Of a stretch of 64,000 bases of DNA, positions 1 to 64,000 are shown one piece after another. Numbering within the stretch: the stretch's first letter is position 1; every line of letters starts with the position of its first letter. The translations under genes and the position numbers were made by a program. Origin of the DNA: an uncultured Actinomycetota bacterium (GTDB lineage Bacteria; Actinomycetota; Actinomycetes; Mycobacteriales; Mycobacteriaceae); the NCBI GenBank assembly GCA_963698965.1, contig CAVOSY010000037.1:55141-119140 (forward strand). The letters are read 5' to 3'. The notes under the pieces are model-generated. The model did not search any database, had not been told where the DNA came from, and saw only the letters and a list, made by a program, of their open reading frames with translations.

Positions 1-2
1 TC

Positions 3-1805
3 TGGCGCGATGCGATGCACACCCGGGGCGTCTGGCGCCGCACCACTCTTGAGGAGTACCAGAAAGACTCGCCAGAGTGGGATGTCCTCATCGACGTGGA
101 CGCTCTCGCTGCCGAAGAGGACCAGAACTGGGTGTGGGGCGGTGCTGACGTCATCCAACCCGAGTGCACCCGTGCGCTCATCGGTCTCTCGCGTGGCGGC
201 GGCGACGCCAGTGTTGTGCGCGAATTCGACATCGCGACGCGCCAATTCGTCGCCGACGGATTCAACCTACCCGAGGCCAAGACCGATATCGGCTGGGAGG
301 ACGAAGACACGGTGTTGGTGGGCACCGACTTCGGCGAAGGCACGTTGACCGAATCCGGATATCCCCTGCTCGTCAAACGCTGGCGGCGCGGTACGCCGCT
401 CGAAGACGCGGAAACGATCTTTTCCGGCGCCGCAAGCGACGTCGCGGTGGGTGCGGGTTGCAACCGCTATCCGGGATTCGAGCGCACATTCGTCTACCGC
501 CACGTCGACTTCTACAACAAGGAGACGTATGAGTTGCGCGCCGGCGAATTGGTCCGTCTCGACATTCCGACCGACAGCAGCGTCGCGCTTCACCGCCAAT
601 GGGCGATGATCGCACTGAAATCGGACTGGACGAGGGGGGACACCACATACGACGCCGGCAGCGTGCTCATCGCCGACTACGAGCAGCTCGTTGCCGGGAC
701 GGCCGAACCGCGCGCGGTGTTCAAGCCGGGTAATGAATCGTTCTTCGCTTCCGGAGTATGGACGGGGGGCAGGTTCATCTCGGTCACGCTGCGCGACGTC
801 ACGACCCGGGTGGAGGTTGTCACGCCTGGCACCTGGCAGACCGAGCCGCTTGAGGGCGCACCGGAGAACGCGACGACCGTCATCTCGGACTTCGACTCCC
901 TGGGTGACGAGCTTTTCCTCTACACCACACAGTTCATCAGACCTCCGCGGCTGCTGCACGGCACAGCCGCGGGCCCGATGCGCGAGATCAAGAAGTCACC
1001 GGCGTTTTTCGACGCAGACGGTCTCGTGGTCACGCAGCAGTTCGCCACCTCGGCGGACGGCACTCGAATACCGTATTTTCTTGTGGCACAACGTGGTTCA
1101 ACGAAACCGGGGCCCACGCTGCTCTCTGGATACGGGGCGTTTCTCAACGCAGCTACGCCGACCTATCTCGGTGTGGCAGGCAGGCTGTGGCTGACTCGTG
1201 GCGGCAGCTACGCGCTGGCCAACATCCGAGGCGGCGGGGAATACGGACCGGCCTGGCATGACCAGGCGGTGCGCGCGAACAGGTACAAGGTCGCGGAGGA
1301 CTTCGCCGCCGTTGCAAAGGATTTGGTGGCTCGGGGGGTAACGACCGCCCCCCAGCTCGGCGCAGAAGGTGCCAGCGCCGGGGGCCTGCTGATGGGCATC
1401 ATGCTCACGGAGTACCCCGAGCTCTTCGGGGCGCTGGTCTGCCAGCAGCCGCTGCTCGACATGCGCCGGTATCACCAACTACTGGCGGGCGCGTCGTGGG
1501 TGGCCGAGTTCGGCGATCCCGACGACCCGGCGGAGTGGGCATTCATCAAGAAGTACTCGCCGTACCACAACATCGATCCCGGCCGCCGTTACCCACCTGT
1601 GCTCATCACCTCCTCGACGCGTGATGACCGGGTGCACCCTGGCCATGCACGCAAGATGACGGCCGCGCTGGAAGCCGCAGGGCATCAGGTCCGGTACTAC
1701 GAGAACATCGAAGGCGGCCACGCCGGGGTTGCCAACAAAGCTCAGGCCGCGGCCACGACCGCGCTGATCTTTGAGTTTCTGCATCAGACGCTGAACGGCG
1801 CCTAG
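3..1805 (+). CDS. Prolyl oligopeptidase family (S9) serine peptidase, 5' end outside window
   Basis: Frame open to window edge (WRDAMH...); GASAGG nucleophile elbow, DDRVHP Asp motif, GGHAG catalytic His. Confidence 0.92.
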   Translation, partial: WRDAMHTRGVWRRTTLEEYQKDSPEWDVLIDVDALAAEEDQNWVWGGADVIQPECTRALIGLSRGGGDASVVREFDIATRQFVADGFNLPEAKTDIGWEDEDTVLVGTDFGEGTLTESGYPLLVKRWRRGTPLEDAETIFSGAASDVAVGAGCNRYPGFERTFVYRHVDFYNKETYELRAGELVRLDIPTDSSVALHRQWAMIALKSDWTRGDTTYDAGSVLIADYEQLVAGTAEPRAVFKPGNESFFASGVWTGGRFISVTLRDVTTRVEVVTPGTWQTEPLEGAPENATTVISDFDSLGDELFLYTTQFIRPPRLLHGTAAGPMREIKKSPAFFDADGLVVTQQFATSADGTRIPYFLVAQRGSTKPGPTLLSGYGAFLNAATPTYLGVAGRLWLTRGGSYALANIRGGGEYGPAWHDQAVRANRYKVAEDFAAVAKDLVARGVTTAPQLGAEGASAGGLLMGIMLTEYPELFGALVCQQPLLDMRRYHQLLAGASWVAEFGDPDDPAEWAFIKKYSPYHNIDPGRRYPPVLITSSTRDDRVHPGHARKMTAALEAAGHQVRYYENIEGGHAGVANKAQAAATTALIFEFLHQTLNGA

Positions 1806-2728
1806 AAGCCCAGCCGGCCAAGCTGTTTGGGGTCGCGCTGCCAGTTCTTCGCGATCTTGACGCGCAGATCGAGGTATACCTTGGTGCCGAGCAGCTTCTC
1901 GATCTGCGTGCGCGCAGCGGTGCCCACCTCACGCAGCCTGGCGCCGCCCTTGCCGATCACGATGCCCTTCTGGCTCTCCCGTTCGACATACAGGTTGGCG
2001 TGCACATCGATCAGGTCGTCGCGGCCTTCATGCGGGCTGACCTCCTCGATCACGACGGCCAACGAGTGTGGCAGTTCGTCGCGCACCCCTTCGAGTGCGG
2101 CCTCGCGGATCAGCTCGGCCATCAGCACTTCCTCGGGCTCGTCGGTCAGCTCCCCGTCGGGGTAGAACGCCGGGCCGGGCGGCAGCTGGGCGGCCAGCAC
2201 GTCGGTCAAGACGTCGAGATTCTCACCTGTCGTCGCCGACACAGGAACGATCTCGGCATCCGGGCCGGCCAGCTCGCTGACCGCGAGCAGCTGCGCGGCG
2301 ACGCGGTCCTTGGAGAGCTTGTCGATCTTGGTGACCACGACGACGAGCGTCGTGTGCGGTGCGATGGTGCGGATCTGCTCGTAGATCCACCGGTCCCCCG
2401 GGCCGATCTTCTCGTCGGCGGGGATGCACAGCCCGATGACGTCGACCTCCGAGTAGGTGTCCTTCACCAGGTCGTTAAGCCGTTGCCCCAGCAGCGTGCG
2501 CGGCCGGTGCAGGCCAGGTGTGTCGACGAGGATGATCTGGAAATTCTCCCGGTGCACGATGCCGCGAATCGTGTGCCGGGTGGTCTGCGGGCGGTTCGAC
2601 GTGATCGCCACCTTCGCGCCGACGAGTGCGTTGGTCAGCGTCGACTTTCCGGTGTTCGGCCTGCCGACGAAGCACACGAAGCCGGAACGGAATTCGCCTA
2701 CGCGAGGAGCACAAAGACCGTCCGTCAC
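1802..2728 (-). CDS. era: GTPase Era
   Basis: GRPNTGKS, DTPG, TKID G-motifs and C-terminal KH domain (VIGKGG); start approximate. Confidence 0.97.
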   Translation of the reverse strand: MTDGLCAPRVGEFRSGFVCFVGRPNTGKSTLTNALVGAKVAITSNRPQTTRHTIRGIVHRENFQIILVDTPGLHRPRTLLGQRLNDLVKDTYSEVDVIGLCIPADEKIGPGDRWIYEQIRTIAPHTTLVVVVTKIDKLSKDRVAAQLLAVSELAGPDAEIVPVSATTGENLDVLTDVLAAQLPPGPAFYPDGELTDEPEEVLMAELIREAALEGVRDELPHSLAVVIEEVSPHEGRDDLIDVHANLYVERESQKGIVIGKGGARLREVGTAARTQIEKLLGTKVYLDLRVKIAKNWQRDPKQLGRLGF

Positions 2729-3042
2729 TGCAGCGCGCCCGACCGATCGGTGACGATGACCTTCGCGTCCGCCGACAGCTCGTGCACCGCCGGCACGCCC
2801 TCGTCGTCAGCCGAGCCACCGACGAGCACCGCGGCCTCCAGACCGGTCGCACCGCTGGACACCGCGGCGGCGACCGCCGCCTGCAGCGCGGTCAGCTGCA
2901 ACGCATCGAGCTTGACGGGCGCGCCCGCGTAGGTGCGGCCGTCGAGGTCACGCACCGCCGCGCCGCTGGCCGCCTCGGCCCGGCCCATCGCACCACGCGC
3001 CAGCACCACCAACTTGGCGTCCTCGGCGTCCAGTTCAGTCAT
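2725..3042 (-). CDS. Cytidine-deaminase-fold small protein lacking catalytic residues (Rv2365c-like)
   Basis: ATG at 3042 ([18 protein letters not shown]..., 105 aa); [12 protein letters not shown] deaminase-like motif; position between hlyC-family gene and era. Confidence 0.8.
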
Positions 3043-4327
3043 TGCGCTCCCCCCGTCCGGGTTCCGACGGACTGACCAGGACCGTACCGATCCGGACACG
3101 GCCGCGGTGGTCGGGCCCGCCTTCGGCGCGCAGCCGCAGCCCATCCCACGTGACCTCGGCGCCGGGCAACGGGACGCGGCCCAATTCGAGGGCGACCAGC
3201 CCACCGACCGTGTCGACGTCGAGGTCCTCGTCGAACTCCATGTCGTACAGCTCGCCGAGATCCTCGATCGGCAGCCGGGCCGACACCCGAAAGTGCTTGT
3301 CGCCCAGGTCTTCCACCGGTGCGACCTCGTCGGTGTCGTACTCGTCGGCGATCTCGCCGACGATCTCCTCCAGCACATCCTCGATTGTGACCAGGCCCGC
3401 GATGGCTCCGTACTCGTCGACCAGCAGCGCCATGTGGTTGCGGTCCCGCTGCATCTCACCGAGCAGCGCGTCGAGCGGCTTTGAGTCCGGGACGAACACC
3501 GCCGGTCGCATCACGTCGACGACCTTGGTGTCGCGGCCACCGTTGGTCGAGTAGTAGGTCTTCTGCACAAGGTCTTTGAGGTAGACGACACCTACGACGT
3601 CGTCGACGTTCTCCCCGATGACCGGGATCCGCGAATGGCCGCTGCGCACCGCTAATGACGTCGCTTGACCGGCCGTTTTGTCGCTCTCGATCCACACCAT
3701 CTCGGTGCGCGGCACCATCACCTCGCGGGCCGCGGTGTCGCCGAGTTCGAACACCGACTGGATCATCCGACGCTCTTCGTCGGCCACCACACCGCGCTGC
3801 TGGGCCAGGTCGACGACCTCGCGCAACTCGATCTCGGAGGCGAACGGGCCGTTGCGGAACCCACGCCCCGGTGTCAGCGCGTTGCCGATCAACACCAGCA
3901 GCCGGCTGATCGGGGTGAGTAACACCGAAATGGTTTGCAGCGGAAGGGCTGCCACCAGCGCGATGGTGTAGGCATTCTGCCGGCCCACCGTGCGGGGGCC
4001 GACGCCGATGGCGACGAAGCTGACCACCACCATGATGGCGGCTGCCGCGACCAGTCCCCACCCCACACCGAGCAGGCCATCCAGATAGGCGACCAGCAGC
4101 ACCGTCGCGGTCACTTCGCAGGTGATCCGCAGCAGCACAACGAGATTGATGTATCGAGGCCGCTCGGCCATCAAACGGGCGAGCCGCACCGCGCCGGGCC
4201 GCTCGTCGCGCACCAGCTCCTCGACGCGGGCCACCGATACCGTGCTGATGGCGGCGTCGATCGCGGCGAACAACCCGCCAAGACCGATCAGCGCGATCGC
4301 GCCGATCAGCGGACCTATCCCGGTCAC
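3035..4327 (-). CDS. Hemolysin/CorC-HlyC family CNNM-CBS membrane protein
   Basis: GTG at 4327 overlapping ybeY stop; N-terminal TM segments, [20 protein letters not shown]...[16 protein letters not shown] motifs. Confidence 0.92.
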
Positions 4328-4860
4328 GGTTCGTCGAAGTATCGAGACTTGTCCAGCAGCCGCCGGTCCTTCTCGGACTGGCGGCCCTGGTGATAAGCCT
4401 CGACCTGGTCGGCCACCCACTCCTCGAGCAGTTGGCGTTGCAGCGCGAACATCTCCCTTTCCTCATCCGGCTCGGCGTGGTCGTAGCCCAGCAGGTGCAG
4501 AACGCCGTGCACGGTCAGTAGCGCGAGCTCCTGGCCCAGCGTTTGGCCGGCGTTGGCGGCCTGCTCGGCCGCGAACTCCGGACACAGCACGATGTCACCG
4601 AGCATCGACGGACCAGGTTCGGGGGCGTCCGGCCGGCCGCCCGGCTCGAGCTCGTCCATGGGGAAGCTCATCACGTCGGTCGGGCCGGGCAGATCCATCC
4701 AGCGCATATGCAGGTCGGCCATCGCCGCGGTATCGAGCAGCACCATCGAAAGCTCAGCCGCGGGATTCACCTTCATCTTGCGGATGACGAACCGCGCGAC
4801 GCTGATCAATTCCTCTTCGGAAACGTCGATGCCCGACTCGTTGGACACCTCGATGCTCAC
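4324..4860 (-). CDS. ybeY: rRNA maturation RNase YbeY
   Basis: PTDVMSF, LGDIVLC and [11 protein letters not shown] (H3xH5xH) metal motif. Confidence 0.97.
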
Positions 4861-4864
4861 ACGG

Positions 4865-6976
4865 TCACCTTCGCGGTCGGGCGCCCGACGCGCGGCGCTG
4901 GGCCCGGTTCATCAGCGCGGGCTCTTCGGATTTGGCGTAGGCGTCGACGATCTCGGAGACCAGCCGGTGCCGGACTACGTCGGCGCTGGTGAGTTCGGCG
5001 AAGTGGATGTCGTCGATGCCGTCGAGGATATGCATGGCCGCGCGCAGGCCGGACGTTGCTCCGCCGGGCAGATCCACCTGCGTGATGTCACCCGTGACAA
5101 CAACTTTCGACCCGAAGCCGAGCCGCGTGAGAAACATCTTCATCTGTTCGCCAGTGGTGTTCTGCGCCTCGTCCAGGATGATGAACGCGTCGTTAAGCGT
5201 GTTGTGGGTGAGCAGGAAGTCCTCGGTCACATATAGCGAGTCCTCGGCAGCGACCTGAATGCATACTGCTTCTTCGGTGCCTGCAGGCTCAATGCGGTGA
5301 ACGAAACGCATTGGCCGACCGCCGCCGGTGGCGTCGTATTTCGCTACCTTGCGGGCGAGTCGGAATGGGGCCACACCCTCCGGCAGACGGATATCGAGGA
5401 TGTGGGCGTCGGCGCGGTGGTGCACGTCTCGACCGCGTGCGAGTCCAGGCTTCCGTCCCTGTGCTGGCCTGGTTCGGGCGTACGCGACGCCGCCGAGTGA
5501 CTGCACCAGGAAGACGACGTGATCCCGCAGGCGATCGGAGACTGTCGTGAACTGAATGCGGCAGGTTCGTTCCTGTTGCGGTACCGGATCACCGTCGGAA
5601 TCGAATAGACCTTGGAGAACGGCAAGGCGCACATCGGGCGTATTGAACAGGTAGTCGTCCGGAACGAACTTGGTGTTCGACTTAGCACCGATTAGCCCCA
5701 GTCGGCGCATGGCGCCTGTGACTGGGTTCTCGATCGTGATGACCTCGCCGGGCGTGGTAATCCGATTCAGCACGTAGTCGATGTCGCTCTTCCGTCGGGG
5801 TTCGATGCCCGGAATGAGTCGTCCAAGGGCTTCAGCGAGCTCAGGATCGGCAGTGGTGAACCCCGGTGTGGCCGTGCATGAGAAGCATCCATCGCCAAGC
5901 AGGAGGCCAAGGGCGTACGGATCGAGCGGAACCGGTCGGGAGTCGAAATCAACCGGTGAACTCAGCAGCGGCAACTCATAGCGGTGCTGATGCGCCGCGC
6001 GGAGATTGCCGAGCATTTCCTTTGTCTGCAACACCCGTGCCGGCCTGCCACGACGCCGATCAGCGTGGGTGTAGACCGACCAGAGGTGGTCGCCGGACGC
6101 AAGCGTCGACGACCCATCCTGTGTATAAACCCGGTAGATCTCTTTGAAGCCCTGGGGATACACACCGAGGACTTCAGTCTCCCGTCCATCCGAGCCGATA
6201 ACGAAATCGCCGACCCGAAGATCACCAATCGGACGGAAACCCGCGGGCGTCAAAACCTTCGTAAACAACGGTTGCGCCCGACCCCGCATGAATGCCAATG
6301 GGGCAACCTCAATCACCCCGGCGCTCATCAGCTTTGGGATCAGCTCCGGATCCATCATGTCGTGCAGCGCGTCGTACAGCGGCCGCAGATACGGGTCGAT
6401 CTTCTCGTAGAGCGTGCCGGGCAGGAAGCCGAGGCGCTCACCGGCCTCCACCGCAGGACGCGTCAGGATGATCCTGCTGACCTGCTTGGTCTGTAATGCG
6501 TTGACCGCCTTGGCCATTGCCAGGTACGTCTTGCCGGTACCAGCGGGCCCGATGCCGAACACGATGGTGTGCGCGTCGATCGCGTCGACATATCGCTTCT
6601 GGTTCAGCGTCTTCGGTCGAATCGTCTTGCCGCGCCGCGACAGAATGTCGAGCGTCAGCACCTCGGCCGGCGACTCGTCGCCCGTGCCGGTCAGCATCGC
6701 GACGCTGTGCCGCACCGCGTCCGGCGTGAGCCGTTGGCCGCTGTCGACGATCGCCATGAGTTCGGAGATCACCCGCTCGGCCAGCGCGACGTCGGCAGGC
6801 TCGCCGGACAGGGTCAGCGCGTTGCCGCGCACGTGGATGTCGGCAGCGAGGATGCGCTCGAGTGCGCGCAAATTCTCGTCGGCGGAACCCAGCAGGCCCA
6901 CGACGAGGTCGGGCGGAACATTGATGCTGCTGCGAACGGGCGAGTCCGAGTCAGCGTTCGTCTCGCGGGGCGTCAC
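4865..6976 (-). CDS. phoH: PhoH family ATPase (PhoH1) interrupted by an in-frame intein; 703 aa precursor, about 344 aa after splicing
   Basis: GPAGTGKT Walker [18 protein letters not shown], and PLAFMRGR|[14 protein letters not shown] split by a 359-aa insert. Confidence 0.95.
5201..6277 (-). mobile_element. Intein (class-3 signature) with LAGLIDADG homing endonuclease, 359 aa
   Basis: Starts [11 protein letters not shown] (Ala1), ends LLTHN before Thr+1; block B ASGDHLW, block F AVCIQV, endonuclease motifs LGLLLGDG and LQGLFDSDG. Confidence 0.93.
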
Positions 6977-7085
6977 CTGGGGTTTTCTGCCTGCTTTCTG
7001 GGTTCTGGCCTGGTCGTTTGCTCTTGAACACTCATTTTACCGCCGGGTACGGACGCTTCCCAATGCTTAACTCCCTGGCGGCCCA

Positions 7086-7826
7086 TCACAGCCACCGCGG
7101 GGTGAGCGCACCCAATGCGCCCAGTGCGACGGCCGCGGCTGTCGACGTCCGCAGCACCGTCGGGCCAAGCCGCACCGCTGTCGCCCCTGCATCGGACAGC
7201 GCCGAGATCTCATCGTCGGCGATGCCGCCTTCAGGGCCGACGATGAGCAGCAGCGAATCCGGCTGTGCCACCGAAAGTTCCGTCAGCTTGACGGTGGCCG
7301 ACTCGTGCAGCACGAGCGTCGTTGCCCCGTCGTCACGCACGCGCTGCGCCAACTCGGCCGTCGACACCACACCGCTGACCGAGGGGATGTACGGCCGCCG
7401 CGACTGGCGGGCCGCCGACCGGGCCACCGCACCCCACCGGCGCAAGCCCTTGTCGACTTTCGCCGCGGACTCCCACCGCGCCACGCACCGCGAAGCCTGC
7501 CAGGCGACGAAGGCGTCGGCTCCCGCTTCGGTGGCCAATTCGATGGCCAGTTCCGAGCGGTCCGACTTGGGCAACGCCTGAACGACGGTCACACTCGGCG
7601 ACGGCAACGGAACGGTCGTGCGGTCGAGCACCTTCGCCGTCAACCGGCCCTTGCCGACGTCTTCGACGACACAGTGCGCCACCGTCCCGTCGCCGTCGCC
7701 CAGGTCGAGTTCCTCACCGGGGCGGATGCGCCGGACGTTGGCCGCATGGAAGCCTTCGTCGCCGTCGACGACCGCGACCTCACCGACCTCGGGCAGCGCG
7801 TCGACGTAGAACAGCGCCAGGGCCAC
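7086..7826 (-). CDS. rsmE: 16S rRNA m3U1498 methyltransferase RsmE
   Basis: QALPKSDR...[28 protein letters not shown] motifs. Confidence 0.95.
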
Positions 7827-7832
7827 GGACGT

Positions 7833-8975
7833 TCAGCGGCCGGTGAAGGTTTCGCGTAACCGACTGAAGAACCCGCTATTCGTCGAGGCGCTCTGGGTGG
7901 AGCGAACCTCGGCCACATCGCGAGTGCGCTTTTCCTTCAGCTTGGCCAGTAGTTCGATGTCCTCGTGGTCGAGCCGTGACGGCACCACGACCTCGATGTG
8001 GGCGTGCAGGTCACCGCGCACCCCCGAGCGCAGATGCGGCATGCCGTGCCCGCGCAGCGTGGTCACCGAACCGGGCTGAGTGCCGGCGGGGATGACGAGT
8101 TCGGTCGGGCCGTCGATGATCGCGTCGACGGTGACCGTAGTACCCAGCGCGGCGTCGACCATCGGCACGGAGATCGTGCAGTGCAGGTCGTCGCCATCGC
8201 GGACGAACACCTCGTGCTGCTTCTCGTGGACCTCGACGTACAGGTCGCCCGCCGGCCCGCCACCGGGACCGACCTCGCCCTGGGCGGCCAACCGCACCCG
8301 CATTCCGTCGCCGACACCGGCCGGGATCTTCACGCTGATTTCTCGTCGCGCCCGGATGCGGCCGTCACCGCCGCAGCGGTGGCATGGGTCGGGGATGACC
8401 TCGCCCACTCCGCCGCATACCGGGCACGGCCGTGACGTCATCACCTGACCGAGTAGCGACCGCTGGACGGTCTGGATCTCACCGCGCCCGCCACAGGTGT
8501 CGCAGGCGACCGGCGTCGAGTTGCCGTTGGTGCCCTTGCCCTGGCACAGGTCGCACAGCACAGCGGTGTCGACCGTCACCTGCTTCGTCACGCCCGTGGC
8601 GCATTCGGCCAGGTCAAGGCGCATACGCAGCAGTGAGTCCGAGCCCGGCCGGACCCTGCCGATCGGGCCTCGGGAGGTCGTCCCGCCACCGAAGAAGGCC
8701 TCGAACACGTCGCCGAGCCCACCGAAACCGGCGAAGCCGTTGCCTGCGGCGGCCGCGTTCTCCAGCGGATCGCCACCGAGGTCGACAACGCGGCGCTTCT
8801 CCGGGTCGCTCAGCACCTCGTAGGCGACGCTGATCTCCTTGAACCGGGCCTGGGCCTGTTCGTCGGGGTTGACGTCGGGGTGCAGTTCACGGGCGAGCTT
8901 CCGATAGGCGCGCTTGATCTCCGAATCGCTGGCCCCCCTGCTCACCCCGAGCAGCCCGTAGTAGTCGCGTGCCAC
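7833..8975 (-). CDS. dnaJ: Chaperone DnaJ (DnaJ2)
   Basis: J-domain HPD motif, G/F region, four CxxCxGxG-type zinc repeats. Confidence 0.97.
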
Positions 8976-9006
8976 GCCTGACCTTGCCTACCTTTTCCAA
9001 GCCGCG

Positions 9007-10038
9007 TCAGCGGCTGCCTAAGACTTCGCCTATATAAAGAGCAACCGCAGCGACATTAGCGATAGTTCCCGGATAGTCCATTCGCGTGGGTCCCAATACG
9101 CCCATGCCGCCGTACACCTTGCCTGAGCTGCCGTAGGTGGTGGTGACCACCGACGTGCCCGCCATTTGCTCCGCCTCGGTCTCGTGCCCGATGCGCACGG
9201 TGACTCTACCCGCTTCCTGCTGGGCCGCCAGCAGGCGCAGCACCACCACCTGCTCCTCGAGCGCCTCCATCACCGACCGCAGCGAACCGCCGAAGTCGGC
9301 GGTGTTGTGGGCCAGGTTTGCGGTGCCGCCCAGCAGCAGGCGTTCCTCGCTGTGGTCGACCAGTGTCTCCACCAGCACGGTGGCCGCCCTGCCGACCGCA
9401 TCGGCGAGCCCACCGCTGCCGTTGAGGTGCACGGCCAGGTCGGACACCGCAATGGACGCGGCGGCCAGCGGCTTACCCTCCAGCGCCTGGCCGAGGCGGT
9501 CGCGCAGTTGGGTCAGCTCATGCTCGTCGATGGCGTCGCCGAGCTCGACGATGCGCTGGTCGACGCGGCCCGAATCGGTGATCACGACAAGCAACAGGCG
9601 GGCCGGGGTCAGCGCCACCACCTCGAGGTGCCGCACACTCGACGTGGACAGCGTCGGGTACTGGACGATCGCGACCTGGCGGGTGAGCTGGGCCAACAGT
9701 CGTACGGCGCGGCGCAGCACATCATCGAGGTCGACGCCGGACTCCAGAAAGGACAGGATCGCCTTGCGCTCCGAGGATGACAGCGGCTTGATGTCGTCCA
9801 GCCGGTCGACGAACTCGCGGTAGCCCTTCTCGGTGGGCACCCGGCCCGAACTGGTGTGCGGCTGGGCGATGTACCCCTCGGCCTCCAACACCGCCATGTC
9901 ATTGCGCACGGTCGCGCTGGAAACGCCGAGATTGTGCCGCTCGACGAGTGTCTTCGAACCGATCGGCTCCTTGGTGGCCACGAAGTCGGCGACGATGGCA
10001 CGCAGCACCTCAAAACGACGGTCGTCGGCGCTACTCAA
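9007..10038 (-). CDS. hrcA: Heat-inducible transcription repressor HrcA
   Basis: [29 protein letters not shown] motifs; TTG start at 10038 gives 343 aa. Confidence 0.96.
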
Positions 10039-10184
10039 CTGGTCACCTGCCCTTCGCAGCGATTCTGCGTTCATTTTACGGTCATCAACAGGGCCGATAT
10101 CGATCGAGCGGTTGTTTGCGTGGCGGACAGCACGTTTACGACTAGCCTTTGCGATGTGATGCCGACGCCTCAGAGATCACCGCG

Positions 10185-10520
10185 ATGATCTTCAAGGGTG
10201 TGCGCGACGGCAGGCCGTACCCCGAACACGGCCTGTCGCATCGGCAGTGGGCGCAGATTCCGCCCCAGCAGATCCGGCTCGACGAGTTGGTTACCACCAC
10301 GACGGTGTTGGCGCTGGACCGTTTGCTGTCGGAGGACTCGACGTTCTACGGCGACCTCTTCCCGCACGCGGTCAGATGGAAGGGCATCGTCTATCTGGAG
10401 GACGGTTTGCACCGCGCCGTGCAGGCCGCGTTACGGAACAGGACGGTGCTGCACGCGCGCGTGTTCGATATGGACATGCCGTCCCCAGCTGCCGCGTGGG
10501 CCCAGTCGCAGCAGATCTAG
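10185..10520 (+). CDS. Conserved small mycobacterial protein (Rv2375-like) with ParB/Srx-like LEDGLHR motif
   Basis: MIFKGVRDGRPYPEHG...; conserved position divergent from hrcA. Confidence 0.8.
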   Translation: MIFKGVRDGRPYPEHGLSHRQWAQIPPQQIRLDELVTTTTVLALDRLLSEDSTFYGDLFPHAVRWKGIVYLEDGLHRAVQAALRNRTVLHARVFDMDMPSPAAAWAQSQQI

Positions 10521-10636
10521 TTGTCGCTGCGGGCGACGATTGACGACCATGGCAAGCCTTCGCCCGCCGCCAGCGCCGACCCACATCGACGCGCACCTGA
10601 CACACTCCTAACAGGGCGACTGGCACGATCGGGGTT

Positions 10637-10918
10637 GTGCGCGACGACGCGCACGTCCTGACTCGATTGGAGAACCACAGGACCGTATTACGAAGAACGG
10701 CAACGACTTTCGTTGCCACCGCCGCCTTGGCGGCATTGTCTGTCCTGACAATTTCCGGCGTCGCCAACGCGGATCCGGGAATCGGATGGGGCGCACCGGG
10801 TCCCGGGATCCTGCCAGGACCGGCGTCTGAACCTCTGACGGGCGCGGCACGCTCGCGCCCGCTTGCGTCCTCACGTGGCGCAAACACCGTCAGCAGGCAC
10901 GGGGGTGCAGTGCGTTGA
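10637..10918 (+). CDS. Possible short secreted Pro/Gly-rich protein
   Basis: Signal-peptide-like stretch TTFVATAALAALSVLTISGVANA-DP; start uncertain; may be a fragment. Confidence 0.3.
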   Translation: MRDDAHVLTRLENHRTVLRRTATTFVATAALAALSVLTISGVANADPGIGWGAPGPGILPGPASEPLTGAARSRPLASSRGANTVSRHGGAVR

Positions 10919-10967
10919 CCAACAGGAAGAAAGTGCCGTTGTCGTCTTCGAATGGGTTGGTGCTCAT
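10914..10967 (-). pseudogene. mbtH: mbtH 5' remnant (MSTNPFEDDNGTFFLLVN, then diverges and stops after 25 codons)
   Basis: Matches the MbtH N-terminus (MSTNPFDDDNG.FFVLVN); AGGAG RBS upstream. Confidence 0.8.
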
Positions 10968-11172
10968 CACTTCTCCTGATCGGCCGTTCGGCGGCGGTGA
11001 AGTCCACGCCGAGAATCCGGTCGGACAGCAGTCCGAGGCAGCTGAGGTTGGGGAATCCCGGACCCTGCGTCAGCCCGGACAGCCCGGGCAGGAACAGTTT
11101 TTGGCGCGACATCGGTGACGGCGAGGTCATGGTCGATGGCTTCCTGCAAGGTCTCGCCGGTCAACGGACCGC
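10960..11172 (-). pseudogene. mbtG: mbtG (lysine N6-monooxygenase) 3' remnant with +1 frameshift
   Basis: GPLTGETLQEAIDHDLAVTDVAPK / LFLPGLSGLTQGPGFPNLSCLGLLSDRILG read in two frames joined at an A5 run near 11098-11102; no upstream body. Confidence 0.82.
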
Positions 11173-11281
11173 GGTCGGCAAGATCGACAAGGCGATTGTG
11201 AATCAGCTACATCCTGATGGCTAGGGCGGTACCGCACTTCGACACTGGAGTTCTACGCGGAGATGCTTCAAAATATGAAGC

Positions 11282-11608
11282 ATGGCTTCGCCGCGTGTTG
11301 GCTCATCGGTACGGGGATCAGCCTCGGGTCGGCCGATCATGGTCGCCCTCGACGTTCTGGGTCGCCGCGGCGCGCTGCGTGTGCTCTGGGAGTTGCGCGA
11401 CGCTTCGCTGACGTTCCGTGCGCTCCAGGCGGCAGCCGATATGAATCCCGCCTCGCTCAACAAGCGAATCAAGGAGCTCCGTGCGCTGGAGATCATCGAC
11501 CACAGCGGCGACGGCTACCACCTGACGCAGCACGGGCGGTCACTGATGGCCGCCTTCGAACCACTACAAGCCTGGGCGGCGGCATGGGCGCGACAGGTGG
11601 ACCTCTAA
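11282..11608 (+). CDS. HxlR-family winged-helix regulator
   Basis: ALDVLGRRGALRVLWEL...TFRAL...LNKRIKEL...YHLTQHGRSL pattern. Confidence 0.85.
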   Translation: MASPRVGSSVRGSASGRPIMVALDVLGRRGALRVLWELRDASLTFRALQAAADMNPASLNKRIKELRALEIIDHSGDGYHLTQHGRSLMAAFEPLQAWAAAWARQVDL

Positions 11609-11854
11609 ACATCCGGACGACAACGTCGTTTCGCCGGTAAGGCGCCTCGTTCATAGCGCTTTACTTTTTGTAGCACGCCGGTGTATCGTTCCCTTCGACA
11701 GCGCTACAAAAACCATAGCGACTGCCCGCGCGGACCCCGTGTGCGAACGCCTCCGAAGAAGAGGCCGGCGCGGGCACTTCGCGAATCGTTGGTTGTACCG
11801 GTCACCAATCCCGTTGGCCGGACAGGAAATAGGAAATAAGAGAAAGAGTGAAAG

Positions 11855-12082
11855 ATGCCGTTCGTCAACGTGAAGGTCGTTGAAGGAGTGTTCTCCGCAA
11901 CGCAAAAGCAAGACATCGTGCGGAAGGTGACCGATGCCATGGTCGAGATCGAGGGCGAGAACATGCGTCCCGTCACATGGGTAGTGGTCGAGGAGGTCGC
12001 CAGCGGCGACTGGGGCATTGGCGGAACACCGTTGCACGCCGCTGACGTCAAGGCTCTCGCTGCAGGTCAACCGGTCGCCTAG
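11855..12082 (+). CDS. 4-oxalocrotonate tautomerase family protein
   Basis: 75 aa, N-terminal catalytic Pro (MPFVNVK), EEV...DWGIGG; purine-rich RBS. Confidence 0.9.
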   Translation: MPFVNVKVVEGVFSATQKQDIVRKVTDAMVEIEGENMRPVTWVVVEEVASGDWGIGGTPLHAADVKALAAGQPVA

Positions 12083-12094
12083 CGATTGCCGGCC

Positions 12095-12128
12095 CCGGCG
12101 AGACGACCCGACTGCATCGTCTCGCCGG
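12095..12128. terminator. Hairpin between convergent genes (probable bidirectional terminator)
   Basis: Perfect 12-bp stem CCGGCGAGACGA / TCGTCTCGCCGG with 10-nt loop. Confidence 0.6.
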
Positions 12129-12209
12129 AGGCTTCCATCCGGCCGCGTCAGCCAAACACGTTGTAAGCGTGTGTCTTACACGCGAGCAGGCGGGGCGACC
12201 GCGTGCAGA

Positions 12210-12599
12210 TCAACCTGTGACGGACGGCGGCGGCTGCGCTGCTGCGGACTCGGGGTCGATCTCGACGGCGTACGACGTGATCGCCATGATCTGCTCCCCC
12301 GTGTACTCGTAGATGTCGCAGCTGGCGACGGTGGTGACGCCGTTCGGACCGCTATAGCGCGCTAGGGTGTCGACGGCGACGACCCGCTCGTCGACCGCCA
12401 TCACGCACCTTTCGTAGGTCGTCGTGGTGTCTTGTAGGCCTTCCAGGGTCTCCCGGCAGGTCTGGCGCACTGCGTCGGCGCCCTCGAGGACCATGTATCC
12501 CACGACCGTCCAGCGCACATCTTTGGCTAGATGTGGCAGCGCCTCGTCAAACCGATGCTCGGAGAATGCGCGGCCGACGGCGCCGCGATCGAATGCCAT
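12210..12599 (-). CDS. SnoaL/NTF2-like protein
   Basis: LAKDVRWTVVG...LEGADAV, SCDIYEY...IMAITSY NTF2-like pattern. Confidence 0.8.
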   Translation of the reverse strand: MAFDRGAVGRAFSEHRFDEALPHLAKDVRWTVVGYMVLEGADAVRQTCRETLEGLQDTTTTYERCVMAVDERVVAVDTLARYSGPNGVTTVASCDIYEYTGEQIMAITSYAVEIDPESAAAQPPPSVTG

Positions 12600-12646
12600 G
12601 TGCCGACGGTAGCGTGAGGCTGTCGGTCAGTGGAAAGGACGACGGC

Positions 12647-13507
12647 ATGGATCTGTCGGGCGTCGGAATCTGGAGTTCCCAGTTGCGGTACGGGAACGCC
12701 GACGAGGCAACAGACGCCGCCGCGGAGTTGGAAGAGCTCGGCTTCTCCGCGCTGTGGATTCCCGACGTCGGCGGTCCGGTCCTCGACTGCGTCGACAACC
12801 TGCTGGCATCGACGAAACATGTGGTGATTGCCACCGGCATCCTGAACCTCTGGATGCACGACCCATCCGACGTGGCCGCGGGGTACGCCTCCTTGACCAA
12901 GACGCACGGCGAGCGCTTTCTACTCGGCATCGGCTGCAGCCACGCTCCGCTCATCGACTCGAAGGAACCCGGCCGCTACCGCAAGCCCCTGGCCGCGACC
13001 CGCGCATTCCTCGACGCCCTGGACGCCGCCGAGCGGCCGGTGCCCGTCGTGAACCGGGTGCTCGCGGCGCTCGGCCCCAAAATGCTTGAGCTGTCGGCGA
13101 ACCGCTCCCGCGGTGCTCACCCGTACTTGGTGATGCCCGACCACACGCACCAGGCCAGGGAGGTGCTGGGCTCTGGCCCCCTCTTGCTTCCCGAGCAGAC
13201 GGTGTTCCTCACCAACAGCCGCGACGACGCGCGAGCCATCGGAACCGATTGGCTGCGCGCCTATCTGGCCCTGCCGAACTACGCCAACAACCTGCTACGC
13301 TCCGGCTTCACGCAGGACGACCTTGACTCGGTCAGCGATCGCCTCTTCGACGCGATCATCGCATGGGGCGACGAGGACGCCATCACGCAGCGGGTCAACG
13401 AACACAAACAGGCTGGGGCGGACCACGTTTGCGTTCAGGCGTTGACTGCCGACCCGCGGGAGTTCCCGCGCGAACAATGGCGGACCCTCGCCGCGGCATT
13501 CGCCTAG
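12647..13507 (+). CDS. LLM-class (probably F420-dependent) oxidoreductase
   Basis: ATG after GGAAAGGA; ELEELGFSALW, ATGILNLW, AALGPKMLEL, GADHVCVQ. Confidence 0.88.
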   Translation: MDLSGVGIWSSQLRYGNADEATDAAAELEELGFSALWIPDVGGPVLDCVDNLLASTKHVVIATGILNLWMHDPSDVAAGYASLTKTHGERFLLGIGCSHAPLIDSKEPGRYRKPLAATRAFLDALDAAERPVPVVNRVLAALGPKMLELSANRSRGAHPYLVMPDHTHQAREVLGSGPLLLPEQTVFLTNSRDDARAIGTDWLRAYLALPNYANNLLRSGFTQDDLDSVSDRLFDAIIAWGDEDAITQRVNEHKQAGADHVCVQALTADPREFPREQWRTLAAAFA

Positions 13508-13568
13508 CCGAGTGTGGGCTTGTGTCACGTCTTGAGCGAGCTGGGCGTGCAGTAAGTCCACGCTCGGC
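13507..13568. repeat. Long palindromic intergenic element (REP-like)
   Basis: GCCGAGTGTGGGCTT ... AAGTCCACGCTCGGC 15-bp arms (two G.U pairs) immediately after the stop codon. Confidence 0.5.
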
Positions 13569-13668
13569 ATCGGCCGCGCGACACGAGATACGCGCGAGCA
13601 TCGCAAGTCTCCTCGAACTCGCGGTCCGGCGTCGACGCGGCGACGATGCGGAGGGCGGGAATTGGGGG

Positions 13669-14376
13669 CTACCGCAGCGTCTTGACCGCCAGCGGCTCGT
13701 TGCTCCCGCTCTCCCGAATGTCGACGGTGCTGATCTGCGAGGCCGGGATGCTCGTCGCCGCCGACAGTCCGGTCGCCTCATCTCCGGCGGGCTTCCATGA
13801 GCCAACGACCTTCTGCTGGCCGTCGTGCGTCGTCACCACGATGTCGTAGCTGTCGACGTTGCGCGACCAGTCCTTGGTGTACTGGCAGGCCCAGTTCAGC
13901 TCCGTGCCCCACTTCTTCTCGGTGACGGCGAGCTGGGCGGTCAGCCCACCACGCGGGGTCGGCTGCATCGCCTGCATCGCCACCGTCTGCGTCGGTGGAG
14001 CGGACTGCGGGAAGACGGTTGCTCCTACGACGCCACCGGCGATCACGAGCGCGGCTGCCGATGCAACGGCCGCCGCGAGCCACGTGCGCCGCGAGCGCTG
14101 CTGCCGCTTGGCCGCCGCATGCGCGAGCGATGCAATGTTGTCCGGCCGGTCCGCGATCGGCGGAGCGCCTGCGAGATTGGTGAGTGCGACGGCTTCGTCA
14201 CGGCTCAGCGCGTTGAGAATGCCGGGCATCCCCGCCAGGTCGGTCAGCTCGGCGGCCCGCGCCGGGTTGGTGGCCAGATAGTCCTCGTAGGTACGCCGAT
14301 CATCCAGGCTCAGCGCACCCAGAACGTAGGCAGCATCCCACTCGGCAAGGTCGTCATCGGGCTTGAAGTTCGTCAC
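13669..14376 (-). CDS. Membrane anti-sigma factor, RslA-like, zinc motif degenerate
   Basis: WDAAYVLGALS N-terminus, central TM helix, C-terminal extracellular domain; overlaps the sigma stop. Confidence 0.88.
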   Translation of the reverse strand: MTNFKPDDDLAEWDAAYVLGALSLDDRRTYEDYLATNPARAAELTDLAGMPGILNALSRDEAVALTNLAGAPPIADRPDNIASLAHAAAKRQQRSRRTWLAAAVASAAALVIAGGVVGATVFPQSAPPTQTVAMQAMQPTPRGGLTAQLAVTEKKWGTELNWACQYTKDWSRNVDSYDIVVTTHDGQQKVVGSWKPAGDEATGLSAATSIPASQISTVDIRESGSNEPLAVKTLR

Positions 14377-14888
14377 CGGACAACCCCTCTTTCCTGCAAC
14401 GCGATTCGCAACGCGCGAAGCGCGTAATGAAGCCTTGACTTGACGGTTCCCTCAGGGATTCCCTCTTGCTGCGCAATATCGGCCACTGTTTGGCCGAGAT
14501 AATAGGCGCGGACGATCACCGTCCGGTGGTCCTCGCTGAGCGACAGCAGTGCGTCCGACAGTATCCATTTGTCGAACGCCGGGCCGATCGCATCGGGCGA
14601 CGGCCGTTCTGGCAGGTATTCACTCTGGAGTTCGCGGGTGTATCGCGCGCTGCGCCGGTCGTCGATCACCAGATTGCGAGCGACGGTGAACAGCCACTTG
14701 CGGACGTTGTCCATCGGCTGCTCGAGCACCTCGGGCTTGCGCCAGAGCTTCAGCAGCGACTCCTGCACCACGTCTTCCGCGAACGGCATGTCGCCCCTTG
14801 TCAGTCTCAATACATAGCGCAGCAGCGGCTGGCTGTGCTCGTCGTGCACGGCCCGCAGCAGCTCCGCCTGCTCGGAATCGTCTGTCAT
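14373..14888 (-). CDS. ECF sigma factor, SigL-like
   Basis: AEDVVQESLL, WLFTVARNLVID region 2; GIPEGTVKSRLHYALRAL region 4. Confidence 0.92.
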   Translation of the reverse strand: MTDDSEQAELLRAVHDEHSQPLLRYVLRLTRGDMPFAEDVVQESLLKLWRKPEVLEQPMDNVRKWLFTVARNLVIDDRRSARYTRELQSEYLPERPSPDAIGPAFDKWILSDALLSLSEDHRTVIVRAYYLGQTVADIAQQEGIPEGTVKSRLHYALRALRIALQERGVVR

Positions 14889-14937
14889 GACTCACGCACC
14901 GCGCATCCTCGCTTTCGGTCGCCCTTCGCTGAGCACA

Positions 14938-14963
14938 ACGATGTGATATGGCGGAATCGTTCA
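14938..14963 (-). promoter_or_regulatory. Putative ECF (SigL-type) autoregulatory promoter
   Basis: TGAACG-N17-CGT about 50 nt upstream of the sigma ATG; resembles the SigL TGAACC..CGT consensus. Confidence 0.55.
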
Positions 14964-15011
14964 ATTGAGATTTTCGCCGATCCGATCGCGGATCGTCTCC
15001 GAATACCCGGC

Positions 15012-15248
15012 ATGAACCGACGCGCGGCGCGAACCAGAACCACCTATCTGGTCAGTGATCGCCTGCATGCGGGGCGCACTGCCCGCGTAGCCGTCCATGA
15101 GATCGCGAGCACGGTATCTGCGTGGTTGGCCGAGTTGGGTGCCCACAGCCCACTGGCAGAAGACCTTGCCCGAGCAGTGCGCGCCGGCGACTGGCCTGCC
15201 GCCCGCGGAATCGGTGACTACCTATCCGTCGACGTCTCGATCGCGTGA
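15012..15248 (+). CDS. Small hypothetical protein (78 aa)
   Basis: MNRRAARTRTTYLVSDRLHAGRTARV...GDWPAARGIGDYLSVDVSIA; fills the gap before the hemW stop. Confidence 0.55.
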   Translation: MNRRAARTRTTYLVSDRLHAGRTARVAVHEIASTVSAWLAELGAHSPLAEDLARAVRAGDWPAARGIGDYLSVDVSIA

Positions 15249-15272
15249 CTGGATGGAACGCCGCCCACTTGG

Positions 15273-16475
15273 TCAGTCGAGCAGCGTGCGAACCGCCGCA
15301 TCGGCCAGCAACCGGCCGCGGTCGGTGAGCACCAGTCGGTCGCCGTGCAATTCGATGAGGCCGTCGGAGATCACAGTCTCGGCGCGGGCTCGTTCGCCTG
15401 CGCTGAGCACGGCCATCGGGAGGCCGTCGCGCAACCGCAGTCTCAGCATCACGTCCTCGATGTGCCGGGTGTCAGCGTCCAGCTGCTCGAAGTCGGCGAC
15501 CGGGAGCACCCCTTCGCCAAGTGACTGCGCATAAGCGTTGGGGTGCTTGACATTCCACCAACGGGTGGCGCCGACGTACCCGTGTGCACCGGGTCCGGCG
15601 CCCCACCATTCGCCGCCGTTCCAGTAGCCGATGTTGTGTCTGCACTCGCCGCCGGGCCTGCTCCAGTTGGAGACCTCGTACCAGTCGAAACCTGCCGCTG
15701 ACAACCGCGCGTCGAGCAATTCGTAGCGCTGTGCGAGCACGTCGTTGTCGGGTGCCGCGATCTCGCCGCGACGCACCCGGCGCGCCAGCGCCGTGCCGTC
15801 CTCGACCACCAGCGCGTAGCCGGACACATGGTCGACGCCTGCGTCGATCGCCGCGTCGACGGAGCGGCGCAGATCGTCGTCGGACTCCCCCGGCGTGCCA
15901 TAAATGAGGTCGAGGTTGACGTGGTCGAACCCGGCGCCGCGGGCTTCGCGCGCCGCGTCGAGCGCCCGGCCCGGCGAGTGCACCCGGTCGAGCACCGCCA
16001 ACACGTGCGGGGCCACGGACTGCATGCCGAGCGACACCCGGGTGAACCCCGCAGCCCGCAGTCGTTCGAAGAAGCGCGGCGATGTGGACTCGGGGTTCGC
16101 CTCGGTCGTCACCTCGGCGTCCGCGGCCAGCGTGAAATGTGCGCGGAGCGCATCGAGCACCGTCGCAAGACCGTCGCCACCCAGCAGCGAGGGCGTCCCG
16201 CCACCGACGAACACCGTGTCGACCTGCCGCCGGACGTGAGGAGGACTTAATCGATGTGGTGAGGCCAGCCGCGACGCTGCAAGGCCGAGCTCGGCGCGCA
16301 GAGCCTCCAGCCAGCCGTATGGGTTCGCGCCGCCCAGCTCGGCGGGCGTGTAGGTGTTGAAGTCGCAGTAGCCGCATCGCGTCGCGCAGAACGGCACATG
16401 GATATAGATGCCGAACGGCCGGCCCGGCACAGCAACCAGGTGTGGGAGCTCCATGAGAGCCGTTCGGACCGTCAT
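15273..16475 (-). CDS. hemW: Radical SAM heme chaperone HemW (HemN-like)
   Basis: YIHVPFCATRCGYCDF CxxxCxxC, GGGTPS, HNIGYW; start placed at MTVRT. Confidence 0.93.
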   Translation of the reverse strand: MTVRTALMELPHLVAVPGRPFGIYIHVPFCATRCGYCDFNTYTPAELGGANPYGWLEALRAELGLAASRLASPHRLSPPHVRRQVDTVFVGGGTPSLLGGDGLATVLDALRAHFTLAADAEVTTEANPESTSPRFFERLRAAGFTRVSLGMQSVAPHVLAVLDRVHSPGRALDAAREARGAGFDHVNLDLIYGTPGESDDDLRRSVDAAIDAGVDHVSGYALVVEDGTALARRVRRGEIAAPDNDVLAQRYELLDARLSAAGFDWYEVSNWSRPGGECRHNIGYWNGGEWWGAGPGAHGYVGATRWWNVKHPNAYAQSLGEGVLPVADFEQLDADTRHIEDVMLRLRLRDGLPMAVLSAGERARAETVISDGLIELHGDRLVLTDRGRLLADAAVRTLLD

Positions 16476-16658
16476 GCAGCCAGTTTCCCAGACCCGGCTC
16501 ACACGTCCTTTCCGCCGAACGTTCCGTACCGCTCGATAAATCGCCGAGATTTCGAGCGGTACGGAACGTTCGCCCCGGCCACGGCGACTTTTGCTCACAC
16601 TGAGCGCAAATCTGTCCCGGTTAGGGCATATGTCGGTGTCCATGGCACAATTGGCGAC

Positions 16659-16763
16659 GTGACCGCCGTCCGCATCTTCCCCCAGCGTGTATCCCTGGTG
16701 GCGCGGCGGCATGTCGACTTCAAGCGCGTTTGTACCTGTTGTTGTCTGCCTTGCCGCGCCTGA
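16659..16763 (+). CDS. Leaderless Cys-rich leader peptide upstream of sirA (34 aa)
   Basis: CACAAT -10, 7 nt, GTG; MTAVRIFPQRVSLVARRHVDFKRVCTCCCLPCRA. Confidence 0.85.
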   Translation: MTAVRIFPQRVSLVARRHVDFKRVCTCCCLPCRA

Positions 16764-16876
16764 TCTAGGACCCAGCCCACCCCGTACTTTCAGCTGGCCG
16801 CCGGATCTGCGCCGCCGGACAGCCCACCGGTGATAACGCGCGGTTCGAACGCCGGCTCCACGAAGGAGCCACACCA

Positions 16877-18571
16877 ATGACCACGGCACGGAAGACATCA
16901 GCCGGCTCGTCGGCGTCCGTCAAGCGCCCACGTGGCGAGGGCCAGTGGAAGCTCGGCTATCGCGAGCCACTCAACCCCAACGAGCAGTTCAAGAAGGATG
17001 ACGACGCACTCAACGTGCGCGCCCGCATCCTCGACATCTACTCCAAGCAGGGCTTCGACAGCATCGACAAGCAGGACCTCCGCGGCCGGATGCGGTGGAT
17101 GGGCCTGTACACCCAGCGCGAACAGGGCTACGACGGCACCTGGACCGGCGACGAGAACGCCGACATCCTCGAGGCCTCCTACTTCATGATGCGGGTGCGC
17201 TGCGACGGCGGGGCGCTGACCAACGCCGCGCTGCGCACGCTCGGCGAGATCTCCACTGAGTTCGCCCGCGACACCGCCGACATCAGCGACCGCGAGAACG
17301 TCCAGTACCACTGGATCCAGATCGAGGACGTCCCGCAGATTTGGGAGCGGCTGGCCGCGGTCGGCCTGCAGACCACCGAGGCCTGCGGTGACTGCCCCCG
17401 CGTGGTGCTGGGGTCGCCGCTGGCCGGCGAGGCGGTGGACGAGGTGCTCGACCCGACCTGGGCGATCGACGAGATCGTCAAGCGTTACATCGGCAATCCG
17501 GAGTTCTCCAACCTGCCCCGCAAGTACAAGACCGCGATCTCGGGTCTGCAAGACGTCGCCCACGAGGTCAACGACGTCGCATTCATCGGCGTCAACCATC
17601 CCGAGCACGGACCCGGCCTCGACGTGTGGGTCGGCGGCGGCCTTTCGACCAACCCCATGCTGGCCCAGCGGCTTGGCGCCTGGGTCCCGCTGGAGGAGGT
17701 GCCCGACGTCTGGGAGGCGGTGACGTCGGTGTTCCGCGACTACGGCTACCGGCGACTGCGGGCCAAGGCGCGGCTGAAGTTCCTGATCAAGGACTGGGGC
17801 ATCGAAAAATTCCGCCAGGTCCTCGAGGACGAATACCTGGGCCGGAAGCTGATCGACGGCCCGGCTCCCGAGCCCGTCAAACATCCGATCGACCACGTCG
17901 GTGTGCAGAAGCTGAAGAACGGCCTGAACGCCGTCGGCGTCGCGCCGATCGCTGGCCGGGTGTCCGGCACGATCCTGACCAAGGTCGCCGACCTCGCATC
18001 GGCCGCAGGTTCGGACCGGATCCGCTTCACGCCCTACCAGAAGCTGGTCATCCTCGACGTTCCCGACGACAGACTCCACGAGCTGGTCGCGGGTCTGGAT
18101 GCGCTGGGTTTGCCTTCACAGCCGTCGCACTGGCGCAAGAACCTGATGGCCTGCACGGGCATCGAATACTGCAAGCTGTCGTTCGCCGAAACCCGCGGCC
18201 GCGCGCAGGTGCTGGTGCCGGAGCTGGAGAAGCGGCTGGAGGACATCAATGCCCAGCTCGACGTGCCGATCACGGTCAACATCAACGGCTGCCCGAACTC
18301 GTGCGCCCGCATCCAGGTCGCCGACATCGGGTTCAAGGGCCAGATGGTCGACGACGGCGACGGCAACCCGGTCGAAGGATTCCAGGTGCACCTTGGCGGC
18401 AGTCTCGGCCTGGACAGCGGTTTCGGCCGCAAGTTGCGCCAGCACAAGGTGCTGTCGAGCGAGCTGGGCGACTACATCGATCGGGTTGTTCGCAATTTCG
18501 TGAAACAACGCGAGCAGGGTGAGCGTTTCGCTACGTGGGCGGTAAGAGCAGACGAGGCGGATTTGCGATGA
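16877..18571 (+). CDS. sirA: Ferredoxin-dependent sulfite reductase SirA
   Basis: CTGIEYCK and NGCPNSC siroheme/4Fe-4S ligands; LPRKYK; first gene of sirA-cysH-che1. Confidence 0.95.
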   Translation: MTTARKTSAGSSASVKRPRGEGQWKLGYREPLNPNEQFKKDDDALNVRARILDIYSKQGFDSIDKQDLRGRMRWMGLYTQREQGYDGTWTGDENADILEASYFMMRVRCDGGALTNAALRTLGEISTEFARDTADISDRENVQYHWIQIEDVPQIWERLAAVGLQTTEACGDCPRVVLGSPLAGEAVDEVLDPTWAIDEIVKRYIGNPEFSNLPRKYKTAISGLQDVAHEVNDVAFIGVNHPEHGPGLDVWVGGGLSTNPMLAQRLGAWVPLEEVPDVWEAVTSVFRDYGYRRLRAKARLKFLIKDWGIEKFRQVLEDEYLGRKLIDGPAPEPVKHPIDHVGVQKLKNGLNAVGVAPIAGRVSGTILTKVADLASAAGSDRIRFTPYQKLVILDVPDDRLHELVAGLDALGLPSQPSHWRKNLMACTGIEYCKLSFAETRGRAQVLVPELEKRLEDINAQLDVPITVNINGCPNSCARIQVADIGFKGQMVDDGDGNPVEGFQVHLGGSLGLDSGFGRKLRQHKVLSSELGDYIDRVVRNFVKQREQGERFATWAVRADEADLR

Positions 18572-19272
18572 CGGAACTGATGACAGACACCGACCTACAG
18601 GAGCTTGCCGAGCGGGGCGCGGCCGAGCTCGTAGGCGCCGGCGCGATGGACCTGCTGCGCTGGACCGACGAGAACTTCGGCGGCAATTACGTCGTGGCGT
18701 CCAACATGCAGGACGCGGTGCTCGTCGATCTGGCCGCCAAGGTGCGTCCCGGTGTGGACGTGTTGTTCCTCGACACCGGATATCACTTCGTCGAGACCGT
18801 CGGCACCCGTGACGCGGTCGAAGCGGTCTACGACATCAACGTGGTCAATGTGACGCCCGAGAACTCCGTCGCCAAGCAGGACGAGCTGTTCGGCAAGGAC
18901 CTGTTCGCCCGCGAGCCCAACGAATGCTGCCGGATGCGCAAGGTCGAGCCGCTGAGCAAGGCTCTTCGGGGCTATTCCGCGTGGGTGACGGGCCTCCGCC
19001 GCGTCGAGGCGCCGACGCGGGCCAACGCGCCGCTGATCAGCTGGGACAAGGCGTTTGGACTGGTGAAGATCAACCCGATCGCCGCATGGACCGACGAGGA
19101 CATGCAGAACTACATCGACGCCAACGATGTGCTGGTCAATCCCCTTGTGTTCGAGGGCTACCCGTCGATTGGTTGCGCGCCGTGCACGGCCAAGCCGATC
19201 GCGGGAGCCGACCCGCGCAGCGGTCGCTGGGCGGGCACGTCGAAGACGGAATGCGGGCTGCACGCTTCGTGA
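18568..19272 (+). CDS. cysH: APS/PAPS reductase CysH
   Basis: FLDTGYHF, CCRMRKV, SIGCAPCT, ECGLH; ATGA overlap with sirA. Confidence 0.96.
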   Translation: MTELMTDTDLQELAERGAAELVGAGAMDLLRWTDENFGGNYVVASNMQDAVLVDLAAKVRPGVDVLFLDTGYHFVETVGTRDAVEAVYDINVVNVTPENSVAKQDELFGKDLFAREPNECCRMRKVEPLSKALRGYSAWVTGLRRVEAPTRANAPLISWDKAFGLVKINPIAAWTDEDMQNYIDANDVLVNPLVFEGYPSIGCAPCTAKPIAGADPRSGRWAGTSKTECGLHAS

Positions 19273-20000
19273 CTCGGTTCGATCCTGCCCAATCCCACCC
19301 GGCTCTGATCCTGACGGCGCACGGGAGTGCCGATCCGCGATCGGCGGAATCGGCACATGAGGTGGCGCACACCATCCGAAGGATGCGACGCGATGTCGAC
19401 GTCCGGGTGGCGTTCTGCGAGCAGAACTTTCCCAATCTGCAGGACGTGCTCGCGGCGACCGGGCGCAACGCCGTCGTGGTGCCGCTGCTGCTCGCCGACG
19501 CGTATCACGCGCGCATCGACATCCCGGCCCTCATCGCACAATCCGGGGTCGATGCCCGGCAGGCCGACGTGCTCGGCGAGGACGACAGGCTCGTTGCGGT
19601 CCTCCGGCAACGCCTGACACATGCGGGCGTGTCGCAACTCGACCCTGACGTCGGCATCCTCGTCACGGCGGTGGGATCCTCACGGCCCCAAGCCAATGCA
19701 CGCACGGCGCTGGTCGCAGACTTTCTCACGCAGCACACGCGGTGGACCGCCACCACCGCCTTTGCCACCGGGGCTCAACCGACGCTGGCCGATGCCGCCG
19801 ACATTCTGCGCGATCGCGGCGCCACCCGGTTGGTCATCGCGCCCTGGTTCCTCGCCCACGGTCGGATCACCGATCGCATCGCCGAATTTGCACGCGCACA
19901 AGGGATTCTGATGGCGGCCCCGCTCGGCCCGCACCGATTGGTGGCCGATACGGTGCTGGACCGCTTCGACCATGCGGTCGCCGAACGCGCAGCGGCCTGA
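19269..20000 (+). CDS. che1: Sirohydrochlorin chelatase
   Basis: LTAHGSADPRS, PLLLADAYHARIDIP, APWFLAHG CbiX/SirB motifs. Confidence 0.88.
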   Translation: MTRFDPAQSHPALILTAHGSADPRSAESAHEVAHTIRRMRRDVDVRVAFCEQNFPNLQDVLAATGRNAVVVPLLLADAYHARIDIPALIAQSGVDARQADVLGEDDRLVAVLRQRLTHAGVSQLDPDVGILVTAVGSSRPQANARTALVADFLTQHTRWTATTAFATGAQPTLADAADILRDRGATRLVIAPWFLAHGRITDRIAEFARAQGILMAAPLGPHRLVADTVLDRFDHAVAERAAA

Positions 20001-20003
20001 GCC

Positions 20004-20909
20004 TCAGCCGGTGAGGTCGGTGCGGGTTGCCTGTGCGGCCGTCCCACCGAACGACCGGGTGGACAGGCTGCCGCAGAGCACCGCACGCTGAAGACAGTCC
20101 CGACTCGGCAGGCCCTCGACCATCGCGCTGATGAAACCGGCGTCGAACGAATCGCCCGCGCCGGTGGTGTCGACGGCGTCGACCGGCGATGCCGGCTCCG
20201 TCATGGTCTCGGTATCCGTCCACAGGATCCCGCCGCTGGCACCGTTCTTCAGCGCCACCGTACAGCCAAGGCTCACAACGCGGCGCGCCGCATCGTCAAG
20301 GTCGAGCCCGCCCGTCAGCGCCAGCAGCTCAACGACGTTGGGGAACAACACGTCAGTGTGTTCCAGCAGGGGCAGCACACCGGTCCAGCGTTCCGCCGGA
20401 TCCCAGTTGGTGTCCAGCGAGCATGTCGCACCGCCGGCCCTGGCGCGGCGGAACACTTCCGGCAGGTGTGGCGCGAGCTTGGGCTGCAGGAACATCGACG
20501 CGCTGTGCACGTGACGCACCCGGGTCAGCAGGTCGGCGTCCACAACCTCGGGTCCGGTCGAGGCCAGGGTGCCCGGGTAAGTCAGTATTGCCCGGTCACC
20601 GGCAGACAGGACGACGGTGACCGCGGTGGAGACGTTGGGGTCGGTGCGAATCCACGAGGTGTCGACGCCGGAGGCGGCGAGTTCGTCGCGGACGAAGCGG
20701 CCGAATGCGTCATCGCCGACTGTCGCGGCCAGCGCGGTGGGAACGCCGAGCCGAGAAAGACCGCTGGCCACGATCGCAGCGGACCCACCCAGCACAAGGT
20801 CCGCGGCGTCGACCAATTTCTCAACCTGACCGAACCGCGGTTCGACGTCACCGCTGAGCACCAGGTCGGGATTGGCGTCGCCGATCACCAGTACCTCGGG
20901 CGCCCGCAT
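20004..20909 (-). CDS. PfkB-family carbohydrate kinase
   Basis: GGSAAIVA, VGDDAFG, VDTTGAGDSFDAG signature. Confidence 0.93.
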   Translation of the reverse strand: MRAPEVLVIGDANPDLVLSGDVEPRFGQVEKLVDAADLVLGGSAAIVASGLSRLGVPTALAATVGDDAFGRFVRDELAASGVDTSWIRTDPNVSTAVTVVLSAGDRAILTYPGTLASTGPEVVDADLLTRVRHVHSASMFLQPKLAPHLPEVFRRARAGGATCSLDTNWDPAERWTGVLPLLEHTDVLFPNVVELLALTGGLDLDDAARRVVSLGCTVALKNGASGGILWTDTETMTEPASPVDAVDTTGAGDSFDAGFISAMVEGLPSRDCLQRAVLCGSLSTRSFGGTAAQATRTDLTG

Positions 20910-21027
20910 AGCAATCCTTGTCGAAGAGTCGGTGACGACCGTACGCACACCGTCGTCCGCGCACAAACGCACGCCTTGGTCCGCACATTATTGAGCGATG
21001 TGCGCGAAATGCGCAATACTGACCACC

Positions 21028-22338
21028 ATGAAACCAACGATCGTGATCATCGGAGCAGGCAGTGTCGTGTTCACCCGCGAGCTGCTCGGCGACATCTTCT
21101 CGTTTCCCGAGCTGGCCGCGGTGCGCGTCGTCCTGCACGACATCGACGCCGAGCGGCTCGAGACGGCGGAAGCGATCACGCACGCGACCGCACGCGCGGC
21201 CCAGGCGCACCCCGAAGTCGTCACGGCCCTCGACCGACGCCGTGCACTGGACGGCGCCGACTACGTCATCAATGTGATCCAGGTGGGGATGCACGACGCC
21301 ACCGTGCGCGATTTCGACATCCCGGCCCGCCACGGCCTGCACCAGACCATCGGCGACACCATCGGCATCGGCGGAATCTTCCGGGGGCTGAGGACCTTTC
21401 CGGTGCTCGCCGGCATCGCCGCGGACATGGCGGAGGTCTGCCCGGACGCGTGGCTGCTGAACTACACCAACCCCATGGCCATGAACGTCACCTTCCTGCA
21501 CCACGTCGCACCGAAGCTGAAGGTGCTGGGTCTGTGCCACTCGGTGCACTGGACGATGGTCGGGTTGTGCGAGCTCATCGACGTTCCGTTCGACGATGTC
21601 CACTACTGGTCGGCCGGCGTCAATCACCAGGCCTGGGTGCTGCGATGGGAACGCCAGGGTGAGAACCTGTATCCGCTGTTGGACGAGCGCATCGCGGCGA
21701 ATCCGGAACTGCGACGACGGGTGCGCGTCGACATGTACCGCCGACTCGGGTATTACCCGACCGAAACCAGCGAGCACTCCAGCGAGTACGTCCCGTGGTA
21801 TCTGCACCACCCATCCGAGGTCGACCGGCTACGGCTCAATGTCGGCGAGTACGTCGGCATCAGCGAGGCCAACCTGGCCGAGTACCAGCAGGTCCGCGCC
21901 GACCTCGCTCACACGGACACCCTCGAAATCGATTCAGGATCAACCGAATACGCCCCGCAGGTAATCCACTCGCTAGAGACCGGCACCCTCCGCGTCATCG
22001 CGGCCAATGTGGCCAACGACGGGCTGATCACCAACCTGCCCGACGGTTTCGCGGTGGAAGTTCCGACCGTGCTCGACGCACTGGGCGCGCATCCGGTCAA
22101 GGTCGGTGACCTGCCGCCGCAGTGCGCCGCACTCAACCGCTGTTACATCGGCCCCGGGGAACTCGCCGTCCGAGCCGCCGTGGACGGCGATCCGCGCCTG
22201 GTGCCCGCGGCGGCCATGCTGGATCCCAACACGGCCGCGACCCTGACCGTCGACGAGATCTGGCAGCTGTGCGCCGAGTTGACGACCGCGCACGGTGATC
22301 TGCTGCCCGAGGCGCTCCGATCGCCCGCCCAGTCTTAG
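21028..22338 (+). CDS. GH4 NAD+/Mn2+-dependent alpha-galactosidase (MelA-like)
   Basis: IIGAGSVVF Rossmann motif, QTIGDTIGIGGIFR, NYTNPM, GLCHSV, GVNHQAW; probably leaderless. Confidence 0.9.
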   Translation: MKPTIVIIGAGSVVFTRELLGDIFSFPELAAVRVVLHDIDAERLETAEAITHATARAAQAHPEVVTALDRRRALDGADYVINVIQVGMHDATVRDFDIPARHGLHQTIGDTIGIGGIFRGLRTFPVLAGIAADMAEVCPDAWLLNYTNPMAMNVTFLHHVAPKLKVLGLCHSVHWTMVGLCELIDVPFDDVHYWSAGVNHQAWVLRWERQGENLYPLLDERIAANPELRRRVRVDMYRRLGYYPTETSEHSSEYVPWYLHHPSEVDRLRLNVGEYVGISEANLAEYQQVRADLAHTDTLEIDSGSTEYAPQVIHSLETGTLRVIAANVANDGLITNLPDGFAVEVPTVLDALGAHPVKVGDLPPQCAALNRCYIGPGELAVRAAVDGDPRLVPAAAMLDPNTAATLTVDEIWQLCAELTTAHGDLLPEALRSPAQS

Positions 22339-22424
22339 CGGGCACCCGTCGTGCGCACCGAAACGCTCAGTCATTTGTGCGCGTTCTTGCGCAATATGAA
22401 CAGCTGTGCGCATACTATCGACTC

Positions 22425-23294
22425 ATGACGGTGACAGGAACGGAGATCCAGTCCCAGCCCGCACTCTGGCGCCAGGCCGCCACCGGGCCGACCCCGGCGG
22501 CGCTGAGCGCGCGTGGTCAGCGGATGCTCGTAATCGGCTGCGGTACATCGGCATTCATCGCGATGGCGTATGCGGCTCAACGTGAGCAGGCCGGGTTCGG
22601 CGAGACGGACTGGGCCTACGCTTCGGAGATACCGGCGTCGCGTCACTATGACACCGTCCTGGCGATCACCCGGTCGGGCACGACCACTGAGATCATCGAC
22701 GCGGTGAAGCGGCTCGACGCCGGCACCAAGGTCGTGCTGACGGCGGTCGCAGGAGGTCCCCTTTCCGGGCTGGTCGACGAGGAGGTCGCGCTCGGTTTCG
22801 CCGACGAGGTGAGCATCGTGCAGACCCGCTTCCCGACCACGGCGCTGACACTGCTGCGCACGGCCCTCGGCCAGGATGTCGAGTCGGCGATCGCCGATGC
22901 AGAAACGGCGGTCCGGGACGCCCTACCGGTCGATCCAGCCACCTTCGACCACTTCGTCTACCTCGGCGCCGGCTGGACCGTCGGCCTGGCCCACGAGGCG
23001 GCGCTCAAGATGCGCGAGGCTGCGCAGGCCTGGAGTGAGTCGTACCCGGCGATGGACTACCGGCATGGGCCGATCGCGGTCGCCGGGCCGAAAAGCCTGG
23101 TATGGATGCTCGGCACGCCGCCGCCCGGCCTGGTCGAGCAAATCGAAGACACTGGCGCCGTCGTCGTGACCAGCGACCTGGACCCGTTGGCCCAACTGGT
23201 CCAGACCCAACGCAGTGCGGTGGCCGTCGCCGCCGCCCGCGGACTCGATCCCGACGAGCCCCGTGGCCTGACCCGGTCGGTGGTGTTGACGTGA
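22425..23294 (+). CDS. SIS-domain sugar-phosphate isomerase (AgaS/GlmS-like)
   Basis: EIQSQP, GCGTS, ITRSGTTTE, EAALKMRE, YRHGP; TACTAT -10 6 nt before ATG (leaderless). Confidence 0.88.
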   Translation: MTVTGTEIQSQPALWRQAATGPTPAALSARGQRMLVIGCGTSAFIAMAYAAQREQAGFGETDWAYASEIPASRHYDTVLAITRSGTTTEIIDAVKRLDAGTKVVLTAVAGGPLSGLVDEEVALGFADEVSIVQTRFPTTALTLLRTALGQDVESAIADAETAVRDALPVDPATFDHFVYLGAGWTVGLAHEAALKMREAAQAWSESYPAMDYRHGPIAVAGPKSLVWMLGTPPPGLVEQIEDTGAVVVTSDLDPLAQLVQTQRSAVAVAAARGLDPDEPRGLTRSVVLT

Positions 23295-23329
23295 TGCGAC
23301 CCCTCGCGGCGGCGATCAAAATTCGATTG

Positions 23330-23367
23330 CGCGAATGCGCACTGCATATTGCGCATTCGCGTATAAT
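23330..23367 (+). promoter_or_regulatory. Operator palindrome abutting TATAAT, upstream of sugar ABC operon
   Basis: CGCGAATGCGCA-N8-TGCGCATTCGCG perfect 12-bp inverted repeat followed directly by TATAAT. Confidence 0.7.
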
Positions 23368-23458
23368 CCTCGACCATACCGCGCGGGAGCTGCGCAGCTC
23401 CACACAACGCACCTCGGTGCCGTCCGCCCATCCGGCTCCATGTGAAGGAGTGTCGACT

Positions 23459-24745
23459 GTGACCCGCCCACGCCTCTTGCTCGTCCTGATCGCAGCCCTC
23501 ACCCTCGCGCTCGCCGCCTGCGGCGGCGGTGGCGGTGGGGGTTCTGCAGGTGGGCCCACCAAGATCACGGTCTGGAACGGCTGGACCGACGTGCAGGCCG
23601 AGAATTTCACCAAGCTGCTCGACCAGTACAACAAGGAGCATCCCGACGTCCAGGTGACCCAACTGGTCACCCCGAGCGACCAGGTGCTGCAGAAGGTGCT
23701 GACCGCGGTCCGCGGCAACAGCGCGCCCGATGTCGCGTACATGTTCGGCTCGTGGTCGCCGAACATCGCCGAGATACCTCAGGTCGTGAACATGGCGGAG
23801 TACGTCAAGCAACCCGACTGGAAGTGGGATGACTTCTACCCAGGTGAGCGGGCCGCTGCGACCGTCGGTGACAAAGTGGTCGGTGTGCCCGCACTCGTCG
23901 ACAACCTCGCGATCGTCTACAACAAGACGCTGTTCGAACAGGCCGGACTGACACCGCCGACGCCGGAGTGGACGTGGGATGACTTCCGTTCGGCCGCAGC
24001 CAAACTGACCGATCCCGCGAAGGGCCAGTACGGCTGGTCGATTCCCGCCGATGGCTCCGAGGACACCGTCTGGCACTACCTGCCGATGCTATGGGAGGCA
24101 GGCGGCGACCTCCTGACCCCGGACAACCAGCACGCGGCATTCAACTCCGAAGCCGGTGTCAAAGCGCTGACCACACTGCAGCAGATGGCCGTCACCGACA
24201 AGTCGCTCTACGTGGACACCACGAACCAGGAGTACTCGAAGCTGTTCACCGCCGGAAAGATCGGGATGCTGGTCACCGGGCCGTGGGATCTCGGCACCTT
24301 CAGCGACGTCGACTACGGCGTTCAGATCATGCCCACCTACACCGGATCGGCCGGCGGCCATCAGACCATCTCCGGGCCCGACAACTGGGTGGTGTTCGAC
24401 AACGGCGCACAACGCAAGCAGGCGGCCATCGACTTCGTGAAGTGGCTGACCGCAGCGCCGCAGGTCAAGTCGACCTCACTGACCACAGCGGATCTGCCTA
24501 CCCGCATTTCCGTCGGCGACGACTCAGCGTTCGTCGCAGAGCTCAACGAAAAGCAGCCCGGCTCAGAAGTTTTCGTGCACAATCTGGCCAACGCACAGAA
24601 GGCCAGGCCGACCGTCTCCCAGTATCCCAAGATCTCCGAGGCGCTGGGTCAGGCCATCGTGTCCGTTCTGCTCGGCAAAGCCCAACCCGCCGACGCGCTC
24701 AACACGGCGGCTCAGACGACGGATGCAGCGCTTGCCGAGAAGTAG
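23459..24745 (+). CDS. Sugar ABC transporter substrate-binding lipoprotein
   Basis: GAAGGAG RBS, GTG start, LAAC lipobox, CUT1 SBP motifs. Confidence 0.92.
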   Translation: MTRPRLLLVLIAALTLALAACGGGGGGGSAGGPTKITVWNGWTDVQAENFTKLLDQYNKEHPDVQVTQLVTPSDQVLQKVLTAVRGNSAPDVAYMFGSWSPNIAEIPQVVNMAEYVKQPDWKWDDFYPGERAAATVGDKVVGVPALVDNLAIVYNKTLFEQAGLTPPTPEWTWDDFRSAAAKLTDPAKGQYGWSIPADGSEDTVWHYLPMLWEAGGDLLTPDNQHAAFNSEAGVKALTTLQQMAVTDKSLYVDTTNQEYSKLFTAGKIGMLVTGPWDLGTFSDVDYGVQIMPTYTGSAGGHQTISGPDNWVVFDNGAQRKQAAIDFVKWLTAAPQVKSTSLTTADLPTRISVGDDSAFVAELNEKQPGSEVFVHNLANAQKARPTVSQYPKISEALGQAIVSVLLGKAQPADALNTAAQTTDAALAEK

Positions 24746-25652
24746 CGGGGCGGTCCGGACGCCGTCACCGCTGCGCCGGTTCCTGCGCTCGGACAATGCG
24801 AACGGGTGGGCGCTGACCGCTCCCGGCGTGATCCTGATCGGCATCTTCGGGCTGCTGCCGGTGCTGATGTCGCTACAGCTGTCCTTTCAGAAATCCGACC
24901 TGCTGACACCCGAGACACCGTGGGTCGGCACCGAGAATTACCGCAGACTCGCCGACGACCCGGTGTTCGCCGAGGCGATCAAGCACACGCTGATCTATAC
25001 CGCGCTGTTCGTCCCCGGCACCATGCTCGTCGGCCTGTTCATCGCGGCGGCGATGAACCGGTCGATTCGGTTCATCGCCTTCTACCGCACCACCGCGTAC
25101 ATCACGATGGCGGTGTCGACCATCTCGCAAGCCATCGCCTTCCTCTGGCTGACAAACCGCGATTTCGGCTTGATCAACGCGGCTCTCGGCGTGGTCGGAA
25201 TCTCGCCACAACCGTTCCTCGCCTCCCCCTCGCAAGCCTTGTACGTCATCGTGGCGATGACCATCTGGGGCTGGACCGGGTTCTCGGTGATCGTGTATCT
25301 GGCTGCGCTGCAAGGCGTCCCGCCCGAACTGCACGAAGCCGCCGCCATCGACGGTGCGAGCCGGTTCACCCGGTTCCGCACCATCACCGTGCCGCTGCTC
25401 GGGCCGGCCAACCTGTTCCTGATGGTGTGGTTGACCATCAATGCGTTGCAACTGTTCGACGTGGTCTACCAGACCACCCGCGGCGGACCCCTGCGCGCCA
25501 CCACCGTGATCGTCTACTACCTGTGGGACAGGGCCTTCGTCCAGTTCGACGCCGGCTACGCCGCGGCAATGGCCTACGTCCTCTTCGTGGTCATCGTCGT
25601 CGTCACCGCGGTGCAGTTCCGCATCGCCCGGAGATACGCGTATCACCCATGA
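24723..25652 (+). CDS. Carbohydrate ABC transporter permease 1 (start uncertain)
   Basis: EAAAIDGA EAA loop; multiple TM helices. Confidence 0.9.
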   Translation: MQRLPRSSGAVRTPSPLRRFLRSDNANGWALTAPGVILIGIFGLLPVLMSLQLSFQKSDLLTPETPWVGTENYRRLADDPVFAEAIKHTLIYTALFVPGTMLVGLFIAAAMNRSIRFIAFYRTTAYITMAVSTISQAIAFLWLTNRDFGLINAALGVVGISPQPFLASPSQALYVIVAMTIWGWTGFSVIVYLAALQGVPPELHEAAAIDGASRFTRFRTITVPLLGPANLFLMVWLTINALQLFDVVYQTTRGGPLRATTVIVYYLWDRAFVQFDAGYAAAMAYVLFVVIVVVTAVQFRIARRYAYHP

Positions 25653-26551
25653 TCGGCGACACCATGGCGGCCTCCGACCTGACCAACTCCGCGCCAGAAG
25701 CGCCCACGCCGAAGCGTCTCCGACTGCCGTTCAGCCCGTGGCATCTGGTGCTCATCCCGCTGTCGTTTCTGCTTGTGCTTCCACTGGTGTGGATGCTGGT
25801 CACGTCACTGCAGACGACGAGTGAGTCCAACCGTTTCCCGCCGGTCCTCCCCCAACACCCGCGGCTACAGAACTACCCGGACGCCTGGGCCACGGCGCCG
25901 TTCGGTCATTTCTTCCTCAACAGCGCGCTCGTCACGCTGGTGGTGCTGATGAGCAACCTCGTGCTGTGCAGCCTGGCCGGGTACGCATTCGCCCGAATTC
26001 GGTTCCTGGGCCGCGGAATTCTGTTTGCGACCCTGATGGCCACCCTGATGGTGCCGTTCCAGGTCAGCATGATCCCGATCTTCCTGATCGTGAAATGGTT
26101 CGGCGACAACGTGTGGTTCGGGCTGGGTGTCGACCACATCGGCGCGCTGATGTTGCCGAATCTGGCCACCGTGTTCGGCATCTTCTTCCTGCGGCAGTTC
26201 TTTCTGACCGTCCCGGTGGAACTCGAGGACGCCGCCCGCGTCGACGGGACATCGCGACTGGGCGTGCTCGTGAAAATCGTGCTGCCGCTGTCGTTGCCTG
26301 CGTTGTCGACGCTGGCGGCGCTGACCATTCTGACCTCATGGAACGACTTCCTGTGGCCGCTCATCGCCGTCACCTCGCCCGACCAGATGACGGTTCCGTT
26401 GGGGCTCAGCTACTTTCAGGGCGCTCACTTCACCAACTGGCCGCTGCTCATGGCGGCGAATGTGATGAGCATATTGCCCATGCTGCTCGTATTCATCGTG
26501 GCACAGCGGTTTTTCGTCCAATCGGTAGCCAGCACCGGACTGAAGGGCTGA
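25649..26551 (+). CDS. Carbohydrate ABC transporter permease 2
   Basis: ATGA overlap; ELEDAARVDG EAA loop, SWNDFLWPL. Confidence 0.92.
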   Translation: MIGDTMAASDLTNSAPEAPTPKRLRLPFSPWHLVLIPLSFLLVLPLVWMLVTSLQTTSESNRFPPVLPQHPRLQNYPDAWATAPFGHFFLNSALVTLVVLMSNLVLCSLAGYAFARIRFLGRGILFATLMATLMVPFQVSMIPIFLIVKWFGDNVWFGLGVDHIGALMLPNLATVFGIFFLRQFFLTVPVELEDAARVDGTSRLGVLVKIVLPLSLPALSTLAALTILTSWNDFLWPLIAVTSPDQMTVPLGLSYFQGAHFTNWPLLMAANVMSILPMLLVFIVAQRFFVQSVASTGLKG

Positions 26552-26582
26552 GCGTGACACGGCAATCGGAAGCAGGGGCAGC

Positions 26583-27677
26583 TTGGCAGAGGTAGAGTTC
26601 TGCGGCGTCACACGCCGCTACGCAGGAAATGTGGTCGCGCTCAACAATCTCGACCTCAAGGTCGACGATGGCGAATTCCTGATCCTGGTCGGCCCGTCAG
26701 GCTGCGGCAAGAGCACGGCGCTGCGCCTGCTAGCGGGTTTGGACAAACCCACATCGGGCGAGATCAAGATCGGCGGTGACTCGGTGAACCGGCTCAGCCC
26801 CGGCGAGCGCGATATCGCGATGGTGTTCCAGAACTATGCCCTATACCCACACATGAGCGTCTACGCGAACCTGGCGTACGGACTGCGTCAGCGCAGGACG
26901 CCGCGGGCCGAAGTCGAACAACGGGTCCGTGAGACCGCGCGCCTGCTCGACATCGGCGAACTGCTCGACCGCAAACCTGGCCAGCTCTCCGGTGGCCAGA
27001 GACAGCGAGTCGCGATGGGCCGTGCGCTGGTTCGTCGGCCGCGGGCTTTCCTGCTCGACGAGCCGCTGTCGAATCTCGACGCGAAGCTGCGCACCCAGGT
27101 TCGCGGCGACCTCAAGCGACTGCATCGCAAGGTGCCGGTCACCTCCATTTACGTGACGCACGACCAGGTGGAGGCGATGACACTGGGCGATCGGCTGTGC
27201 GTGATGGCCGCCGGCGAAGTGCAGCAGATCGGAACCCCCGATGAGATCTACAACCGGCCGGCCAACACGTTCGTCGCGGCATTCATGGGCAGCCCCCCAA
27301 TGAACTTGCTGCCGGGTTCCGTGCGCCATGGCGTACTGCACGTCGGAGAAGCGCCGCTCGCCACCGTGCACGCGCCCGACGGCCCGGCCACCGTCGGCAT
27401 CCGGCCCGAGCATCTGCTCGTGTGCCCGCCCTCGGTGCACGGCACGGTGCCTGCCCAGGTCGACTTTTGCGAACCGCTCGGCAGCCACGTGCTGGTCAAC
27501 GCGCTCGTCGAGGCGTCCGACAACGCGCCGACCAGTGTTGTGGTGCAGGCGCCGCCCGACACCGTGTTGGACGTCGGCACCTCTGTCGCCCTGAAATTCA
27601 ACCCGGAGAAGACCTACCTGTTCGATGCCGTGACGGGTAGTGCACGGGTGACCCGCGAGCGGATCTCGCTGGCATGA
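26583..27677 (+). CDS. Sugar ABC transporter ATP-binding subunit (MalK/UgpC-like)
   Basis: [30 protein letters not shown]. Confidence 0.95.
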
Positions 27678-27700
27678 CGCCACGCGTTCGGCGGCGGCGC

Positions 27701-28471
27701 CTACCCCTCTTTCACCGGGGCGACGATCACTTCGATGTGCGCGGACTCGGCGGCCTTACGCGTCGCGGGATCGATGCCCGAGTCGGTGACCAGTGTGTCG
27801 ATGGCGTCGGGCCCGCAGATCCTGGCGAACGTCACCTTTCCGATCTTGGAGCTGTCCGCAATCACGATGGTGCGCTTGGCCTGCCGGATGAAGGCCAGAT
27901 CGGTGTGCGCCTCCATTTCGTCGTGCGTGGTACACCCGTCAGTCACAGTGAAGCCGTCGGTGCCGACGAACGCGATGTCGAGGTGGTACTGGGCGATCAT
28001 CGCTTCGGCCGCCGGCCCCACCAGCTCGTAGGACGCGTGCCGCGCGTTGCCCCCGACCACGACGAGCCGGATGTTCGGCCGCGCAACGAGTTCCGCGGCG
28101 ATGTTGAGGGCATTGGTGACGACGGTGAGATCGCGGCGATCGGCCAGCGCGCGTACCACCTCGGTCGCCGTCGTGCCGCCCGTCATGCCCACCACTTCGC
28201 CGTCACGGACGAGCTTGGCGGCGTGCAGGCCGATCGCGCGCTTCTGCCGCAACTGCCTGGACGCCTTGTACCGGATGGGCATTTCCAGACCGGCAGGCTT
28301 GGGGAGCGCGCCGCCGTGCGTGCGGCGCAGCAACCCCTGTTCGTGCAGGGTCTGCAGATCGCGACGGATGGTGGCGGCCGAGACGTCGAACTCCTCGGCC
28401 AAGCGGGCGACGTCGACACTGCCGTGCTCGACCACGCGATCGAGGATCTCGGCGAGTCGTTCTGCTTTCAC
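27701..28471 (-). CDS. DeoR/GlpR (AgaR-like) transcriptional regulator
   Basis: SAATIRRDLQTL, RRTHGGA, GGTTATEV, VVTNALNIA; GTG start at 28471. Confidence 0.93.
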   Translation of the reverse strand: MKAERLAEILDRVVEHGSVDVARLAEEFDVSAATIRRDLQTLHEQGLLRRTHGGALPKPAGLEMPIRYKASRQLRQKRAIGLHAAKLVRDGEVVGMTGGTTATEVVRALADRRDLTVVTNALNIAAELVARPNIRLVVVGGNARHASYELVGPAAEAMIAQYHLDIAFVGTDGFTVTDGCTTHDEMEAHTDLAFIRQAKRTIVIADSSKIGKVTFARICGPDAIDTLVTDSGIDPATRKAAESAHIEVIVAPVKEG

Positions 28472-28484
28472 GCACGAAGTGTAC

Positions 28485-28510
28485 GTGTTCGTTTTCGCCA
28501 AAACGAACAC
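28485..28510. promoter_or_regulatory. Perfect inverted repeat in the deoR/kbaZ divergent promoter
   Basis: GTGTTCGTTTT-CGCC-AAAACGAACAC. Confidence 0.65.
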
Positions 28511-28542
28511 ATATGCGCAACAATTCGAAAGGAGGCGGCCGC

Positions 28543-29838
28543 TTGAGTCATCCCCTCGATCCCGTCGTGCGGTCCGGCACAGCCGGCATCGCGTCGGTGT
28601 GCTCGGCGCACCCCTTCGTCATCGAGGCGGCCCTCGAGCAGGCAAAAACCGGCGGTGAGGTCGTTTTGATCGAGGCCACCTCCAACCAGGTGGACCAGTT
28701 CGGTGGCTACACCGGTATGCGCCCGGCCGATTTCCGCAAGCTCGTCGAACGCATCGCGCACCACGTCGGGTTCCCGGTCGACCGCATCGTGCTCGGCGGA
28801 GACCACCTCGGTCCCAACCGATGGCGTTCGCTGCCTGCCGAAACGGCCATGTCGCACGCCGATGAACTGGTGCGAAGCTATGTCTTGGCCGGATACACCA
28901 AACTCCATCTGGATTGCAGCTATCCCTGCGCCGACGACATCGGACCTCTCACCGACGATGTCGTCGCCGCCCGAGCAGCCCGCATGCTCGGGGCCGCCGA
29001 AGCAGAGGCGGCGCGGATCGGGCTGGCCGGGCGGTTGCGCTATGTCATCGGAACCGAGGTGCCCGCCCCCGGCGGTTCGACGCACGAAATCGACGAACTC
29101 GTGCCGACCACGGCCGATAGTGCGCGAAACACGCTGCGGGCCCACCGTCTTGCTTTCGATCGTGCGGGCCTGGGCCATGCGTGGCCTCAGGTGATGGCGC
29201 TTGTTGTGCAGCCGGGGGTCGAGTTCGATCACCTGCACGTCGTCAACTACCGGGCCGGCGCCGCCGGTTCCCTGCGCGACGTGCTTGACGACGAGCCGTC
29301 GATGACGTTCGAGGCGCACTCCACCGACTACCAAACACCCAGTGCCCTAACGTCTTTGGTCTCAGATGGCTGGCGGGTGCTCAAGGTCGGCCCGGGATTG
29401 ACCTTCGCGATGCGCGAGGCGCTGTTCGCGCTGGTCTCCGTCGAGAACGAGCTTGTGGCGCCGGCGGAGCGCTCCGATCTGCCGGCCATCGTGGAGCGCA
29501 GGATGCTGGCCGCGCCCGAACACTGGGAACGCTATTGCCCCGGCAATGCCGACGAGCAGTACATCGCCCGCCGATACAGCTACAGCGACCGGATGCGTTA
29601 CTACTGGGCCGACCGAGAGATCGAAACCGCTGTGCACACCTTGCTCGACAATCTGCGAGCGCGCGTCGTGCCGGAGCCGGTGCTCAGCGCGTTTCTGCCC
29701 GAGCAGTACGACCGGATCCGCGCGGGTGTGCTCTCGGCCGACCCGAAAGACCTTGTCGTCGACCGCATCCGAGGCGTCCTTCGCGTCTACGCCGAAGCCT
29801 GCGGACAGGACAAGGTAGCCTGTCGCGCCCTTATCTGA
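28543..29838 (+). CDS. GatZ/KbaZ-family protein (probable tagatose-6-phosphate 4-epimerase)
   Basis: GAAAGGAGG RBS; SVCSAHP, IEATSNQVDQFGGYTGM, LGGDHLGP, FEAHSTDYQ, KVGPGLTF, YSYSDRMRYYW. Confidence 0.92.
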   Translation: MSHPLDPVVRSGTAGIASVCSAHPFVIEAALEQAKTGGEVVLIEATSNQVDQFGGYTGMRPADFRKLVERIAHHVGFPVDRIVLGGDHLGPNRWRSLPAETAMSHADELVRSYVLAGYTKLHLDCSYPCADDIGPLTDDVVAARAARMLGAAEAEAARIGLAGRLRYVIGTEVPAPGGSTHEIDELVPTTADSARNTLRAHRLAFDRAGLGHAWPQVMALVVQPGVEFDHLHVVNYRAGAAGSLRDVLDDEPSMTFEAHSTDYQTPSALTSLVSDGWRVLKVGPGLTFAMREALFALVSVENELVAPAERSDLPAIVERRMLAAPEHWERYCPGNADEQYIARRYSYSDRMRYYWADREIETAVHTLLDNLRARVVPEPVLSAFLPEQYDRIRAGVLSADPKDLVVDRIRGVLRVYAEACGQDKVACRALI

Positions 29839-29968
29839 AAGATCACCCGATCAAGCGGTGGTCGACCCTCGGCGGGATCTGGCCCCCCGCCCGCGACGCC
29901 GTCCCACGTGTCGTGGTCGCTACCCTCTCCGGCCTTGGGCCGGATTACTGACAGCGGTCGACCGGAAC

Positions 29969-31030
29969 TCAGGCCTTCGTCAGTGCCTCGTCCTCGTCGG
30001 CCGTATCGGCCCGCGGGATATCGGTGCCGCCGGGCAGCGACGGGATTCGCGTGGCGCGCACGTAGACCGTGTCGCCTTCCTTCAGCCCGAGCGCCTCGGC
30101 GTCGCCGCGGGTGATCTGGGCCGTGAACGGCGTATGGTCGGCCGCACTGGTCAGCTCCACGCGAACCTCGAAGCCCAGCACGACAATTCGATCAATGGTG
30201 GCCCGCACCACGCCTGTGGCCCGAACGGAGTCATCGTCGCCTGCGATCGCCATCTCGGGATTGCGACCGACGCGAATGTCGTGCGGCCGGACCAGCGAGC
30301 CGTTGAGCGACGACACCGCACCAAGGAACGACATCACGAACGCGTTGGCGGGCGTGTCGTAAACAGCCGTCGGTGAGCCAACCTGTTCGATCCGCCCCTT
30401 GTTGAGCACCGCGACGCGGTCCGCGACATCGAGAGCCTCCGCCTGGTCGTGGGTGACCAAGACGGTGGTGACGTGCACCTCGTCGTGCAGCCTGCGTAGC
30501 CAGGCCCGCAGGTCCTCGCGCACCTTTGCGTCCAGCGCACCGAACGGCTCGTCCAGTAGCAGCACATGCGGGTCGACAGCGAGCGCGCGCGCCAGCGCCA
30601 TGCGCTGACGCTGTCCGCCGGAAAGCTGATTGGGATAGCGCGTCTGAAAACCGGCAAGCCCCACCACTTCCAGAAGGTTGTCGACCTTCTCCTTGATCTC
30701 CGCCTTGGGCCGCTTGCGGATCTTCAGCCCGAAGGCGACGTTGTCGCGCACGGTCAGGTGCTTGAACGCCGCGTAGTGCTGGAACACGAACCCGATGCCG
30801 CGCCGCTGTGGCGGCACATGCGTGACGTCACGCCCGTTGATCGTGATGCTGCCGGTATCCGGTAGGTCGAGACCGGCGATGGCCCGCAACAGTGTCGACT
30901 TGCCGGAGCCGCTCGGCCCCAGCAATGCGGTCAGTGAGCCCGACGGCACCTCGAAGTCGACGTTGTCCAGCGCCGCGAAGTCGCCGTAGTGCTTGTTGGC
31001 ACCCCGCACGATGATTGCCGCGTCGGTCAT
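29969..31030 (-). CDS. cysA: Sulfate ABC transporter ATP-binding protein
   Basis: [23 protein letters not shown]; TOBE C-terminus; operon position. Confidence 0.95.
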
Positions 31031-31043
31031 TTCTCTCGTCTCC

Positions 31044-31862
31044 TTATGCCTGCTTGCTCGCGCCGGAGCGGCGAGCGTCGAGGACCAACTGAACGATCAG
31101 GACGATCACGGCGACCGCCATCAGCAACGTGGACACGGCGTAGGCACCGTATTCATTGTTGCGGTTGTATCGGTCCGCCACCAATAATGTGAGCGTTTGT
31201 GACTGCCCCGGCAGGTTCGACGACACCATGATGACCCCGCCGAACTCACCGAGCGTGCGCGCGACCGTCAGCACAACGCCGTAGGTCAGGCCCCACCGGA
31301 TCGACGGAAGAGTGACTTTCCAGAAGGTCTGCCACCATTGCGATCCCAGCGTCGCGGCGGCCTCCTCCTGGTCGGTGCCGATCTCATGCAGCACCGGTTC
31401 GACTTCACGGATCACGAACGGCACGGTGACAAAGATGCTCGCCAGGACGATGCCCGGGAAGCCGAAGATGATCTTCAGGCCGAGGTTGTTCTCGACGAAC
31501 CCGAATAGTCCCGCCGATCCCCACAGCAGGATGAGCGAGACACCCACCACGACGGGCGACACCGCAAAGGGCAGGTCGATAACCGCCTGCAGGATGTTTT
31601 TGCCGCGGAACCTGTTGCGCGCCAACACCAATGCCGTCGGCACGCCGAACAGGACATTGAGCGGCACGACGATCGCGACCACGAGCAGCGACAGCTCCAG
31701 CGCCGACACCGCCGCCGGTGTGCTGATCGAAGCGAAGAACTCCCCGATGCCGGGCTGGAACGTCCGCCACAGAATCAGGCCGACGGGCACGATGACCAGG
31801 ATCCCGACATAGGCCAGCGCCAGGTACCGCAGCAGATGCCGGACGGCTGGTGACAATGTCAT
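31044..31862 (-). CDS. cysW: Sulfate ABC transporter permease CysW
   Basis: [27 protein letters not shown]. Confidence 0.95.
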
Positions 31863-32743
31863 GGCGCCAGCTCCTCACGCTTGGCCGCCCTCGATCCGAC
31901 GGCGCGCAGGATGAACAGCACGACGAATGAAACCACCAGCAGAACAATGGAAATCGCGGCGGCACCGGTGGGGTCGTCGTTTTCGATCAGTGTCCGGATC
32001 CACTGGGACGACACTTCGGTCTCGCCGGGCACCGCACCACCGATCAGCACGACCGAGCCGAACTCGCCGATCGCACGCGAAAACGCCAGGCCCGCTCCGG
32101 ACAACAGTGACGGCAACAGCGCGGGCAGGATCACCTGAGTGAAGATCGTCCAGTTGTTGGCGCCGAGGGAGGCGGCGGCCTCCTCCGTCTCTCGGTCGAG
32201 TTCCAACAGGACCGGCTGCACAGAGCGCACCACGAACGGCAGCGTGACGAACAGCAGTGCAACGCCCACACCCCATTTGGTGTGCTGCAGGTGAAGGTCC
32301 ACCGGGCTGTTCGGCCCGTACAGCGCGAGCATCACCAAGCTCGCGACGATGGTCGGCAGCGCGAACGGCAGGTCGATCACGGAGTCGACGAGCCTCTTAC
32401 CGGGAAAGTCGTCGCGGGTGAGCACCCACGCCACCAACAGTCCGAAGACGAGGTTGATCAGCGTCACACCCGTCGAGATCGTCAGTGTCACACGGAACGA
32501 CTCCAGCGCCGCATTGGAGGTGACTGCGAGCCAGAACGCGTGCCAACCGCCGCCCGCGGATTGCCACACGATCGCGGCGAGCGGCAGCAGCACGATGATG
32601 CTGAGCCAGATCGACGCGGCCCCAACTCGCAGCGACGTCGTCCCATACCGGCCGCCGAAAAGGCTGGGCGCCCGCCCGCCCTCACCGTTGTCGGTGAGTT
32701 CGGGCCGGGTCGCCTCCGGATTGGGTTCGACGGTAGCCGTCAT
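31859..32743 (-). CDS. cysT: Sulfate ABC transporter permease CysT
   Basis: IDLPFALPTIVA, EEAAASLGA, SRAIGEFGSV. Confidence 0.95.
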   Translation of the reverse strand: MTATVEPNPEATRPELTDNGEGGRAPSLFGGRYGTTSLRVGAASIWLSIIVLLPLAAIVWQSAGGGWHAFWLAVTSNAALESFRVTLTISTGVTLINLVFGLLVAWVLTRDDFPGKRLVDSVIDLPFALPTIVASLVMLALYGPNSPVDLHLQHTKWGVGVALLFVTLPFVVRSVQPVLLELDRETEEAAASLGANNWTIFTQVILPALLPSLLSGAGLAFSRAIGEFGSVVLIGGAVPGETEVSSQWIRTLIENDDPTGAAAISIVLLVVSFVVLFILRAVGSRAAKREELAP

Positions 32744-33771
32744 CCAGTTGCCTGCTTGTAGATCTTCGTGATGCTGCCGTTGTCCTTATCGAACAATGCA
32801 GGATCCACCGCCGTCCAGCCACCCAGATCGTCGATCGTCCACAACTTCTGCGGCGTCGGGAAATCGGTCGCGAAGTCCGCCGCCACTGACGGATCGACGG
32901 GCCGGAAGCCGGCCTGGGCCCAGATCTTCTGTCCTTCCTTGGTGAACAGGTAGTTCTTCAGCGCGGTGGCCTTGTCGAGGTGCGCACTGGAGGTCACCAC
33001 GGCGACAGGGTTCTCGATCTTGAACGTCTGCGGCGGGTTGATGTGCTCGACCGGCTTGCCCTGCCGCTCGGTGTTGATGGCCTCGTTCTCGTAGCTGATC
33101 AGCACGTCGCCCGTGCCTTGCAGGAACACGTCGGTGGCTTCGCGGCCCGAACCCGGACGCGTCTTGACGTGCTCGGTGACCAGCTTGTTGACGTAGTCCA
33201 GCCCGGCCTGGGGGTCCTTGCCGCCGTCGCTCTTCGCGGCGTACGGCGCCAGCAGGTTCCACTTGGCGGAGCCGGAGCTCAACGGGCTCGGGGTGACGAC
33301 CTCGAGCCCGGGCTGCAGCAGGTCGTCCCAGTCCTTGATGTTCTTCGGGTTGCCCTTGCGTACGACGAGCGAAACCACGGAGCCGAACGGGATGCCCTTT
33401 GTCGTATCGGCGTTCCAAGACTTGTCCACCTTGTTGGCCTTGACCAGCCGGGTGACGTCGGGCTCCACCGAGAAGTTGACGATGTCGGCGGGCTTGCCGT
33501 CGACGACAGCGCGCGACTGATCCCCCGACGCGCCGTAAGACGTGGTCACGGCGACGCCCTTGCCCTCCGGGGTGGCGGCGAAGGCCGGGATGATCTTGCT
33601 CCAGCCGGGCTCCGGCACCGCGTAGGCGACAAGCGTCAGCGTCGTCTCAGCGGCGGGCTGATTGCCGCCCCCGGCGACGTCGCTTGATCCGCCACCACCG
33701 CACGCCGCCAGCAGCGTCGCTGTGACAGCCAGGGCGGCGGCGGGCCGCCAGGACTTGCGAATGTTGAGCAT
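32740..33771 (-). CDS. subI: Sulfate-binding lipoprotein SubI/Sbp
   Basis: LLAAC lipobox, SYGASGDQSR, TPSPLSSGSAKWN, YENEA. Confidence 0.95.
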   Translation of the reverse strand: MLNIRKSWRPAAALAVTATLLAACGGGGSSDVAGGGNQPAAETTLTLVAYAVPEPGWSKIIPAFAATPEGKGVAVTTSYGASGDQSRAVVDGKPADIVNFSVEPDVTRLVKANKVDKSWNADTTKGIPFGSVVSLVVRKGNPKNIKDWDDLLQPGLEVVTPSPLSSGSAKWNLLAPYAAKSDGGKDPQAGLDYVNKLVTEHVKTRPGSGREATDVFLQGTGDVLISYENEAINTERQGKPVEHINPPQTFKIENPVAVVTSSAHLDKATALKNYLFTKEGQKIWAQAGFRPVDPSVAADFATDFPTPQKLWTIDDLGGWTAVDPALFDKDNGSITKIYKQATG

Positions 33772-33887
33772 TGGTGACCTTTCCTTGCAGGGGACTAACG
33801 GGTAGCCCGTCACGACGGCAAGGCGAGGGATCAGTACCTGGGCATCAAACAGCCACTACCGACACCAAACCGCGGATGGGTATGGAG

Positions 33888-33980
33888 TCAGCGACAACAA
33901 CAGACATCAGCGACAGCACTGAATCCCACGGCAATGAGGGCCAGGACGTGGCCGCTCTTGTTGCCGGACGCTGTCTGCAT
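33888..33980 (-). CDS. Leaderless Cys-rich leader peptide upstream of subI (30 aa)
   Basis: TATTCT -10, 7 nt, ATG; MQTASGNKSGHVLALIAVGFSAVADVCCCR. Confidence 0.85.
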   Translation of the reverse strand: MQTASGNKSGHVLALIAVGFSAVADVCCCR

Positions 33981-34033
33981 GGCGCGAAGAATAACAGAGT
34001 CTGGCAACGCGCTCAGGTCGGGCCTTAGCGCAT

Positions 34034-34120
34034 TTAACGAGTTAGCAACCAGGTGACGATCACCAGCACCACGAGAATGACCAGCACCAAGGTCACCCGA
34101 GAGCGCGGCATTCCGCTCAT
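34034..34120 (-). CDS. Very small membrane protein (28 aa)
   Basis: MSGMPRSRVTLVLVILVVLVIVTWLLTR; TGATG overlap with upstream ORF. Confidence 0.65.
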   Translation of the reverse strand: MSGMPRSRVTLVLVILVVLVIVTWLLTR

Positions 34121-34314
34121 CAGTCCTCGTCCTCGGATTGGTGGCGCGCCCGCCGCAGCAGCCGAATCCCGTTGCCGAGCGCGCCATCGAGAAGGATGGC
34201 GATGCCGTACGCCAGCGCGAGCACGACGGGCATCACCACCGCGGTTTGGGCAACGAACGGCAGGCCGGACAGCCACAGTTCGACGCCGTCCCACCAGTTG
34301 AGGAAGCCGCCCAC
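34120..34314 (-). CDS. Small membrane protein (Rv2401A-like)
   Basis: MGGFLNWWDGVELWLSGLPFVAQ...; conserved position between subI and trehalase. Confidence 0.8.
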   Translation of the reverse strand: MGGFLNWWDGVELWLSGLPFVAQTAVVMPVVLALAYGIAILLDGALGNGIRLLRRARHQSEDED

Positions 34315-34540
34315 CCGGCCAGACTATTCGACGCGAATATGTCCGAGCGCCGGCCGACGCCGACCGGATCGAGAAGACCACCTGCGTCGTTGCCGGTTCT
34401 CCACAGCCGGGTCATCGCTGTCGCCGCATCAGCAGGTCAGCCGAACATGTGCCGGAGTTTGCCCGGCGCTGAACCGAACGCCACCGGACACGCGTCGGCA
34501 CGAGTGGACGCCGGGCCGCCCGGCGGTCGATGATGTCCGC

Positions 34541-36571
34541 ATGGTCCTGCAACAAACCGAGCCTTCCGACGGGGCCCCTGAGGCCAAGGGAGCGCTGGCC
34601 GTTCAAGAAGGCGAGGCGGAAGCCCCGTTCACCGTGACGGCACCGGTCCCGTACGCCGGCAGCGGGTTGCGGAACCCCTTTCCCCCGATCGCTGACTATG
34701 CGTTCCTGTCCGACTGCGAGAACACCTGCCTGATCTCGTCGGCCGGTTCGGTGGAATGGCTGTGCGTCCCCCGTCCGGACTCCGCGAGTGTCTTCGGCGC
34801 GATCCTCGACCGCGGCGCGGGCCACTTCCGGCTGGGCCCGTACGGCGTTTCGGTGCCCGCCGCGCGCCGGTACCTGCCGGGCAGCCTGATCCTGGAGACC
34901 ACCTGGCAGACCCACACCGGCTGGGTGATCGTGCGCGACGCGCTGGTGATGGGGCCGTGGCACGACATCGACGCGCGGTCGCGCACGCATCGCCGTACGC
35001 CGATGGACTGGGACGCCGAGCACATCCTGCTGCGCACGGTGCGATGTGTGAGCGGCACGGTCGAGTTGGTGATGAACTGCGAGCCGGCTTTCGACTACCA
35101 CCGCATCCCCGCTACGTGGGAGTACTCGGCCCAGGCCTACGGCGAGTCGATCGCCCGTGCCAGCCGCGACCCCGACGCGCATCCGACGCTGCGCCTGACC
35201 ACTAACCTGCGGCTGGGACTGGAGGGCCACGAGGCGCGGGCACGCACCCGAATGAAGGAGGGCGACAACGTCTTCGTCGCGCTGTCCTGGTCCAAGCATC
35301 CGGTTCCGCAGACCTACGACGAGGCCGCCGACAAGATGTGGCAGACCAGCGAGTGCTGGCGGCAGTGGATCAACATCGGTGAATTTCCGGACCACCCGTG
35401 GCGGTCGTACCTGCAGCGCAGCGCGCTCACACTGAAGGGCCTGACGTACTCGCCGACTGGGGCGCTGTTGGCGGCGCCCACCACGTCGCTGCCGGAAACC
35501 CCTCAGGGCGAACGAAATTGGGACTACCGGTACGGGTGGGTGCGCGATTCGACGTTCGCATTGTGGGGCCTCTACACACTGGGCCTGGACCGTGAGGCCG
35601 ACGACTTCTTCGCGTTCATCGCCGACGTGTCCGGAGCCAATAACGGTGAGCGCCATCCGCTTCAGGTGATGTACGCCGTCGGCGGTGAGCGCAGCCTGGT
35701 CGAAGAGGAGCTGCACCACCTGTCGGGTTACGACAACGCCCGCCCGGTGCGCATCGGCAACGGCGCCTACAACCAGATGCAGCACGACATCTGGGGCACA
35801 ATGCTGGACTCGGTCTATCTGCACGCCAAGTCGCGCGAGCATATCTCCGACACGCTGTGGCCGGTGCTCAAGCAACAGGTCGAGGAGGCGATCAAACACT
35901 GGCGCGAACCCGACCGCGGCATCTGGGAGGTGCGCGGCGAGCCCCAGCACTTCACCTCGTCGAAGATCATGTGCTGGGTCGCGCTGGACCGCGGATCCAA
36001 ACTGGCCGAACTCCAGGGCGAGAAGTCCTACGCCCAACAGTGGCGTGCGATCGCCGAGGAGATCAAGGCCGACATCCTGGCCAACGGCGTCGACTCCCGC
36101 GGCGTGCTCACCCAGCGCTACGGCGACGACGCGCTGGACGCCTCCCTGCTGCTGGCCATCCTGACCCGCTTCCTGCCAGCCGATGACCCGCGGGTGCGCG
36201 CGACGGTGCTGGCCATCGCCGACGAGCTGACAGAGGAAGGCCTCGTGTTGAGGTACCGCGTCGAGGAAACCGACGACGGCCTGTCGGGCGAGGAAGGCAC
36301 GTTCACGATCTGCTCGTTCTGGCTGGTGTCGGCGCTGGTCGAGATCGGCGAGATCCACCGGGCCAAACACCTGTGCGAGCGGCTGTTGTCGTTCGCGAGC
36401 CCCTTGCACCTCTACGCGGAGGAGATCGAGCCGCGCACGGGCAGGCACCTGGGCAACTTCCCGCAGGCGTTCACCCACCTGGCTTTGATCAACGCGGTCG
36501 TGCACGTCATCCGGGCTGAGGAAGAGGCCGACAGCTCCGGCGTGTTCGTGCCTGCCAACGCCCCGATGTAG
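34541..36571 (+). CDS. GH15 glycoside hydrolase (trehalase, Rv2402-like)
   Basis: PIADYAFLSDC, RNWDYRYGWVRD, GIWEVRG, YAEEI...LGNFPQAFTHL. Confidence 0.93.
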   Translation: MVLQQTEPSDGAPEAKGALAVQEGEAEAPFTVTAPVPYAGSGLRNPFPPIADYAFLSDCENTCLISSAGSVEWLCVPRPDSASVFGAILDRGAGHFRLGPYGVSVPAARRYLPGSLILETTWQTHTGWVIVRDALVMGPWHDIDARSRTHRRTPMDWDAEHILLRTVRCVSGTVELVMNCEPAFDYHRIPATWEYSAQAYGESIARASRDPDAHPTLRLTTNLRLGLEGHEARARTRMKEGDNVFVALSWSKHPVPQTYDEAADKMWQTSECWRQWINIGEFPDHPWRSYLQRSALTLKGLTYSPTGALLAAPTTSLPETPQGERNWDYRYGWVRDSTFALWGLYTLGLDREADDFFAFIADVSGANNGERHPLQVMYAVGGERSLVEEELHHLSGYDNARPVRIGNGAYNQMQHDIWGTMLDSVYLHAKSREHISDTLWPVLKQQVEEAIKHWREPDRGIWEVRGEPQHFTSSKIMCWVALDRGSKLAELQGEKSYAQQWRAIAEEIKADILANGVDSRGVLTQRYGDDALDASLLLAILTRFLPADDPRVRATVLAIADELTEEGLVLRYRVEETDDGLSGEEGTFTICSFWLVSALVEIGEIHRAKHLCERLLSFASPLHLYAEEIEPRTGRHLGNFPQAFTHLALINAVVHVIRAEEEADSSGVFVPANAPM

Positions 36572-36666
36572 GGACGGTGGCGTCCGGATGACGGGTCGGT
36601 AGCGCTTCTGGATCACCGCGGGTCAATGCCTTGTCGACCGCGGCCTCGTCACGCACGATGGCATCC

Positions 36667-36930
36667 ATGAGCTATCGCGCAGGGGACGAGTCATCGCGTC
36701 GAGTGATCGACGTTGCCATCGGAATCCTCATCGGGCTGCGCGGCTGCTCCGATATCGAGGCGTTCGACGAACTGGTACGCGTGGTGCATCAAACCGGGGT
36801 CGGCATCGGACGGCTGGCCGCCGGATTGGTGGCGCTGGCAAGCGGTTCGTCCTCTGCCGAGCATGCCGAGGCGTACGCCGTGTGGGGTGAGCTGTTGCGG
36901 CGCGATGGCCTAGTGCACGCGGGAGTTTAG
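36667..36930 (+). CDS. ANTAR-domain-only protein
   Basis: VIDVAIGILIGLRGCSDIEAFDELVRVVHQTG = ANTAR IxxAxGIL...AF..L pattern. Confidence 0.8.
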   Translation: MSYRAGDESSRRVIDVAIGILIGLRGCSDIEAFDELVRVVHQTGVGIGRLAAGLVALASGSSSAEHAEAYAVWGELLRRDGLVHAGV

Positions 36931-38175
36931 GTAGATCGCGAAGTCGACGATGAGCGGCGCCGGCCTGGCCAGTGCGACCGGGGTCAGCCGGCTGTTCGAG
37001 TCGTCGCGGGCGACACCGGTGATCACCCGTCCGCCCAGCCCATTCGGTGTCGCAGGCACCGTCGCGGTGAGAAGCACGCCGTCCCGCCCCGGTCGCGGCC
37101 GGACATAGAACTCGGTGCCGGGTTCGACGGGACCGGTCACCTTCCGTCCAGCGGCGTCGACGATGGTCGCGTCGACGGCCGTCAGCGCTGCGCTGTCGAT
37201 GGCCTGCAGTCGGAGCGGGCCAATCAGGCCATCGACGAATGTCGCGTCATCGGTGCGGATTTCGGCGGGAACGGCGCTTGCGCGCGCCCGTTGTGCGCCG
37301 GCCAGCAAGTAGTCGTACAGGTGCACGATGCGGTGCGGGTTGCGGTACGTCGCCGAGCGGTTCAGCCAGAACCCGACCTCCCCGACGACGACCGCGGAAT
37401 CGGCGAGGGTGACGAGTCGGTAGTACCGGTAGCCCTCACCGCCGCGGCCGTGCCCGCTACGCGACACCGTGCTTCCGACACCGAGTGCCTTGCGGTGGGT
37501 GCCCTTACCCGCCTCGACGTTCAAGCCGGAGGCGGCCACGTCGCGCCAGTTGCGACCGTCGACCGACTTCTGCAGGATCAGTGACACCGCGCTGCGTGAC
37601 GCGAGTTCGACTGAGTAGCCGCCCAATTCGAGCTCTCCCGCGAACGCGAAGAATATGCCGTTGGCGGTGCGGCGCTCGGCGACCGGCACGTTCAGCGGGC
37701 GGTTGTCGAGGTTCAGGTCATTGGTGAAGTGCCAGATCGCGGCCTGCGTCGCGGCGATGGCCTCATGGTCGGTGATGTGGCCTGCGCCGAGCGGGTAGCC
37801 GGCGGCGCGCAGCCTGCGGCTCAGTTCCGCCGGCCGGAGCGCGGGAAACGAGTTGCGCAGGATCCAATCGACTTCCGCCTCGTGGGCGCGGGTGCGCAGG
37901 TTCGGCACTGCGGACCACGTCGCCGCGCGGTAGTGCGCGGGCTTGGTAGGCGCGTGTCCGGTGAAGTCCAGTGAGTAGGCCTCGATGTTCGGGTTGAGCC
38001 GGATGAGGTCAGTGCGCGCCTTGGAGCCGTCGGTGAACACGACGGTGTCGACGGTGTGCGAGTAGGTGCCGCCGCGATACCGGGTCATCCGCGCGATATC
38101 GACGTCGCGGGCGCGGACGTGCCGCCGCACCGAGACGGGCAGGCGAGCAGGCCTTGGCAGGGAAAGAACGGTCAT
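36910..38175 (-). CDS. TQXA/thioester-domain-like protein with Ser at the thioester Cys position
   Basis: AYSLDF, WILRNSFP, ATQAAIWHFT, YDYLL; discoidin-like LQKSVDGRNW...YRYYRL insert; no signal peptide. Confidence 0.82.
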   Translation of the reverse strand: MTVLSLPRPARLPVSVRRHVRARDVDIARMTRYRGGTYSHTVDTVVFTDGSKARTDLIRLNPNIEAYSLDFTGHAPTKPAHYRAATWSAVPNLRTRAHEAEVDWILRNSFPALRPAELSRRLRAAGYPLGAGHITDHEAIAATQAAIWHFTNDLNLDNRPLNVPVAERRTANGIFFAFAGELELGGYSVELASRSAVSLILQKSVDGRNWRDVAASGLNVEAGKGTHRKALGVGSTVSRSGHGRGGEGYRYYRLVTLADSAVVVGEVGFWLNRSATYRNPHRIVHLYDYLLAGAQRARASAVPAEIRTDDATFVDGLIGPLRLQAIDSAALTAVDATIVDAAGRKVTGPVEPGTEFYVRPRPGRDGVLLTATVPATPNGLGGRVITGVARDDSNSRLTPVALARPAPLIVDFAIYLNSRVH

Positions 38176-38266
38176 GCGGGTTGACTTTCTGGGCTCTGAA
38201 CAACGCGTATCGGCGCACCGCCGGATATGGGCGGGCCTTTAACGCAGGGAGAACGGCGTCAGAAAA

Positions 38267-38335
38267 TCAACAACAACAACAGCGCACGTCGAGGAGGCGC
38301 GCGGGACGATGACGCAGCGGCGTCAGCTGTTGCAT
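38267..38335 (-). CDS. Leaderless poly-Cys leader peptide (22 aa) upstream of the TQXA gene
   Basis: TATGGT -10, 6 nt, ATG; MQQLTPLRHRPARLLDVRCCCC; four TGT codons then TGA. Confidence 0.85.
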   Translation of the reverse strand: MQQLTPLRHRPARLLDVRCCCC

Positions 38336-38484
38336 GCCTATACCATACGGCACGCCATGGACGAAACGGCAATCTGTGGATTTACCTCGTCGTGCGCGCT
38401 AACGGTGCGCGCCGCTTCCCGCTGCCCGATGATGGGGATGGCACAGAGTGTCTGCCCTGATTGAGACCAAGTCGGAGGTACATC

Positions 38485-39408
38485 ATGACGACAGCCCAGA
38501 ACGAGTCACAGGCGCTCGGCGATCTCGCCGCACGGCAACTCGCGAATGCAACCAAGACCGTTCCCCAGCTGTCCACCATCACCCCGAGGTTCCTGCTGCA
38601 CCTACTGAGCTGGGTGCCCGTCGAGGCAGGCATCTACCGGGTGAACCGCGTGGTCAATCCCGAACAGGTCGCCATTCACTCCGAGGAGGGCGCGGGCACA
38701 GAAGAGCCGCTACCCGAGACCTATGTCGATTACGAGACCAGCCCGCGCGAGTACACGCTGCGGTCCATCTCGACCCTGCTCGACGTGCACACCCGCGTCT
38801 CCGACCTGTACTCCAGCCCGCACGATCAGATCGCGCAGCAGCTGCGCCTGACGATCGAGACGATCAAGGAGCGCCAGGAGTACGAGCTCGTCAACAACCC
38901 CGAATACGGGCTGTTGTCTCAAGTCACGCCCGAACAAACCATCCAGACGTTGGCGAAGGCGCCTACCCCCGATGACCTGGACGCGCTGATCACCCTGGTG
39001 TGGAAGACACCCAGCTTCTTCCTGACTCATCCGCTCGGTGTGGCTGCATTCGGCCGGGAGGCCACCTATCGCGGTGTGCCGCCGGTGGTCGTCAGCTTGT
39101 TCGGAGCGCAATTCATCACGTGGCGCGGCATCCCGATCGTGCCCTCGGACAAGGTCCCGGTGGAGAAGGGCAAAACCAAGTTCATCCTGGTCCGTACCGG
39201 CGAGGAACGTCAGGGTGTGGTGGGTCTGTTCCAACCGGGGCTGGTTGGCGAGCAGGCGCCGGGGCTGTCGGTGCGGTTCACCGGGATAAACCGGTCGGCG
39301 ATCGCGTCGTACCTGGTGACGCTGTACTCGTCGCTGGCCGTGCTCACCGACGATGCGCTGGCCGTGCTCGACGGCGCGGCCGTGGACCAGTTCCATGAGT
39401 ACAAGTGA
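38485..39408 (+). CDS. Family 2A encapsulin shell protein (SrpI/major membrane protein I type)
   Basis: GGAGG RBS; LANATKTVPQLSTITPRFL, GIYRVNRV, DLYSSPHDQIAQQLRL, PTPDDLD, WRGIPIVPSDKVP. Confidence 0.92.
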   Translation: MTTAQNESQALGDLAARQLANATKTVPQLSTITPRFLLHLLSWVPVEAGIYRVNRVVNPEQVAIHSEEGAGTEEPLPETYVDYETSPREYTLRSISTLLDVHTRVSDLYSSPHDQIAQQLRLTIETIKERQEYELVNNPEYGLLSQVTPEQTIQTLAKAPTPDDLDALITLVWKTPSFFLTHPLGVAAFGREATYRGVPPVVVSLFGAQFITWRGIPIVPSDKVPVEKGKTKFILVRTGEERQGVVGLFQPGLVGEQAPGLSVRFTGINRSAIASYLVTLYSSLAVLTDDALAVLDGAAVDQFHEYK

Positions 39409-41260
39409 GTATCGGTCGATAGACGCCGAAAGCGACCTGCCTATCGGCGCAACGGAACTCGCGGCGCTGGCGTCCCAGTTGTTCGCTGCCAGCGTCCGTC
39501 CCGGACCGGACAGCCCGCCGCAGGCGTCGCCCGTCGCGCCGCGGGGCAATGTCCCCGACACGACGGCGGCGGCGTCCGCCGGTACCGCCGCGGCGGGCTC
39601 GGCCAACCCGTTCACGCCTGCGGCACCGGTGATCCCGCTGACCGACGTGTACGTGCACGCGCCGACTTCGCCTGAGCCCGATGGCATTCCGCAGACGGTC
39701 CCCGTCGCGCCGCGAGGCAATGTGCCGGATGCGGCCTCGGCGCCGTCGGCGGCCTACACAGTCGAGAGTGCACTCGACCCGTATGCGGTACCGACTTCGG
39801 GCATCGTGCCGACGATTCCAGGTGTGCTCGCCGGATCGACGCCAACGTTTCCGGTCGCACCGCGCGGCTCGGTGCCGGGCTGGCTACCGGGCGCGCCGAC
39901 GATCGGCGACCTGGGCTGGTCGGACGCCCCGATGGCGGCGCCGGTGGGTGACGAGGCGAACTACTATTTCCTGAGCGGTCCGGTGATCTCGGACGTCCCC
40001 GCCGAGCCCGTGCCGCAATTGCCCGACAGGCACGAGGTTTTCGACGTCAACGCGGTACGCGCCGACTTCCCGATTCTGCAGGAGACGGTCAACGGCAAGC
40101 CGCTGATCTGGTTCGACAATGCCGCCACCACGCAGAAGCCGCAGGTCGTCATCGACCGGTTGTCCTATTTCTACGCCCACGAGAACTCCAACATCCACCG
40201 TGCCGCTCACGAGCTGGCAGCCAGGGCCACCGACGCCTACGAGGAAGCCCGCGACACCGTGCGGCGCTTCATCGGTGCGTCGAAGAGCGAGGAGATCATC
40301 TTCCTGCGCGGCACCACCGAGGCGATCAACCTGGTCGCGTACGCCTGGGGCGGCAAGCACCTGGGACCGGGCGACGAGATCGTCATCACCCACCTGGAGC
40401 ACCACGCGAATATCGTTCCCTGGCAGCTGCTTTCGCAGCAGACGGGCGCGATCCTGCGGGTCGCGCCGGTGGACGACGCGGGCAACCTGTTGATGTCGGA
40501 GTTCGAGGATCTTCTCGGCCCGAAGACCAAACTGGTTGCTGCCACCCATGTGTCGAATGCGCTGGGGACAGTGACCGAAGCCCAGAAGATCGTCGAGCTC
40601 GGTCACCGGTACGGCGCGCGGGTGTTGATCGACGGTGCCCAGTCGATTCCACACATTCCCATCGATGTGCAGGAGCTCGGTGCGGATTTCTTCGTATTCT
40701 CGGGCCACAAGATCTACGGCCCCACCGGCATCGGTGCGCTCTACGGACGCGAGGACGCGTTAGAGGAAACACCGCCGTGGCAGGGCGGTGGCAACATGAT
40801 CGCAGACGTGACGTTGGAACGTTCGCTCTATCAAGGCCCGCCGAACAAGTTCGAAGCAGGCACCGGCAACATCGCCGACGCGGTCGGCCTCGGCGAGGCG
40901 CTGCGGTACGTCGAACGCGTTGGCATCGAACGGATCGCGGCCTACGAGCATGCGCTGCTGGAGTACGCCACCCCGCGGCTGGCCGATATCGACGGTGTCC
41001 GGCTCGTTGGCACCGCTCGGGAGAAGGCCAGCGTGTTGTCCTTCGTGCTGGCGGGCCATGAGCCGCTGGAAGTAGGCAAGGCGCTCAATGCCGAGGGCAT
41101 CGCGGTCCGTGCCGGGCACCATTGTGCGCAGCCGATCCTGCGACGCCTCGGCCTGGAGGCCACGGTGCGGCCGTCGTTCGCCTTCTACAACACGTTCGAC
41201 GAGATCGACGTGTTCCTCAACGCGGTGCGCCGAATCGCCGAGGGTGAGGTCGCTGTCTAG
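39395..41260 (+). CDS. Encapsulin cargo cysteine desulfurase (SufS type) with about 210-aa disordered N-terminal extension
   Basis: FDNAATTQKP, FSGHK (PLP Lys), RAGHHCAQP catalytic Cys; LAALASQLFA motif in extension. Confidence 0.94.
   Translation: MSTSEYRSIDAESDLPIGATELAALASQLFAASVRPGPDSPPQASPVAPRGNVPDTTAAASAGTAAAGSANPFTPAAPVIPLTDVYVHAPTSPEPDGIPQTVPVAPRGNVPDAASAPSAAYTVESALDPYAVPTSGIVPTIPGVLAGSTPTFPVAPRGSVPGWLPGAPTIGDLGWSDAPMAAPVGDEANYYFLSGPVISDVPAEPVPQLPDRHEVFDVNAVRADFPILQETVNGKPLIWFDNAATTQKPQVVIDRLSYFYAHENSNIHRAAHELAARATDAYEEARDTVRRFIGASKSEEIIFLRGTTEAINLVAYAWGGKHLGPGDEIVITHLEHHANIVPWQLLSQQTGAILRVAPVDDAGNLLMSEFEDLLGPKTKLVAATHVSNALGTVTEAQKIVELGHRYGARVLIDGAQSIPHIPIDVQELGADFFVFSGHKIYGPTGIGALYGREDALEETPPWQGGGNMIADVTLERSLYQGPPNKFEAGTGNIADAVGLGEALRYVERVGIERIAAYEHALLEYATPRLADIDGVRLVGTAREKASVLSFVLAGHEPLEVGKALNAEGIAVRAGHHCAQPILRRLGLEATVRPSFAFYNTFDEIDVFLNAVRRIAEGEVAV
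39530..39880 (+). repeat. Three copies of PVAPRG(N/S)VP(D/G) in the desulfurase extension
   Basis: Copies at 39530-39559, 39701-39730, 39851-39880. Confidence 0.85.
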
Positions 41261-41266
41261 CGGGGC

Positions 41267-41902
41267 CTAGGTGACGAGCGGACGTCCGAGCGGCAGCGCC
41301 CTGCCGCCCGTCTCCTCCCACAACGCGGCGACGTAGAAGTAGATGACGAACGCCACGAACGCGAATACGAACCATCCGCCGGCACGCGTCGCCGCGACAC
41401 TGCCGGTCTGGTTTCCGACCAGAAGCAGCACAAGTGCCACGTCGACAATCGCCATCAGCACGGGGAATGTCCACGGCAGCCGGAGTACCAGCACCGTGAG
41501 CAACCCGATCGTGAGCAGCCAGCTGCCCAGCCAGAGCGCCACTGTCTGTTGCACTCCGGTGTCTGGTATGCCAAACCAGTTGTGCGCCAGACCCAACGAC
41601 AGAACGGCGTAGCTTCCGTAGAAGCCGAAGAACGTGCCGTAGATGGTGGCGTTGATGTTCTGGCTGAGCGCCGCCGACCAGATCGTTGTGACAAGTAGTC
41701 CGATCGCCGTGGCGGACAACAGGATCGGCACCGCGGCAGCGGCCACGTTGATGATTCCGGTGTTGATGAAACCCAGCCCGGTCGCACCCGCAATGATGAG
41801 GGGCAGCGCGATCAGGCCGGGGTTGCCCTCCGGCTTTGCCGGTGGCGGATCGGCGAGTGTCCGCGATGGCGTGTCGATGGTGCGTTCGGCGATATCGGTC
41901 AT
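41267..41902 (-). CDS. GPR1/FUN34/YaaH (SatP-like) small-anion channel
   Basis: GNPGLIALP, ATIYGTFFGFYGSY; six TM helices; GAGGA RBS. Confidence 0.8.
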   Translation of the reverse strand: MTDIAERTIDTPSRTLADPPPAKPEGNPGLIALPLIIAGATGLGFINTGIINVAAAAVPILLSATAIGLLVTTIWSAALSQNINATIYGTFFGFYGSYAVLSLGLAHNWFGIPDTGVQQTVALWLGSWLLTIGLLTVLVLRLPWTFPVLMAIVDVALVLLLVGNQTGSVAATRAGGWFVFAFVAFVIYFYVAALWEETGGRALPLGRPLVT

Positions 41903-41915
41903 GTGAGTCCTCGGG

Positions 41916-42965
41916 CTATCCGGTGGCGAGCGCTGGTTCGCGCGCGGTGGTGAACTCCTGCCACGCGACCAGGACGGCTTCCAGTTGTTCCGCTGAATGT
42001 CTGCCGAGCCCACACTCGGTGGAGATGCCGAATTCCGGAAGAAACTCCGCAGCCACCGCAGCACGGGCGCGGGCGCCGGCGGCACCGTCTTCGGCGTGCA
42101 GCAGCCCGAGGAAGACCTCGGTGTCGGCCTCCAGTGCGAGGTCGGCCAGCGGCTGCCAGTGGGCCCGCTTTGTCCACGACGCGACGGTCGCGGCCTGGAT
42201 CGCATCGATTCGCCGTTGCACGTGCCGGGACAGTCCGTTGGCCAGGGTCACGATCGCGGTAGCGTCGCGCGGCAGGATGTGCCTGCCGCCACGGGCGGCC
42301 GCCTCCTCGTTCGGTGGGTCACCCATGAATGGCGACGCCCCGAATTTCGAGTCGCCGTAGCACAAATGGAAGGTGAGCTCGGCGTCATCGTGCACCCAGT
42401 GCGCGAGGCGGGCGGTGGCGGCGAAGATCGGCTCAACCCCACCGTAGGGGTTGGGGAACCAGCCCTCGATTGTCGCCAACTCGGTCGGCAGATCCCATTG
42501 GATGGCGAGGTCGCTCGGCGGGATCACCTCCTGCAGCGCATCGACGCTGCGCCGCAGTTGCTGTTCGTACGCGTACGCGACCTCGACCTGGGAGTCGAAC
42601 TCCACGAACGAGTTCACCGCGTTGAATGGAGTTGGGATGGATACCAGAAAGCGTGAATCCGGCTTCAGCACACCGTCTTCGCGTGCGTTCTTGAACTCGG
42701 CATACGACTCGGCGGCGATGCTGTGGTAGTCGAGCGCCCCGAAGGAGACCGTGGCGCCAGGACGGACCTTGGCTCGGTTGTCGACGACCTCGAGGGTGGA
42801 GTTCTTCAAGAAGTGGTCGGCCTGCGTCAGCACCCAGTTCGCCCGGTCGCCTGGTTCGCCGTCGGGGACGCGGGTGACGCCTGGCTGAAGGCGCTCACCC
42901 ACGAGCCGGAACGCGTCTTGGATGGTCGGGACGTTGATGCTGCCGGTGAGATAGAAGCCAGTCAT
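41916..42965 (-). CDS. Cobalamin-independent methionine synthase (MetE)-like Zn enzyme, catalytic-domain only
   Basis: TGS N-terminus, PDGEPGDR..W, FHLCYGD and ISTECGLGR Zn ligands. Confidence 0.72.
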   Translation of the reverse strand: MTGFYLTGSINVPTIQDAFRLVGERLQPGVTRVPDGEPGDRANWVLTQADHFLKNSTLEVVDNRAKVRPGATVSFGALDYHSIAAESYAEFKNAREDGVLKPDSRFLVSIPTPFNAVNSFVEFDSQVEVAYAYEQQLRRSVDALQEVIPPSDLAIQWDLPTELATIEGWFPNPYGGVEPIFAATARLAHWVHDDAELTFHLCYGDSKFGASPFMGDPPNEEAAARGGRHILPRDATAIVTLANGLSRHVQRRIDAIQAATVASWTKRAHWQPLADLALEADTEVFLGLLHAEDGAAGARARAAVAAEFLPEFGISTECGLGRHSAEQLEAVLVAWQEFTTAREPALATG

Positions 42966-42994
42966 TGCGAATTCCTTTGGTAACGAGCGATGGT

Positions 42995-44227
42995 CTACAG
43001 AAGCACGCCGAGGCGCGGCGGGTTGGTTCCGAACAGGGTGTGGTTGCCGAGGTGGACGTATTTCCAGCGAGCGGGGTCGTGAAGCGAATGCACGCGCACG
43101 TTGCGCCAGTGCCGGTCCAGCGCGTAGCCGGCGTCGGTCGCCGATGCGCCGGCGAGTTCGAAGATGCCGCTGGCGATCTCGACCGCGAACTCCTGCGCCA
43201 GGGCCTTCGCGGCGGCGATGTTGAGCGACGCGCTGGCCGCCGCCTCCCGGGTCAGCTCCGGTGCGGCCAGTGCCTCGTCGACCAGCCCGGCACCGCGTGC
43301 GAGCAGTGCCTCCAGGGCGTACAGCCGCGCCGTCAGCTCACCGAATCGGCGGACGACGTGTGGTTCCTCTGCGGCGCTGTCCACGCCGGCCTCAAACCAC
43401 GGCCGAGTTTTCGTGGTGACGAACCGCGCGCCGTCTTCCAGTGCGGCACGGGCGATGCCGATGTCGACGGCGGCGTGCAACGCCTGATCGAACGCGCCGA
43501 GCACGGACGGCGGCGCGGTCACCGGGTCGGGATCGGGACCTTCGTCGATGACGAACTCGTCGTCGACGACCACCTGATCGAGCACGACCTCGCCGCTCGC
43601 CGTGCCCCGCTGACCGAATGACGTCCAGCGGTCCAGGTTCAGGCTGACCCCTGGATCGGCCGGCTGGACGAATACGGTTGCGCCGTGTGAGGGTTCGGTG
43701 TCCGGAATCCGCGCGGCGACCCCGATCCACGTCGCGCCGAGCGCGCCGGTTGCATAGAACTTCTTGCCATTGAGCACCCAGGTGTCGTCGTCCCGGCGCG
43801 TCACCGTCGTGAGCCGCTCGACACTGGTACGGGTACCCCGCTCGACGGTGGCATTGCCGATTTGCGCCCCGTCGAGCACATCGCGGTAGATCCGCGGGGC
43901 CGGGTCGGCGCCCTCCAAACCCTGGATCGCCGCGCTGAGCACGAAGTGCGACAGCAGCAGCTGGCCGACGGCCGAATCCGCTTGGGACAGAATGCGCAGC
44001 ACTTCGACCGCGGTCGACTGTGGAAGATCGGGTCCACCATGGGCCGCAGGAACGATGATCCCGAGCAGCCCCGATGCGGCGACCTGCCGCAGTTCCTGCT
44101 CCGGCCACGTCCCCGTGAGCTCACGCTCGACGACACCTGCTGCGATGGTGGCGGCAACGGAACGAGCGGTCTGCAACGCCTCGTGGGTCGAACTGAGAAC
44201 CGGGGTGGTGCTCTCGGTGGTCGTCAT
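42995..44227 (-). CDS. Acyl-CoA-dehydrogenase-fold flavin monooxygenase, SfnB/DszC-like
   Basis: NGKKFYATG, FGQRGTASG, LDRHWRNVRVHSLHDPARWK; TACGGT -10 7 nt before ATG (leaderless). Confidence 0.85.
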   Translation of the reverse strand: MTTTESTTPVLSSTHEALQTARSVAATIAAGVVERELTGTWPEQELRQVAASGLLGIIVPAAHGGPDLPQSTAVEVLRILSQADSAVGQLLLSHFVLSAAIQGLEGADPAPRIYRDVLDGAQIGNATVERGTRTSVERLTTVTRRDDDTWVLNGKKFYATGALGATWIGVAARIPDTEPSHGATVFVQPADPGVSLNLDRWTSFGQRGTASGEVVLDQVVVDDEFVIDEGPDPDPVTAPPSVLGAFDQALHAAVDIGIARAALEDGARFVTTKTRPWFEAGVDSAAEEPHVVRRFGELTARLYALEALLARGAGLVDEALAAPELTREAAASASLNIAAAKALAQEFAVEIASGIFELAGASATDAGYALDRHWRNVRVHSLHDPARWKYVHLGNHTLFGTNPPRLGVLL

Positions 44228-44269
44228 GGTGGAAACCGTAGGGCGGCCGTGTGGTTGGAGGAACCCGAG

Positions 44270-45223
44270 TCAAGCGACGCTAAAGGGGCGTTCAGGAACG
44301 CTGTAGACCGCTTCGGCGCTGAGGTGCGCACCGACGGCCCGCACAAGCGAAAGGAACGTCGCCAACGGTGTCCCGGCCGCCGGCCGATCGACCGTCGCCA
44401 TCGATATGCGCCGGATCGGGCGCGGGCCGGCCACCCGCCGCACCGCGACGTCTGCGCGGACGGCGCCCGCTGCAAGCGAAGGCACAAGTGACACACCGAG
44501 ATTCGCGGCCACCAGACCCTGCACCGTCGGATAGTCCTCGGCGCGGAAGGTGACCGATGGAATGAAACCCGCGCGACGGCACGCTTGCTGAAAGACGCGG
44601 ACGTCGGGACAGGTCCCCGTTTCGGTGCTGACCACCCACTGTTCGGCGGCCAGCGCCGCGAACGGCACCTCCGCCGCGGCCGCCAGCCGGTGTCGCGCGG
44701 GCAGCACGACGAAGAACTCGTCGTCGTAGACGGGCATGGTGTGGACCCCGGAAAACTCGGCGTCCTCCCCTGGCACCTCGGTGATGACCGCGGCATCGAC
44801 TCCGTCGCTGCTCAGCATCGCGACGCCCTCCTCGGGATCGGCGGAAACCAGATCCAGGTCGATGTCTGGGCACAGCGTCCGGAACCGCGCGAACGCCAGC
44901 GGCAGGATCGCCGCGGCGGCGCTGGCGAACGACGCCACCCGCACCACCCCGGGCCTGGCGGTGGCCAACAGGGTCAGATCGCGTTCCGCGGCCGCGACCG
45001 CACCGAGGATCACATCGGCGTGCTCGAGCAGCCTCGTCCCCGCAGCGGTCGGCCGGACCCCGGTCGGGCTGCGGACCAGCAGTGTGGAGCCGACGTCGCG
45101 CTCGAGTGCACTGATCTGCTGAGACACCGCCGACGTGGTGTAGTTCAGCGATGCTGCGGCCGCGGAAAGCGAGCCGCAGCGGATGACTTCCTGCAGCACG
45201 GCCAGACGGCGCACATCGAACAC
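44270..45223 (-). CDS. LysR-family transcriptional regulator
   Basis: GSLSAAAASLNYTTSAVSQQISALE HTH; substrate-binding domain. Confidence 0.94.
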   Translation of the reverse strand: MFDVRRLAVLQEVIRCGSLSAAAASLNYTTSAVSQQISALERDVGSTLLVRSPTGVRPTAAGTRLLEHADVILGAVAAAERDLTLLATARPGVVRVASFASAAAAILPLAFARFRTLCPDIDLDLVSADPEEGVAMLSSDGVDAAVITEVPGEDAEFSGVHTMPVYDDEFFVVLPARHRLAAAAEVPFAALAAEQWVVSTETGTCPDVRVFQQACRRAGFIPSVTFRAEDYPTVQGLVAANLGVSLVPSLAAGAVRADVAVRRVAGPRPIRRISMATVDRPAAGTPLATFLSLVRAVGAHLSAEAVYSVPERPFSVA

Positions 45224-45288
45224 GCCGGAAATCTACTCGGCCCGGGCCGAGCCGCCCACGGTTGCGATCAGCCCGATGAAATCGCCGC

Positions 45289-46290
45289 TCAGTAGGCCGA
45301 GGCCACACCCTTCGGTGTGATGCCGTGGTGCAGTTCCGCGACGTCGGGGTGAGCGCGTGTTCGCGACTTCCACGCGTTCTCGCCGTAGGTGTTGAAGATG
45401 GGGTTGTCGGGATCGGCTTCGACCCCACGGGACAGCGCGGCCAGCTCGGGCGGTAGCGAGATGACCGGGATGAGCGCGTCCAGCGACGGGTTCAGGAAGT
45501 ACGGGATCGATACGCGGTCGCTGCCGGGCTGCGGGGCCAGCACTCGGTGGCGAGTAGCCCGCAGGTATCCACCGGTGGCCACTTCGAGCAGTTCTCCGAT
45601 GTTGACGATGAAAGCGCCTGCAAGCGGCGGGACATCGACCCACTCACCCACCGAGAGCTCGACCTGTAGGCCCTCTGATTCAGGCTCGACCACAAGCAGC
45701 GTCAGAACACCTGAATCCTTGTGCGCGCCAACACCTTGCGGGGTGTCACTGGTGCCCGGATAGCGCACCACCTTGATCAGGGTGGCCGGTCGGTCGGTGA
45801 ACGCCGGATCGAACGTGTCCTCGGCCGCACCCAGCGACACCGCCCAGTGGCGCAGCAGTCGAAGCCCAACGACCGACAGCGCAGTGTCCCACTCCTCGAA
45901 CGCCGCACGAAAACCTGATGGCGTCGACGGCCACAGATTGGGGCCCTGCAGCCGCCAGTAGCCCTCTGCGCCGTCGATCACCCGCCGTTCGGGGCCGATG
46001 TCGATCTGCTCGCGCCAGTCCACCTTGCCGTTGGTCAGCTCACCGCCGATCCGTGAATAGCCGCGAAACTGCGGGCTCTTCAGCTGGCTGATCTCGTTCT
46101 TGGCGTCCAGCGGTAGCGCGAAGAACTCCCGTGCCAGGCCAAGCACTTGATCGACCTGCGCTTGCGGCACTCCGTGACCGACAAGGTAGAAGAACCCGGC
46201 GTCATGGGCGGCTTCACGCAGCCGCGCCCGGAACTCGGCAGGCTCGGCATCGGCCTCGGCGAGGTCAAGAACCGGAAGCATGGCTGCCAT
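45289..46290 (-). CDS. 2-oxoglutarate/Fe(II) dioxygenase, isopenicillin N synthase family
   Basis: GFFYLVGHGV, HKDSG (HxD), ATRHRV (His), RVSIPYF (RxS). Confidence 0.92.
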   Translation of the reverse strand: MAAMLPVLDLAEADAEPAEFRARLREAAHDAGFFYLVGHGVPQAQVDQVLGLAREFFALPLDAKNEISQLKSPQFRGYSRIGGELTNGKVDWREQIDIGPERRVIDGAEGYWRLQGPNLWPSTPSGFRAAFEEWDTALSVVGLRLLRHWAVSLGAAEDTFDPAFTDRPATLIKVVRYPGTSDTPQGVGAHKDSGVLTLLVVEPESEGLQVELSVGEWVDVPPLAGAFIVNIGELLEVATGGYLRATRHRVLAPQPGSDRVSIPYFLNPSLDALIPVISLPPELAALSRGVEADPDNPIFNTYGENAWKSRTRAHPDVAELHHGITPKGVASAY

Positions 46291-46413
46291 TGTCGACCTG
46301 TCCTGTCGCGCTGACCATCTGGCTTAACCGAGGCGACATGGGTGTGAAGAAAGCGTTGAATCATCGTGCGTCGATCTCTTGGCAGTCCGTGGGCGTCGGA
46401 CCATCATCGTGGC

Positions 46414-46685
46414 ATGAGTTACCGCGGACCTCGGGCCGATGACACATCACGAGAGGTGATCGACACAGCGATCGGCATCCTCGTTGGCCTGCGCGGCTGC
46501 TCGCCAGAGGACGCCTTTGCCGAACTCGCACGAGTCGTGCGCCAGACCGGATCGGTATCGGAAGCATCGCCACCGGGCTGGTGGCACTTGCCAGCGGTTC
46601 GTCCTCACCCGATCACGCCGAGGCGTTCAACGCGTGGGGCGAGCTGATCAGGCACGGCAGGACGGCCGCCTTAGCGGCGCGCTGA
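46414..46685 (+). pseudogene. Second ANTAR-only gene, broken by a 1-nt deletion
   Basis: MSYRG...VIDTAIGILVGLRGCS...RQTG, shift near 46550, then IGIGSIATGLVALASGSSSPDHAEAFNAWGEL; collinear with 36667-36930. Confidence 0.8.
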
Positions 46686-46711
46686 TACCAGCGCGCCGTC
46701 ACGCGCCGGGC

Positions 46712-47470
46712 TCATCGCGGGTTTTTCTCGCCTGCCTCGACGGCGATGGGCAGCCTGTTCTCGGCGGGTGCCACCGGGCAGGTCGCGAAGTCGGTAAATG
46801 AGCACGGCAGATTCGATGCCCGATTGAAGTCGAGCGTCACCGTGCCGTCGGCTTCCGGTGCGGCGATCGAAAGTGCCCGCGCCGCAGGATATGTCGTCAC
46901 ACCGCTGGTGGCATCGGTGAACAGCACATGCAGCCCACCGTCCGCGCGGGCGAAGGCAACCAGCTGCAGTGCGGCGCCTGCCAGTTGGAAGTCGATGATG
47001 CCCACCGCGTTGTGGTGATGTTCAAGGCCCTCGACGACTGCACCTGTCGTGAGGGTCGTCGGCTGGTCATACGGCCTGAACGTACCGGTGACACGCCATT
47101 GCTCGCTCGGCGGATAAGCCGGAATGCCGTTGTAGCGCGCCAGATGCGGTGACTTCGGGTCGTGTATGCGTAATGCCACCGAACCGGTTCGGCGGATGAC
47201 CTCGATCCGGCGCTCCCCGTCCTCGACGAGCAGTCCTGGTGCACCCTCGACAGGTTCCAGCTTCTCGGTTCCGTCGATCCCGTCGACGTACACCGCATCG
47301 GCATCCGCGCGCCACCGGCCGGGCAGGTCGGCGACGGTCTCGAATTCGTCGGCGACCCAGTACAAACCGGTCAAGCTGACCCAGCCGAGCGGGTCGCCGT
47401 AATACCGTTCGCGCTCACCGTGCCATTCGTTCCATGCTGTCTCGAACGTTGTCTCTGTGCTTGTGGTCAT
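46712..47470 (-). CDS. DUF1684 family protein
   Basis: GWVSLTGLYW, FTDATSG.TTY, LDFNRASNLPCSFTDFATCP. Confidence 0.88.
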   Translation of the reverse strand: MTTSTETTFETAWNEWHGERERYYGDPLGWVSLTGLYWVADEFETVADLPGRWRADADAVYVDGIDGTEKLEPVEGAPGLLVEDGERRIEVIRRTGSVALRIHDPKSPHLARYNGIPAYPPSEQWRVTGTFRPYDQPTTLTTGAVVEGLEHHHNAVGIIDFQLAGAALQLVAFARADGGLHVLFTDATSGVTTYPAARALSIAAPEADGTVTLDFNRASNLPCSFTDFATCPVAPAENRLPIAVEAGEKNPR

Positions 47471-47495
47471 ATGTCTCACATCCTTACTTCGAGGA

Positions 47496-48896
47496 CTAAC
47501 CCGTTGCGCTGCTGTCGGTCTCATCGCTGTGTCGTCGTGTCAGCGGTTCACGCAGCCCGAGATGGCCGCGCAACGTCGTCGACGCGTACTCGGTCCGGTA
47601 CACCCCGCGTTCCTGTAGTGCGGGCACCAGCCAATCGACGATCTCGTCGAGTCCGCCGGGCACGATGTACGGCGAGATGTTGAAGCCGTCGGTCGCGCCG
47701 GCACGTACCCACCGGGCCAGCTCGTCTGCGACCTGCTCCGGCGTGCCCACAAAGCCGGAGCGCTCTGAGGTTTCGATGGCAACTTGGCGCAGAGACAGGT
47801 TCTTGGCCTCCGCGAGCGCACGCCACTCCTTCGCGATGGCGATCGGGTCCTTGCCGTCCCTCGCCGCGCCGCGGGTGGCCGAAATCGGCGCAGGCACCGG
47901 ATCGAACTCCGGCAATGGACCGTCAGGGTCGCGGTCAGACAGGTCACGCCCCCACACCAGACCCACAAGGGACAACGCCGTCTGTCCCGTGTACTGGCCC
48001 TCGAGGACCCAGCGTCGCTTCTCCTCGACCTCTGAAGCCTTCTCCGCCAGCACGATCTGAGTCCCCGGAAGGATTCTGATGTCGTCGGCCGGCCTGCCCG
48101 CTGCGAGCAGACGCGCGCGGATGTCGGTGGCGAACGCCAACGCATCGTCGAAGTGCGTGCCGTGACGGGAGAAGATGACATCGGCATTGGCCGCGGCGAA
48201 ATCTCGGCCCGTCGGCGAATCCCCGGCCTGGAAAATGACCGGATGTCCCTGGGGGCTGCGCGGCAACGTCGCGTCGAGTGAGATCTCGAACTGAGACGTC
48301 GAACGGTCGAGATGCCGTACCGCGGTTGGATCGGACCAGAACTCGCTGGCGGTAGATGACGCGATGGCGTCGTCGGCCCACGAATCCCAGATCGCTCGCG
48401 CCGCGCGAATGAACTGACCGGCCCGCTCGTAGCGCAGCGCATGATCGAGAAAACCGCCGCGCCGAAAATTCTCTCCCGTCCAGGCGTTGTCGGTCGTGAC
48501 GGCGTTCCACCCCGCCCGGCCTCCGGAGAGGATGTCGAGCCCCGCCAACCGGCGAGCCAGGTCGCCGGGTTCGTTATACGTGGTGTTCTGGGTTGCGACG
48601 AGACCGATGCGCTCGGTGATGCCCGCCAGGGCCGACAATTGCGCGATCGCGTCGGGGCGGCCGACGATGTCGAGGTCCAGGATCTTGCCGTCCTGCTCGC
48701 GCAATCGGAGACCCTCTCCGAGGAAGAACGCGTCGAACAATCCCCGCTCGGCCGTCGTGACGACGTGTCGGAAGGTTTCGAAGTCGATCTGCGAACCACT
48801 CGCTGCGTCGGACCAGATCGTGGTGTGGTTCACGCCCTGAAAGAACACGCCGAAGTGAACCTGTGCGTCGGGACGGAGCACGTCGGAGGAGCCCAT
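47496..48896 (-). CDS. NtaA/DmoA/SoxA-family FMN-dependent monooxygenase
   Basis: AERGLFDAFFL, SGGRAGWNAVT, SPQGHPVIFQAGDS, TLRGHLGL. Confidence 0.92.
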   Translation of the reverse strand: MGSSDVLRPDAQVHFGVFFQGVNHTTIWSDAASGSQIDFETFRHVVTTAERGLFDAFFLGEGLRLREQDGKILDLDIVGRPDAIAQLSALAGITERIGLVATQNTTYNEPGDLARRLAGLDILSGGRAGWNAVTTDNAWTGENFRRGGFLDHALRYERAGQFIRAARAIWDSWADDAIASSTASEFWSDPTAVRHLDRSTSQFEISLDATLPRSPQGHPVIFQAGDSPTGRDFAAANADVIFSRHGTHFDDALAFATDIRARLLAAGRPADDIRILPGTQIVLAEKASEVEEKRRWVLEGQYTGQTALSLVGLVWGRDLSDRDPDGPLPEFDPVPAPISATRGAARDGKDPIAIAKEWRALAEAKNLSLRQVAIETSERSGFVGTPEQVADELARWVRAGATDGFNISPYIVPGGLDEIVDWLVPALQERGVYRTEYASTTLRGHLGLREPLTRRHSDETDSSATG

Positions 48897-48902
48897 GACT
48901 AT

Positions 48903-49961
48903 TCACACCTTCGCGTAGCGGTTGGCGGGCCGGTCCAGACCGAGGTGGCCGCGCAGCGATGACCCTGGCACGGGCCGATGCGCCACTCCCGTCCTGAGCA
49001 AGGCTGGCAGGACGTAGCGCGCAAGGGCGGGTAGATCCTGGTCGATGACCATGGGGAACAGGCGCACTCCATTGCTGTGCGCCGCGAGCTCGGTTAGCAG
49101 CTCCACGAATCCGCTTGTGCTGCCGATGTATTGGAGGCGCCGACGCCGAGTTGCCAGCTCGTACTGGTTCAGCGCCGAGAGGCGGTCCGCGGCGGCGGCA
49201 TCAGTTGTGTCGAGGGCGACGTCGATCTCGATGACGGTGAGCCCGCTGCTGCGGGTCGCTGCATCGACGGCCGCGTCGCGGTCGGACTCGGTTACGAGAA
49301 CGATGTCGACCTGGTCGCGGTCGGCTTCGGCACCGAAGACGACCAATTGACCCTGCGGCGGTCTCGGGACGATGGCCGGCCCCTTCACGCTGAACGATTC
49401 GCCCTCGAAATCGACGTAGTGCAGCTTGTCGCGGTCCAGGAATCGGCCGCGCGCGTAGTCGCGGATGACCGCGTCGTCCTCCCATGAATCCCACAGGTCG
49501 CGCACCACGGTCAGCGAATCCCGTTGCTCGCGGTCGAGATCGGCCTGCTCGGCGACGACCGGGCTCCCCCAGGCCCGTGCGGCCGCCGGATCGAAGGCGC
49601 GCGCGGCTATCCAGCCGCCACGGCCTCGGGACGCGTAGTCGAGGGTGGCCAGTTGCGACGATGTGTGAAACGGCTCGGCATATGTGGTCTCGACTACGGG
49701 AACCAGGCCGATCGTCGACGTCGTCGCCGCGACGAACGACGCCCGGTTGACCGCGTCCACGCGTGCTCTGATGCCGCCGCGCGGAGGCAGGATCGAATCG
49801 TCGAACGTCGCAAACGTGAATCCCGCGTTCTCGGCCGCACGCACCTTCTGCAGGAGCGTTCGTCCGCTCAGCGAATCGTTCGGCGGATGATTCGCGTGGC
49901 GCCATGCCGCCGGATGGCTTCCCTCGCCGTCCAACTCGATGCCCAGCGCGAAAACGCTCAT
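48903..49961 (-). CDS. LLM-class flavin-dependent monooxygenase
   Basis: HPAAWR, AENAGFTFATFDD, LATLDYASRGRGGW, SVKGPAIVPRPPQG. Confidence 0.88.
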   Translation of the reverse strand: MSVFALGIELDGEGSHPAAWRHANHPPNDSLSGRTLLQKVRAAENAGFTFATFDDSILPPRGGIRARVDAVNRASFVAATTSTIGLVPVVETTYAEPFHTSSQLATLDYASRGRGGWIAARAFDPAAARAWGSPVVAEQADLDREQRDSLTVVRDLWDSWEDDAVIRDYARGRFLDRDKLHYVDFEGESFSVKGPAIVPRPPQGQLVVFGAEADRDQVDIVLVTESDRDAAVDAATRSSGLTVIEIDVALDTTDAAAADRLSALNQYELATRRRRLQYIGSTSGFVELLTELAAHSNGVRLFPMVIDQDLPALARYVLPALLRTGVAHRPVPGSSLRGHLGLDRPANRYAKV

Positions 49962-51028
49962 AGCACAACCTCTTTCCGGCTCGACTGCGCGGCCAGCGGT
50001 CTGCTCGCTATCTGGTCACGAAGAACCGGCGCAACGTCGGACTGGAACAGTTCGAGACTACGGCGCTTCTGAGCGACCGTCACACCGTCGGCCTCGGCGC
50101 TGAGGTGGATCACCTCGTGACCGAGTTGCTCGTGGTAGCGGCCCACCTTGTCGATCACCTGCTGCGGGCTGCCGATGAGCGCCGAGCTGCGGTCGACGAA
50201 GTCTTCGATGGACTCGAACACCACCGGCAGTCCGGCGCGCCGCTGAAACGCCAAGCGTGACTCGAAAGTAAGCCGGTACTCGGCCACGGCCTGCTGAGTC
50301 GTCGCAGCGATGTGAAACCCTGCGGTTCCCGCGCCGACCAGCGCATCTCCGGGATCGTGGCCGTACTGCTCCCAACGTTGCCGGTAGTGGCGCACCAGCT
50401 CGGCGTACGGCTCGATTGGGTAGGTGACGTTGGCCGAGAAGATCGGGTCGCCGTTGCGGGCCGCCAGGTCGACGGAATCCCTGCTCGTCGCACTGCCGTG
50501 CCAGATCCGAATCCGCGGCTGTAACGGCCGCGGGAGTGCCTTGGCGTCGACCAGCGGTGGGCGAAAACTGCCGGACCAGGTCACGTGCTCGTTGTCCCAC
50601 AGCAAGCGGAACAGCTCATAGCCCTCACGATTACGGTCCCACTGGTCGGTGGTGGTCACGTGGAACAACTCGGCCTGCGCGGCGCCGTTGCCTTTACCGA
50701 TGATCAGTTCCAGCCGGCCGTCGGACAGGTTGTCCAGCGTCGAATAGTCCTCGAATGCCCGGACGGGATCGAGCAGGCTCAACGTGGTCACCGCCGTGAA
50801 CAGCGCAATCCGCGACGTCCGCGCTGCGATGTTGCTCAGCACCACCGGCGGGGACGATGAGATGAACGGATCCTCATGGCGCTCGCCCACGGCGAAGCCG
50901 TCGAAACCCAGCTGCTCGGCGAGCACCGCGCTGTCGACCACTTCGCGCAGCCGATCTGCGGGACTCTTCTTCTCACCCGATACGGGGTTCGGATGGTGCG
51001 CAATCAGCGTCAGCAACAGAAACTTCAA
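49958..51028 (-). CDS. LLM-class (luciferase-like) monooxygenase
   Basis: AEQLGFDGFAVGERH, SSSPPVVL, LDNLSDGRLELIIGKGN, IWHGSATS. Confidence 0.9.
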   Translation of the reverse strand: MKFLLLTLIAHHPNPVSGEKKSPADRLREVVDSAVLAEQLGFDGFAVGERHEDPFISSSPPVVLSNIAARTSRIALFTAVTTLSLLDPVRAFEDYSTLDNLSDGRLELIIGKGNGAAQAELFHVTTTDQWDRNREGYELFRLLWDNEHVTWSGSFRPPLVDAKALPRPLQPRIRIWHGSATSRDSVDLAARNGDPIFSANVTYPIEPYAELVRHYRQRWEQYGHDPGDALVGAGTAGFHIAATTQQAVAEYRLTFESRLAFQRRAGLPVVFESIEDFVDRSSALIGSPQQVIDKVGRYHEQLGHEVIHLSAEADGVTVAQKRRSLELFQSDVAPVLRDQIASRPLAAQSSRKEVVL

Positions 51029-51315
51029 TGCTCATCCTCGACATCCGGCTGCCTGGTCGTTGTCACGCCCACAACCCCATCTGGTCCCTGCAGGCGCAGC
51101 GGACGCCCAACTGATGCTGCTCAACACGAACCGCGTCCTGGGCCCGTTCATTCCCGTCTGGGACAGCCGGCCGGATATGACAGCGAGACAATGCCGCACC
51201 GCAGTTCGTCGCGCCTTCGCCGCACGCCCGCGGTGCTGTTGTCGATGTCCGGCTGGCGCCATGGCCCAGAGGACCGCGTGTTGCCGAAGGCCAGCAGATG
51301 GACCTCGCGCGTCAC
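51029..51315 (-). pseudogene. Possible collapsed remnant of another NtaA-like monooxygenase
   Basis: GTG start: MTREVHLLAFGNTRSSGPWRQPDIDNSTAGVRRR resembles NtaA N-termini, then loses coding character. Confidence 0.35.
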
Positions 51316-51443
51316 AGCAGCAGTCCTCCGATGACGATGATGGCGGCGCCCAGAATGACTGCGATCCACGGCCAGGCGCCGTTGAGGCGCACATCGGTCG
51401 CTAGTGGGCCCTCCGGAGCCGTCGGATATGCGTCTTCGACCAC
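51312..51443 (-). CDS. Small single-TM ORF (43 aa) or 3' end of a decayed membrane gene
   Basis: TAGCCT, 6 nt, GTG; ...RLNGAWPWIAVILGAAIIVIGGLLL; GTGA overlap with next ORF. Confidence 0.4.
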   Translation of the reverse strand: MVEDAYPTAPEGPLATDVRLNGAWPWIAVILGAAIIVIGGLLL

Positions 51444-51568
51444 GAACGGAGGCTAGGCGTCAGGCGGCGCTGATTGGTGAGTGCCAACGCCAGACCGACA
51501 CGCGTCGGGAATACATCGGGTGGCAATGCCTACCGACGAATCCGGTTGTAGGAGATGGTTTTTGACGA

Positions 51569-51597
51569 GCATTGGCTGCCTGGAAGGCAGCCAATGC
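51569..51597. terminator. Strong hairpin downstream of the tautomerase gene
   Basis: GCATTGGCTGCCT-GGA-AGGCAGCCAATGC perfect 13-bp stem. Confidence 0.65.
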
Positions 51598-51638
51598 GGC
51601 TTTGAATCAGACTGGTTGCAAAGCGACGGTCCCGACCG

Positions 51639-52124
51639 CTAGCCGGCGACGGCACGGCGCTGCGCCAAGCGTCGCTCGGCGTAGGCACGGCCTTTCTCGG
51701 CATCGCCGACGATGTAGCCGACGATGTCGGCCAGTGTGTTGATGCGGCCCGCGCCGCCCCACGTGCCGTCGGGAATCTCGTTGGTGAACACCCACACCCG
51801 ATTCGGGTCATAGGGATGCTCGTTGTTCTCCGCGCGCAGCACTGCGTCGGTGATGTCACGCACGATGGCGGCGCGACGCTCGTCGTCGAACTGTCCCTCG
51901 GGCACTGATGCGATGATCCGGTACCGCGGTTCGGAAGCGGGCTCGCCGGCGACGAAGACCTCGGCGGGGCGGTGCAGAAACACCCATGCGATCGCCCTCG
52001 CACGCGGATCGGAGGGGTCGGCGCCTTCGTGCCGGAGCAGAAGATCGGTCAGCTGGGACATCAAGGCCCGTTCGGCGACCGGCGAGAGCGCCCCGGCAGG
52101 GATGTACGCGTCGAGCATCGGCAT
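51639..52124 (-). CDS. Tautomerase-superfamily protein (fused two-unit type)
   Basis: MPMLDAYIP catalytic Pro-1; SVPEGQ, VWVFTNEIPDGTWG. Confidence 0.85.
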   Translation of the reverse strand: MPMLDAYIPAGALSPVAERALMSQLTDLLLRHEGADPSDPRARAIAWVFLHRPAEVFVAGEPASEPRYRIIASVPEGQFDDERRAAIVRDITDAVLRAENNEHPYDPNRVWVFTNEIPDGTWGGAGRINTLADIVGYIVGDAEKGRAYAERRLAQRRAVAG

Positions 52125-52150
52125 GGTCAAACCTCCATCGGTACGAGCTG

Positions 52151-52198
52151 GGTTTAATTTGAAAACCTACGATGCTGGGTTTTGATTGTCAACCCAGC
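52151..52198. promoter_or_regulatory. Tandem palindromic operator candidates in the tautomerase/HxlR divergent promoter
   Basis: GGTTT-N7-AAACC (52151-52167) and GGTTT-N7-CAACC (52178-52194), 27 bp apart, next to TACGAT -10. Confidence 0.55.
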
Positions 52199-52210
52199 TA
52201 CGATGGCCGC

Positions 52211-52684
52211 ATGCACGCAGACCGGTTCCGCTACAGCGCCGCCAACTGTTCAATCGCGCGCACGCTCGGCGTGGTCGGCGAGAAGTGGACACTGCTCGTC
52301 CTTCGCGAGGCCTTCTACGGAGTGCGGCGGTTCGACGACTTCCACGCCGCACTGGGATGTGCGCGCAATCTCCTCGCTGCTCGATTGAAAACGCTTGTGA
52401 CGCACGGCCTTTTGGAGCGTGTCGCATACACCGACGAGCGTGGCCGCGGCCGGCACGAGTACAAGCTGACCGAAAAGGGTCGCGAGCTCTTCCCAACCGT
52501 GGTCGCCCTGATGCAATGGGGCGATAAATGGACCGCCGACGAAGCCGGGCCCGCTGTGCAGCTGTACCACCGCGGCTGCGGTGAGCGCGTCACCGCCCAA
52601 CTCACGTGCGCCGCTGGCCACGCGCCCCTCGGTGCGCGCGATACCGAAGCCGTGCCGGGCCCCGGCGCCCGCGAGATTGCGTGA
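52211..52684 (+). CDS. HxlR-family regulator
   Basis: CSIARTLGVVGEKWTLLVLRE, EYKLTEKGREL, HRGCG tail; TACGAT 6 nt before ATG. Confidence 0.92.
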   Translation: MHADRFRYSAANCSIARTLGVVGEKWTLLVLREAFYGVRRFDDFHAALGCARNLLAARLKTLVTHGLLERVAYTDERGRGRHEYKLTEKGRELFPTVVALMQWGDKWTADEAGPAVQLYHRGCGERVTAQLTCAAGHAPLGARDTEAVPGPGAREIA

Positions 52685-52789
52685 ACCTCCGCGCGACTGC
52701 GCGACCGGCATAACAGTCATCGGGTCTGTCGCTCGCTACGCGGGCGAATACGGGCGATCCGCAGAGCCCCTCTTCGATAAGTTCGACTG

Positions 52790-53152
52790 GTGGGCGACAC
52801 CGACAACGTGCCTGAGATCGAACCTGACTACCGCTTCACGCTCGCGAATGAACGAACGTTCCTGGCATGGCAGCGCACCGCGCTCGGCCTGCTCGCCGCG
52901 GCGGTGGCCGTCGTCCAGCTGGTCCCGGAGTTGTCGATCGCCGGCGCCCGCCACGTACTCGGCATCATCCTGGGGTTGCTCGCGATCCTCACCGCCGGCA
53001 TGGGAATTCTTCGGTGGCAACAGGTCGACCGTGCCATGCGGCGCGACCTGCCCCTGCCCCGTCATCCCACGCCCATTTATCTCGGGATCGGACTCGCTCT
53101 GGTCGGGCTGCTCACGCTCGGCCTCGTCGTCGTCAAGGCAGTGGCTGGTTGA
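52790..53152 (+). CDS. YidH/DUF202 membrane protein
   Basis: [22 protein letters not shown]. Confidence 0.92.
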
Positions 53153-53472
53153 CGAACACAGGGCAGACGAACCGGGGTGAGCGAGGAACACAACCGGAAC
53201 GAACCGCATTGGCGTGGACTCGAACCTCGCTGGCGGTGCTGGCCAACGGCGTGATCCTGTCGTTACGGGAGACCAACAACGCACTTCAGTTCGCGGCGGC
53301 CGCTGCCGCGGCCGTGCTGGCGCTATCGACCTATCTGATCGGCTTCAGGCGCCAACGGCTGCTGGCCCAGCGTCCGCTCCCAGATCGCATTTCGCCTCGG
53401 CGCGAGGTTTATCTCACCGGCGTTGCGGTCGTCGCGCTCATTCTGATCAGCGCACTCGCGCTTACGGTTTGA
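53149..53472 (+). CDS. DUF202 membrane protein (partner)
   Basis: TTGA overlap; [14 protein letters not shown]. Confidence 0.85.
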
Positions 53473-53475
53473 GCG

Positions 53476-54189
53476 CTACTTCTTCGCGGCGTTGGCGACC
53501 ATGCCGTTGGCGATCGTCGCCGCCTCGTCCTTGACGTCGTAGCTGCACGCCCACGCCTCGACGGTCACGTTCGACACCAGCGACATAGCGTGCTGGCAGG
53601 CCCAGCCGTTGGCGTCTTCCTGAGCCGTCATCTGGGTGATCAAAGTGTCCTCGGACGCGACGTTGTCGATCTGCCACAAGTAGGTGGCGTCCGCATTGTC
53701 GACCGACACCGAATAGCTCGAGCATTTCTGCCACGCCGACTTCGACTCGTCGAAGAACTTCTGCGCCTTCTCGGCCGACGGGTAGAGCACCGCCGTCTGC
53801 TCCACCCAGTGTTCGTTGTCCTCACCGGGTTCGCGGGCCACCTGGTCTCGCATCGCCGTCCAGCCGCTGCCCGCGTACACCGGCTCTTCCGCGCCGTAGA
53901 TCGCACCGAGGCAGTCGGGGTCGGACACCTCGCCGGAGTGGTCGGTCATCTCCTTGAGCTCACTGGTGACCTTCATCTTGGCGGAACCCATGATGTCGTT
54001 GAGTTCGCCAATCGACAACAGCACGCCGTCGAGTTTGGCTTCGGTGAGCGGAGGCACGTCGATTGGCGCGGCGTGCTGCTCGCGCATCGCAGTGCCAGAA
54101 ACGGTGCTCACACAACCCGAGAGCAGGACGGATGCCGCAATAACAGTGCCGATGGCGCAGGCGCGAGTAGCCGTGCCGACAAAGATCAC
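53476..54189 (-). CDS. PknH-like sensor-domain lipoprotein
   Basis: LLSGC lipobox; DPDCLGA, WQKCS, WACQHA, VEAWAC disulfide pattern. Confidence 0.85.
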   Translation of the reverse strand: MIFVGTATRACAIGTVIAASVLLSGCVSTVSGTAMREQHAAPIDVPPLTEAKLDGVLLSIGELNDIMGSAKMKVTSELKEMTDHSGEVSDPDCLGAIYGAEEPVYAGSGWTAMRDQVAREPGEDNEHWVEQTAVLYPSAEKAQKFFDESKSAWQKCSSYSVSVDNADATYLWQIDNVASEDTLITQMTAQEDANGWACQHAMSLVSNVTVEAWACSYDVKDEAATIANGMVANAAKK

Positions 54190-54265
54190 CGCGCTATTGT
54201 GACCGACCGGCGCGGGAAGTGTCGGATAGCCGTAGATATTTGCTGCTGGTTCTGTGCAACCCGGC

Positions 54266-54991
54266 TCAGGAAACGCCGATCTTCTGAATCATGAGGTTGG
54301 CGACGCCCACCGCGCCGTGTGCTCCGCTGCCGCCGGCCCCTGGGGGGTTCGTAACCTCGACGTCCACAACGCAATCCGAAGCGACGCCGAGCGCACGCTG
54401 GATCGTCGAACCGTCGTCATGCAACACGAGGGCGGACACGTCCCTACCGTCGACTACGACGTCGGTGATCCTGCTCAACCCGTCCACGCCGTGCTCGGGT
54501 TGATGCAGTACCAGCGTCTGTCCGTTGCAGCGGTGCCATTTGTCGGCCGACGCCGCGAAGAATGCCTGTGCGTCGTCGGGGGTGGCGAACTGGACCGCGC
54601 CGAAAAAGCCCGAATACGTGGGGCCGTTCTGATCGCCGCCGACCCACGGTTGGCTCGCGACGGATCGCACCGGGCTCGCTTGATACACGATCTTCTGCAG
54701 CCGGTAGCCGGCGCTCACGCAGTCGATGGGCGTGGCCTCGGATTCGCGTACGCCCTGCAGCAGCATCTCGGGGCCGCCCTTGACGAGTTGGCCCATGAAG
54801 CCTGCGCTGCCAAGGATCGTGGCGAGCTCATTGACGGTGGGCAGAACCTGATCCAGCGCCCGCGACGGAGACGGTTTGGCGACCTCGGCGATGTGGACGA
54901 CGGGCGCACCGTCGACCGGGGCCGACGAGCATCCCGCCAGCACCGCACACGCGCTCAACGCCGCGATCGTCGACGGAGTTGAGCGCTTCAT
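54266..54991 (-). CDS. lppR: PknH-like sensor-domain lipoprotein (LppR-like)
   Basis: VLAGC lipobox; PIDCVS, WHRCNG, SDCVVDV; position after lepA. Confidence 0.75.
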   Translation of the reverse strand: MKRSTPSTIAALSACAVLAGCSSAPVDGAPVVHIAEVAKPSPSRALDQVLPTVNELATILGSAGFMGQLVKGGPEMLLQGVRESEATPIDCVSAGYRLQKIVYQASPVRSVASQPWVGGDQNGPTYSGFFGAVQFATPDDAQAFFAASADKWHRCNGQTLVLHQPEHGVDGLSRITDVVVDGRDVSALVLHDDGSTIQRALGVASDCVVDVEVTNPPGAGGSGAHGAVGVANLMIQKIGVS

Positions 54992-55004
54992 CTTCTGGAG
55001 ATAC

Positions 55005-56864
<1,860 letters not shown>

Positions 56865-56959
56865 CTCCTGGTGAGGCGTGCCTTGGGTGCCTCCAGCGTA
56901 TCGAGGCAAGGCGGTCTCGACACAATCGCGAGCACTCGTGCTCCCTTATGCTCGAAAAC

Positions 56960-57559
56960 ATGGCCCCGCCGTGGAAGACGTTTCAGCGGCTTATCGACGT
57001 CACCGAGAACCTCGTGTTCAACGAGGCACCCAAGTTCATCCGCACCATCCAGAAGTCTGAAACGCTGCAGCGCGGCATCCAGACCGGCATCAGGATCGGT
57101 ATCGACGCCATCACCGGCACCCCTAACGACGAGGCCCCGGCGATCACCGCGGGCCGTCCCGTCAGCAAAGATTTCGTTCCCACCGCGCAGCGGGCCCGCA
57201 AGCTCGTTTACGCGCCAGACCTCGACGGCCGCGCCGATCCCGGCGAGATCGTCTGGACCTGGGTGGTTTACGAGGACGACCCGACGCGGGGCAAGGACCG
57301 TCCGGTACTCGTCGTGGGCCGGGACCGCGCAACGCTGCTCGGCCTGATGTTGTCGAGCCAGGAACATCACCGCAGCGACCCCAACTGGGTCGGCATCGGC
57401 AGCGGCACCTGGGACTACGAGACGCGTCAGAGCTGGGTGCGATTGGACCGCGTGCTCGACGTTCCCGAGGAGGGCATCCGGCGCGAGGGCGCGATCCTGG
57501 AACGCGAGGTGTTCGAGGTCGTGGCCACGCGACTGCGCACCGAATACTCCTGGAGCTAG
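56960..57559 (+). CDS. PemK/MazF-like domain protein (Rv2405-like)
   Basis: DPGEIVWTWVVYEDD...GKDRPVLVVG, SWVRLDRV; divergent from lepA. Confidence 0.85.
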   Translation: MAPPWKTFQRLIDVTENLVFNEAPKFIRTIQKSETLQRGIQTGIRIGIDAITGTPNDEAPAITAGRPVSKDFVPTAQRARKLVYAPDLDGRADPGEIVWTWVVYEDDPTRGKDRPVLVVGRDRATLLGLMLSSQEHHRSDPNWVGIGSGTWDYETRQSWVRLDRVLDVPEEGIRREGAILEREVFEVVATRLRTEYSWS

Positions 57560-58161
57560 CGCGGCGCCCGCCACATCGGGAACATGCTCGGTCCGCCGTC
57601 GGGCAGCTTGATCTCGCCGGTGACCTCGAACCCGAACCGCGAGTAATACGGCACCAGATCGGGCTTGCTCGCCTCCAGGTAGGCGGGCGCATGCTCAGCG
57701 TCACACCGGTCGAGGCGACTACGCATCAGCGACTGCCCGAAACCCGCACCACGGACCGTCGGGTCGGTGCCGATGAGCATCAGGTACCAATGCGGCTCTT
57801 GCGGGTGGTTCTCTTCCATCAGGCGCGCGACCTGCTCCATCCTCGCGCCGCGGCGACCGAACGCCCAGACGAAGCCGGGGATCATCGACAGCTTCTCCAG
57901 CCGCGAATCCTTCCTCCTGCCCGGCGGATCCCACAACGTCGCGCCTCCGATGATCCCGCCGCGACTCGCTACTTCAGACCCGCCGCGGGACAGGAAGTGG
58001 CGTCGCGCAAGCGTTGCGAAGCCGCGCGGCAATGCTCGTGCCCGGGACTCGTTGCCGGGAACCATCCACATCGTCACCGGATCGTCGTAGAACGCCCGGC
58101 CGAGGACGCCTGCCGCACCTCGAACGTCGCGCCGCTGGAGAGCGCGGACGTCGACCGGCAC
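57556..58161 (-). CDS. GNAT N-acetyltransferase
   Basis: HWYLMLIGTDP.VRGAGFG, AYLEAS, YYSRFGF. Confidence 0.9.
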   Translation of the reverse strand: MPVDVRALQRRDVRGAAGVLGRAFYDDPVTMWMVPGNESRARALPRGFATLARRHFLSRGGSEVASRGGIIGGATLWDPPGRRKDSRLEKLSMIPGFVWAFGRRGARMEQVARLMEENHPQEPHWYLMLIGTDPTVRGAGFGQSLMRSRLDRCDAEHAPAYLEASKPDLVPYYSRFGFEVTGEIKLPDGGPSMFPMWRAPR

Positions 58162-58163
58162 TC

Positions 58164-58595
58164 TCAGCGACCCTGGGTGATGTAGGCCTGCAGCTGCTGC
58201 TGCTCAGCCTCGAGTTCTTCCATCCGGGTCTTCACCACGTCACCGATGCTGACGATGCCTGCCAACCGTCCGTTCACCACCACGGGAATGTGCCGGACCC
58301 TTTTCTCGGTCATCAACGCGCTGAGGCTGTTGACCGAATCATCGGGCGTGCACGTTGCCACCACGGTGGTCATGATCTCCGACACCGGCCGACGGAGGAT
58401 CTCGGCGCCCAGCTCGTGCAGCTTGCGCACCACGTCGCGCTCCGACACGATGCCGACCAATCCGTCCTGGGACATAACGACCATCGCGCCGATGTTGTGC
58501 ACCGTCAGTTCGGTGAGCAGGCCGGCGACCGAGGTCTCGGGGGTGATGGTCGCCACCGCCGCACCCTTGTTCCGCAATATTTCTGCGATCCGCAT
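58164..58595 (-). CDS. CBS-domain protein (Rv2406c-like)
   Basis: GIVSERDVV, RVRHIPV, GIVSIGDVVK. Confidence 0.93.
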   Translation of the reverse strand: MRIAEILRNKGAAVATITPETSVAGLLTELTVHNIGAMVVMSQDGLVGIVSERDVVRKLHELGAEILRRPVSEIMTTVVATCTPDDSVNSLSALMTEKRVRHIPVVVNGRLAGIVSIGDVVKTRMEELEAEQQQLQAYITQGR

Positions 58596-58676
58596 CGACG
58601 CCTCCCGCTCGTGACTTACTTCACAGGCTAGGGCCGACGCGCTCGGCGCGGAAGAACTTCACAGGTTGCAACACCG

Positions 58677-59264
58677 TCACGTCCACGGCCGCAGCGCGAC
58701 GGCCGTCGCGCGCTGCAATCGTGCCCGTACCACGTCCGGATCGTGTTCGTCGCGGAGCAACACCTCGAGGGCGCCCGCGATCGCACCGACGAACGCCCCG
58801 ACCAACGCCGCGGCCTCGACCTCGTCCAGCTCGTCGGGGAACGCGGCGTGCAGCCGAGCCGCGATCTCCGTTTGCGCGTCGAGCTGCCGCTGAAGACCGT
58901 GGCCCCGCACGGACGGAACCGACCTCACGAACCGTAGTCGCAGCGCTGCCATCGGCCCGACCAGGTCATCGCCGGCGTCACCCAGTTCGCCCAAGGCGCG
59001 CAACAGAACCTGCGTCGGCTGTTCGCCTGCTCGGCGCTCGTCGATCGCGGTCAGCGCCGCGTTCACCCGCGCATCGGCGTCGGGGAACAACACCTCCTCC
59101 TTGGACGCGAAGTAAGAGAAGAAGGTGCGGGTGCTGACGTCCGCGGCGGCCGCGATGTCGGCGATCGTGGTGCCGTCGTACCCGCGGCGCTCGAACAGCT
59201 CCGCGGCGGCGTCGATCAGGGCCTGCCGGGTGCGGACGCGCTTGCGCTCACGCAGTGACGACAT
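58677..59264 (-). CDS. TetR/AcrR-family regulator
   Basis: SLRERKR, TIADIAAAADVSTRTFFSYF. Confidence 0.93.
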   Translation of the reverse strand: MSSLRERKRVRTRQALIDAAAELFERRGYDGTTIADIAAAADVSTRTFFSYFASKEEVLFPDADARVNAALTAIDERRAGEQPTQVLLRALGELGDAGDDLVGPMAALRLRFVRSVPSVRGHGLQRQLDAQTEIAARLHAAFPDELDEVEAAALVGAFVGAIAGALEVLLRDEHDPDVVRARLQRATAVALRPWT

Positions 59265-59280
59265 GACCGGACCCTATCGC

Positions 59281-59327
59281 GAAACTGCAAGTTTTCTGCA
59301 CTCATTGTAATTTTTCACTTGGTGAAA
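59281..59327. promoter_or_regulatory. TetR-type operator candidates in divergent promoter
   Basis: TTTCAC-TTG-GTGAAA (59313-59327) and related imperfect palindromes. Confidence 0.45.
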
Positions 59328-59341
59328 CTAGGCTTGCGTGC

Positions 59342-60508
59342 ATGCGGAAGGCATTGATCTCCGGCGCGGGCATCGCCGGTGCGACGGCCGCGTATTGGCT
59401 GGCCAAGGCGGGTCTCGAGGTGACGGTCGTGGAACAGGCGCGGGACATGCGATCCAGCGGCAACCCGGTCGACGTCCGTGGACCGGCAGTCGAGGTCGCC
59501 GAGCGGATGGGGGTCATGGCGCGGATCCGCGCCGCCGACACGTGCGTGCGCGACATGGTCGTCGTCAACGCCCGCGGACGAGTGATCAGTCGCGTCAACA
59601 TGCGCACCACCTGGGCTGACTCCGGCGACGTCGAGCTGTCCCGCGGCGAACTCGCAACGATCCTGCGCGATGCGGCACCGGACGAGGTGGAGTTTCAGTT
59701 CGGCAACTCGGTGCAGGCGCTCGCACAGGACGCGGACGGGGTCACGGCCGAGTTCGTCTCGGGGCCCGCGCGCCGGTTCGACGTCGTCGTCGGCGCCGAC
59801 GGTGCGCACTCGGGTGTGCGGGCGTTGGCGTTCGGGCCGGAGGACGAATTCGTCAAGCACCTCGGGGTCTACGTCGCAACGCTGCCGCTGGACGGCGAGA
59901 CCGGAACGGACCTCGTCATGTACAACACGCCGGGTCGAGCCGTGGCCATCCACCCGGCGGGTGGCCACCCGGGCGCGGCATTCATGTTCCTCGCACCGCA
60001 AATCCCCCAGTTCGACTACAAGGACATCGACCAGCACAAGCGCCTGCTGTGCGACGCGTACGCCGGGGCGGGGTGGCGGGTGCCCGAACTGCTGGAGCGG
60101 GTGCGGGTCGCCGAGGACCTGTACTTCGACTCGGTCAGCAGGATCCAGGTGCCGACGTGGTCCCGCGGGCGGATCGCCCTCGTCGGTGACGCCGCGTCGT
60201 GTGTCTCGTTGTTCGGCGACGGCTCCAGCCTGGCCATGACGGGGGCGTTCACCTTGGCCGATGCGCTCGGTGACGACGTGTCGGCCGGTCTGCGCGCCTA
60301 CGAGGCCCGGCATCGTCCGCAGCGCGCGGCCAAGGAGAACTCCGTGGCCTACGCGACGCGGATCCTGATCCCCGCCACCTCTGCGGGCATCGCTGCCCGC
60401 AATTTCGCCATGCGCCTGATGCCGCTGGCCGCGACGGCGCAGCGCGTCTCCGCACGGAAACCGGCAATATTGGCCGAAACGGTATTCCGGCACAGAAAGT
60501 CCGAGTAG
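59342..60508 (+). CDS. FAD-dependent monooxygenase
   Basis: GAGIAG, DVVVGADGAHS, VGDAASC. Confidence 0.92.
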   Translation: MRKALISGAGIAGATAAYWLAKAGLEVTVVEQARDMRSSGNPVDVRGPAVEVAERMGVMARIRAADTCVRDMVVVNARGRVISRVNMRTTWADSGDVELSRGELATILRDAAPDEVEFQFGNSVQALAQDADGVTAEFVSGPARRFDVVVGADGAHSGVRALAFGPEDEFVKHLGVYVATLPLDGETGTDLVMYNTPGRAVAIHPAGGHPGAAFMFLAPQIPQFDYKDIDQHKRLLCDAYAGAGWRVPELLERVRVAEDLYFDSVSRIQVPTWSRGRIALVGDAASCVSLFGDGSSLAMTGAFTLADALGDDVSAGLRAYEARHRPQRAAKENSVAYATRILIPATSAGIAARNFAMRLMPLAATAQRVSARKPAILAETVFRHRKSE

Positions 60509-60553
60509 CGGCCTGCTGGAATACAGTTTCGTGGAGACCCGTTTGGAGGATCG

Positions 60554-61576
60554 ATGACAACTGCCAACTCTGTGCCCGCTGTCCAGCTGGGCGACGAATT
60601 ATCTGTCAGCGCAATCGGCTTCGGCGCCATGGCGTTGACGCCCGTGTACGGCGAGGTCGACGACACCGAGTCGCTGGCCACCCTGAACCACTGCATCGAC
60701 ATCGGTGTCACGTTCATCGACACGGCGAACGTCTATGGCGGCGGAAACAACGAGAAGCTGATCTCCAAACTGCTCGCCGATCGCCGCGACGAGGTCACAC
60801 TTGCCACCAAATTCGGCATCGTCGGGAATCCCGCCGACCGTGCCGCAGGCGCGCCACTCACCGCACGCGGCGATGCCGCGTACGTTCGCGAGAGCATCGA
60901 TGCGAGCCTGCAGCGATTGCAGACCGACTTCGTCGACCTGTACTACATGCACCGCCGCGATGTGTCGGTGCCGATCGAGGAAACCGTCGGCGCCATGGCC
61001 GAGTTGGTGGCCGCGGGCAAGGTCCGTCATCTCGGACTGTCGGAGGTGACGGCCGAAGAACTTCGGGCCGCCGTTGCCGTCCATCCGATCTCCGCTGTGC
61101 AGAGTGAATGGTCGATCTGGAGCCGCGACGTCGAAAGCAACGTCGTGCCCACGGCAGCCGAACTGGGCGTCGGCTTCGTGCCGTATTCACCGCTGGGACG
61201 CGGATTCCTGACGGGCACGGTCACGTCCACGGCCGATCTTCCGTCGACCGATTTCCGGCGCAACATGCCGCGATTCAGTGAGGGCGCGCTGGACGCCAAC
61301 CTCGCCGTGGTGGAGCTGGTGAAGTCGGCGGCCGCCCAGCAGGATGCGACGCCCGCACAGGTGGCACTGGCGTGGCTGCGCTACCGCGCCGACGCGCTCG
61401 GCGTGGCGTCGGCGCCGATACCCGGCACTCGGCGCGCCACCCGCGTCGACGAGAATCTCGCGTCGGTGAAGGTGAACCTGACCGCCGCACAACTCGACAC
61501 ACTCAATGCCGCGGCAGACGCGGTGTCCGGAAACCGCTTCCATGACCTGAGCTGGATCTCGGCCGGACGCGAGTAG
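60554..61576 (+). CDS. Aldo/keto reductase
   Basis: IGFGAM, IDTANVYG, DLYYMHR, GLSE, QSEWS, YSPLGRG, PIPGT. Confidence 0.94.
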   Translation: MTTANSVPAVQLGDELSVSAIGFGAMALTPVYGEVDDTESLATLNHCIDIGVTFIDTANVYGGGNNEKLISKLLADRRDEVTLATKFGIVGNPADRAAGAPLTARGDAAYVRESIDASLQRLQTDFVDLYYMHRRDVSVPIEETVGAMAELVAAGKVRHLGLSEVTAEELRAAVAVHPISAVQSEWSIWSRDVESNVVPTAAELGVGFVPYSPLGRGFLTGTVTSTADLPSTDFRRNMPRFSEGALDANLAVVELVKSAAAQQDATPAQVALAWLRYRADALGVASAPIPGTRRATRVDENLASVKVNLTAAQLDTLNAAADAVSGNRFHDLSWISAGRE

Positions 61577-62296
61577 TCAGTCCGGCTGCGGTCGCGTCAC
61601 GCGAAGGGCGATGGCCGCGTCGTCGAACTGCGCGGCCTGCGCGCTTATTCGGCTGATTTCGCTCGGGCGCTTGAGCAGCCCGCGCACGGCGATGGTGGCG
61701 ACCTGCTCGCCGACCCGGATCGCCTCGTCGGCTCTGTCGCCCTGATCCGTATGCAGCCGGGTGCGCTTTTGCGCGCCTTCGTCGAAGTTGAGCAGTAGTC
61801 CCGCGGTCTCTTCGCGGTCGCACTCGATGAACTTGCCCTCGCTGATCGCCGCGCCGATGAGATCGACGACCCAGTCCTTCAGTCGTTCGTAATCCGTCCA
61901 GAACTGGTGGAATTCGGTGCGCTGGTCATGTGCGATGCGCTGGATCTCGTTGAAGTCGATCGGTGAGAGCGCCAGCTGCATGGTGTCGAACCGCAGCAGC
62001 CGGTACAGCTTGACCGCGGGCGAACCCGAGCCGGCACCGACGTCGGCGATGAACTTCAGTGGCGCCCGGTTTACCAGGAGGGTCTCCTGCAACAGCTGTT
62101 CCTTGTTGCGGAACCAGTAGTACAGCGAGGACTGCTGCAGACCCGACGCCCTGGCGATATCGCTCATCGTCGTTTGGGCATAGCCCTTTTCGGAGAACAG
62201 CCTGGTTGCCGCGTTGACGATGTCGGCGCGGGGTGACGTCGTCGGCGCGGTGGCGGTGTTGTTACGCGGTCGTCCGATGGCCTGGATCTTAGCCAA
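61577..62296 (-). CDS. TetR/AcrR-family regulator
   Basis: TTMSDIARASGLQQSSLYYWF; TTG start overlapping upstream stop. Confidence 0.88.
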   Translation of the reverse strand: MAKIQAIGRPRNNTATAPTTSPRADIVNAATRLFSEKGYAQTTMSDIARASGLQQSSLYYWFRNKEQLLQETLLVNRAPLKFIADVGAGSGSPAVKLYRLLRFDTMQLALSPIDFNEIQRIAHDQRTEFHQFWTDYERLKDWVVDLIGAAISEGKFIECDREETAGLLLNFDEGAQKRTRLHTDQGDRADEAIRVGEQVATIAVRGLLKRPSEISRISAQAAQFDDAAIALRVTRPQPD

Positions 62297-63038
62297 CCGG
62301 CGGCTTCTCACTGTGAGCGCGTTCGACGAGGTCACGTGCCGCGGCGACGACGTCGCGCCACAACTCGAGCCCCATCGACTTCGACGCACGCGACGGGTAT
62401 CCGGTGACCCCGTTGGTGGAGACATGCTGCACCGCATAGCGGAAGACGGTGCCCTCGGTGCGGTCGGGATCGTCGGCATCGCGCATCTTGTCGGTGTCGA
62501 CGAGCTCGGGGCGCAGCACGAGCATGATCGACGTCTCCGCCGCGTTCGCATGCCAGTCGGCCGCGTCCTCGGTCGCCCGCCGCGCGATGTCGGGGGTCAG
62601 ATCCCACCATTGCACCACGCCGACGCGTAGGTCGGGAAAGTCCCGGCGAAAGCGATCGCACGCGATCCACAGCGCGGCCGCGTTGCCGACGTGACCGTTG
62701 ACGAACAGCAGCCGTCGGAAACCCGAGTCCACACACGCCTCGGCGACCAGTCCCGCCGTCGCGGCCGTCTCCTCACCGGAGAAGGCGACCGTGCCCGCCT
62801 TCCGGGTGCCGTGAAAGAAGCTGGCGCCGAATGGGAGTGGCGGAAGTACGACCGCCACCGTCGCCGCCGCCGCTTCGGCGAGCGCCGTCGCGATGATGGT
62901 GTCGGTGCCGACTGGAAGATGCGGACCGTGTTGTTCGGTCGCTCCGACCGGTATCAGCGCCACGCAGTCGGGGTCAGCGGCCAGGCGGTCGGCCAGCTGC
63001 GCAGACGTCAGCTCTTCCCACAGGTGGCTCATGGTCAC
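62289..63038 (-). CDS. Creatininase/MftE-family amidohydrolase
   Basis: PVGATEQHGPHLPVGTD, VNGHVGN, DWHANAAETS, GVTGYP. Confidence 0.9.
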   Translation of the reverse strand: MTMSHLWEELTSAQLADRLAADPDCVALIPVGATEQHGPHLPVGTDTIIATALAEAAAATVAVVLPPLPFGASFFHGTRKAGTVAFSGEETAATAGLVAEACVDSGFRRLLFVNGHVGNAAALWIACDRFRRDFPDLRVGVVQWWDLTPDIARRATEDAADWHANAAETSIMLVLRPELVDTDKMRDADDPDRTEGTVFRYAVQHVSTNGVTGYPSRASKSMGLELWRDVVAAARDLVERAHSEKPPVG

Positions 63039-64000
63039 CAGAACCTCAGGTAGCGTTCGGTCTCCCATTCCGACACATGCGCGGTGTAGCCGTCCCACTC
63101 GGCCCGCTTCTCAGCAACGAACGACTCGTACATCGCGTCACCGAAGACCGAGCGCACCAGCGGGTCGGCCTCGAGAGCATCGATCGCCTCACCCAGCGAC
63201 CTTGGTAACCAACCGATTCCGCGCGCCAACAGGTCGGGTTCGGTGAGCCGGTAGAGGTTGTCCCGGTTCGGCTCCCCAGGATCGAGTCCCTCGCGGATAC
63301 CCTCGAGTCCCGCGGCCAGCATGAGCGCGCCACCGAGGTAGGGGTTGTTGGCACTGTCGGCGGCGCGGCATTCGACGCGCCCGCCACCCTTCGGGATGCG
63401 CAGCATGTTCGTGCGGTTGTTATCTCCATAGCACGCGAACACCGGCGCCCACGTCAGCCCGGACATGCTGCCCTGCTTCACGAGCCGCTTGTAGCTGTTG
63501 ACCGTCGGCGCGATGACCGCGCAGATGGCGTGCGCGTGCCGCAGCACACCGGCGATGAACTGGTAGCCGAGCGTGGTGAGCCCACAGCCCCGCGGGTCAT
63601 CTTCCGCCGCAAAGAGGTTGGTGCCCGAGTCGTCGGCCAGCGACATGTTGTAGTGGGCGCCGCTGCCCGTGCGGTCGGCGAACGGTTTGGGCATCCATGA
63701 TGCGAACAGACCGTGTCTGCGGGCGATTTCGCCGACCATCATTCGGAAGAACACCAGGCGGTCCGACATGGACACCACGTTCGTGTAGGCGAAGTCAGTC
63801 TCGAACTGGCCGTTGCCGTCCTCATGATCGAACGAGTAGACATCCCAACCCAGCTCGTTCATTGCGGACACGATCTCGTCGACCACCGGATAGTTGTGCA
63901 GCATTGTGCGCAGGTCGTAGCACGGCTTGTCGAGATTGTCGTCGGGGCTGGCGGGGCCGGGGGTCTCGGTGTCGGTGAGCAGGAAGAACTCGGTCTCGAT
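63035..64000 (-). CDS. Glutamine-synthetase-family ligase (type III/GlnT-like), 5' part outside window
   Basis: ETEFFL, DHEDGNGQFE, MPKPF...GSGAH, NSYKRL, NRTNMLR, ECRAAD. Confidence 0.88.
   Translation of the reverse strand: METEFFLLTDTETPGPASPDDNLDKPCYDLRTMLHNYPVVDEIVSAMNELGWDVYSFDHEDGNGQFETDFAYTNVVSMSDRLVFFRMMVGEIARRHGLFASWMPKPFADRTGSGAHYNMSLADDSGTNLFAAEDDPRGCGLTTLGYQFIAGVLRHAHAICAVIAPTVNSYKRLVKQGSMSGLTWAPVFACYGDNNRTNMLRIPKGGGRVECRAADSANNPYLGGALMLAAGLEGIREGLDPGEPNRDNLYRLTEPDLLARGIGWLPRSLGEAIDALEADPLVRSVFGDAMYESFVAEKRAEWDGYTAHVSEWETERYLRFW

Follow-up and report, generated by a model that had tools for sequence, protein, structure and literature searches.

A probable class 3 intein with a LAGLIDADG endonuclease domain in the ATPase core of a chromosomal mycobacterial PhoH

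Background

A long in-frame insert interrupts the phoH gene of an uncultured member of the Mycobacteriaceae in the window, that is the whole 64-kb stretch of DNA that was analysed. The locus raises the question of whether this insert is an intein, by which route it would splice and whether it could act as anything more than a mobile element. The gene itself is the orthologue of the mycobacterial phoH1/ybeZ-type gene adjoining ybeY.

Inteins of several mycobacterial PhoH proteins have been described. Kelley et al. (2018; Fig. 6a, PMC6195587) aligned the PhoH inteins of M. fortuitum and M. xenopi as class 3 inteins with the W/C/T (WCT) triplet, Woods et al. (2020, PMC7360933) reported a PhoH intein in M. 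smegmatis, and Novikova et al. (2016, PMC4760082) counted 21 PhoH inteins. A paper of 2026 states that the splicing of PhoH inteins has not been studied (PMC13347336), and a literature search for the phrase "PhoH intein" returned zero papers. Class 3 inteins are recognised by the lack of an N-terminal nucleophile, the W/C/T triplet at positions B:12, F:4 and G:5, and Thr at the +1 position (Tori et al. 2010, PMC2807308); a definition of the class is also given in PMC5050341.

Results

The boundaries of the insert were analysed by translation, domain matching and excision in silico, and the features are summarized in Table 1. Positions 5201-6277 were found to hold 359 stop-free codons on the minus strand, corresponding to residues 234-592 of the 703-aa precursor, and its C-terminal end LLTHN is followed by Thr. 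The Pfam PhoH match (PF02562) is broken in two at precursor residue 234, while excision of the insert restored one match over profile positions 2-204 of 205 and raised the score from 298.9 to 321.7 bits. The spliced product aligned to the intein-free PhoH of C. glutamicum (PDB 3B85) with E = 1e-109 and without a gap over the junction, which reads APLA(F/Y)MRGR|TLNDAF in this alignment. The intein-free phoH target across the insertion site is ...TTGGCATTCATGCGGGGTCGG|ACGCTTAACGACGCGTTCATC..., and the intein boundaries are exact.

After removal of the intein the exteins form a contiguous P-loop ATPase domain with both the Walker A and the Walker B motif. The N-extein comprises the first half of the PhoH ATPase core together with a weak KH-like region at its N-terminus; as Walker B lies only 6 residues downstream of the splice site, the intein splits this core. 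The same 703-aa phoH gene was called on near-identical metagenome contigs. For annotation, the gene is to be read as an intein-containing PhoH with a mature product of 344 aa. The Rfam and tRNA scans of the entire 64-kb window gave no matches.

Table 1. Features of the phoH precursor gene and its intein, with positions in the window and the basis of each assignment
Feature	Position	Strand	Basis
PhoH precursor ORF, 703 aa including intein	4865..6976	-	ORF list; Pfam PF02562 PhoH, E = 2e-89
N-extein, residues 1-233, ends ...APLAFMRGR	6278..6976	-	Pfam, excision, alignment to 3B85, translation
Walker A P-loop GPAGTGKT, in N-extein	6527..6550	-	translation; aligned to 3B85
Intein, 359 aa, Hint splicing domain split by LAGLIDADG homing-endonuclease domain	5201..6277	-	
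N-terminal intein block with Ala1	6239..6277	-	translation, homologue and genome-locus conservation
Block B, SGDHLW; His64 B:10 (6086-6088), Trp66 B:12 (6080-6082)	6074..6115	-	translation, alignment
Homing-endonuclease domain, about intein residues 101-316	5330..5977	-	Pfam, PI-SceI sequence match, fold match
LAGLIDADG motif 1 ALGLLLGDG, presumed catalytic Asp129	5888..5914	-	translation
LAGLIDADG motif 2 LQGLFDSDG, presumed catalytic Asp228	5591..5617	-	translation
Block F, AVCIQV; Cys339 F:4 (5261-5263), Tyr349 (5231-5233)	5225..5272	-	translation, alignment
Block G, DFLLTHN|T; Thr357 G:5, His358, Asn359, Thr593 (+1)	5198..5221	-	translation, conservation
C-extein, residues 593-703 and stop codon	4865..5200	-	excision, alignment to 3B85, translation
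Walker B IILDEAQ, starts 6 residues past splice site	5162..5182	-	translation; aligned to 3B85

The class of the intein was then judged from its conserved blocks. The preliminary description had reported an insert starting with Ala, with SGDHLW, AVCIQV and a Thr before the terminal HN, and had assigned it to class 3. All four features were recovered by translation at the places where it had put them, and the assignment held, as every sequence feature listed by Tori et al. (2010) is present and the blocks are in register with the solved class 3 DnaB inteins. The first residue, Ala1 (precursor Ala234), leaves the PhoH intein with no N-terminal nucleophile. It was found at 80/80 genome loci and in 93 of 104 protein matches; in the wider family nine members have Ser1 and two have Cys1, with the WCT triplet kept. 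In block B the stretch His64-Leu65-Trp66 is unchanged in 119/119 homologues, and Ser61 occupies the position of the Thr in the class 1 TxxH motif. Cys339 is present in 116/116 homologues, Thr357 and His358 in 114/114 and Asn359 in 113/114. The +1 residue, Thr593, is conserved in 113/114 homologues and at 80/80 genome loci, and the junction MRGR|A...HN|T is identical across all 80 of these loci. A chance pattern is excluded because Trp66, Cys339, Thr357, His358, Asn359 and Thr+1 show no or almost no variation among some 113-119 homologues.

An endonuclease-deleted version of the intein was aligned to 6BS8, 6RIX/6RIY and gp41-1_WCT (6RIZ), the identities of these structures being taken from PMC7664689 and the Foldseek descriptions. 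The His and Trp of block B matched the H-x-W positions in 6BS8, 6RIX and 6RIZ, and Cys339 lined up both with the F-block Cys in MchDnaB1 (6RIX) and with Cys107, which had been engineered into gp41-1_WCT (6RIZ), so that the block assignment does not depend on inspection by eye alone. Cys339 is predicted to be the initiating nucleophile. A Hint fold was predicted for the splicing domain in the AF2 model (pLDDT 87.4), which matched class 3 and class 1 inteins and Hedgehog Hint domains in Foldseek. A class 1 reading was rejected on Ala1, where class 1 inteins have the Cys, Ser or Thr that carries out the N-S or N-O acyl shift, and on the WCT triplet; a class 2 (KlbA-type) reading was rejected on the same triplet and on Thr, not Cys, at +1.

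The domain inserted into the Hint domain scored 38.3 bits against LAGLIDADG_3 (PF14528), compared to a cutoff of 22.5. It gave a sequence match to the endonuclease region of PI-SceI, and the AF2 model gave Foldseek fold matches to PI-SceI, TliVMA, PI-PfuI and I-DmoI. In the homologue alignment the presumed catalytic Asp129 of motif 1 is invariant, as is Asp226 of motif 2, and Asp228 is conserved in at least 90% of the sequences. These motifs suggest that the domain is an active endonuclease. In a few orthologues the intein is shortened or does not fit a motif pattern, and this shows that the endonuclease can decay.

At least 121 species representatives among the genomes of Mycobacterium, Mycolicibacterium, Nocardia and Gordonia carry this intein at the identical site, and the searches found it in about 1,400 protein clusters. 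Among genome representatives the best match has 88% identity, and 99% is reached by a JGI metagenome fragment. Near-identical contigs were located in ENA metagenome assemblies through the neighbouring YbeY, and the nearest relative is the metagenome-assembled genome Mycobacterium sp. BP_277. An exact-sequence look-up found no record of the 703-aa precursor. Class 3 inteins in mycobacterial PhoH are already known and this allele is common in Mycobacteriales. The same-site intein in more than 100 actinobacterial species and the published PhoH class 3 inteins make the present one an ordinary member of a known family. The preliminary description considered it unusual for a mycobacterial PhoH to hold a class 3 intein, a view that finds no support in this distribution or in the reports of 2016, 2018 and 2020. 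The same description had allowed that many identical, well-characterised orthologues would lower the novelty; orthologues are indeed many, but they are not experimentally characterised. The locus carries little weight as a discovery, and its remaining value is practical.

The base composition of the intein is foreign, with a GC3 of 0.68 compared to 0.84-0.86 for the exteins. The intein also diverges faster, its median identity across species being 0.79 against 0.94 and 0.86 for the two exteins; the latter values show purifying selection on PhoH. Through the intein the frame stays open in 80/80 related loci, which implies that splicing competence is required if PhoH is to function. The near-identical environmental strains differ by few substitutions, all of them at non-catalytic residues. 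Full-length phage relatives with 35-41% identity were found in 864 phage records, for example in mycobacteriophage terminase and helicase genes. A gene of the phage Caudovirales GX15bay, which is annotated as "PhoH" and has a related intein, was considered as an allelic phage source and rejected; its junction is ...IGGSLRLDQ... / THN|TNFIVV and not MRGR|TLND, and its extein does not resemble a PhoH P-loop protein.

Discussion

The insert is, with high confidence, a mobile self-splicing class 3 intein with a LAGLIDADG endonuclease, lying in the ATPase core of a chromosomal phoH gene and orthologous to the described mycobacterial PhoH intein. Its splicing chemistry can be inferred from that of analogous inteins, namely MP-Be DnaB, Dra Snf2, Msm DnaBi1 and Mch DnaB1. 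The 703-aa precursor would be made with its P-loop fold interrupted and would presumably be inactive. The thiol of Cys339 (F:4), aided by His64 and Trp66 of block B, would attack the Arg233-Ala234 bond and give a thioester branch at block F. The N-extein would then move to the hydroxyl of Thr593 (+1) as an ester branch at block G, cyclisation of Asn359 would release the intein, and an O-to-N acyl shift would yield the 344-aa PhoH with the native sequence ...MRGRTLNDAF.... Once released, the intein is probably a homing endonuclease cutting those phoH alleles that lack it, and homing into such alleles would explain the spread of the intein.

M. fortuitum PhoHi (OBK00716), M. xenopi PhoHi (EID13626) and the M. 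smegmatis PhoH intein, all compared here by description, share the host protein with the present intein; the first two were described as class 3 inteins that have the WCT triplet and begin with a residue other than a nucleophile. In the M. fortuitum group, the species M. peregrinum, M. porcinum and M. setense have the same allele at the MRGR|T site with 81% intein identity. Msm DnaBi1 (6BS8; zinc-bound 6OWN) and M. chimaera DnaB1 (6RIX, 6RIY) share Ala1, H-x-W, the F:4 Cys and T-H-N, and likewise have a hydroxyl +1 residue and a P-loop ATPase host, with a Hint identity of about 25-33%. These two are mini-inteins of 139-145 aa without an endonuclease and with Ser at +1, whereas the PhoH intein keeps a full LAGLIDADG domain and has Thr; the host protein and the insertion site also differ. 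The prototype of class 3, the DnaB intein of mycobacteriophage Bethlehem, has Thr+1 like the PhoH intein (PMC2807308). The phage class 3 inteins (MP-Be DnaB, Phrappuccino gp2 terminase and cluster C helicases) also combine Hint and LAGLIDADG domains in about 340-360 aa, and like the PhoH intein they have Ala1 and the WCT triplet and are inserted in ATPase motifs. Their exteins and insertion sites are different, Phrappuccino gp2 has Cys+1, and the PhoH intein lies not in a phage but in a conserved housekeeping locus of the chromosome. PI-SceI (the VMA1 intein) shares the overall two-domain fold with the AF2 model (TM 0.69-0.70) and the LAGLIDADG endonuclease, but it is class 1 with Cys1 and Cys+1, has no WCT triplet and is only about 16% identical.

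The possibility that the intein is more than a selfish element was also considered. It could be a domesticated conditional switch, retained because zinc or oxidants reversibly gate its splicing through Cys339 and hold PhoH inactive, so that active PhoH and the PhoH-YbeY module are withheld under stress. The preliminary description had proposed such a role, in the form of thiol-dependent splicing that could make PhoH output conditional on redox state or metals. The analogy of Msm DnaBi1 makes redox or metal control plausible: H2O2 inhibits this class 3 intein in the native host, and zinc, bound by the F:4 Cys, does so reversibly (PMC6195587, PMC7360933). N-cleavage of MchDnaB1 is also inhibited by H2O2 (PMC7664689). 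The zinc ligands of DnaBi1, namely Cys118, the Val119 backbone and Tyr128, align with Cys339, Ile340 and Tyr349 of the PhoH intein. Tyr349 is present in 115/116 homologues and the Cys-to-Tyr spacing of 10 residues is that of DnaBi1; the residues of a DnaBi1-type zinc site (F:4 Cys and Tyr) are thus conserved, and zinc binding is putative. Position within the ATPase core is in accordance with such control, since an unspliced PhoH precursor should be inactive. If true, the PhoH-YbeY RNA-processing module would be coupled to stress in environmental mycobacteria.

Several points weigh against such a switch. The disulfide partner of DnaBi1, Cys48, corresponds in the alignment to Ile46 of the PhoH intein. 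The remaining intein cysteines (131, 134 and 239) are all in the endonuclease domain and the exteins are Cys-free. A DnaBi1-like intramolecular disulfide was therefore rejected for this copy, as neither the Hint domain nor the exteins hold a partner Cys, and no redox trap of that type is evident. Since zinc and H2O2 affect any catalytic thiol in vitro, inhibition by them would be no proof of regulation. A selfish mobile element is consistent with the foreign GC3, with endonuclease motifs that are conserved and with the relatives in phages. A physiological switch at Cys339 is accordingly considered unlikely.

Less probable still is splicing by a route other than class 3, for example a direct attack of Thr+1 in the manner of class 2, with Cys339 merely structural or assisting. 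Direct +1 attack is known for the Ala1 inteins of KlbA type (PMC2807308), and in an engineered scaffold the WCT triplet did not suffice for splicing by class 3: grafted onto gp41-1 it gave cleavage and not splicing (PMC7664689), so the triplet alone is no guarantee. Class 2 inteins, however, lack the triplet and use Cys+1, while the PhoH intein has the full triplet and Thr+1, a co-varying class 3 signature. The F:4 Cys was needed in all natural WCT inteins tested, which are MP-Be DnaB, Msm DnaBi1 and Mch DnaB1 (PMC2807308, PMC6195587, PMC7664689), and a block F branched intermediate was detected in the Dra Snf2 intein according to work as cited in PMC6195587. The class 2-like route is for these reasons very improbable. 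A dead relic, in which splicing is lost and phoH effectively inactivated in the host organism, is hardly credible and was rejected on conservation, given the intact and invariant catalytic residues, the frame open here as in the 80 genomes, the non-catalytic nature of the few differences between environmental strains and the purifying selection on the exteins.

The practical value of the PhoH intein lies in its architecture. The family provides a class 3 intein that is natural and full-length, with the endonuclease kept, Thr+1, a Cys-free extein and a single Cys in the splicing domain, and this combination makes it a clean system for two questions. The first is whether the F:4 Cys alone, without a disulfide partner, gives sensitivity to zinc or oxidants. 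The second is whether splicing of the intein gates the activity of PhoH.

The PhoH-YbeY module is located in an hrcA-dnaJ heat-shock neighbourhood. Some orthologues outside Mycobacteriales have Cys at positions 6 and 7 of block B, and these could have a built-in disulfide trap of their own.

Precursor gene and intein boundaries

The features on the reverse strand around the phoH gene are summarized in the table; intein residues are numbered from Ala1. The Pfam PhoH domain of the precursor is interrupted at residue 234. In-silico deletion of the 359 residues merged two PhoH fragments into one match covering positions 2-204 of the 205-position profile and raised the score from 298.9 to 321.7 bits. 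The resulting 344-residue product aligned without gaps to the intein-free PhoH of C. glutamicum (PDB 3B85, E = 1e-109), with the junction APLA(F/Y)MRGR-TLNDAF. The intein boundaries are exact. The insertion lies six residues upstream of Walker B (IILDEAQ) and thereby splits the ATPase core. The mature PhoH contains no cysteine; all four cysteines of the precursor are carried by the intein.

Features of the phoH region in the window
Feature	Position	Strand	Basis
PhoH-family P-loop ATPase precursor ORF, 703 aa	4865-6976	-	ORF list, Pfam PhoH domain
N-extein	6278-6976	-	
Intein insert, 359 residues (precursor residues 234-592)	5201-6277	-	translation; C-terminal LLTHN
C-extein	4865-5200	-	
ybeY	4324-4860	-	
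Longest CNNM/CBS/CorC ORF, 461 aa	3035-4420	-	

Class 3 assignment and predicted splicing

In class 3 inteins, a non-nucleophilic residue 1 co-varies with the WCT triplet, formed by Trp (B:12), Cys (F:4) and Thr (G:5), and position +1 is in most cases Ser or Thr (Tori et al. 2010, PMC2807308); the signature positions are also given in PMC5050341. The preliminary description had proposed this class for the insert, and translation placed all the residues it listed: Ala1, His64 and Trp66 (SGDHLW), Cys339 (AVCIQV) and Thr357-His358-Asn359. The PhoH intein carries every sequence feature of the class, including Thr+1. The blocks were assigned by PDB search with the intein and an endonuclease-less version of it rather than by eye. 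The block B H-x-W, block F xxCxxV and the THN end were in register with the M. smegmatis DnaB intein DnaBi1 (6BS8), the M. chimaera intein MchDnaB1 (6RIX, 6RIY) and the engineered gp41-1_WCT (6RIZ), whose identities were taken from PMC7664689 and Foldseek descriptions. Among 120 homologous proteins, W66, C339, T357, H358 and T+1 showed no substitution and N359 showed one. The junction MRGR-A...HN-T was identical in 80 species-representative genomes, none of which departs from Ala1 or Thr+1. Together with the predicted Hint fold, these results support the assignment of the PhoH intein to class 3 at the level of sequence and model. The WCT triplet grafted onto gp41-1 did not give splicing (PMC7664689), and the signature is thus strong evidence for the mechanism, short of proof.

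Class 1 and class 2 readings were ruled out by Ala1, the WCT triplet and Thr+1. At position 1 (window 6275-6277), 9 of 104 family proteins have Ser and 2 have Cys while retaining the full triplet; in this they resemble inteins noted by Tori et al. 2010 (PMC2807308) that combine WCT with a nucleophile at the N-terminus.

In the proposed pathway, Cys339 would attack the Arg233-Ala234 bond of the precursor, forming a block F thioester branch, and the N-extein would then be transferred to the Thr593 hydroxyl. Cyclisation of Asn359 would release the intein, and an O-to-N shift would give the mature PhoH. Once freed, the intein probably invades phoH alleles that lack it by homing.

Domain architecture

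The insert reads as a bifunctional intein with a predicted endonuclease domain. The Pfam search of the insert gave LAGLIDADG_3 over the cutoff and weak Hint signals, while similarity to the intein-containing DnaB, RecA and GyrA models of NCBIfam was sub-threshold only. The acidic residues of both LAGLIDADG motifs (ALGLLLGDG and LQGLFDSDG) are kept and are conserved across the family. The AlphaFold2 model, built from 56 sequences, was confident (pLDDT 87.4, pTM 0.89); its best PDB matches were PI-SceI (TM 0.69-0.70), the TliVMA and PhoVMA inteins and PI-PfuI, and Foldseek revealed resemblance of the Hint part to MchDnaB1, Msm DnaBi1 and gp41-1_WCT.

A small number of orthologous inteins (L038, L044, L073, L077 and others among the 80 genome loci) have 314-340 residues against a mode of 359, and in 7 of the 80 loci one LAGLIDADG motif did not match a simple pattern, suggesting decay of the homing endonuclease in certain lineages.

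Distribution and origin

The PhoH intein had been thought unusual, an expectation contradicted by both the literature and the searches. M. fortuitum and M. xenopi PhoH inteins were aligned as class 3 in a figure of Kelley et al. 2018 (PMC6195587), one of the four M. smegmatis inteins is in PhoH (Woods et al. 2020, PMC7360933), and 21 PhoH inteins were reported in Actinobacteria and Deinococcus-Thermus (Novikova et al. 2016, PMC4760082). The protein search with the intein yielded 1,399 clusters (E <= 1e-3), of which the best 120 were essentially all PhoH proteins or fragments with the same intein (64-99% identity); the named sources included Mycobacterium, Nonomuraea, Actinomadura, Kutzneria and Kibdelosporangium. 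In the genome scan, at least 121 species representatives were confirmed to carry the intein; among the 80 listed are M. wolinskyi, kyorinense, peregrinum, porcinum, setense, rhodesiae, brisbanense, asiaticum, palustre, tusciae, simulans and vaccae, many Nocardia and Gordonia effusa. The window copy is a further orthologue of a published, widespread and already known intein allele.

The GC content of the intein is 0.61 against 0.65-0.66 in the extein segments, and its GC3 is 0.68 against 0.84-0.86 in the exteins and a median of 0.82 in the long ORFs of the window. This distinct composition indicates intein DNA incompletely adapted to the host genome. The intein also diverges faster (median identity 0.79, compared to 0.94 and 0.86 for the exteins), its endonuclease being the least conserved part (0.75). 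Full-length relatives at 35-41% identity were found in 864 phage records, including cluster C phage helicases and the terminase of mycobacteriophage Phrappuccino (Ala1, H-E-W, Cys, THN-C). GC3, divergence and phage relatives support a mobile, foreign origin of the intein, in agreement with the proposed link of class 3 inteins to phages (PMC5050341).

The closest phage relative is the Phrappuccino gp2 intein (L082, 583-3843; 41% identity over full length), inserted after ...QKSGK in a gene for which one record gives terminase and another DarB-like antirestriction. Like the PhoH intein it has Ala1 and the triplet, but here they are combined with Cys+1, which is rare among class 3 inteins. Caudovirales GX15bay (MK557849.1; L081, 529-3351) encodes a 941-residue protein annotated as PhoH with a WCT-type intein (GNHRW, AVCIKV, VTHN-T), 35% identical to that of the window. 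A PhoH-like MRGR/TLND junction is missing from the flanking extein, and the gene is directly upstream of the portal gene; its PhoH annotation looks doubtful.

Organism and locus

The window organism is Mycobacterium-like. The best representative match was the MAG Mycobacterium sp. BP_277 (88% intein and 99% N-extein identity). The ENA metagenome contigs ERZ27252216, ERZ27256970 and ERZ27252015 (L083-L085, 885-2996) carry the same locus with 6-8 nt differences in phoH, 5-6 of them within the intein (half of the gene); the amino-acid changes affect non-catalytic intein positions only. The gene order hrcA, dnaJ, rsmE, phoH, ybeY, CNNM/CorC, cytidine-deaminase-like, era corresponds to a conserved housekeeping locus. 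The longest CNNM/CBS/CorC ORF shares about 97 nt with the 3' end of ybeY; near-identical contigs have a 430-residue call overlapping by 4 nt only, and the true start therefore probably lies around 4327. The long ORFs that were sampled encode ordinary housekeeping functions (S9 peptidase, HrcA, HemN-like radical SAM, sulfite/nitrite reductase, class V aminotransferase, LepA, luciferase-like monooxygenase, GatZ/KbaZ-like), with no second intein among them. No tRNA genes and no Rfam families at gathering threshold were found across the 64-kb window (1-64000).

Possible redox and metal control

Redox or metal control of the PhoH intein is a hypothesis; PMC13347336 describes the splicing of PhoH inteins as unstudied. 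H2O2 inhibits class 3 DnaBi1, and so does zinc, reversibly (PMC6195587, PMC7360933); the zinc is bound by Cys118, the Val119 backbone and Tyr128. In the alignment, these ligands correspond to Cys339, Ile340 and the conserved Tyr349 of the PhoH intein, but Ile46 takes the place of the disulfide partner Cys48. Block B of Mycobacteriales (TLASGDHLW) has no Cys, and the other intein cysteines (131, 134, 239) are within the endonuclease domain. The DnaBi1 machinery is conserved in part only. With the zinc-ligand Cys and Tyr conserved but no redox-trap partner, the catalytic thiol is likely to be sensitive in vitro; a dedicated physiological redox or metal switch is speculative and improbable.

Cys is frequent at block B positions 6 and 7 in distant orthologues (about 64-70% identity; homologues P0033-P0120), whose named sources are non-Mycobacteriales actinobacteria. 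At the corresponding intein positions 60-61 (window 6095-6100), 121 sequences included Cys-Cys in 28, Cys-Ser in 15 and Ala-Cys in 7; Ala-Ser is present in the window copy and 79 of the 80 genome loci, mostly Mycobacteriales, and one locus has Cys at 60. In the distant orthologues, such a cysteine adjacent to the active site could pair with the F:4 Cys in an intramolecular disulfide.

What the first reader, a model, noticed from the sequence alone, without database searches (positions are those of the whole stretch)
10914..11172. Fossil of the mycobactin cluster: frameshifted mbtG tail fused to an mbtH stub
Seen: on the minus strand the MbtG C-terminus is split by one extra A (CCA AAA A CTG), then AGGAG and MSTNPFEDDNGTFFLLVN, which dies after 25 codons. 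Established: in M. tuberculosis and M. smegmatis the mbt NRPS/PKS cluster lies between hrcA and hemN/hemW. Inference: this lineage deleted or relocated the whole siderophore cluster from this site and filled the gap with unrelated small genes (11.3-15.2 kb). It may be mycobactin-deficient or use other iron sources.
Basis: partly seen in the sequence, partly recalled or inferred. Interest (0 to 1): 0.68.

Follow-up and report, generated by a model that had tools for sequence, protein, structure and literature searches.

The report
Relics of a deleted mycobactin cluster
A soil mycobacterium has deleted its mycobactin (iron-scavenging siderophore) gene cluster at the usual site next to hrcA, leaving four short dead gene fragments; this is ordinary gene loss, also seen with different breakpoints in close relatives.

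Summary
Window 10914-11172 (minus strand) is 86.5% identical in DNA to the mbtG/mbtH junction of Mycobacterium sp. OAS707, which keeps an intact mbtE-F-G-H next to hrcA. It covers MbtG residues ~356-429, split by an A4->A5 run, and MbtH residues 1-18.

I found two more relics:
- The last ~17 codons of mbtA, on the plus strand at 11168-11224, directly abutting the mbtG piece.
- 16 codons of mbtI at 13600-13647.

The mbtG'|mbtA' junction is what one deletion from inside mbtG, through mbtF-E-D-C-B, into mbtA would leave.

In an mbt-positive relative (NPDC048908), hxlR, tautomerase, SnoaL, LLM oxidoreductase, anti-sigma and sigma lie in the same order between mbtA, mbtI and hemW, so they are ancestral neighbours.

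The scar occurs in seven independent assemblies and about 20 soil metagenomes. The frameshift is polymorphic, so it is younger than the deletion.

Close relatives keep different relics (mbtA 450-496 in one, mbtI 339-355 in another), so losses were independent. Of 64 assessable related species, 30 lack mbtG here.

Whether the organism makes no mycobactin is likely but not proven; the whole genome could not be searched. This is a new example of a known kind, of modest interest.

The parts
10890..10967 (-). mbtH' stub: 25-codon ORF. Codons 1-18 (10914-10967) are homologous to MbtH; the last 7 codons are unrelated sequence beyond the 3' breakpoint at about 10913/10914. AGGAG ribosome-binding site at 10973-10977.
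   Evidence: 2khr MbtH E 1.4e-5. Pfam MbtH positions 2-18/53, 20 bits. L009 MbtH 1-18, 83%. No further MbtH homology downstream.
10948..11172 (-). mbtG' 3' remnant (about residues 356-429 of 429). It lies in two reading frames and its stop codon is lost (CGATGA -> CGAAGA).
   Evidence: 4d7e NbtG 353-415, E 4e-18. L009 MbtG 379-429, 90%. blastn block 11172..10914, 86.5%. Alignment. Codon-position GC is still gene-like, 0.67/0.49/0.76.
11098..11102 (-). A5 homopolymer causing the +1 frameshift in mbtG'. It is polymorphic in the population: A4 (in frame) in run X9.
   Evidence: Alignments: intact relatives have no extra base, and L016 reads CCAAAACTG. A5 in contigs L001-L006 and in runs X1, X2, X8. 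One letter is left out at 11098 in X9.
11168..11224 (+). mbtA' 3' remnant: the last ~17 codons plus stop (TAVGKID-KAIVNQLHPDG*). It abuts mbtG' back to back. The bases ACCGC (11168-11172) fit both sides of the deletion junction.
   Evidence: 53-nt local alignment to the 3' end of mbtA in L087 (5010-5066). tblastn TAVGKVDKKAIVKQI vs TAVGKID-KAIVNQL, E 0.04 against the whole window. blastn-short E 1.7e-4 to the mbtA fragment of L069. Weak alone; supported by position and strand, upstream of hxlR as in L087.
13600..13647 (-). mbtI' remnant: 16 codons (IVAASTPDREFEETCD), matching residues 419-434 of the 448-aa salicylate synthase. It lies in the 160-bp gap between the LLM oxidoreductase and the anti-sigma gene.
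   Evidence: blastn 13601-13649 vs L087 12065-12113, 87.8%, E 1.5e-11. tblastn 14/16 identical, E 2.8e-4 against the whole window. Same position and strand as mbtI in L087.
10372..11130 (-). Spurious 252-aa ORF created by loss of the mbtG stop. Gene callers annotate it on metagenome contigs. Not a gene.
   Evidence: Called as a 252-aa product with no Pfam hit on L001, L002 and L005. Flat codon-position GC 0.66/0.66/0.62. Single-base indel polymorphisms inside it at 10721 and 10780.
10149..10520 (+). VapB-like (Rv2375-type) gene. Conserved left neighbour of the cluster, next to hrcA (9007-10074, minus strand).
   Evidence: Pfam PF23719, E 5.6e-48. Present beside hrcA in nearly all 80 related loci.
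11282..11608 (+). hxlR-family regulator. First intact gene to the right of the scar; an ancestral neighbour of the mbtA end.
   Evidence: Pfam HxlR. 81% ortholog P0005 in the same position in L087.
11855..13507 (.). Tautomerase (11855-12082 +), SnoaL-like (12210-12599 -) and LLM/F420-type oxidoreductase (12647-13507 +). All are intact ancestral neighbours.
   Evidence: Pfam hits. Same order and strands, 79-84% nt identity, in L087. Gene-like GC3 of 0.75-0.86.
13669..14888 (-). Anti-sigma (13669-14376) and ECF sigma (14373-14888), followed by hemW (15273-16475). This is the conserved right flank.
   Evidence: Pfam. Synteny in L087, L007, L008, L034 and JS623.

Best explanation
These are non-functional relics of the mbt-1 (mycobactin/carboxymycobactin NRPS-PKS) cluster, which this soil mycobacterium deleted in place in several steps.

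Step 1 (shown). One deletion ran from about mbtG codon 356, through mbtF, mbtE, mbtD, mbtC, mbtB and the divergent mbtB/mbtA promoter region, to about mbtA codon 514. This left the 3' ends of mbtG (minus strand) and mbtA (plus strand) back to back at 11168-11172. The five bases ACCGC fit both sides. Illegitimate recombination at this microhomology is an inference.

Step 2 (shown). Separate lesions removed mbtH beyond codon 18 and all of mbtI except 16 codons.

Step 3 (shown). Later decay followed: the mbtG stop codon was lost, and an A4->A5 slip arose that is still polymorphic in the population.

The genes at 11.3-15.2 kb are the cluster's old neighbours, not replacements.

Inferred: the lineage no longer makes mycobactin. 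It must obtain iron with another siderophore or by taking up siderophores made by other organisms.
For: - Homology of the four relics.
- Near-end synteny with an intact mbtE-F-G-H in L009 (OAS707).
- Far-end synteny in L087 (NPDC048908): mbtB-, mbtA+, GH16, MFS, helicase, hxlR+, tautomerase+, SnoaL-, LLM+, mbtI-, anti-sigma-, sigma-, hemW-.
- No other mbt remnant in the 64-kb window.
- The same scar occurs in six ENA metagenome contigs and an NCBI MAG at 99.2% identity. 20 soil or rhizosphere runs hold 81-98% of its 31-mers. Four short-read assemblies cover it contiguously with the same junctions.
- The frameshift is absent in run X9. All four indel polymorphisms in 3.3 kb fall in non-coding or relic DNA.
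- An IdeR-box-like site lies upstream of mbtI in L087, and there is none in the window.
- On L009 mbtF-G-H at >=80% likeness, four metagenomes that hold the organism at depth 7-19 give contiguous cover only on the relic (8518-8700) and on the vapB-like gene.
Against: - The whole genome of the organism could not be searched, so a second or relocated mbt cluster, or one below 80% identity, is not excluded.
- The mbtA' and mbtI' relics are short (17 and 16 codons). They are significant mainly through their position.
- Polarised substitution counts in mbtG'/mbtH' show no clear relaxation of constraint (9 synonymous: 6 non-synonymous in the window branch against 9:5 in L009, after dropping the 19 junction bases). 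The deletion is therefore either recent, or the sample is too small to tell.
- L087 has GH16, MFS and helicase genes between mbtA and hxlR. It is not known whether the window lineage lost them too or never had them.
Confidence: 0.88

Rival explanations
1. The cluster was moved, not lost. An intact mbt cluster, or a functional paralogue, sits elsewhere in the genome, and the relics only mark the old address.
For: Nothing direct. Some relatives have mbtG without an adjacent mbtH (L018, L021, L025, L026, L033, L047, L076), and M. deserti has an LLM gene inserted between NRPS genes. The region is therefore rearrangement-prone.
Against: - At least three separate lesions hit different essential genes (mbtG-to-mbtA, mbtH, mbtI). 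That is the pattern of decay after loss of function, not of a single excision and transposition.
- No contiguous contig matches L009 mbtF or mbtG at >=80% at the organism's depth in four metagenomes, while the relic and the vapB-like gene are covered.
- No mbt gene lies elsewhere in the 64-kb window.
Confidence: 0.1
2. The remnant has been co-opted. On this reading, the 25-codon MbtH stub or the 252-aa ORF 10372-11130 is a real expressed product.
For: The stub keeps its AGGAG and ATG and is unchanged in every assembly seen. Gene callers annotate the 252-aa ORF.
Against: - The stub ends before the conserved core of MbtH-like proteins: it matches only profile positions 2-18 of 53.
- The 252-aa ORF has flat codon-position GC (0.66/0.66/0.62, against about 0.7/0.45/0.85 for real genes).
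- It has no Pfam match, and strains differ by 1-nt indels inside it.
- The closest relatives L007 and L008 lack the segment altogether.
Confidence: 0.02
3. Assembly or sequencing artefact: a chimeric join, or a homopolymer error producing the frameshift.
For: Several related contigs (L003, L006) carry many frameshifts typical of long-read error. The frameshift lies in a homopolymer.
Against: The junctions are identical in seven independent assemblies and in four Logan assemblies of other runs, with even depth across them and no alternative joints. A5 is seen in three of those four runs and A4 in one, which looks like a real polymorphism.
Confidence: 0.01

Closest known systems
M. avium subsp. 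paratuberculosis mbt cluster decay (mycobactin-dependent growth)
   Same: A mycobacterium whose mycobactin pathway carries mutations, including deletions, in mbt genes at the native locus, with impaired mycobactin synthesis (PMC4810606, abstract).
   Different: MAP keeps most of the cluster, and its phenotype has been measured. Here almost the whole cluster is gone and only about 350 bp remain. The organism is an uncultured free-living soil bacterium, not a host-adapted pathogen, and no phenotype is known.
M. tuberculosis / M. smegmatis mbt-1 locus (mbtA-J between hrcA and hemN)
   Same: Same address, order and orientation: hrcA, Rv2375-like gene, mbtH<-mbtG<-...<-mbtB, then divergent mbtA->, with mbtI and hemN/hemW beyond. 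The Mtb gene order is from my own knowledge. It is confirmed here for relatives by L009 and L087.
   Different: In this clade the far end also holds hxlR, tautomerase, SnoaL, LLM and a sigma/anti-sigma pair, interleaved with mbtI.
Mycobacterium sp. JS623 and other mbt-less relatives at this locus
   Same: hrcA and hemW lie a few kb apart with sigma/anti-sigma/SnoaL between them and no mbt genes. 30 of 64 assessable related species are like this.
   Different: Most have clean deletions. The window lineage keeps four relics. L007 keeps mbtA 450-496 instead, and L092 keeps mbtI 339-355. The breakpoints therefore differ.

Membership tests
MbtH-like protein (Pfam PF03621) | Match to the family profile at or above Pfam's gathering score | tested here: not met
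   20.0 bits against a cut-off of 27, E 4.5e-4. Only residues 3-19 match, to profile positions 2-18 of 53.
MbtH-like protein (Pfam PF03621) | Complete ~60-75 aa domain including the conserved Trp-containing core that contacts adenylation domains (own knowledge) | tested here: not met
   Homology stops after codon 18. The remaining 7 codons are unrelated, and no later MbtH residues are found downstream in any frame.
MbtG / NbtG L-lysine N6-hydroxylase (flavin monooxygenase) | N-terminal FAD and NADPH binding domains | tested here: not met
   Only residues ~356-429 of 429 are present. No Pfam domain is detected on the fragment.
MbtG / NbtG L-lysine N6-hydroxylase (flavin monooxygenase) | Significant sequence similarity to characterised members | tested here: met
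   4d7e, E 4e-18 over 63 aa. 90% identity over 51 aa to L009 MbtG.
MbtA salicyl-AMP ligase (AMP-binding superfamily) | Adenylation domain (Pfam AMP-binding plus AMP-binding_C) | tested here: not met
   Only the last ~17 codons remain (TAVGKIDKAIVNQL...). tblastn of full MbtA against the window gives nothing at E <= 1e-3.
MbtI salicylate synthase (Pfam Chorismate_bind) | Chorismate-binding domain of ~450 aa | tested here: not met
   16 codons remain, residues 419-434 of 448.
Unitary pseudogene / deletion relic | Homolog of an intact gene at the syntenic position and strand in relatives | tested here: met
   mbtG'/mbtH' against L009; mbtA'/mbtI' against L087.
Unitary pseudogene / deletion relic | Disabling lesions (truncation, frameshift, lost stop) | tested here: met
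   All four genes are truncated. +1 A frameshift. mbtG stop lost.
Unitary pseudogene / deletion relic | Relaxed selective constraint | tested here: inconclusive
   The substitution pattern is not distinguishable from the L009 branch. However, indel polymorphisms in strains fall only in this non-coding stretch and in intergenic DNA.

The most novel reading that the evidence does not exclude
A widespread, so far uncultured clade of soil mycobacteria has repeatedly and independently discarded mycobactin synthesis, with different breakpoints in the window lineage, L007, L092 and JS623. These bacteria would live as siderophore 'cheaters' that depend on mycobactins or other siderophores made by neighbours. 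If so, supplementing media with mycobactin might help to culture them.
Probability: 0.2. Interest if true: 0.55.

Novelty: new member of a known kind. Interest (0 to 1): 0.3.

Why it matters
- It gives direct sequence proof that absence of the mbt cluster at the hrcA-hemW site in this lineage is a loss rather than a never-gained state.
- It maps the main deletion to within five bases and shows that close relatives lost the cluster by different deletions.
- It warns annotators that the 252-aa 'hypothetical protein' called across the scar is an artefact.
- If the pathway is truly gone, these abundant soil mycobacteria rely on other iron sources. That bears on siderophore sharing in soil and on how to culture them.
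- It does not reveal a new kind of system.

Tried and rejected
1. I first extended the MbtG homology to 11191 (LVDLADR...). I rejected this. blastn stops at 11172, and 11168-11224 is better explained on the other strand as the mbtA tail. The excess of odd substitutions in those 19 bases was the clue.

2. The plus-strand ORF 10637-10918 ('sec93') has a signal peptide and looked like a small secreted protein. It has flat codon GC, and strains carry 1-nt indels in it. Only its first ~50 residues resemble a Gly/Pro-rich secreted protein of L053 and L007. It is probably another decayed remnant, not a gene.

3. I tried to see the far end of the cluster in OAS707 through its HxlR hit P0083. This turned out to be a paralogue near dnaE1 and was uninformative.

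4. A search for an IdeR box in the window (TWAGGTWAGSCTWACCTWA, up to 3 mismatches) found none. L087 served as a positive control, with one site upstream of mbtI.

5. A dN/dS-style polarity test was inconclusive; too few sites.

6. Rfam and tRNA scans of the window found nothing.

7. No isolate genome run exists for this species; all holders are soil, rhizosphere or root metagenomes. A whole-genome search for mbt genes was therefore impossible.

8. Literature searches found no survey of mbt loss in environmental rapid growers. They found only the MAP case and a gene-count study of clinical NTM.

9. The first tree run timed out and was repeated with faster settings.

Full report
**Observation.**
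- An AGGAG and an ATG at 10967 open a 25-codon ORF, MSTNPFEDDNGTFFLLVNALHPRAC. Its first 19 residues match M. tuberculosis MbtH (PDB 2khr, E 1.4e-5) and Pfam MbtH positions 2-18 of 53.
- Upstream, two reading frames together give a peptide that matches the L-lysine N6-monooxygenase NbtG (4d7e) at residues 353-415 of 429, E 4e-18.
- The two frames are separated by an A5 run at 11098-11102. Intact relatives have one base fewer there.
- blastn against locus L009 (Mycobacterium sp. OAS707) gives a single block, window 11172..10914, 86.5% identical over 259 nt.
- The word 'fused' is not apt. In intact relatives the mbtH start codon already lies about 20 nt inside the end of mbtG (mbtG ends at 8669, mbtH starts at 8647).
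- The mbtG stop is also lost here (CGATGA -> CGAAGA). This opens a 252-aa ORF (10372-11130) that gene callers annotate on several metagenome contigs.

**More relics.** A relative with an intact far end of the cluster was found through the HxlR protein: L087, Mycobacterium sp. NPDC048908. Comparison with it exposed two further fragments.
- Window 13600-13647 (minus strand) encodes IVAASTPDREFEETCD. This is 14/16 identical to residues 419-434 of the 448-aa salicylate synthase MbtI of L087 and 87.8% identical in DNA. It lies in the same position and on the same strand, between the LLM oxidoreductase and the anti-sigma gene.
- Window 11168-11224 (plus strand) encodes TAVGKID-KAIVNQLHPDG*. This aligns with the last 16 codons of mbtA in L087 (TAVGKVDKKAIVKQIQR*) and with an mbtA fragment in L069.
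- The mbtA match is weak on its own (E 0.04 and 1.7e-4). But it sits on the expected strand, directly upstream of hxlR and directly against the mbtG piece.
- No other part of MbtA, B, E, F, G, H or I, and none of the GH16, MFS or helicase genes of L087, is found anywhere in the 64-kb window.

**What the junction means.** In relatives the order is hrcA, a VapB-like (Rv2375-type) gene, mbtH<-mbtG<-mbtF<-mbtE... (L009), and at the other end ...mbtB<- ->mbtA (L087).
- A single deletion from inside mbtG, across mbtF-E-D-C-B and the divergent mbtB/mbtA promoter region, into mbtA would leave the 3' ends of mbtG (minus) and mbtA (plus) back to back. That is the arrangement at 11168-11172.
- The five bases ACCGC can be assigned to either side. 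This suggests, but does not prove, a join at a microhomology.
- By analogy with M. tuberculosis gene sizes (own knowledge), this deletion removed roughly 21-24 kb.
- The losses of mbtH beyond codon 18 and of mbtI are separate lesions.

**The 'filler' genes are ancestral.** L087 reads: mbtB-, mbtA+, GH16-, MFS+, DEAD/DUF3516 helicase-, hxlR+, tautomerase+, SnoaL-, LLM+, mbtI-, small ORF, anti-sigma-, ECF sigma-, hemW-, an IS, sirA+.
- The window's genes from 11282 to 14888 are the same genes in the same order and orientation, 79-84% identical in DNA. They are of matching length with normal codon-position GC.
- They were therefore there before the deletion.
- It is unknown whether GH16, MFS and the helicase were also lost from the window lineage. 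JS623 keeps an 88% identical helicase next to its VapB-like gene.

**The scar is real and variable in the population.** It occurs, with the same junctions, in six ENA metagenome contigs from different samples and in an NCBI MAG (GCA_035491595.1, 99.2% identical over 5.2 kb).
- Twenty soil, rhizosphere or root metagenomes from about ten studies hold 81-98% of its 31-mers. No isolate run was found.
- Laying four of these runs on 10500-13800 gives even depth, no alternative joints and few differences.
- Run X9 lacks one base of the A run (A4, with a synonymous change beside it), so its mbtG tail is in frame. The frameshift is therefore younger than the deletion.
- The other indel polymorphisms are at 10721, 10780 and 11734. 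All are in relic or intergenic DNA and none is in an intact gene.

**Distribution.** I examined 80 species-level relatives retrieved with HrcA.
- 34 have a full-length mbtG upstream of hrcA.
- 30 have hemW or sirA within 10 kb of hrcA and no mbtG.
- 16 cannot be judged.
- A rough neighbour-joining tree of hrcA-dnaJ2 places the window lineage beside L008 (no mbt), then L009 (mbt+), L034 (no mbt), and L015/L016 (mbt+). It lies inside a largely mbt-positive group.
- The closest relatives carry different scars. L007 keeps MbtA residues 450-496 (E 2e-12) between SnoaL and the VapB-like gene but has no mbtG', mbtH', hxlR or tautomerase. L092 keeps MbtI residues 339-355 beside the anti-sigma gene. 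L008, L034 and JS623 have clean joins.
- The window's main deletion removed the mbtA codons that L007 still has, and L007 lacks the pieces the window still has. The two lineages therefore lost the cluster by independent deletions.

**Lost or moved?** The whole genome could not be searched. Three lines of evidence favour loss.
1. At least three separate lesions hit different essential genes.
2. L087 has an IdeR-box-like site just upstream of mbtI, and the window has none at up to three mismatches.
3. L009 mbtF-mbtG-mbtH-vapB-like was laid against four metagenomes that hold this organism at k-mer depth 7-19, at >=80% likeness. Contiguous cover at that depth was seen only on the relic (8518-8700) and on the VapB-like gene. 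The rest showed low depth and sharp spikes on NRPS core motifs from unrelated genes.

A cluster below 80% identity, or a different siderophore system, would not be seen this way.

**How it 'works'.** It does not. It is decaying DNA. The stub lacks the MbtH core, and the MbtG piece lacks both nucleotide-binding domains. The 252-aa ORF has flat codon-position GC and tolerates indels. The consequence is for the organism: probably no mycobactin synthesis, and therefore reliance on another siderophore or on siderophores made by others. That step is inference.

**Comparison with what is known.** The closest described case is M. avium subsp. paratuberculosis. Its mbt genes carry mutations, including deletions, and it is impaired in mycobactin synthesis (PMC4810606). 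The present case is a more complete erasure, in a free-living soil species. Absence of the cluster at this address is common among related rapid growers, so the loss itself is not surprising. What is new is the set of relics, which proves loss, dates the events relative to each other and shows parallel deletions in sister lineages. I rate it a new member of a known kind, of modest interest.

Noticed in passing
window 4865-6976 (minus strand): PhoH-like ATPase of 703 aa, interrupted by an intein of about 355 aa with a LAGLIDADG homing-endonuclease domain. The insert starts AQPLFTKV... after ...FMRGR and ends ...LLTHN before [14 protein letters not shown]. It is patchy among relatives: present in 11 of about 68 related loci and also in JS623, absent from 57.
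   Followed up: partly
window 10637-10918 (plus strand): An ORF with a good signal peptide followed by ADPGIGWGAPGPGILPGP. It resembles the start of a small Gly/Pro-rich repetitive secreted protein found next to the VapB-like gene in L053 (M. stellerae) and L007. Here it has no coding GC signature, ends inside the mbtH relic, and carries 1-nt indel polymorphisms. It is probably another decayed gene.
   Followed up: partly
L004:10872-13457 (window equivalent 13505-13513): In one population variant a 2.6-kb pair of IS elements (IS110-type and DDE_Tnp_1-type transposases) is inserted at the end of the LLM gene, beside the mbtI relic. Nine bases (13505-13513) are matched on both sides, which is a possible target-site duplication.
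   Followed up: partly
L037:1145-8455 (M. deserti): An ortholog of the window's LLM oxidoreductase (81%) sits between two NRPS genes of an otherwise intact mbt cluster. MbtG there carries six tandem copies of an 11-residue repeat (STERGLAERPS) near its C-terminus.
   Followed up: no
L018, L021, L025, L026, L033, L047, L076 (upstream of hrcA): These species have a full-length mbtG beside the VapB-like gene but no detectable mbtH after it. The adjacent mbtH is therefore dispensable or encoded elsewhere in some lineages.
   Followed up: no
L091, L092, L093, between SnoaL and the VapB-like gene: In mbt-less relatives the former cluster site holds different cargo: a DEAD/DUF3516 helicase in JS623; a P450 and a methyltransferase in L092; an alpha/beta hydrolase-GerE protein and a methyltransferase in L093. 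The site behaves as a variable region after the loss.
   Followed up: no
L023:1-4306: mbtF and mbtG match in many short pieces in different frames. This is either a cluster in the course of decay or long-read assembly error; it was not resolved.
   Followed up: no

Follow-up and report, generated by a model that had tools for sequence, protein, structure and literature searches.

A nine-gene island in a mycobacterial genome that may catabolize alpha-linked galactosamine through tagatose-6-phosphate

By profile searches and reading of open reading frames, we identified nine intact genes at positions 20004-29838 of the 64-kb stretch of Mycobacterium DNA analysed here (the window). The island is preceded by sirA, cysH and che1 (CbiX) and followed by cysA, cysW, cysT and subI, which bears out the position between che1 and cysA given in a preliminary description of this DNA. 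The gene set named there (PfkB, GH4, SIS, a complete CUT1 importer, DeoR and GatZ/KbaZ) is likewise present in full, and the locus is, as claimed, self-contained, fed by an ABC importer and free of a phosphotransferase system (PTS). dN/dS is 0.05-0.27 across the nine genes, and together they probably form a single sugar-catabolic pathway. The features are as follows.

20004..20972, minus strand: PfkB-family sugar kinase (PF00294, E=4e-47; probable start ATG at 20909, 301 aa), proposed galactosamine 6-kinase
20998..22338, plus strand: cytoplasmic GH4 NAD/Mn-dependent alpha-glycosidase (PF02056 and PF11975; probable leaderless start at 21028), proposed exo-alpha-galactosaminidase
22377..23294, plus strand: double-SIS protein (probable start at 22425, 289 aa as in homologues), proposed galactosamine-6-phosphate (GalN-6-P) deaminase/isomerase giving tagatose-6-phosphate (Tag-6-P) and NH3
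23330..23367, no strand: palindromic operator-like site GCGAATGCGCA-N8-TGCGCATTCGC, read from the sequence, located 5' of the SBP gene, where it overlaps a TATAAT box
23459..24745, plus strand: CUT1 solute-binding lipoprotein (SBP; PF01547 and PF13416; lipobox LAAC; N-terminus VTRPRLLLVLIAALTLALAAC)
24723..25652, plus strand: ABC permease 1, UgpA/MalF-like (PF00528; NF007852, 142 bits)
25649..26551, plus strand: ABC permease 2, UgpE/MalG-like (PF00528; start ATG at 25649 overlaps the permease 1 stop)
26583..27677, plus strand: MalK/UgpC-type ABC ATPase with TOBE domain (PF00005, PF08402 and PF17912; NF008653, 453 bits)
27701..28510, minus strand: DeoR-family repressor, HTH_DeoR plus DeoRC sensor domain (PF00455, E=6e-50, and PF08220)
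28513..29838, plus strand: GatZ/KbaZ-family protein (PF08013, E=4e-174; probable start TTG at 28543 after GGAGG), proposed Tag-6-P/fructose-6-phosphate (Fru-6-P) 4-epimerase

The CUT1 importer comprises an SBP_bac_1 binding protein with a lipobox, acidic in its mature form (pI 4.6), two BPD_transp_1 permeases and a MalK-type ATPase with a TOBE domain. ATGCGCA half-sites related to the palindrome occur at 21008, 22352-22412 and 28512. The DeoR gene is the most conserved of the island, with 91-98% amino-acid identity to its counterparts in three related loci (L005, L006 and L087). Its product belongs to the DeoR family by Pfam and shares just 44% identity with the AgaR-like regulator in a sister locus (L090).

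The PfkB protein belongs to the ribokinase/IolC/fructokinase branch of its family (133, 116 and 112 bits, respectively). Because its scores fall on this ribokinase-type branch rather than the 1-PFK/LacC branch, we propose that it acts on a free sugar. Candidate identities that we rejected are a phosphosugar kinase of the LacC/FruK/PfkB type, such as Tag-6-P kinase (TIGR03168, 63.7 bits against a cut-off of 216.4), tagatose kinase (NF049991, 94.7 bits against 420) and the fructoselysine 6-kinase FrlD (NF007321, 79 bits against 247). In related cassettes the gene co-varies with GH4, ABC and GH114 modules (for example, L096). We know of no PfkB-family galactosamine kinase, and a literature search for ‘galactosamine kinase’ returned no match.

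The GH4 protein has the N- and C-terminal domains of its family and, in an alignment to GH4 structures, the N-terminal NAD-binding motif IGAGS together with GLCHS and NH. It scores 557.3 bits against the alpha-galactosidase subfamily model NF011657 (cut-off 486), and this placement above an NCBI curated cut-off speaks against a role in galactosamine release. Of 38 GH4 homologues (at least 56% identity), 29 lie within 10 kb of a SIS gene. The gene context, including the joining of GH4 to AgaS and AgaK-like genes in two loci (L090 and L091), points to galactosamine rather than alpha-galactosides. We are aware of no GH4 enzyme with demonstrated activity on galactosaminides.

Among PDB and NCBIfam entries, the closest relatives of the SIS protein are GlmD, NagB-II and the isomerase domain of GlmS, and it retains the equivalents of GlmS K485, E488 and H504. 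It falls below the curated cut-offs of both the AgaS and GlmD models and does not match FrlB (NF008481). The preliminary description was right about a SIS gene and imprecise in likening it to AgaS (TIGR02815, 35.7 bits against a cut-off of 529.2). Nearly all of the approximately 70 related loci tie this SIS family to a KbaY-like class II aldolase, and the remainder tie it to KbaZ; this linkage suggests that the pathway intermediate is likely Tag-6-P. The aldolase-linked loci often carry a second PfkB of the phosphosugar-kinase branch, which in one case (L029) reaches 208.6 bits on TIGR03168.

Several lines of evidence make galactosamine a more likely substrate than galactose. Among these, the nearest characterised relatives of the SIS protein are glucosamine-6-phosphate deaminases (GlmD and NagB-II) and the GlmS isomerase domain, and sister loci with the GH4 and ABC module carry AgaS, a NagK/AgaK-like kinase, KbaZ and KbaY. 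We found the same module of GH4, SBP, permeases and ATPase (73-84% identity) in two Mycobacterium genomes (G031 and G164), joined to KbaZ, AgaS (TIGR02815, 452 bits), a NagK/AgaK-like kinase, an EamA permease, an AgaR-like regulator and KbaY. The sister Mycobacterium loci L090 and L091 have an AgaK-like kinase and a true AgaS in place of the PfkB and SIS pair.

Family membership of KbaZ is well defined (PF08013, 579.8 bits; TIGR02810, 592.2 bits against a cut-off of 568.8). In Escherichia coli GatZ, H88, H257, E171 and D87 have been proposed as metal ligands or catalytic residues, with K279, E44 and C20 specific to the family, and E. coli GatZ and KbaZ show epimerase activity in vivo as F6P/T6P 4-epimerases (PMC11907403). 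A phmmer alignment to 2fiq shows all seven residues to be identical in the island protein, and kbaZ is under purifying selection (dN/dS 0.16-0.18). As the preliminary description stated for the locus, a KbaY/GatY aldolase is missing: we detected no remnant in the window and no orthologue in the whole 7.7-Mb genome. The aldolases that the genome does encode are a housekeeping Fba and a divergent 252-amino-acid family member, approximately 30% identical to KbaY-like proteins and situated in an unrelated cluster. Since the strain lacks the usual KbaY, and since GatZ/KbaZ proteins are F6P/T6P 4-epimerases whose proposed catalytic residues are conserved here, the pathway likely leaves through KbaZ as a Tag-6-P/Fru-6-P 4-epimerase. 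The epimerase exit suggested earlier also gains from the independent recurrence of aldolase-less cassettes and from the presence of the GH4 family in all 25 KbaZ-bearing genomes of a 401-genome Actinomycetes sample.

The aldolase-less state is one recurrent variant in mycobacteria, and neither the norm nor a defining design, because kbaY is present in 7 of the 12 complete KbaZ-bearing cassettes from mycobacteria. In these seven relatives kbaY lies immediately 3' of kbaZ, and at the one junction that we read (L005) kbaY begins with an ATG that overlaps the stop codon of kbaZ. Such pairing in most mycobacterial cassettes also fits KbaZ acting mainly as an aldolase helper. The island shares its aldolase-less state with L087, which occupies the same chromosomal slot, and with L006, L014 and L089; among mycobacterial-type cassettes, those without kbaY have at least three independent origins, and none carries kbaY without kbaZ. 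Identity to L087 is 77% for KbaZ and 87-98% for the other genes, a difference that points to a separate history for the right end of the island.

Beyond mycobacteria, a distant actinomycete family has the same aldolase-less nine-gene repertoire at approximately 40% identity. KbaZ adjoins GH4 in 14 of its genomes, and none of the four loci that we fetched has an aldolase within 20 kb. A Micromonospora locus, which also favours an aminosugar as substrate, combines KbaZ, AgaS, a kinase and EamA, and the aldolase is absent from its 21 kb. Other Actinomycetes have the cassette with an aldolase and without KbaZ.

Related cassettes also suggest where the sugar comes from. GH114, Ega3 and PelA-type endo-alpha-1,4-galactosaminidases act on galactosaminogalactan, Pel and polygalactosamine (PMC12054363). 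In L041, L049, L058/L071 (a single site), L072-L077 and L096, the cassette has a GH114 gene no more than 10 kb away; the one GH114 protein that we checked has a signal peptide. In the 401-genome sample, GH114 lies within 10 kb of SIS in 7 genomes (approximately 0.27 expected), and at the genome level the odds ratio for co-occurrence with GH114 is 2.8 for SIS, 3.5 for GH4 and 5.8 for KbaZ, statistics that make no correction for phylogeny. GH109-fold GFO/IDH/MocA genes lie beside SIS in L033, L039 and L049. These GH114-adjacent cassettes identify the probable polymer source. For mycobacteria the link to the polymer is indirect, since GH114 is found neither in the island's genome nor in the 14 sampled genomes of its genus. 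Our literature search returned no description of catabolism downstream of GH114-type galactosaminidases.

We modestly favour a reading in which the island is inducible, is repressed by DeoR and serves to scavenge oligosaccharides of alpha-linked galactosamine, with an epimerase exit. All substrates and activities in this model are inferred from gene content, family membership, conserved residues, purifying selection and neighbourhood associations. Other microbes' secreted GH114-type enzymes would cut soluble products from deacetylated galactosaminogalactan, Pel or polygalactosamine, and the lipoprotein SBP and CUT1 transporter would import these oligosaccharides. Cytoplasmic GH4 would then release alpha-linked galactosamine residues, the PfkB kinase would convert galactosamine to GalN-6-P, and the GlmD-like double-SIS enzyme would convert GalN-6-P to Tag-6-P and ammonia. 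KbaZ would epimerise Tag-6-P at C4 to Fru-6-P, which would enter glycolysis. Most mycobacterial relatives, having kbaY, could also cleave tagatose-1,6-bisphosphate, and the island's strain would have the epimerase exit only. This model keeps the order of kinase, isomerase and epimerase proposed in the preliminary description, along with its Tag-6-P intermediate and likely KbaZ exit, and replaces galactose as the input.

More tentatively, and as something short of probable, the island may represent, in mycobacteria, a pathway that is widespread among actinobacteria yet undescribed and that feeds on cationic oligosaccharides of alpha-1,4-linked galactosamine, derived from the galactosaminogalactan of fungi or from a bacterial matrix of the Pel type. 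If so, it would comprise three activities not reported before, namely exo-alpha-galactosaminidase in a GH4 enzyme, galactosamine 6-kinase in a PfkB-family protein and GalN-6-P deaminase in a short GlmD-like protein, and KbaZ, as a physiological Tag-6-P 4-epimerase, would make the aldolase dispensable.

Galactose itself, the substrate originally proposed, now appears unlikely. GH4 would then be a true alpha-galactosidase for melibiose- or raffinose-type sugars, PfkB would produce galactose-6-phosphate (Gal-6-P), SIS would be a plain Gal-6-P/Tag-6-P isomerase and KbaZ would again yield Fru-6-P. The GH4 subfamily score agrees with this route, simple aldose-ketose isomerisation is within reach of the SIS fold and the epimerase evidence for KbaZ holds equally (PMC11907403). 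However, the SIS protein is of the GlmS/GlmD aminosugar-6-phosphate deaminase type, AgaK-like kinase and AgaS displace PfkB and SIS in sister loci with the same GH4 and ABC module, and GH114 and GH109-like genes neighbour related cassettes. A second galactose route also appears unneeded: galK, galT and galE are absent from the locus, as first noted, but galT-galK lies elsewhere in the genome (contig C26:281279-283293). Moreover, the Gal-6-P isomerases known to us are LacAB, of the RpiB family, and not SIS proteins.

We regard as similarly improbable a crippled or bypassed tagatose-bisphosphate route, in which KbaZ is the non-catalytic helper of a lost KbaY and Tag-6-P is phosphorylated by the host PfkA/PfkB and poorly cleaved by Fba, or in which the island is decaying. 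The kbaZ-kbaY junctions of the seven relatives, the other Actinomycetes cassettes with an aldolase and no KbaZ, and the divergent right end are consistent with such a loss. Set against it are the nine intact genes under purifying selection, the further aldolase-less loci (including four of the distant family), the absence of mycobacterial cassettes with kbaY alone and the in vivo activity of the E. coli proteins. A different substrate class is more doubtful still: Amadori or fructosamine compounds handled by an FrlD-like kinase and FrlB-like deglycase, or free tagatose or galactitol handled by a tagatose kinase and epimerase as in Agrobacterium, with unrelated roles for GH4 and SIS. Some SIS homologues are labelled ‘FrlB-like’ in source annotations, PfkB weakly matches both kinase models, and 5ci5, which ranks second among the PDB relatives of the SBP, was reportedly solved with tagatose bound. 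Yet all of these kinase scores are far under curated cut-offs, and a deglycase acting on tagatosamine-6-phosphate would yield Gal-6-P rather than Tag-6-P. The tight linkage of GH4, SIS and KbaZ or aldolase, and the GH114 and AgaS/AgaK-like associations, would also go unexplained.

Our preferred galactosamine reading has partial counterparts in known systems. Like MelA-type alpha-galactosidases, the island GH4 exceeds the NF011657 cut-off, but its partners are aminosugar and Tag-6-P enzymes rather than melibiose/raffinose transport or Leloir genes. Secreted GH114 enzymes occur beside the same GH4, PfkB, SIS and ABC genes in other Actinomycetes, whereas the island's Mycobacterium would rely on oligosaccharides freed by other organisms.

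The Aga pathway for N-acetylgalactosamine and galactosamine (agaS-kbaY-kbaZ in E. coli; AgaP/AgaK/AgaS/AgaZ/AgaY in Shewanella; PMC12118421) shares the proposed deamination and isomerisation of GalN-6-P to Tag-6-P, a KbaZ/AgaZ-family protein, a DeoR-type regulator and, in Shewanella, a kinase instead of a PTS. In contrast, the island pairs a CUT1 ABC importer with a cytoplasmic GH4, which argues for oligosaccharide input. Its kinase is of the PfkB family rather than AgaK, its deaminase candidate is a short GlmD-like double-SIS protein rather than AgaS, and it has no deacetylase, with no amidohydrolase (AgaA/NagA) among its nine genes. Lacking KbaY, the strain would have to exit by epimerisation rather than aldol cleavage.

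Galactitol, altritol and tagatose catabolism in Agrobacterium tumefaciens C58 and Sinorhizobium meliloti, as cited in PMC11907403, proceeds through a tagatose kinase and Tag-6-P 4-epimerase. This route likewise has a GatZ/KbaZ homologue that stands alone, alongside a PfkB-family kinase and an ABC importer, and an aldolase-free exit from Tag-6-P to Fru-6-P; the catalytic residues proposed for E. coli GatZ are conserved in the island KbaZ. It differs from the island, where PfkB is no tagatose kinase equivalog (95 bits against 420), genes for GH4 and SIS accompany it and Tag-6-P would arise from GalN-6-P through a SIS deaminase rather than from free tagatose.

The window belongs to contig C37 of a 7.7-Mb environmental Mycobacterium genome. 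Between sirA-cysH-che1(CbiX) and cysA-cysW-cysT-subI we identified nine intact genes, exactly those listed in the preliminary description:

20004-20972, minus strand: PfkB kinase (likelier start 20909)
20998-22338, plus strand: GH4 glycosidase (likelier start 21028)
22377-23294, plus strand: SIS protein, a GlmD-like double-SIS protein (likelier start 22425)
23459-24745, plus strand: CUT1 solute-binding lipoprotein (SBP), lipobox LAAC
24723-25652 and 25649-26551, plus strand: two permeases
26583-27677, plus strand: MalK-type ATPase
27701-28510, minus strand: DeoR regulator
28513-29838, plus strand: GatZ/KbaZ protein (KbaZ; likelier start 28543)

For the PfkB, GH4, SIS and KbaZ genes, the lengths of homologues in L087, a near-identical island, suggest the shorter starts given above. 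A Rossmann motif stands right at the N-terminus of the GH4 protein, which is therefore predicted to be cytoplasmic. No island signal was seen in base composition.

Every functional assignment made here derives from family membership and gene neighborhoods. We propose that the SBP, an acidic lipoprotein (pI 4.6), would bind an alpha-linked galactosamine (GalN) oligosaccharide, which would be imported and cleaved by GH4. PfkB would then make GalN-6-P, the SIS enzyme would convert GalN-6-P to tagatose-6-P (Tag-6-P) and ammonia, and KbaZ would convert Tag-6-P to fructose-6-P (Fru-6-P). We modestly favor this chain as a whole. The proposed roles of the SIS enzyme, the kinase and KbaZ are likely, while the chances for the proposed GH4 specificity are even.

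The SIS protein falls outside the AgaS family (35.7 bits against a cut-off of 529). It most resembles archaeal GlmD, the GlcN-6-P deaminases of Thermotoga and Shewanella and the isomerase domain of GlmS, and it conserves the equivalents of GlmS K485, E488 and H504. GlmS Lys603 proved uninformative for discriminating deaminases from isomerases, being R in the SIS clade and K or Q in two aligned AgaS proteins. An assignment as a NagS-type GlcNAc-6-P dehydratase was rejected because the SIS protein is a GlmS-type double-SIS protein; NagS is a MurQ-related single-SIS protein (PMC12680351).

PfkB scores 83.6-133 bits on the ribokinase, IolC, fructokinase and tagatose-kinase models, all under cut-off, and just 63.7 bits on TIGR03168, the phosphosugar-kinase subfamily. 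The low TIGR03168 score relative to the ribokinase-type models points to a kinase of free sugars and away from a Tag-6-P kinase. The GH4 protein scores above the cut-off of the alpha-galactosidase subfamily model (557 bits against 486), and a search of the PDB with SBP returned generic CUT1 relatives only. To our knowledge, the substrates known for the GH4 family are confined to glucosides, galactosides, uronides and the 6-phosphates of these. A 2-amino sugar should be chemically acceptable to GH4, since NAD/Mn oxidation-elimination needs only a C2 proton and a C3 hydroxyl.

Three independent lines of evidence favor galactosamine over galactose as the substrate. One is the lineage of the SIS protein, which is that of aminosugar-6-phosphate deaminases. 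Another is a non-orthologous displacement in two Mycobacterium genomes (G031 and G164), in which a GH4-SBP-permease-permease-ATPase module 73-84% identical to the window's is joined to KbaZ, KbaY, a true AgaS (TIGR02815, 452 bits), a NagK/AgaK-like kinase, an EamA permease and an AgaR-like regulator. This gene set is the Shewanella-type GalN(Ac) set summarised in PMC12118421. The sister island in these genomes (L090:5100-16700 and L091) is without PfkB and without a GlmD-like SIS protein. Micromonospora cremea encodes KbaZ-AgaS-kinase-EamA, with no aldolase inside the 21-kb locus.

The remaining line comes from GH114 genes that adjoin the cassette (related PfkB/GH4/SIS/ABC/DeoR gene sets with KbaZ and/or a KbaY-like aldolase) at L041, L049, L058/L071 (one site), L072-L077 and L096. 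GH114 proteins are endo-alpha-1,4-galactosaminidases that act on deacetylated galactosaminogalactan, Pel and polygalactosamine (PMC12054363). The single GH114 protein checked has a signal peptide. Across a class sample of 401 Actinomycetes genomes, GH114 and SIS genes lie no more than 10 kb apart in 7 genomes against about 0.27 expected, kinship ignored. At the genome level, the odds ratio with GH114 is 2.8 for SIS, 3.5 for GH4 and 5.8 for KbaZ (kinship likewise ignored). No deacetylase is encoded within the locus, consistent with GH114 products being free amines. GH114 is absent from the window's genome and from the 14 sampled genomes of its genus, so this Mycobacterium would depend on fungi or other bacteria to release the oligosaccharides. 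GFO/IDH/MocA proteins adjoin SIS in L033, L039 and L049 (L039 without GH4); NAD-dependent GH109 alpha-N-acetylgalactosaminidases have this fold.

The orthologous cassette of other Actinomycetes comprises PfkB, GH4, SIS, ABC, DeoR and a KbaY-like aldolase, without KbaZ. A second PfkB of the phosphosugar-kinase type (208.6 bits on TIGR03168) often adjoins the aldolase, and many Streptomyces retain DeoR-SIS-aldolase only. Because the invariant partner of the SIS family is a tagatose-bisphosphate-type exit, we assign Tag-6-P as the SIS product, and it is very likely the pathway intermediate. Of the 38 GH4 homologues in the class sample (at least 56% identity), 29 have the SIS gene within 10 kb, and this GH4 family is present in 25 of 25 KbaZ genomes (Fisher P = 5e-24, kinship ignored).

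Many non-mycobacterial cassettes also carry an Amidohydro_2 (PF04909) gene conserved beside SIS (L036:8823-9905, L021, L073, L078-L084), which is absent from the window. A right-handed beta-helix protein of about 555 aa with a weak PF13229 match (L014:10962-12629, L012:~10855-12500) is encoded between the SIS and SBP genes or nearby, and also near the L041, L054 and L093 cassettes. It has no relative in the PDB and may provide the system with a further polysaccharide-cleaving enzyme.

A distant actinomycete family (f41) has a DeoR-SIS-SBP-permease-permease-GH4-PfkB-KbaZ operon about 40% identical to the window's genes (L098:2000-13900, also L097, L099 and L100). No aldolase was found within 20 kb in 4 of 4 loci fetched, and in 14 genomes of the family 1-2 kb separate KbaZ from the GH4 gene. 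GH114 occurs elsewhere in the genome in 17 of the 19 sampled genomes with this type of operon. In L098, a 671-aa protein with a choice-of-anchor Q domain follows the operon. Given these relatives outside Mycobacterium, the order of kinase, SIS enzyme and epimerase put forward in the preliminary description is an old and recurrent design.

When one genome per species was scanned, the cassette turned up in about a dozen Mycobacterium/Mycolicibacterium genomes, among them M. komossense, M. litorale and Mycolicibacterium sp. CH28. Of 301 genomes sampled evenly across the family, the window's own was the only one with a close SIS orthologue, which makes the island rare. The L087 island occupies exactly the same che1/cysA slot; its KbaZ (10001-11287) is 77% identical to the window's and the other eight genes are 87-98% identical. 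This divergence of KbaZ, together with a kbaZ dS against L005 and L006 about twice that of other genes, indicates that the right end of the island was exchanged by recombination. PfkB in L006 (~8113, from a MAG) aligns across just 166 codons and L007 (also a MAG) has no full-length GH4 match, which could reflect decay or an assembly problem.

KbaZ scores above the cut-off of the agaZ/gatZ equivalog model (592 bits against 568.8) and, aligned to E. coli GatZ (2fiq), keeps C20, E44, D87, H88, E171, H257 and K279. Palur et al. proposed these seven residues for Zn-dependent retro-aldol/aldol C4 epimerisation, and showed that E. coli GatZ and KbaZ turn Fru-6-P into Tag-6-P in vivo (PMC11907403); the paper also cites earlier A. 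tumefaciens and S. meliloti epimerases. A KbaY-like aldolase lies directly 3' of kbaZ in seven complete relatives (L005, L007, L008, L010, L011, L013 and L016) and is absent from the window, L006, L014, L087 and L089. The loci without kbaY occupy three separate positions on the KbaZ tree, and kbaY without kbaZ was found in no mycobacterial cassette. All nine island genes have dN/dS values of 0.05-0.27, similar to the flanking sulfur genes; KbaZ stands at 0.16-0.18, also when two kbaY-less genomes are compared. The tree positions, the dN/dS values and the lack of mycobacterial cassettes with kbaY alone indicate that KbaZ has a KbaY-independent function.

It is instead conceivable, though improbable, that the island holds a crippled aldolase route in which KbaZ is merely a helper. 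The position of kbaY directly after kbaZ in most mycobacterial relatives fits such a route (in L005, the only junction read, the kbaZ stop overlaps the kbaY ATG), and selection on kbaZ and the recurrent aldolase-less cassettes weaken it. KbaZ is encoded once in the genome, and there are two genes of the class II aldolase family: the housekeeping Fba and a divergent 252-aa gene (C35:1473-2231) that shares only about 30% identity with KbaY-like aldolases from related cassettes. The latter, considered as a hidden KbaY, aligns strongly with the KbaY/GatY models over its first 133 residues only and has PdxA-like and four-carbon acid sugar kinase-like neighbors; it was rejected as a partner. The surrounding region (C35:1-9200, L004), with the PdxA-like dehydrogenase and the kinase-like gene, holds a GntR regulator and two ~600-aa proteins with UGSC-family domains. 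No kbaY remnant was found 3' of kbaZ in the window or L006 (tblastn, E=10), and the previously noted lack of KbaY therefore extends to the whole genome.

The preliminary description had instead envisaged a non-Leloir galactose route through Gal-6-P. That substrate draws mainly on the GH4 alpha-galactosidase subfamily score, and we consider it unlikely because the SIS lineage, the AgaS/AgaK-like displacement and the GH114 neighbors indicate galactosamine. The reported lack of galK and galT holds at the locus and fails genome-wide: the two genes are adjacent at C26:281279-283293 (Leloir pathway), so a second galactose route is unnecessary to explain the locus. An Amadori or free-tagatose substrate is very unlikely, as both miss family cut-offs and leave the linkage pattern unexplained. 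For the FrlB/FrlD Amadori system, scores are far under cut-offs and the chemistry gives no Tag-6-P.

Putative regulatory sites accompany the genes of the proposed galactosamine pathway. ATGCGCA/TGCGCA half-sites abut -10-like hexamers before the GH4, SIS and SBP genes (21000-21030, 22345-22425 and 23330-23367) and within the deoR/kbaZ gap (28505-28520). TGCGCAATACT sits 7 nt ahead of the GH4 ATG at 21028, TGCGCATACTAT precedes the SIS ATG at 22425, and GCGAATGCGCA-N8-TGCGCATTCGCGTATAAT precedes the SBP gene (within 23330-23367). The half-sites are probably the DeoR operator, with GH4 and SIS probably having leaderless starts, and their layout fits a single DeoR-controlled regulon. The deoR 5' end also contains a perfect 26-nt palindrome, GTGTTCGTTTTCGCCAAAACGAACAC (28485-28510), unrelated to the TGCGCA motif.

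Endo-galactosaminidases that degrade galactosaminogalactan and Pel biofilm polymers are known. If our reading is correct, the island would fill a gap by accounting for bacterial import and use of GalN oligosaccharides, a process undescribed in the literature searched, and would add a new GH4 specificity and a new PfkB kinase specificity. For mycobacteria, it would represent a rare accessory nutrient island in a variable che1/cysA slot, suggesting cross-feeding in soil on fungal or bacterial matrix sugars. Repeated kbaY loss with kbaZ kept, together with complete KbaZ-GH4 co-occurrence in Actinomycetes, would then be genetic evidence that the physiological role of GatZ/KbaZ is that of an epimerase, not an aldolase helper. 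Our literature search returned no report of GalN-oligosaccharide catabolism, of a GalN kinase or of a galactosaminidase in GH4. The ABC/GH4-fed entry, a PfkB kinase acting on GalN, a GlmD-like deaminase acting on GalN-6-P and an epimerase-only exit for galactosamine thus appear undescribed in the literature searched, alongside an Aga pathway, GatZ/KbaZ epimerases and GH114 enzymes that are all already known.

Follow-up and report, generated by a model that had tools for sequence, protein, structure and literature searches.

The question raised by this locus is whether a run of neighbouring genes, whose products nearly lack cysteine and methionine, forms one system or a collection of separate units. 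The window analysed here, i.e., the whole 64,000-nt stretch of contig CAVOSY010000037.1 (assembly GCA_963698965.1), comes from an uncultured environmental Mycobacterium. A previous sequence-only reading had listed eleven sulfur-poor proteins in it, with about 0.3% sulfur residues, and had joined them into a single undescribed scavenge-store-recycle system around an encapsulin. We have taken gene calls on public contigs with identical proteins, have counted the sulfur residues (Cys plus internal Met) of each protein by ourselves, and have ranked the 63 proteins of the window.

In our recount, the eleven listed proteins have 5 Cys and 8 internal Met, that is, 13 of 4,067 residues (0.32%), while the remaining 52 proteins have 368 of 15,092 (2.44%; Fisher p 5e-24, Mann-Whitney p 5e-7). 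All the earlier figures have been reproduced: the Cys/internal Met counts are 0/1 for the TQXA/thioester-domain (TED)-like protein, 0/0 for the encapsulin, 1/3 for the desulfurase, 0/1 for YaaH, 2/1 for the MetE-like protein, 0/0 for the SfnB-like protein, 0/1 for the 2OG oxygenase, 2/0 for DUF1684, and 0/0, 0/1 and 0/0 for three luciferase-like monooxygenases (LLM), and the GH15 protein of the same window carries 9 Cys and 10 Met in 676 aa. Eleven of the 17 most sulfur-poor proteins of the window are those on the list, and four others are CysT, CysW, CysA and SubI. Among 12 consecutive block genes, 11 show no more than 0.87% sulfur (clustering permutation p 1e-5), a level reached by only 2 of the 48 non-sulfur proteins of the window. 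Taken one by one, too, all the listed proteins have fewer sulfur residues than expected (binomial p 5e-6 to 0.04), most weakly DUF1684, YaaH and the MetE-like protein. The earlier gene list was right for its eleven members, but it skipped a LysR-type regulator in the middle of the block (44270–45223, minus strand; Pfam HTH_1 and LysR_substrate). This protein ranks 37th of 63, with a normal sulfur content of 2.2% (4 Cys, 3 Met).

The cysteines left in the depleted proteins are conserved functional residues, as had been claimed. The single Cys of the desulfurase, Cys577, lies within GHHCA, C202 and C318 of the MetE-like protein are invariant, and both Cys of DUF1684 are conserved in PDB homologues. 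The sulfate ABC transporter cysA-cysW-cysT-subI (29969–33771, minus strand) is sulfur-poor throughout (0.29–0.85%); in agreement with the earlier claim, CysA, CysW and CysT have no Cys, and the sole Cys of SubI is Cys24 in the lipobox LLAAC.

Such a composition could be a property of the families, or a chance effect, without any adaptive meaning. This would fit DUF1684, whose family is generally sulfur-poor (median 1.39%; 29% of diverse members at or below 0.8%), so that the composition of this member says little, and it would also fit the family 2A shells from other phyla, which carry just 1–3 sulfur residues. However, the clustering along the block speaks against it, as does the normal sulfur content of paralogues or homologues of six families. 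Those of the LLM, ACAD, ABC-transporter, cysteine-desulfurase and 2OG families contain 1.6–5.9%, for example 2.1% in an LLM paralogue elsewhere in the window (12647–13507), 1.6–4.0% in its sugar ABC transporter (23459–27677), 3.5% in ACAD, 2.9% in IscS-like and 1.7% in Meth_synt_2 relatives; the FAD monooxygenase at 59342–60508 is normal as well. The aligned region of the 2OG oxygenase has 0.36% sulfur versus 2.1–5.9% in PDB homologues. In addition, the depletion is kept in orthologues from up to 120 other species, over 60–99% identity, while other positions vary, and LLM and ACAD relatives in encapsulin loci have no more than 0.9%. We therefore regard a family-level or chance origin as already largely refuted and very improbable. 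That is, the depletion is real, gene-specific (DUF1684 excepted) and conserved, and can thus reasonably be used to mark proteins that are adapted to limiting sulfur. As a means to recruit genes, composition holds for TQXA, YaaH, the MetE-like protein and the 2OG oxygenase, whose orthologues show the depletion in all the contexts that we have looked at, but only weakly for DUF1684.

We have then compared the encapsulin loci of 80 mycobacterial species, where the only conserved neighbours are the TED-like protein, the encapsulin and the desulfurase. The shell gene (38485–39408, plus strand; Pfam SrpI-like, E 1e-94) encodes a family 2A encapsulin of the Mmp1/SrpI-like type, matching PDB 8WOL/9KSL (Mmp1) at E 1e-189, and 73 of 73 orthologues have neither Cys nor internal Met. 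Directly downstream lies the cargo cysteine desulfurase (39395–41260, plus strand; NCBIfam NF041166, 855 bits at a cut-off of 800), with a disordered N-terminal loading region containing three PVAPRG(N/S)VP repeats; 1–2 Cys are found in 69 of 69 orthologues. The core is no different from the known pairs of family 2A encapsulin and cysteine desulfurase in S. elongatus (SrpI), M. smegmatis (Mmp1/Enc-CD) and A. baumannii (a sulfur-storage compartment), and the actinobacterial shell and cargo have been described as the same two-gene operon. In both Synechococcus and Acinetobacter, sulfur starvation induces the operons of family 2A encapsulins (PMC8049743, PMC10836720).

In published analyses of encapsulin neighbourhoods, the only accessory components named are rhodanese and serine acetyltransferase, and both are absent here; instead, the mycobacterial encapsulin has a constant divergent TQXA/TED-like neighbour (36910–38175, minus strand; Pfam TED 41.8 bits, TIGR03934 59 bits), which adjoins it in 77 of 80 loci. 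Keyword searches of encapsulin papers returned no mention of this neighbour. The protein has no Cys, and its true start is probably Met30 (position 38088, 392 aa), which would give 0/0; its orthologues have a median of 0.7–0.85% sulfur, and the AF2 model reaches a pLDDT of 81. In the thioester-Cys column an invariant Ser (AYSLDF) is found, so a TQXA protein with Ser in place of the expected thioester Cys may be a new lead. At its 3′ end the gene overlaps by 21 bp with a convergent gene for a small ANTAR-domain protein of 87 aa (36667–36930, plus strand; Pfam ANTAR 33 bits, cut-off 27), a homologue of which is found in 19 loci, mostly on the downstream side of the desulfurase gene.

The other eight listed genes fall into two independent modules. 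Module A starts with a GPR1/FUN34/YaaH-family channel (41267–41902, minus strand; Pfam 49 bits), almost free of sulfur amino acids with 0 Cys and 1 internal Met, which makes it a candidate lead; 106 of 110 orthologues have no Cys and 96 of 110 no internal Met. Next to it, a (beta/alpha)8 barrel protein (41916–42965, minus strand) without sequence match in Pfam, NCBIfam or PDB was assigned to the MetE fold by its AF2 model (pLDDT 85), which aligns with the catalytic barrels of MetE (probability 1.0, TM 0.54–0.61). Its H200, C202, E317 and C318 are invariant, and we read this His-x-Cys ... Glu-Cys site as a putative Zn site; 111 of 119 orthologues have 2 Cys and 1 Met. It is followed by an SfnB/DszC-like flavin oxidoreductase of ACAD fold (42995–44227, minus strand; four ACAD Pfam domains, best NCBIfam match TIGR04022 SfnB, 392 bits at a cut-off of 431), by the LysR gene, which is kept inside the module in L024 (2.1% sulfur) and in Nocardia, and by the 2OG/Fe(II) oxygenase (45289–46290, minus strand; DIOX_N and 2OG-FeII_Oxy). 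The conserved and uncharacterised combination of 2OG, SfnB-like and MetE-like proteins may be a further lead.

Module B consists of DUF1684 (46712–47470, minus strand; Pfam E 1e-44) and the three LLM genes (47496–51028, minus strand; 466, 352 and 356 aa), which together contain 1 sulfur residue in 1,174. The 466-aa protein belongs to the NtaA/DmoA family and the 356-aa protein is CE1758-like; for the 352-aa protein, the match is NtaA-like but partial. Since SfnB, LLM-352 and LLM-356 all score under the NCBIfam cut-offs, their substrates are guesses. LLM orthologues in L078 and L020 are also depleted, and DUF1684 accompanies LLM genes in L078 and L050. At the junction of the two modules, blastx reveals a frameshifted ANTAR pseudogene (46363–46679, plus strand), with two matches in different frames to ANTAR genes of L044, L037, L027, L024 and others; beyond module B, it reveals what is left of the N-terminal part of another NtaA-type LLM gene (51205–51315, minus strand), 73–82% identical to residues 1–37 of 431–443-aa proteins in L070, L071 and L079.

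These comparisons bear on the proposal of a single integrated system, where scavengers would feed cysteine, the desulfurase would store its sulfur in the shell, and other proteins would remobilise it. The genes are indeed clustered near the sulfate transporter with a common sulfur-poor composition, and the TED protein is a constant encapsulin partner. Sulfur-poor LLM and ABC genes lie beside the trio in other species too, which suggests a neighbourhood repeatedly used for sulfur genes. Nevertheless, YaaH, MetE-like, LysR, 2OG, DUF1684 and LLM-356 orthologues adjoin the encapsulin in only 1–3 of 80 species, and the closest relative, L010, has none of them, lacking the whole 41267–51028 segment. 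Modules A and B occur apart (L024 versus L078, L020 and L050), and module A (2OG, LysR, SfnB, MetE-like) exists in Gordonia and Nocardia without any nearby encapsulin. The published accessory components named above do not include these genes either. One system of all eleven proteins is thus unlikely: depletion as a marker stands, but the unity is not supported, and the block combines a known compartment for sulfur storage with separate modules for sulfur scavenging. The word undescribed was also too strong, since sulfur sparing, encapsulin with desulfurase, and polycysteine attenuators have already been published.

The regulatory evidence points to some of these genes. A six-frame scan for Cys runs near stop codons, followed by translation, has found leader ORFs in front of sirA, subI and the TQXA gene, each on the strand of its gene and ending in 3–4 Cys codons. 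The first (16698–16763, plus strand; VARRHVDFKRVCTCCCLPCRA, then stop) lies ~115 nt upstream of sirA, with an uncertain start (GTG at 16698 or 16659). The sirA (sulfite reductase) and cysH (PAPS reductase) genes (16877–19272, plus strand; Pfam NIR_SIR and PAPS_reduct) have a normal sulfur content of 2.5% and 4.3%. The subI leader (33888–33980, minus strand; MQTASGNKSGHVLALIAVGFSAVADVCCCR, then stop) is conserved in 25 species, with at least three Cys codons in a row in 5 loci; in the other loci we read the consensus as a probable two-Cys run. The TED-gene leader (38267–38335, minus strand; MQQLTPLRHRPARLLDVRCCCC, then stop) ends in at least three Cys codons in 70 loci (as many as seven among the examples listed). 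The encapsulin operon and modules A and B, in contrast, have no polycysteine leader in front of them, so that any joint regulation of these three with the cys genes stays putative.

Seliverstov et al. 2005 (PMC1262725) were the first to predict attenuation by such leaders, and experiments in M. smegmatis have established that it responds to cysteine, with Ms4527 and Ms4533 induced by low cysteine (Canestrari et al., bioRxiv 10.1101/834739). The leader positions here equal those of the leaderless short-ORF attenuators of M. smegmatis, where Ms4536A, the counterpart of our TED-gene leader, sits equivalently upstream of Ms4536/TQXA. In that work the regulon membership of the TQXA gene was only speculated, and its text has zero matches for encapsulin or thioester domain, so the gene was not tied there to the neighbouring encapsulin. 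The leader ORF offers cis-regulatory evidence independent of composition, and the sulfur-poor composition together with a leader kept in 70 species supports TQXA as a probable member of the cysteine regulon.

The depletion might also have been selected for chemical robustness rather than sulfur economy, because Cys and Met are most easily oxidised or persulfidated, and peroxide-leaking flavin monooxygenases and a shell holding elemental sulfur or polysulfide would gain from lacking both. The shell is free of them in 73 species, most of the depleted enzymes are oxygenases, and encapsulation shields the desulfurase from oxidation according to the M. smegmatis study. On the other hand, depletion also affects the YaaH channel, the sulfate permeases and their binding protein, none of which performs redox chemistry, and the oxygen-using paralogues in the window (the LLM and the FAD monooxygenase above) are normal. 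We consider this explanation quite improbable. Both pressures would anyway act under the same condition, as thiol buffers fall in sulfur starvation.

Overall, a composite sulfur-limitation locus of four layers with a sulfur-sparing signature is likely, built on the observed composition, conservation, paralogue contrast, modular synteny, leader ORFs, and family and fold assignments. The layers would be sulfate uptake and reduction (subI-cysTWA, sirA-cysH); the trio of the Cys-less TQXA/TED-like protein, family 2A shell and desulfurase cargo, of which shell and cargo are the published sulfur-storing nanocompartment; module A with the YaaH channel, MetE-fold protein, SfnB-like flavoenzyme, LysR and 2OG oxygenase; and module B with three flavin-dependent LLMs and DUF1684. 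Both modules are probably independent and transferable units inserted between lepA and the desulfurase gene; in other mycobacteria, this site holds different sets of sulfur-poor genes. That all structural and enzymatic proteins, but not the regulator, nearly lack Cys and Met is the known signature of sulfur sparing (elemental economy): proteins needed in bulk under sulfur scarcity are selected for minimal sulfur cost, with only catalytic or metal-binding Cys kept. The genes sirA, subI and TED are probably controlled by their leader ORFs, which would sense cysteine supply through translation, and module A is probably under its own LysR. The locus would then be induced by sulfur limitation; our literature search found no sulfur-starvation transcriptome for any mycobacterium with these modules. 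The substrates may be small organosulfur compounds, e.g., sulfones, sulfonates and methylated thiols, and scavenging may hand over to storage.

Proteins of low sulfur content reportedly belong to the sulfate-starvation response of P. putida, as described by Scott et al. in 2007. In Rhodococcus qingshengii IGTS8, transporters and desulfonating oxygenases of sulfur limitation are Cys/Met-poor relative to isozymes (PMC8557817), so the earlier statement that such depletion is established agrees with published data. The locus shares LLM, SfnB/DszC-like and sulfate ABC transporter families with these two sets. Its putative signature, read here from the sequence, reaches proteins that such lists do not normally contain: the encapsulin trio, YaaH, the MetE-fold protein, the DIOX_N-type 2OG oxygenase and DUF1684. 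The organosulfur scavenging clusters, such as sfn/msu of Pseudomonas, dszABC of Rhodococcus and ssu/seu of Corynebacterium glutamicum, pair NtaA/DszA-type LLMs with an SfnB/DszC-type ACAD-fold flavoenzyme and a dedicated regulator, and so does this block. Unlike them, it encodes neither a flavin reductase partner nor an SsuD/SfnG equivalog, its SfnB stays under the equivalog cut-off, and it adds MetE-fold, 2OG, YaaH and DUF1684 proteins.

We have recounted the cysteine and internal methionine residues of all 63 proteins in the window, using gene calls and Pfam labels taken from public contigs that hold identical proteins and cover nearly the whole window. The sequence-only reading had reported hand counts for 11 sulfur-poor proteins encoded at 36910-51028 (the TQXA/TED-like protein, encapsulin, desulfurase, YaaH channel, MetE-like protein, SfnB-like protein, 2OG oxygenase, DUF1684 protein and three LLM monooxygenases; the block hereafter), and every one of these counts was reproduced. 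Among the 4,067 residues of the block proteins are 5 Cys and 8 internal Met (0.32%), versus 368 Cys+Met in the 15,092 residues of the remaining 52 proteins (2.44%; Fisher p = 5e-24). When the 63 proteins are ranked by Cys+Met, the block takes ranks 1-6, 8, 10, 12, 14 and 17, the sulfate transporter proteins SubI, CysT, CysW and CysA stand at 7, 9, 13 and 16, and just 2 of the 48 proteins without a sulfur role are equally low. The low-sulfur genes are also clustered, making up 11 of 12 consecutive genes (permutation p = 1e-5). The listed genes were thus confirmed, but a LysR regulator in the middle of the block (44270-45223) had been overlooked, and its content is an ordinary 2.2%. Since GH15, whose gene separates the transporter genes from the encapsulin core, has a normal sulfur content, the depletion tracks genes, not the region. 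The Cys residues that are retained are functional, as had been proposed: they lie in the GHHCA motif of the desulfurase, the lipobox of SubI, and the invariant H-x-C and E-C pairs of the MetE-like protein, and the two of DUF1684 are conserved in structures. Overall, the sulfur depletion is a correct and highly significant observation.

A depletion of this kind could simply belong to families that are equally poor in Cys and Met everywhere. We have found that this is mostly not so, as paralogues and homologues are normal, with DUF1684 as the exception. An LLM paralogue in the window (12647-13507) has 2.1% Cys+Met, and the sugar ABC transporter has 1.6-4.0% versus 0.3-0.85% for the sulfate transporter. 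Normal values were also obtained in the loci of Gordonia and Nocardia, namely 3.5% for an ordinary acyl-CoA dehydrogenase, 2.9% for an IscS-like desulfurase and 1.7% for a Meth_synt_2 protein; the 2OG oxygenase of the window, at 0.36%, compares with 2.1-5.9% over the aligned region of its four closest solved structures. Among orthologues the low content is conserved. That is, the encapsulin shell has zero Cys/Met in 73 species, the desulfurase retains 1 or 2 Cys, 111 of the 119 MetE-like relatives contain 2 Cys and 1 Met, and the YaaH relatives lack Cys in 106 and internal Met in 96 of 110. For DUF1684, on which almost no literature was found, the median is 1.39% among 94 full-length representatives (32-63% identity), and 29% of them are as low as the window protein; as the family itself is sulfur-poor, composition alone tells little about this gene. 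Apart from DUF1684, the block proteins have Cys+Met far under that of paralogues and of the rest of the window.

The window, which belongs to an uncultured Mycobacterium and has a G+C of about 66%, runs in the order phoH, rsmE, dnaJ, hrcA, sirA-cysH-cbiX, sugar ABC transporter, cysA-W-T-subI, GH15, ANTAR, the block, two PknH_C genes and lepA. We take this order to match the Rv2391-Rv2404c region of M. tuberculosis, presumably with about 15 kb extra between GH15 and lepA. At its beginning, the PhoH-like ATPase gene (4865-6976, minus strand) carries an apparent LAGLIDADG-type intein, the Pfam order of the public call being PhoH, LAGLIDADG_3, PhoH.

The sequence-only reading had used composition to recruit the block genes into one encapsulin-centred system. 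The comparison of loci, based on the best 80 of 298 genome-scan loci, all from Mycobacterium, leaves the depletion real and conserved but separates the genes into modules. In these best 80 of 298, each from a different GTDB mycobacterial species, the encapsulin is 91-97% identical to that of the window and identical in none; the TQXA/TED gene is its divergent neighbour in 77 and the desulfurase follows it in 73, while orthologues of YaaH, MetE-like, LysR, 2OG, DUF1684 and LLM-356 adjoin it in 1-3 loci only. In the closest species (locus L010), the desulfurase is followed directly by PknH_C and lepA. Module A (YaaH, MetE-like, SfnB-like, LysR and 2OG) occurs alone in one locus (L024) and as a decayed remnant in another (L013), and module B (the three LLMs and DUF1684) occurs alone in three (L078, L020 and L050); at the same site other species have different sulfur-poor LLM and ABC-transporter genes. 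Outside Mycobacterium, Nocardia callitridis has the 2OG, LysR, SfnB-like and MetE-like genes, equally sulfur-poor, and no encapsulin within the 20 kb examined. Gordonia soli has 2OG, SfnB-like and MetE-like in identical order, again sulfur-poor, with no encapsulin nearby and no LysR called between them.

The junction of modules A and B, between the 2OG and DUF1684 genes, is occupied by a frameshifted ANTAR pseudogene (46363-46679, plus strand). Upstream of LLM-356 and module B lies an NtaA-type LLM remnant (51205-51315, minus strand), an N-terminal stub of ~37 codons preceded by a small hydrophobic ORF. Pseudogene and stub record past rearrangements. In many other species intact ANTAR copies follow the desulfurase gene, and here one lies at 36667-36930; antitermination by ANTAR proteins may regulate the variable sulfur modules. 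The desulfurase and YaaH genes are convergent (41260-41267), with stop codons 6 bp apart.

The encapsulin shell, known in M. leprae and M. avium as the immunodominant 35-kDa antigen, has 307 residues and a single domain of the SrpI type (Pfam SrpI-like, PF19307; E = 1e-94), without the cNMP-binding insertion. It can be aligned over its whole length to the solved Mmp1 structures of M. smegmatis (E = 1e-189). The desulfurase, whose gene starts before the shell gene ends, reaches 855 bits against NCBIfam NF041166 (cut-off 800); its 621 residues comprise a long disordered N-terminal loading region and a SufS-like Aminotran_5 domain at residues 238-607. Three copies of PVAPRG(N/S)VP in the disordered part (39395-40030, plus strand) probably represent the cargo-loading motifs known from Enc-CD. 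Shell and cargo have the make-up of a textbook family 2A encapsulin, and by likeness to M. smegmatis the shell should assemble, package the desulfurase and accumulate sulfur here as well. Experiments on the close M. smegmatis relative have demonstrated assembly, packaging and sulfur accumulation (PMC11659603). The family 2A compartment is known to store elemental sulfur, and sulfur starvation induces it in Synechococcus and Acinetobacter (PMC8049743, PMC10836720).

The divergent partner of the shell, the TQXA/TED-like protein (36910-38175, minus strand), matches PF08341 at 41.8 bits (cut-off 22) and TIGR03934 at 59 bits (cut-off 30). Its T114 and Q115, the latter being the Gln of the TQXA motif and counted from Met30, are invariant, and no conserved Cys is present among 75 orthologues. 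Actually, an invariant Ser in the motif AYSLDF (Ser68, or Ser39 counted from the probable start Met30) sits in the column of the thioester Cys, since with this Ser changed to Cys in silico the Pfam TED score goes up from 43.2 to 49.8 bits (+6.6), and with Cys at either adjacent position it goes down. As there is no thioester-forming Cys, the protein should not be classed as a functional thioester protein; judging from these residues, a Cys-Gln thioester is impossible, and a Ser-Gln ester or a purely structural role is possible. Inspection of the sequence found no hydrophobic N-terminal segment and no LPXTG, that is, no visible export signal. In the AF2 model the N-terminal part is TED-like, and the remainder shows a discoidin/CBM32-like sandwich, one long helix and an Ig-like domain. 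With the full-length model as query, Foldseek matched no solved thioester domains; its matches were all of the CBM32/discoidin type and to the middle domain, so the TED assignment rests on sequence models. A profile search with the TED alignment recovered just the TQ motif of Cpa (E = 0.84), and PDB sequence searches gave nothing useful for this protein, the MetE-like protein or YaaH.

The TED gene is also preceded by a leader ORF. Exact copies of the repeat CTGTTGTTGTC precede sirA and subI and are found nowhere else, and a copy with one mismatch precedes the TED gene; a DNA operator common to the three genes was considered and rejected, since the repeats are in-frame Cys codons ending short ORFs. 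These leader ORFs, each on the strand of its gene, are VARRHVDFKRVCTCCCLPCRA* before sirA, MQTASGNKSGHVLALIAVGFSAVADVCCCR* before subI and MQQLTPLRHRPARLLDVRCCCC* before the TED gene. Four short ORFs ending in Cys-codon runs were observed versus 0.4 expected, and in 70 species the peptide of the TED-gene leader varies and a run of at least three Cys codons is always kept. By the position of their leaders, sirA, subI and the TED gene are predicted members of the cysteine attenuator regulon. The element was predicted in 2005 (PMC1262725), and experiments in M. smegmatis have shown that such leader ORFs attenuate downstream genes in response to cysteine, with leaderless transcription reported for the M. 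smegmatis homologues; in that study Ms4536A lies upstream of Ms4536/TQXA and its membership was only speculated (bioRxiv 10.1101/834739). No polycysteine leader precedes the encapsulin operon, module A or module B in the window, nor the modules in other species. A Cys/Met-rich upstream ORF before the encapsulin (MDETAICGF...) was rejected as not conserved in 53 species. The subI leader has two small hydrophobic ORFs upstream, one of 64 residues (34120-34314, minus strand), which is 73-87% conserved in 24 species, and one of about 29 residues (about 34033-34122, minus strand). Rfam gave no match at gathering thresholds over the whole window, and for the subI leader none even with E allowed to reach 1.

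Within module A, the SfnB-like protein scores 392 bits against TIGR04022 (cut-off 431), the best of 14 ACAD-type matches with DszC second, and is SfnB-like rather than a confirmed SfnB equivalog. The MetE-like protein has no Pfam match even at E 5, no NCBIfam match and no PDB sequence match at E 1; among relatives with a species name, the closest is found in Mycolicibacterium moriokaense. Its AF2 model (pLDDT 85) finds MetE (beta/alpha)8 catalytic barrels as the top 18 Foldseek matches (probability 1.0, TM up to 0.61, 12-15% identity), and its invariant H200, C202, E317 and C318 may, by motif similarity, represent the Zn ligands of MetE. The sulfur-free YaaH orthologue of Williamsia maris (locus L091, 1-4277) lies within a few kb of cysNC, cysD, a sulfotransferase, an LLM and a LysR gene; that is, it keeps sulfur-related company without module A. 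In module B, LLM-466 is an NtaA/DmoA-family monooxygenase, and the scores of LLM-352 and LLM-356 fall under the family cut-offs. The match of LLM-352 (48903-49961, minus strand) to the NtaA/DmoA and Bac_luciferase models is confined to their N-terminal half, yet this protein is conserved together with LLM-466 and LLM-356 and may be a non-catalytic partner subunit. Both the induction of these genes by sulfur limitation and the substrates of the scavenging modules are what we infer, the induction being indicated indirectly by the polycysteine leaders of three operons and by the reported induction of homologous systems elsewhere; a literature search found no sulfur-starvation transcriptome for a mycobacterium carrying module A or B.

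What makes the TED-like protein the most interesting lead, in our view, is that it is constantly paired with the encapsulin and has a leader that senses cysteine. It is possible, though we think it rather doubtful, that this protein is a third, unrecognised component of the mycobacterial family 2A system and that the 2OG, SfnB-like and MetE-fold enzymes form an undescribed organosulfur pathway of Mycobacteriales. Such a TED-like protein would be cytoplasmic and turned on by cysteine shortage via its polycysteine leader, its ancestral thioester Cys would have been replaced by the invariant Ser to give a Ser-Gln ester or no cross-link, and it could act on or at the shell, for example by docking or by aiding the release of stored sulfur, in place of the rhodanese of other phyla. 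The three enzymes, with or without the sulfur-free YaaH channel, would take sulfur from a small organosulfur compound.

A simple Cys+Met count, checked against paralogues, is thus able to recognise a sulfur-limitation gene set in raw mycobacterial sequence. A first lead is the corroboration that the M. smegmatis study lacked for the attenuator membership of the TQXA gene, together with the link of this gene to the adjacent encapsulin. A second lead is a thioester-domain relative whose reactive Cys is always Ser, and a third is a conserved three-enzyme module and a channel free of sulfur amino acids. The locus is best read as a mosaic of sulfur-limitation genes whose proteins bear a sulfur-sparing signature that is already established (PMC8557817; Scott et al. 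2007, as described in a citing source), not as a single undescribed system. Its parts are a compartment and attenuators that are both known, plus two scavenging modules that are independent of each other, and the locus reveals no new kind of system. As for the compartment, the named accessory genes of family 2A systems elsewhere are those of a rhodanese and a serine acetyltransferase, whereas the regular neighbour of the mycobacterial shell gene is the TED-like gene.
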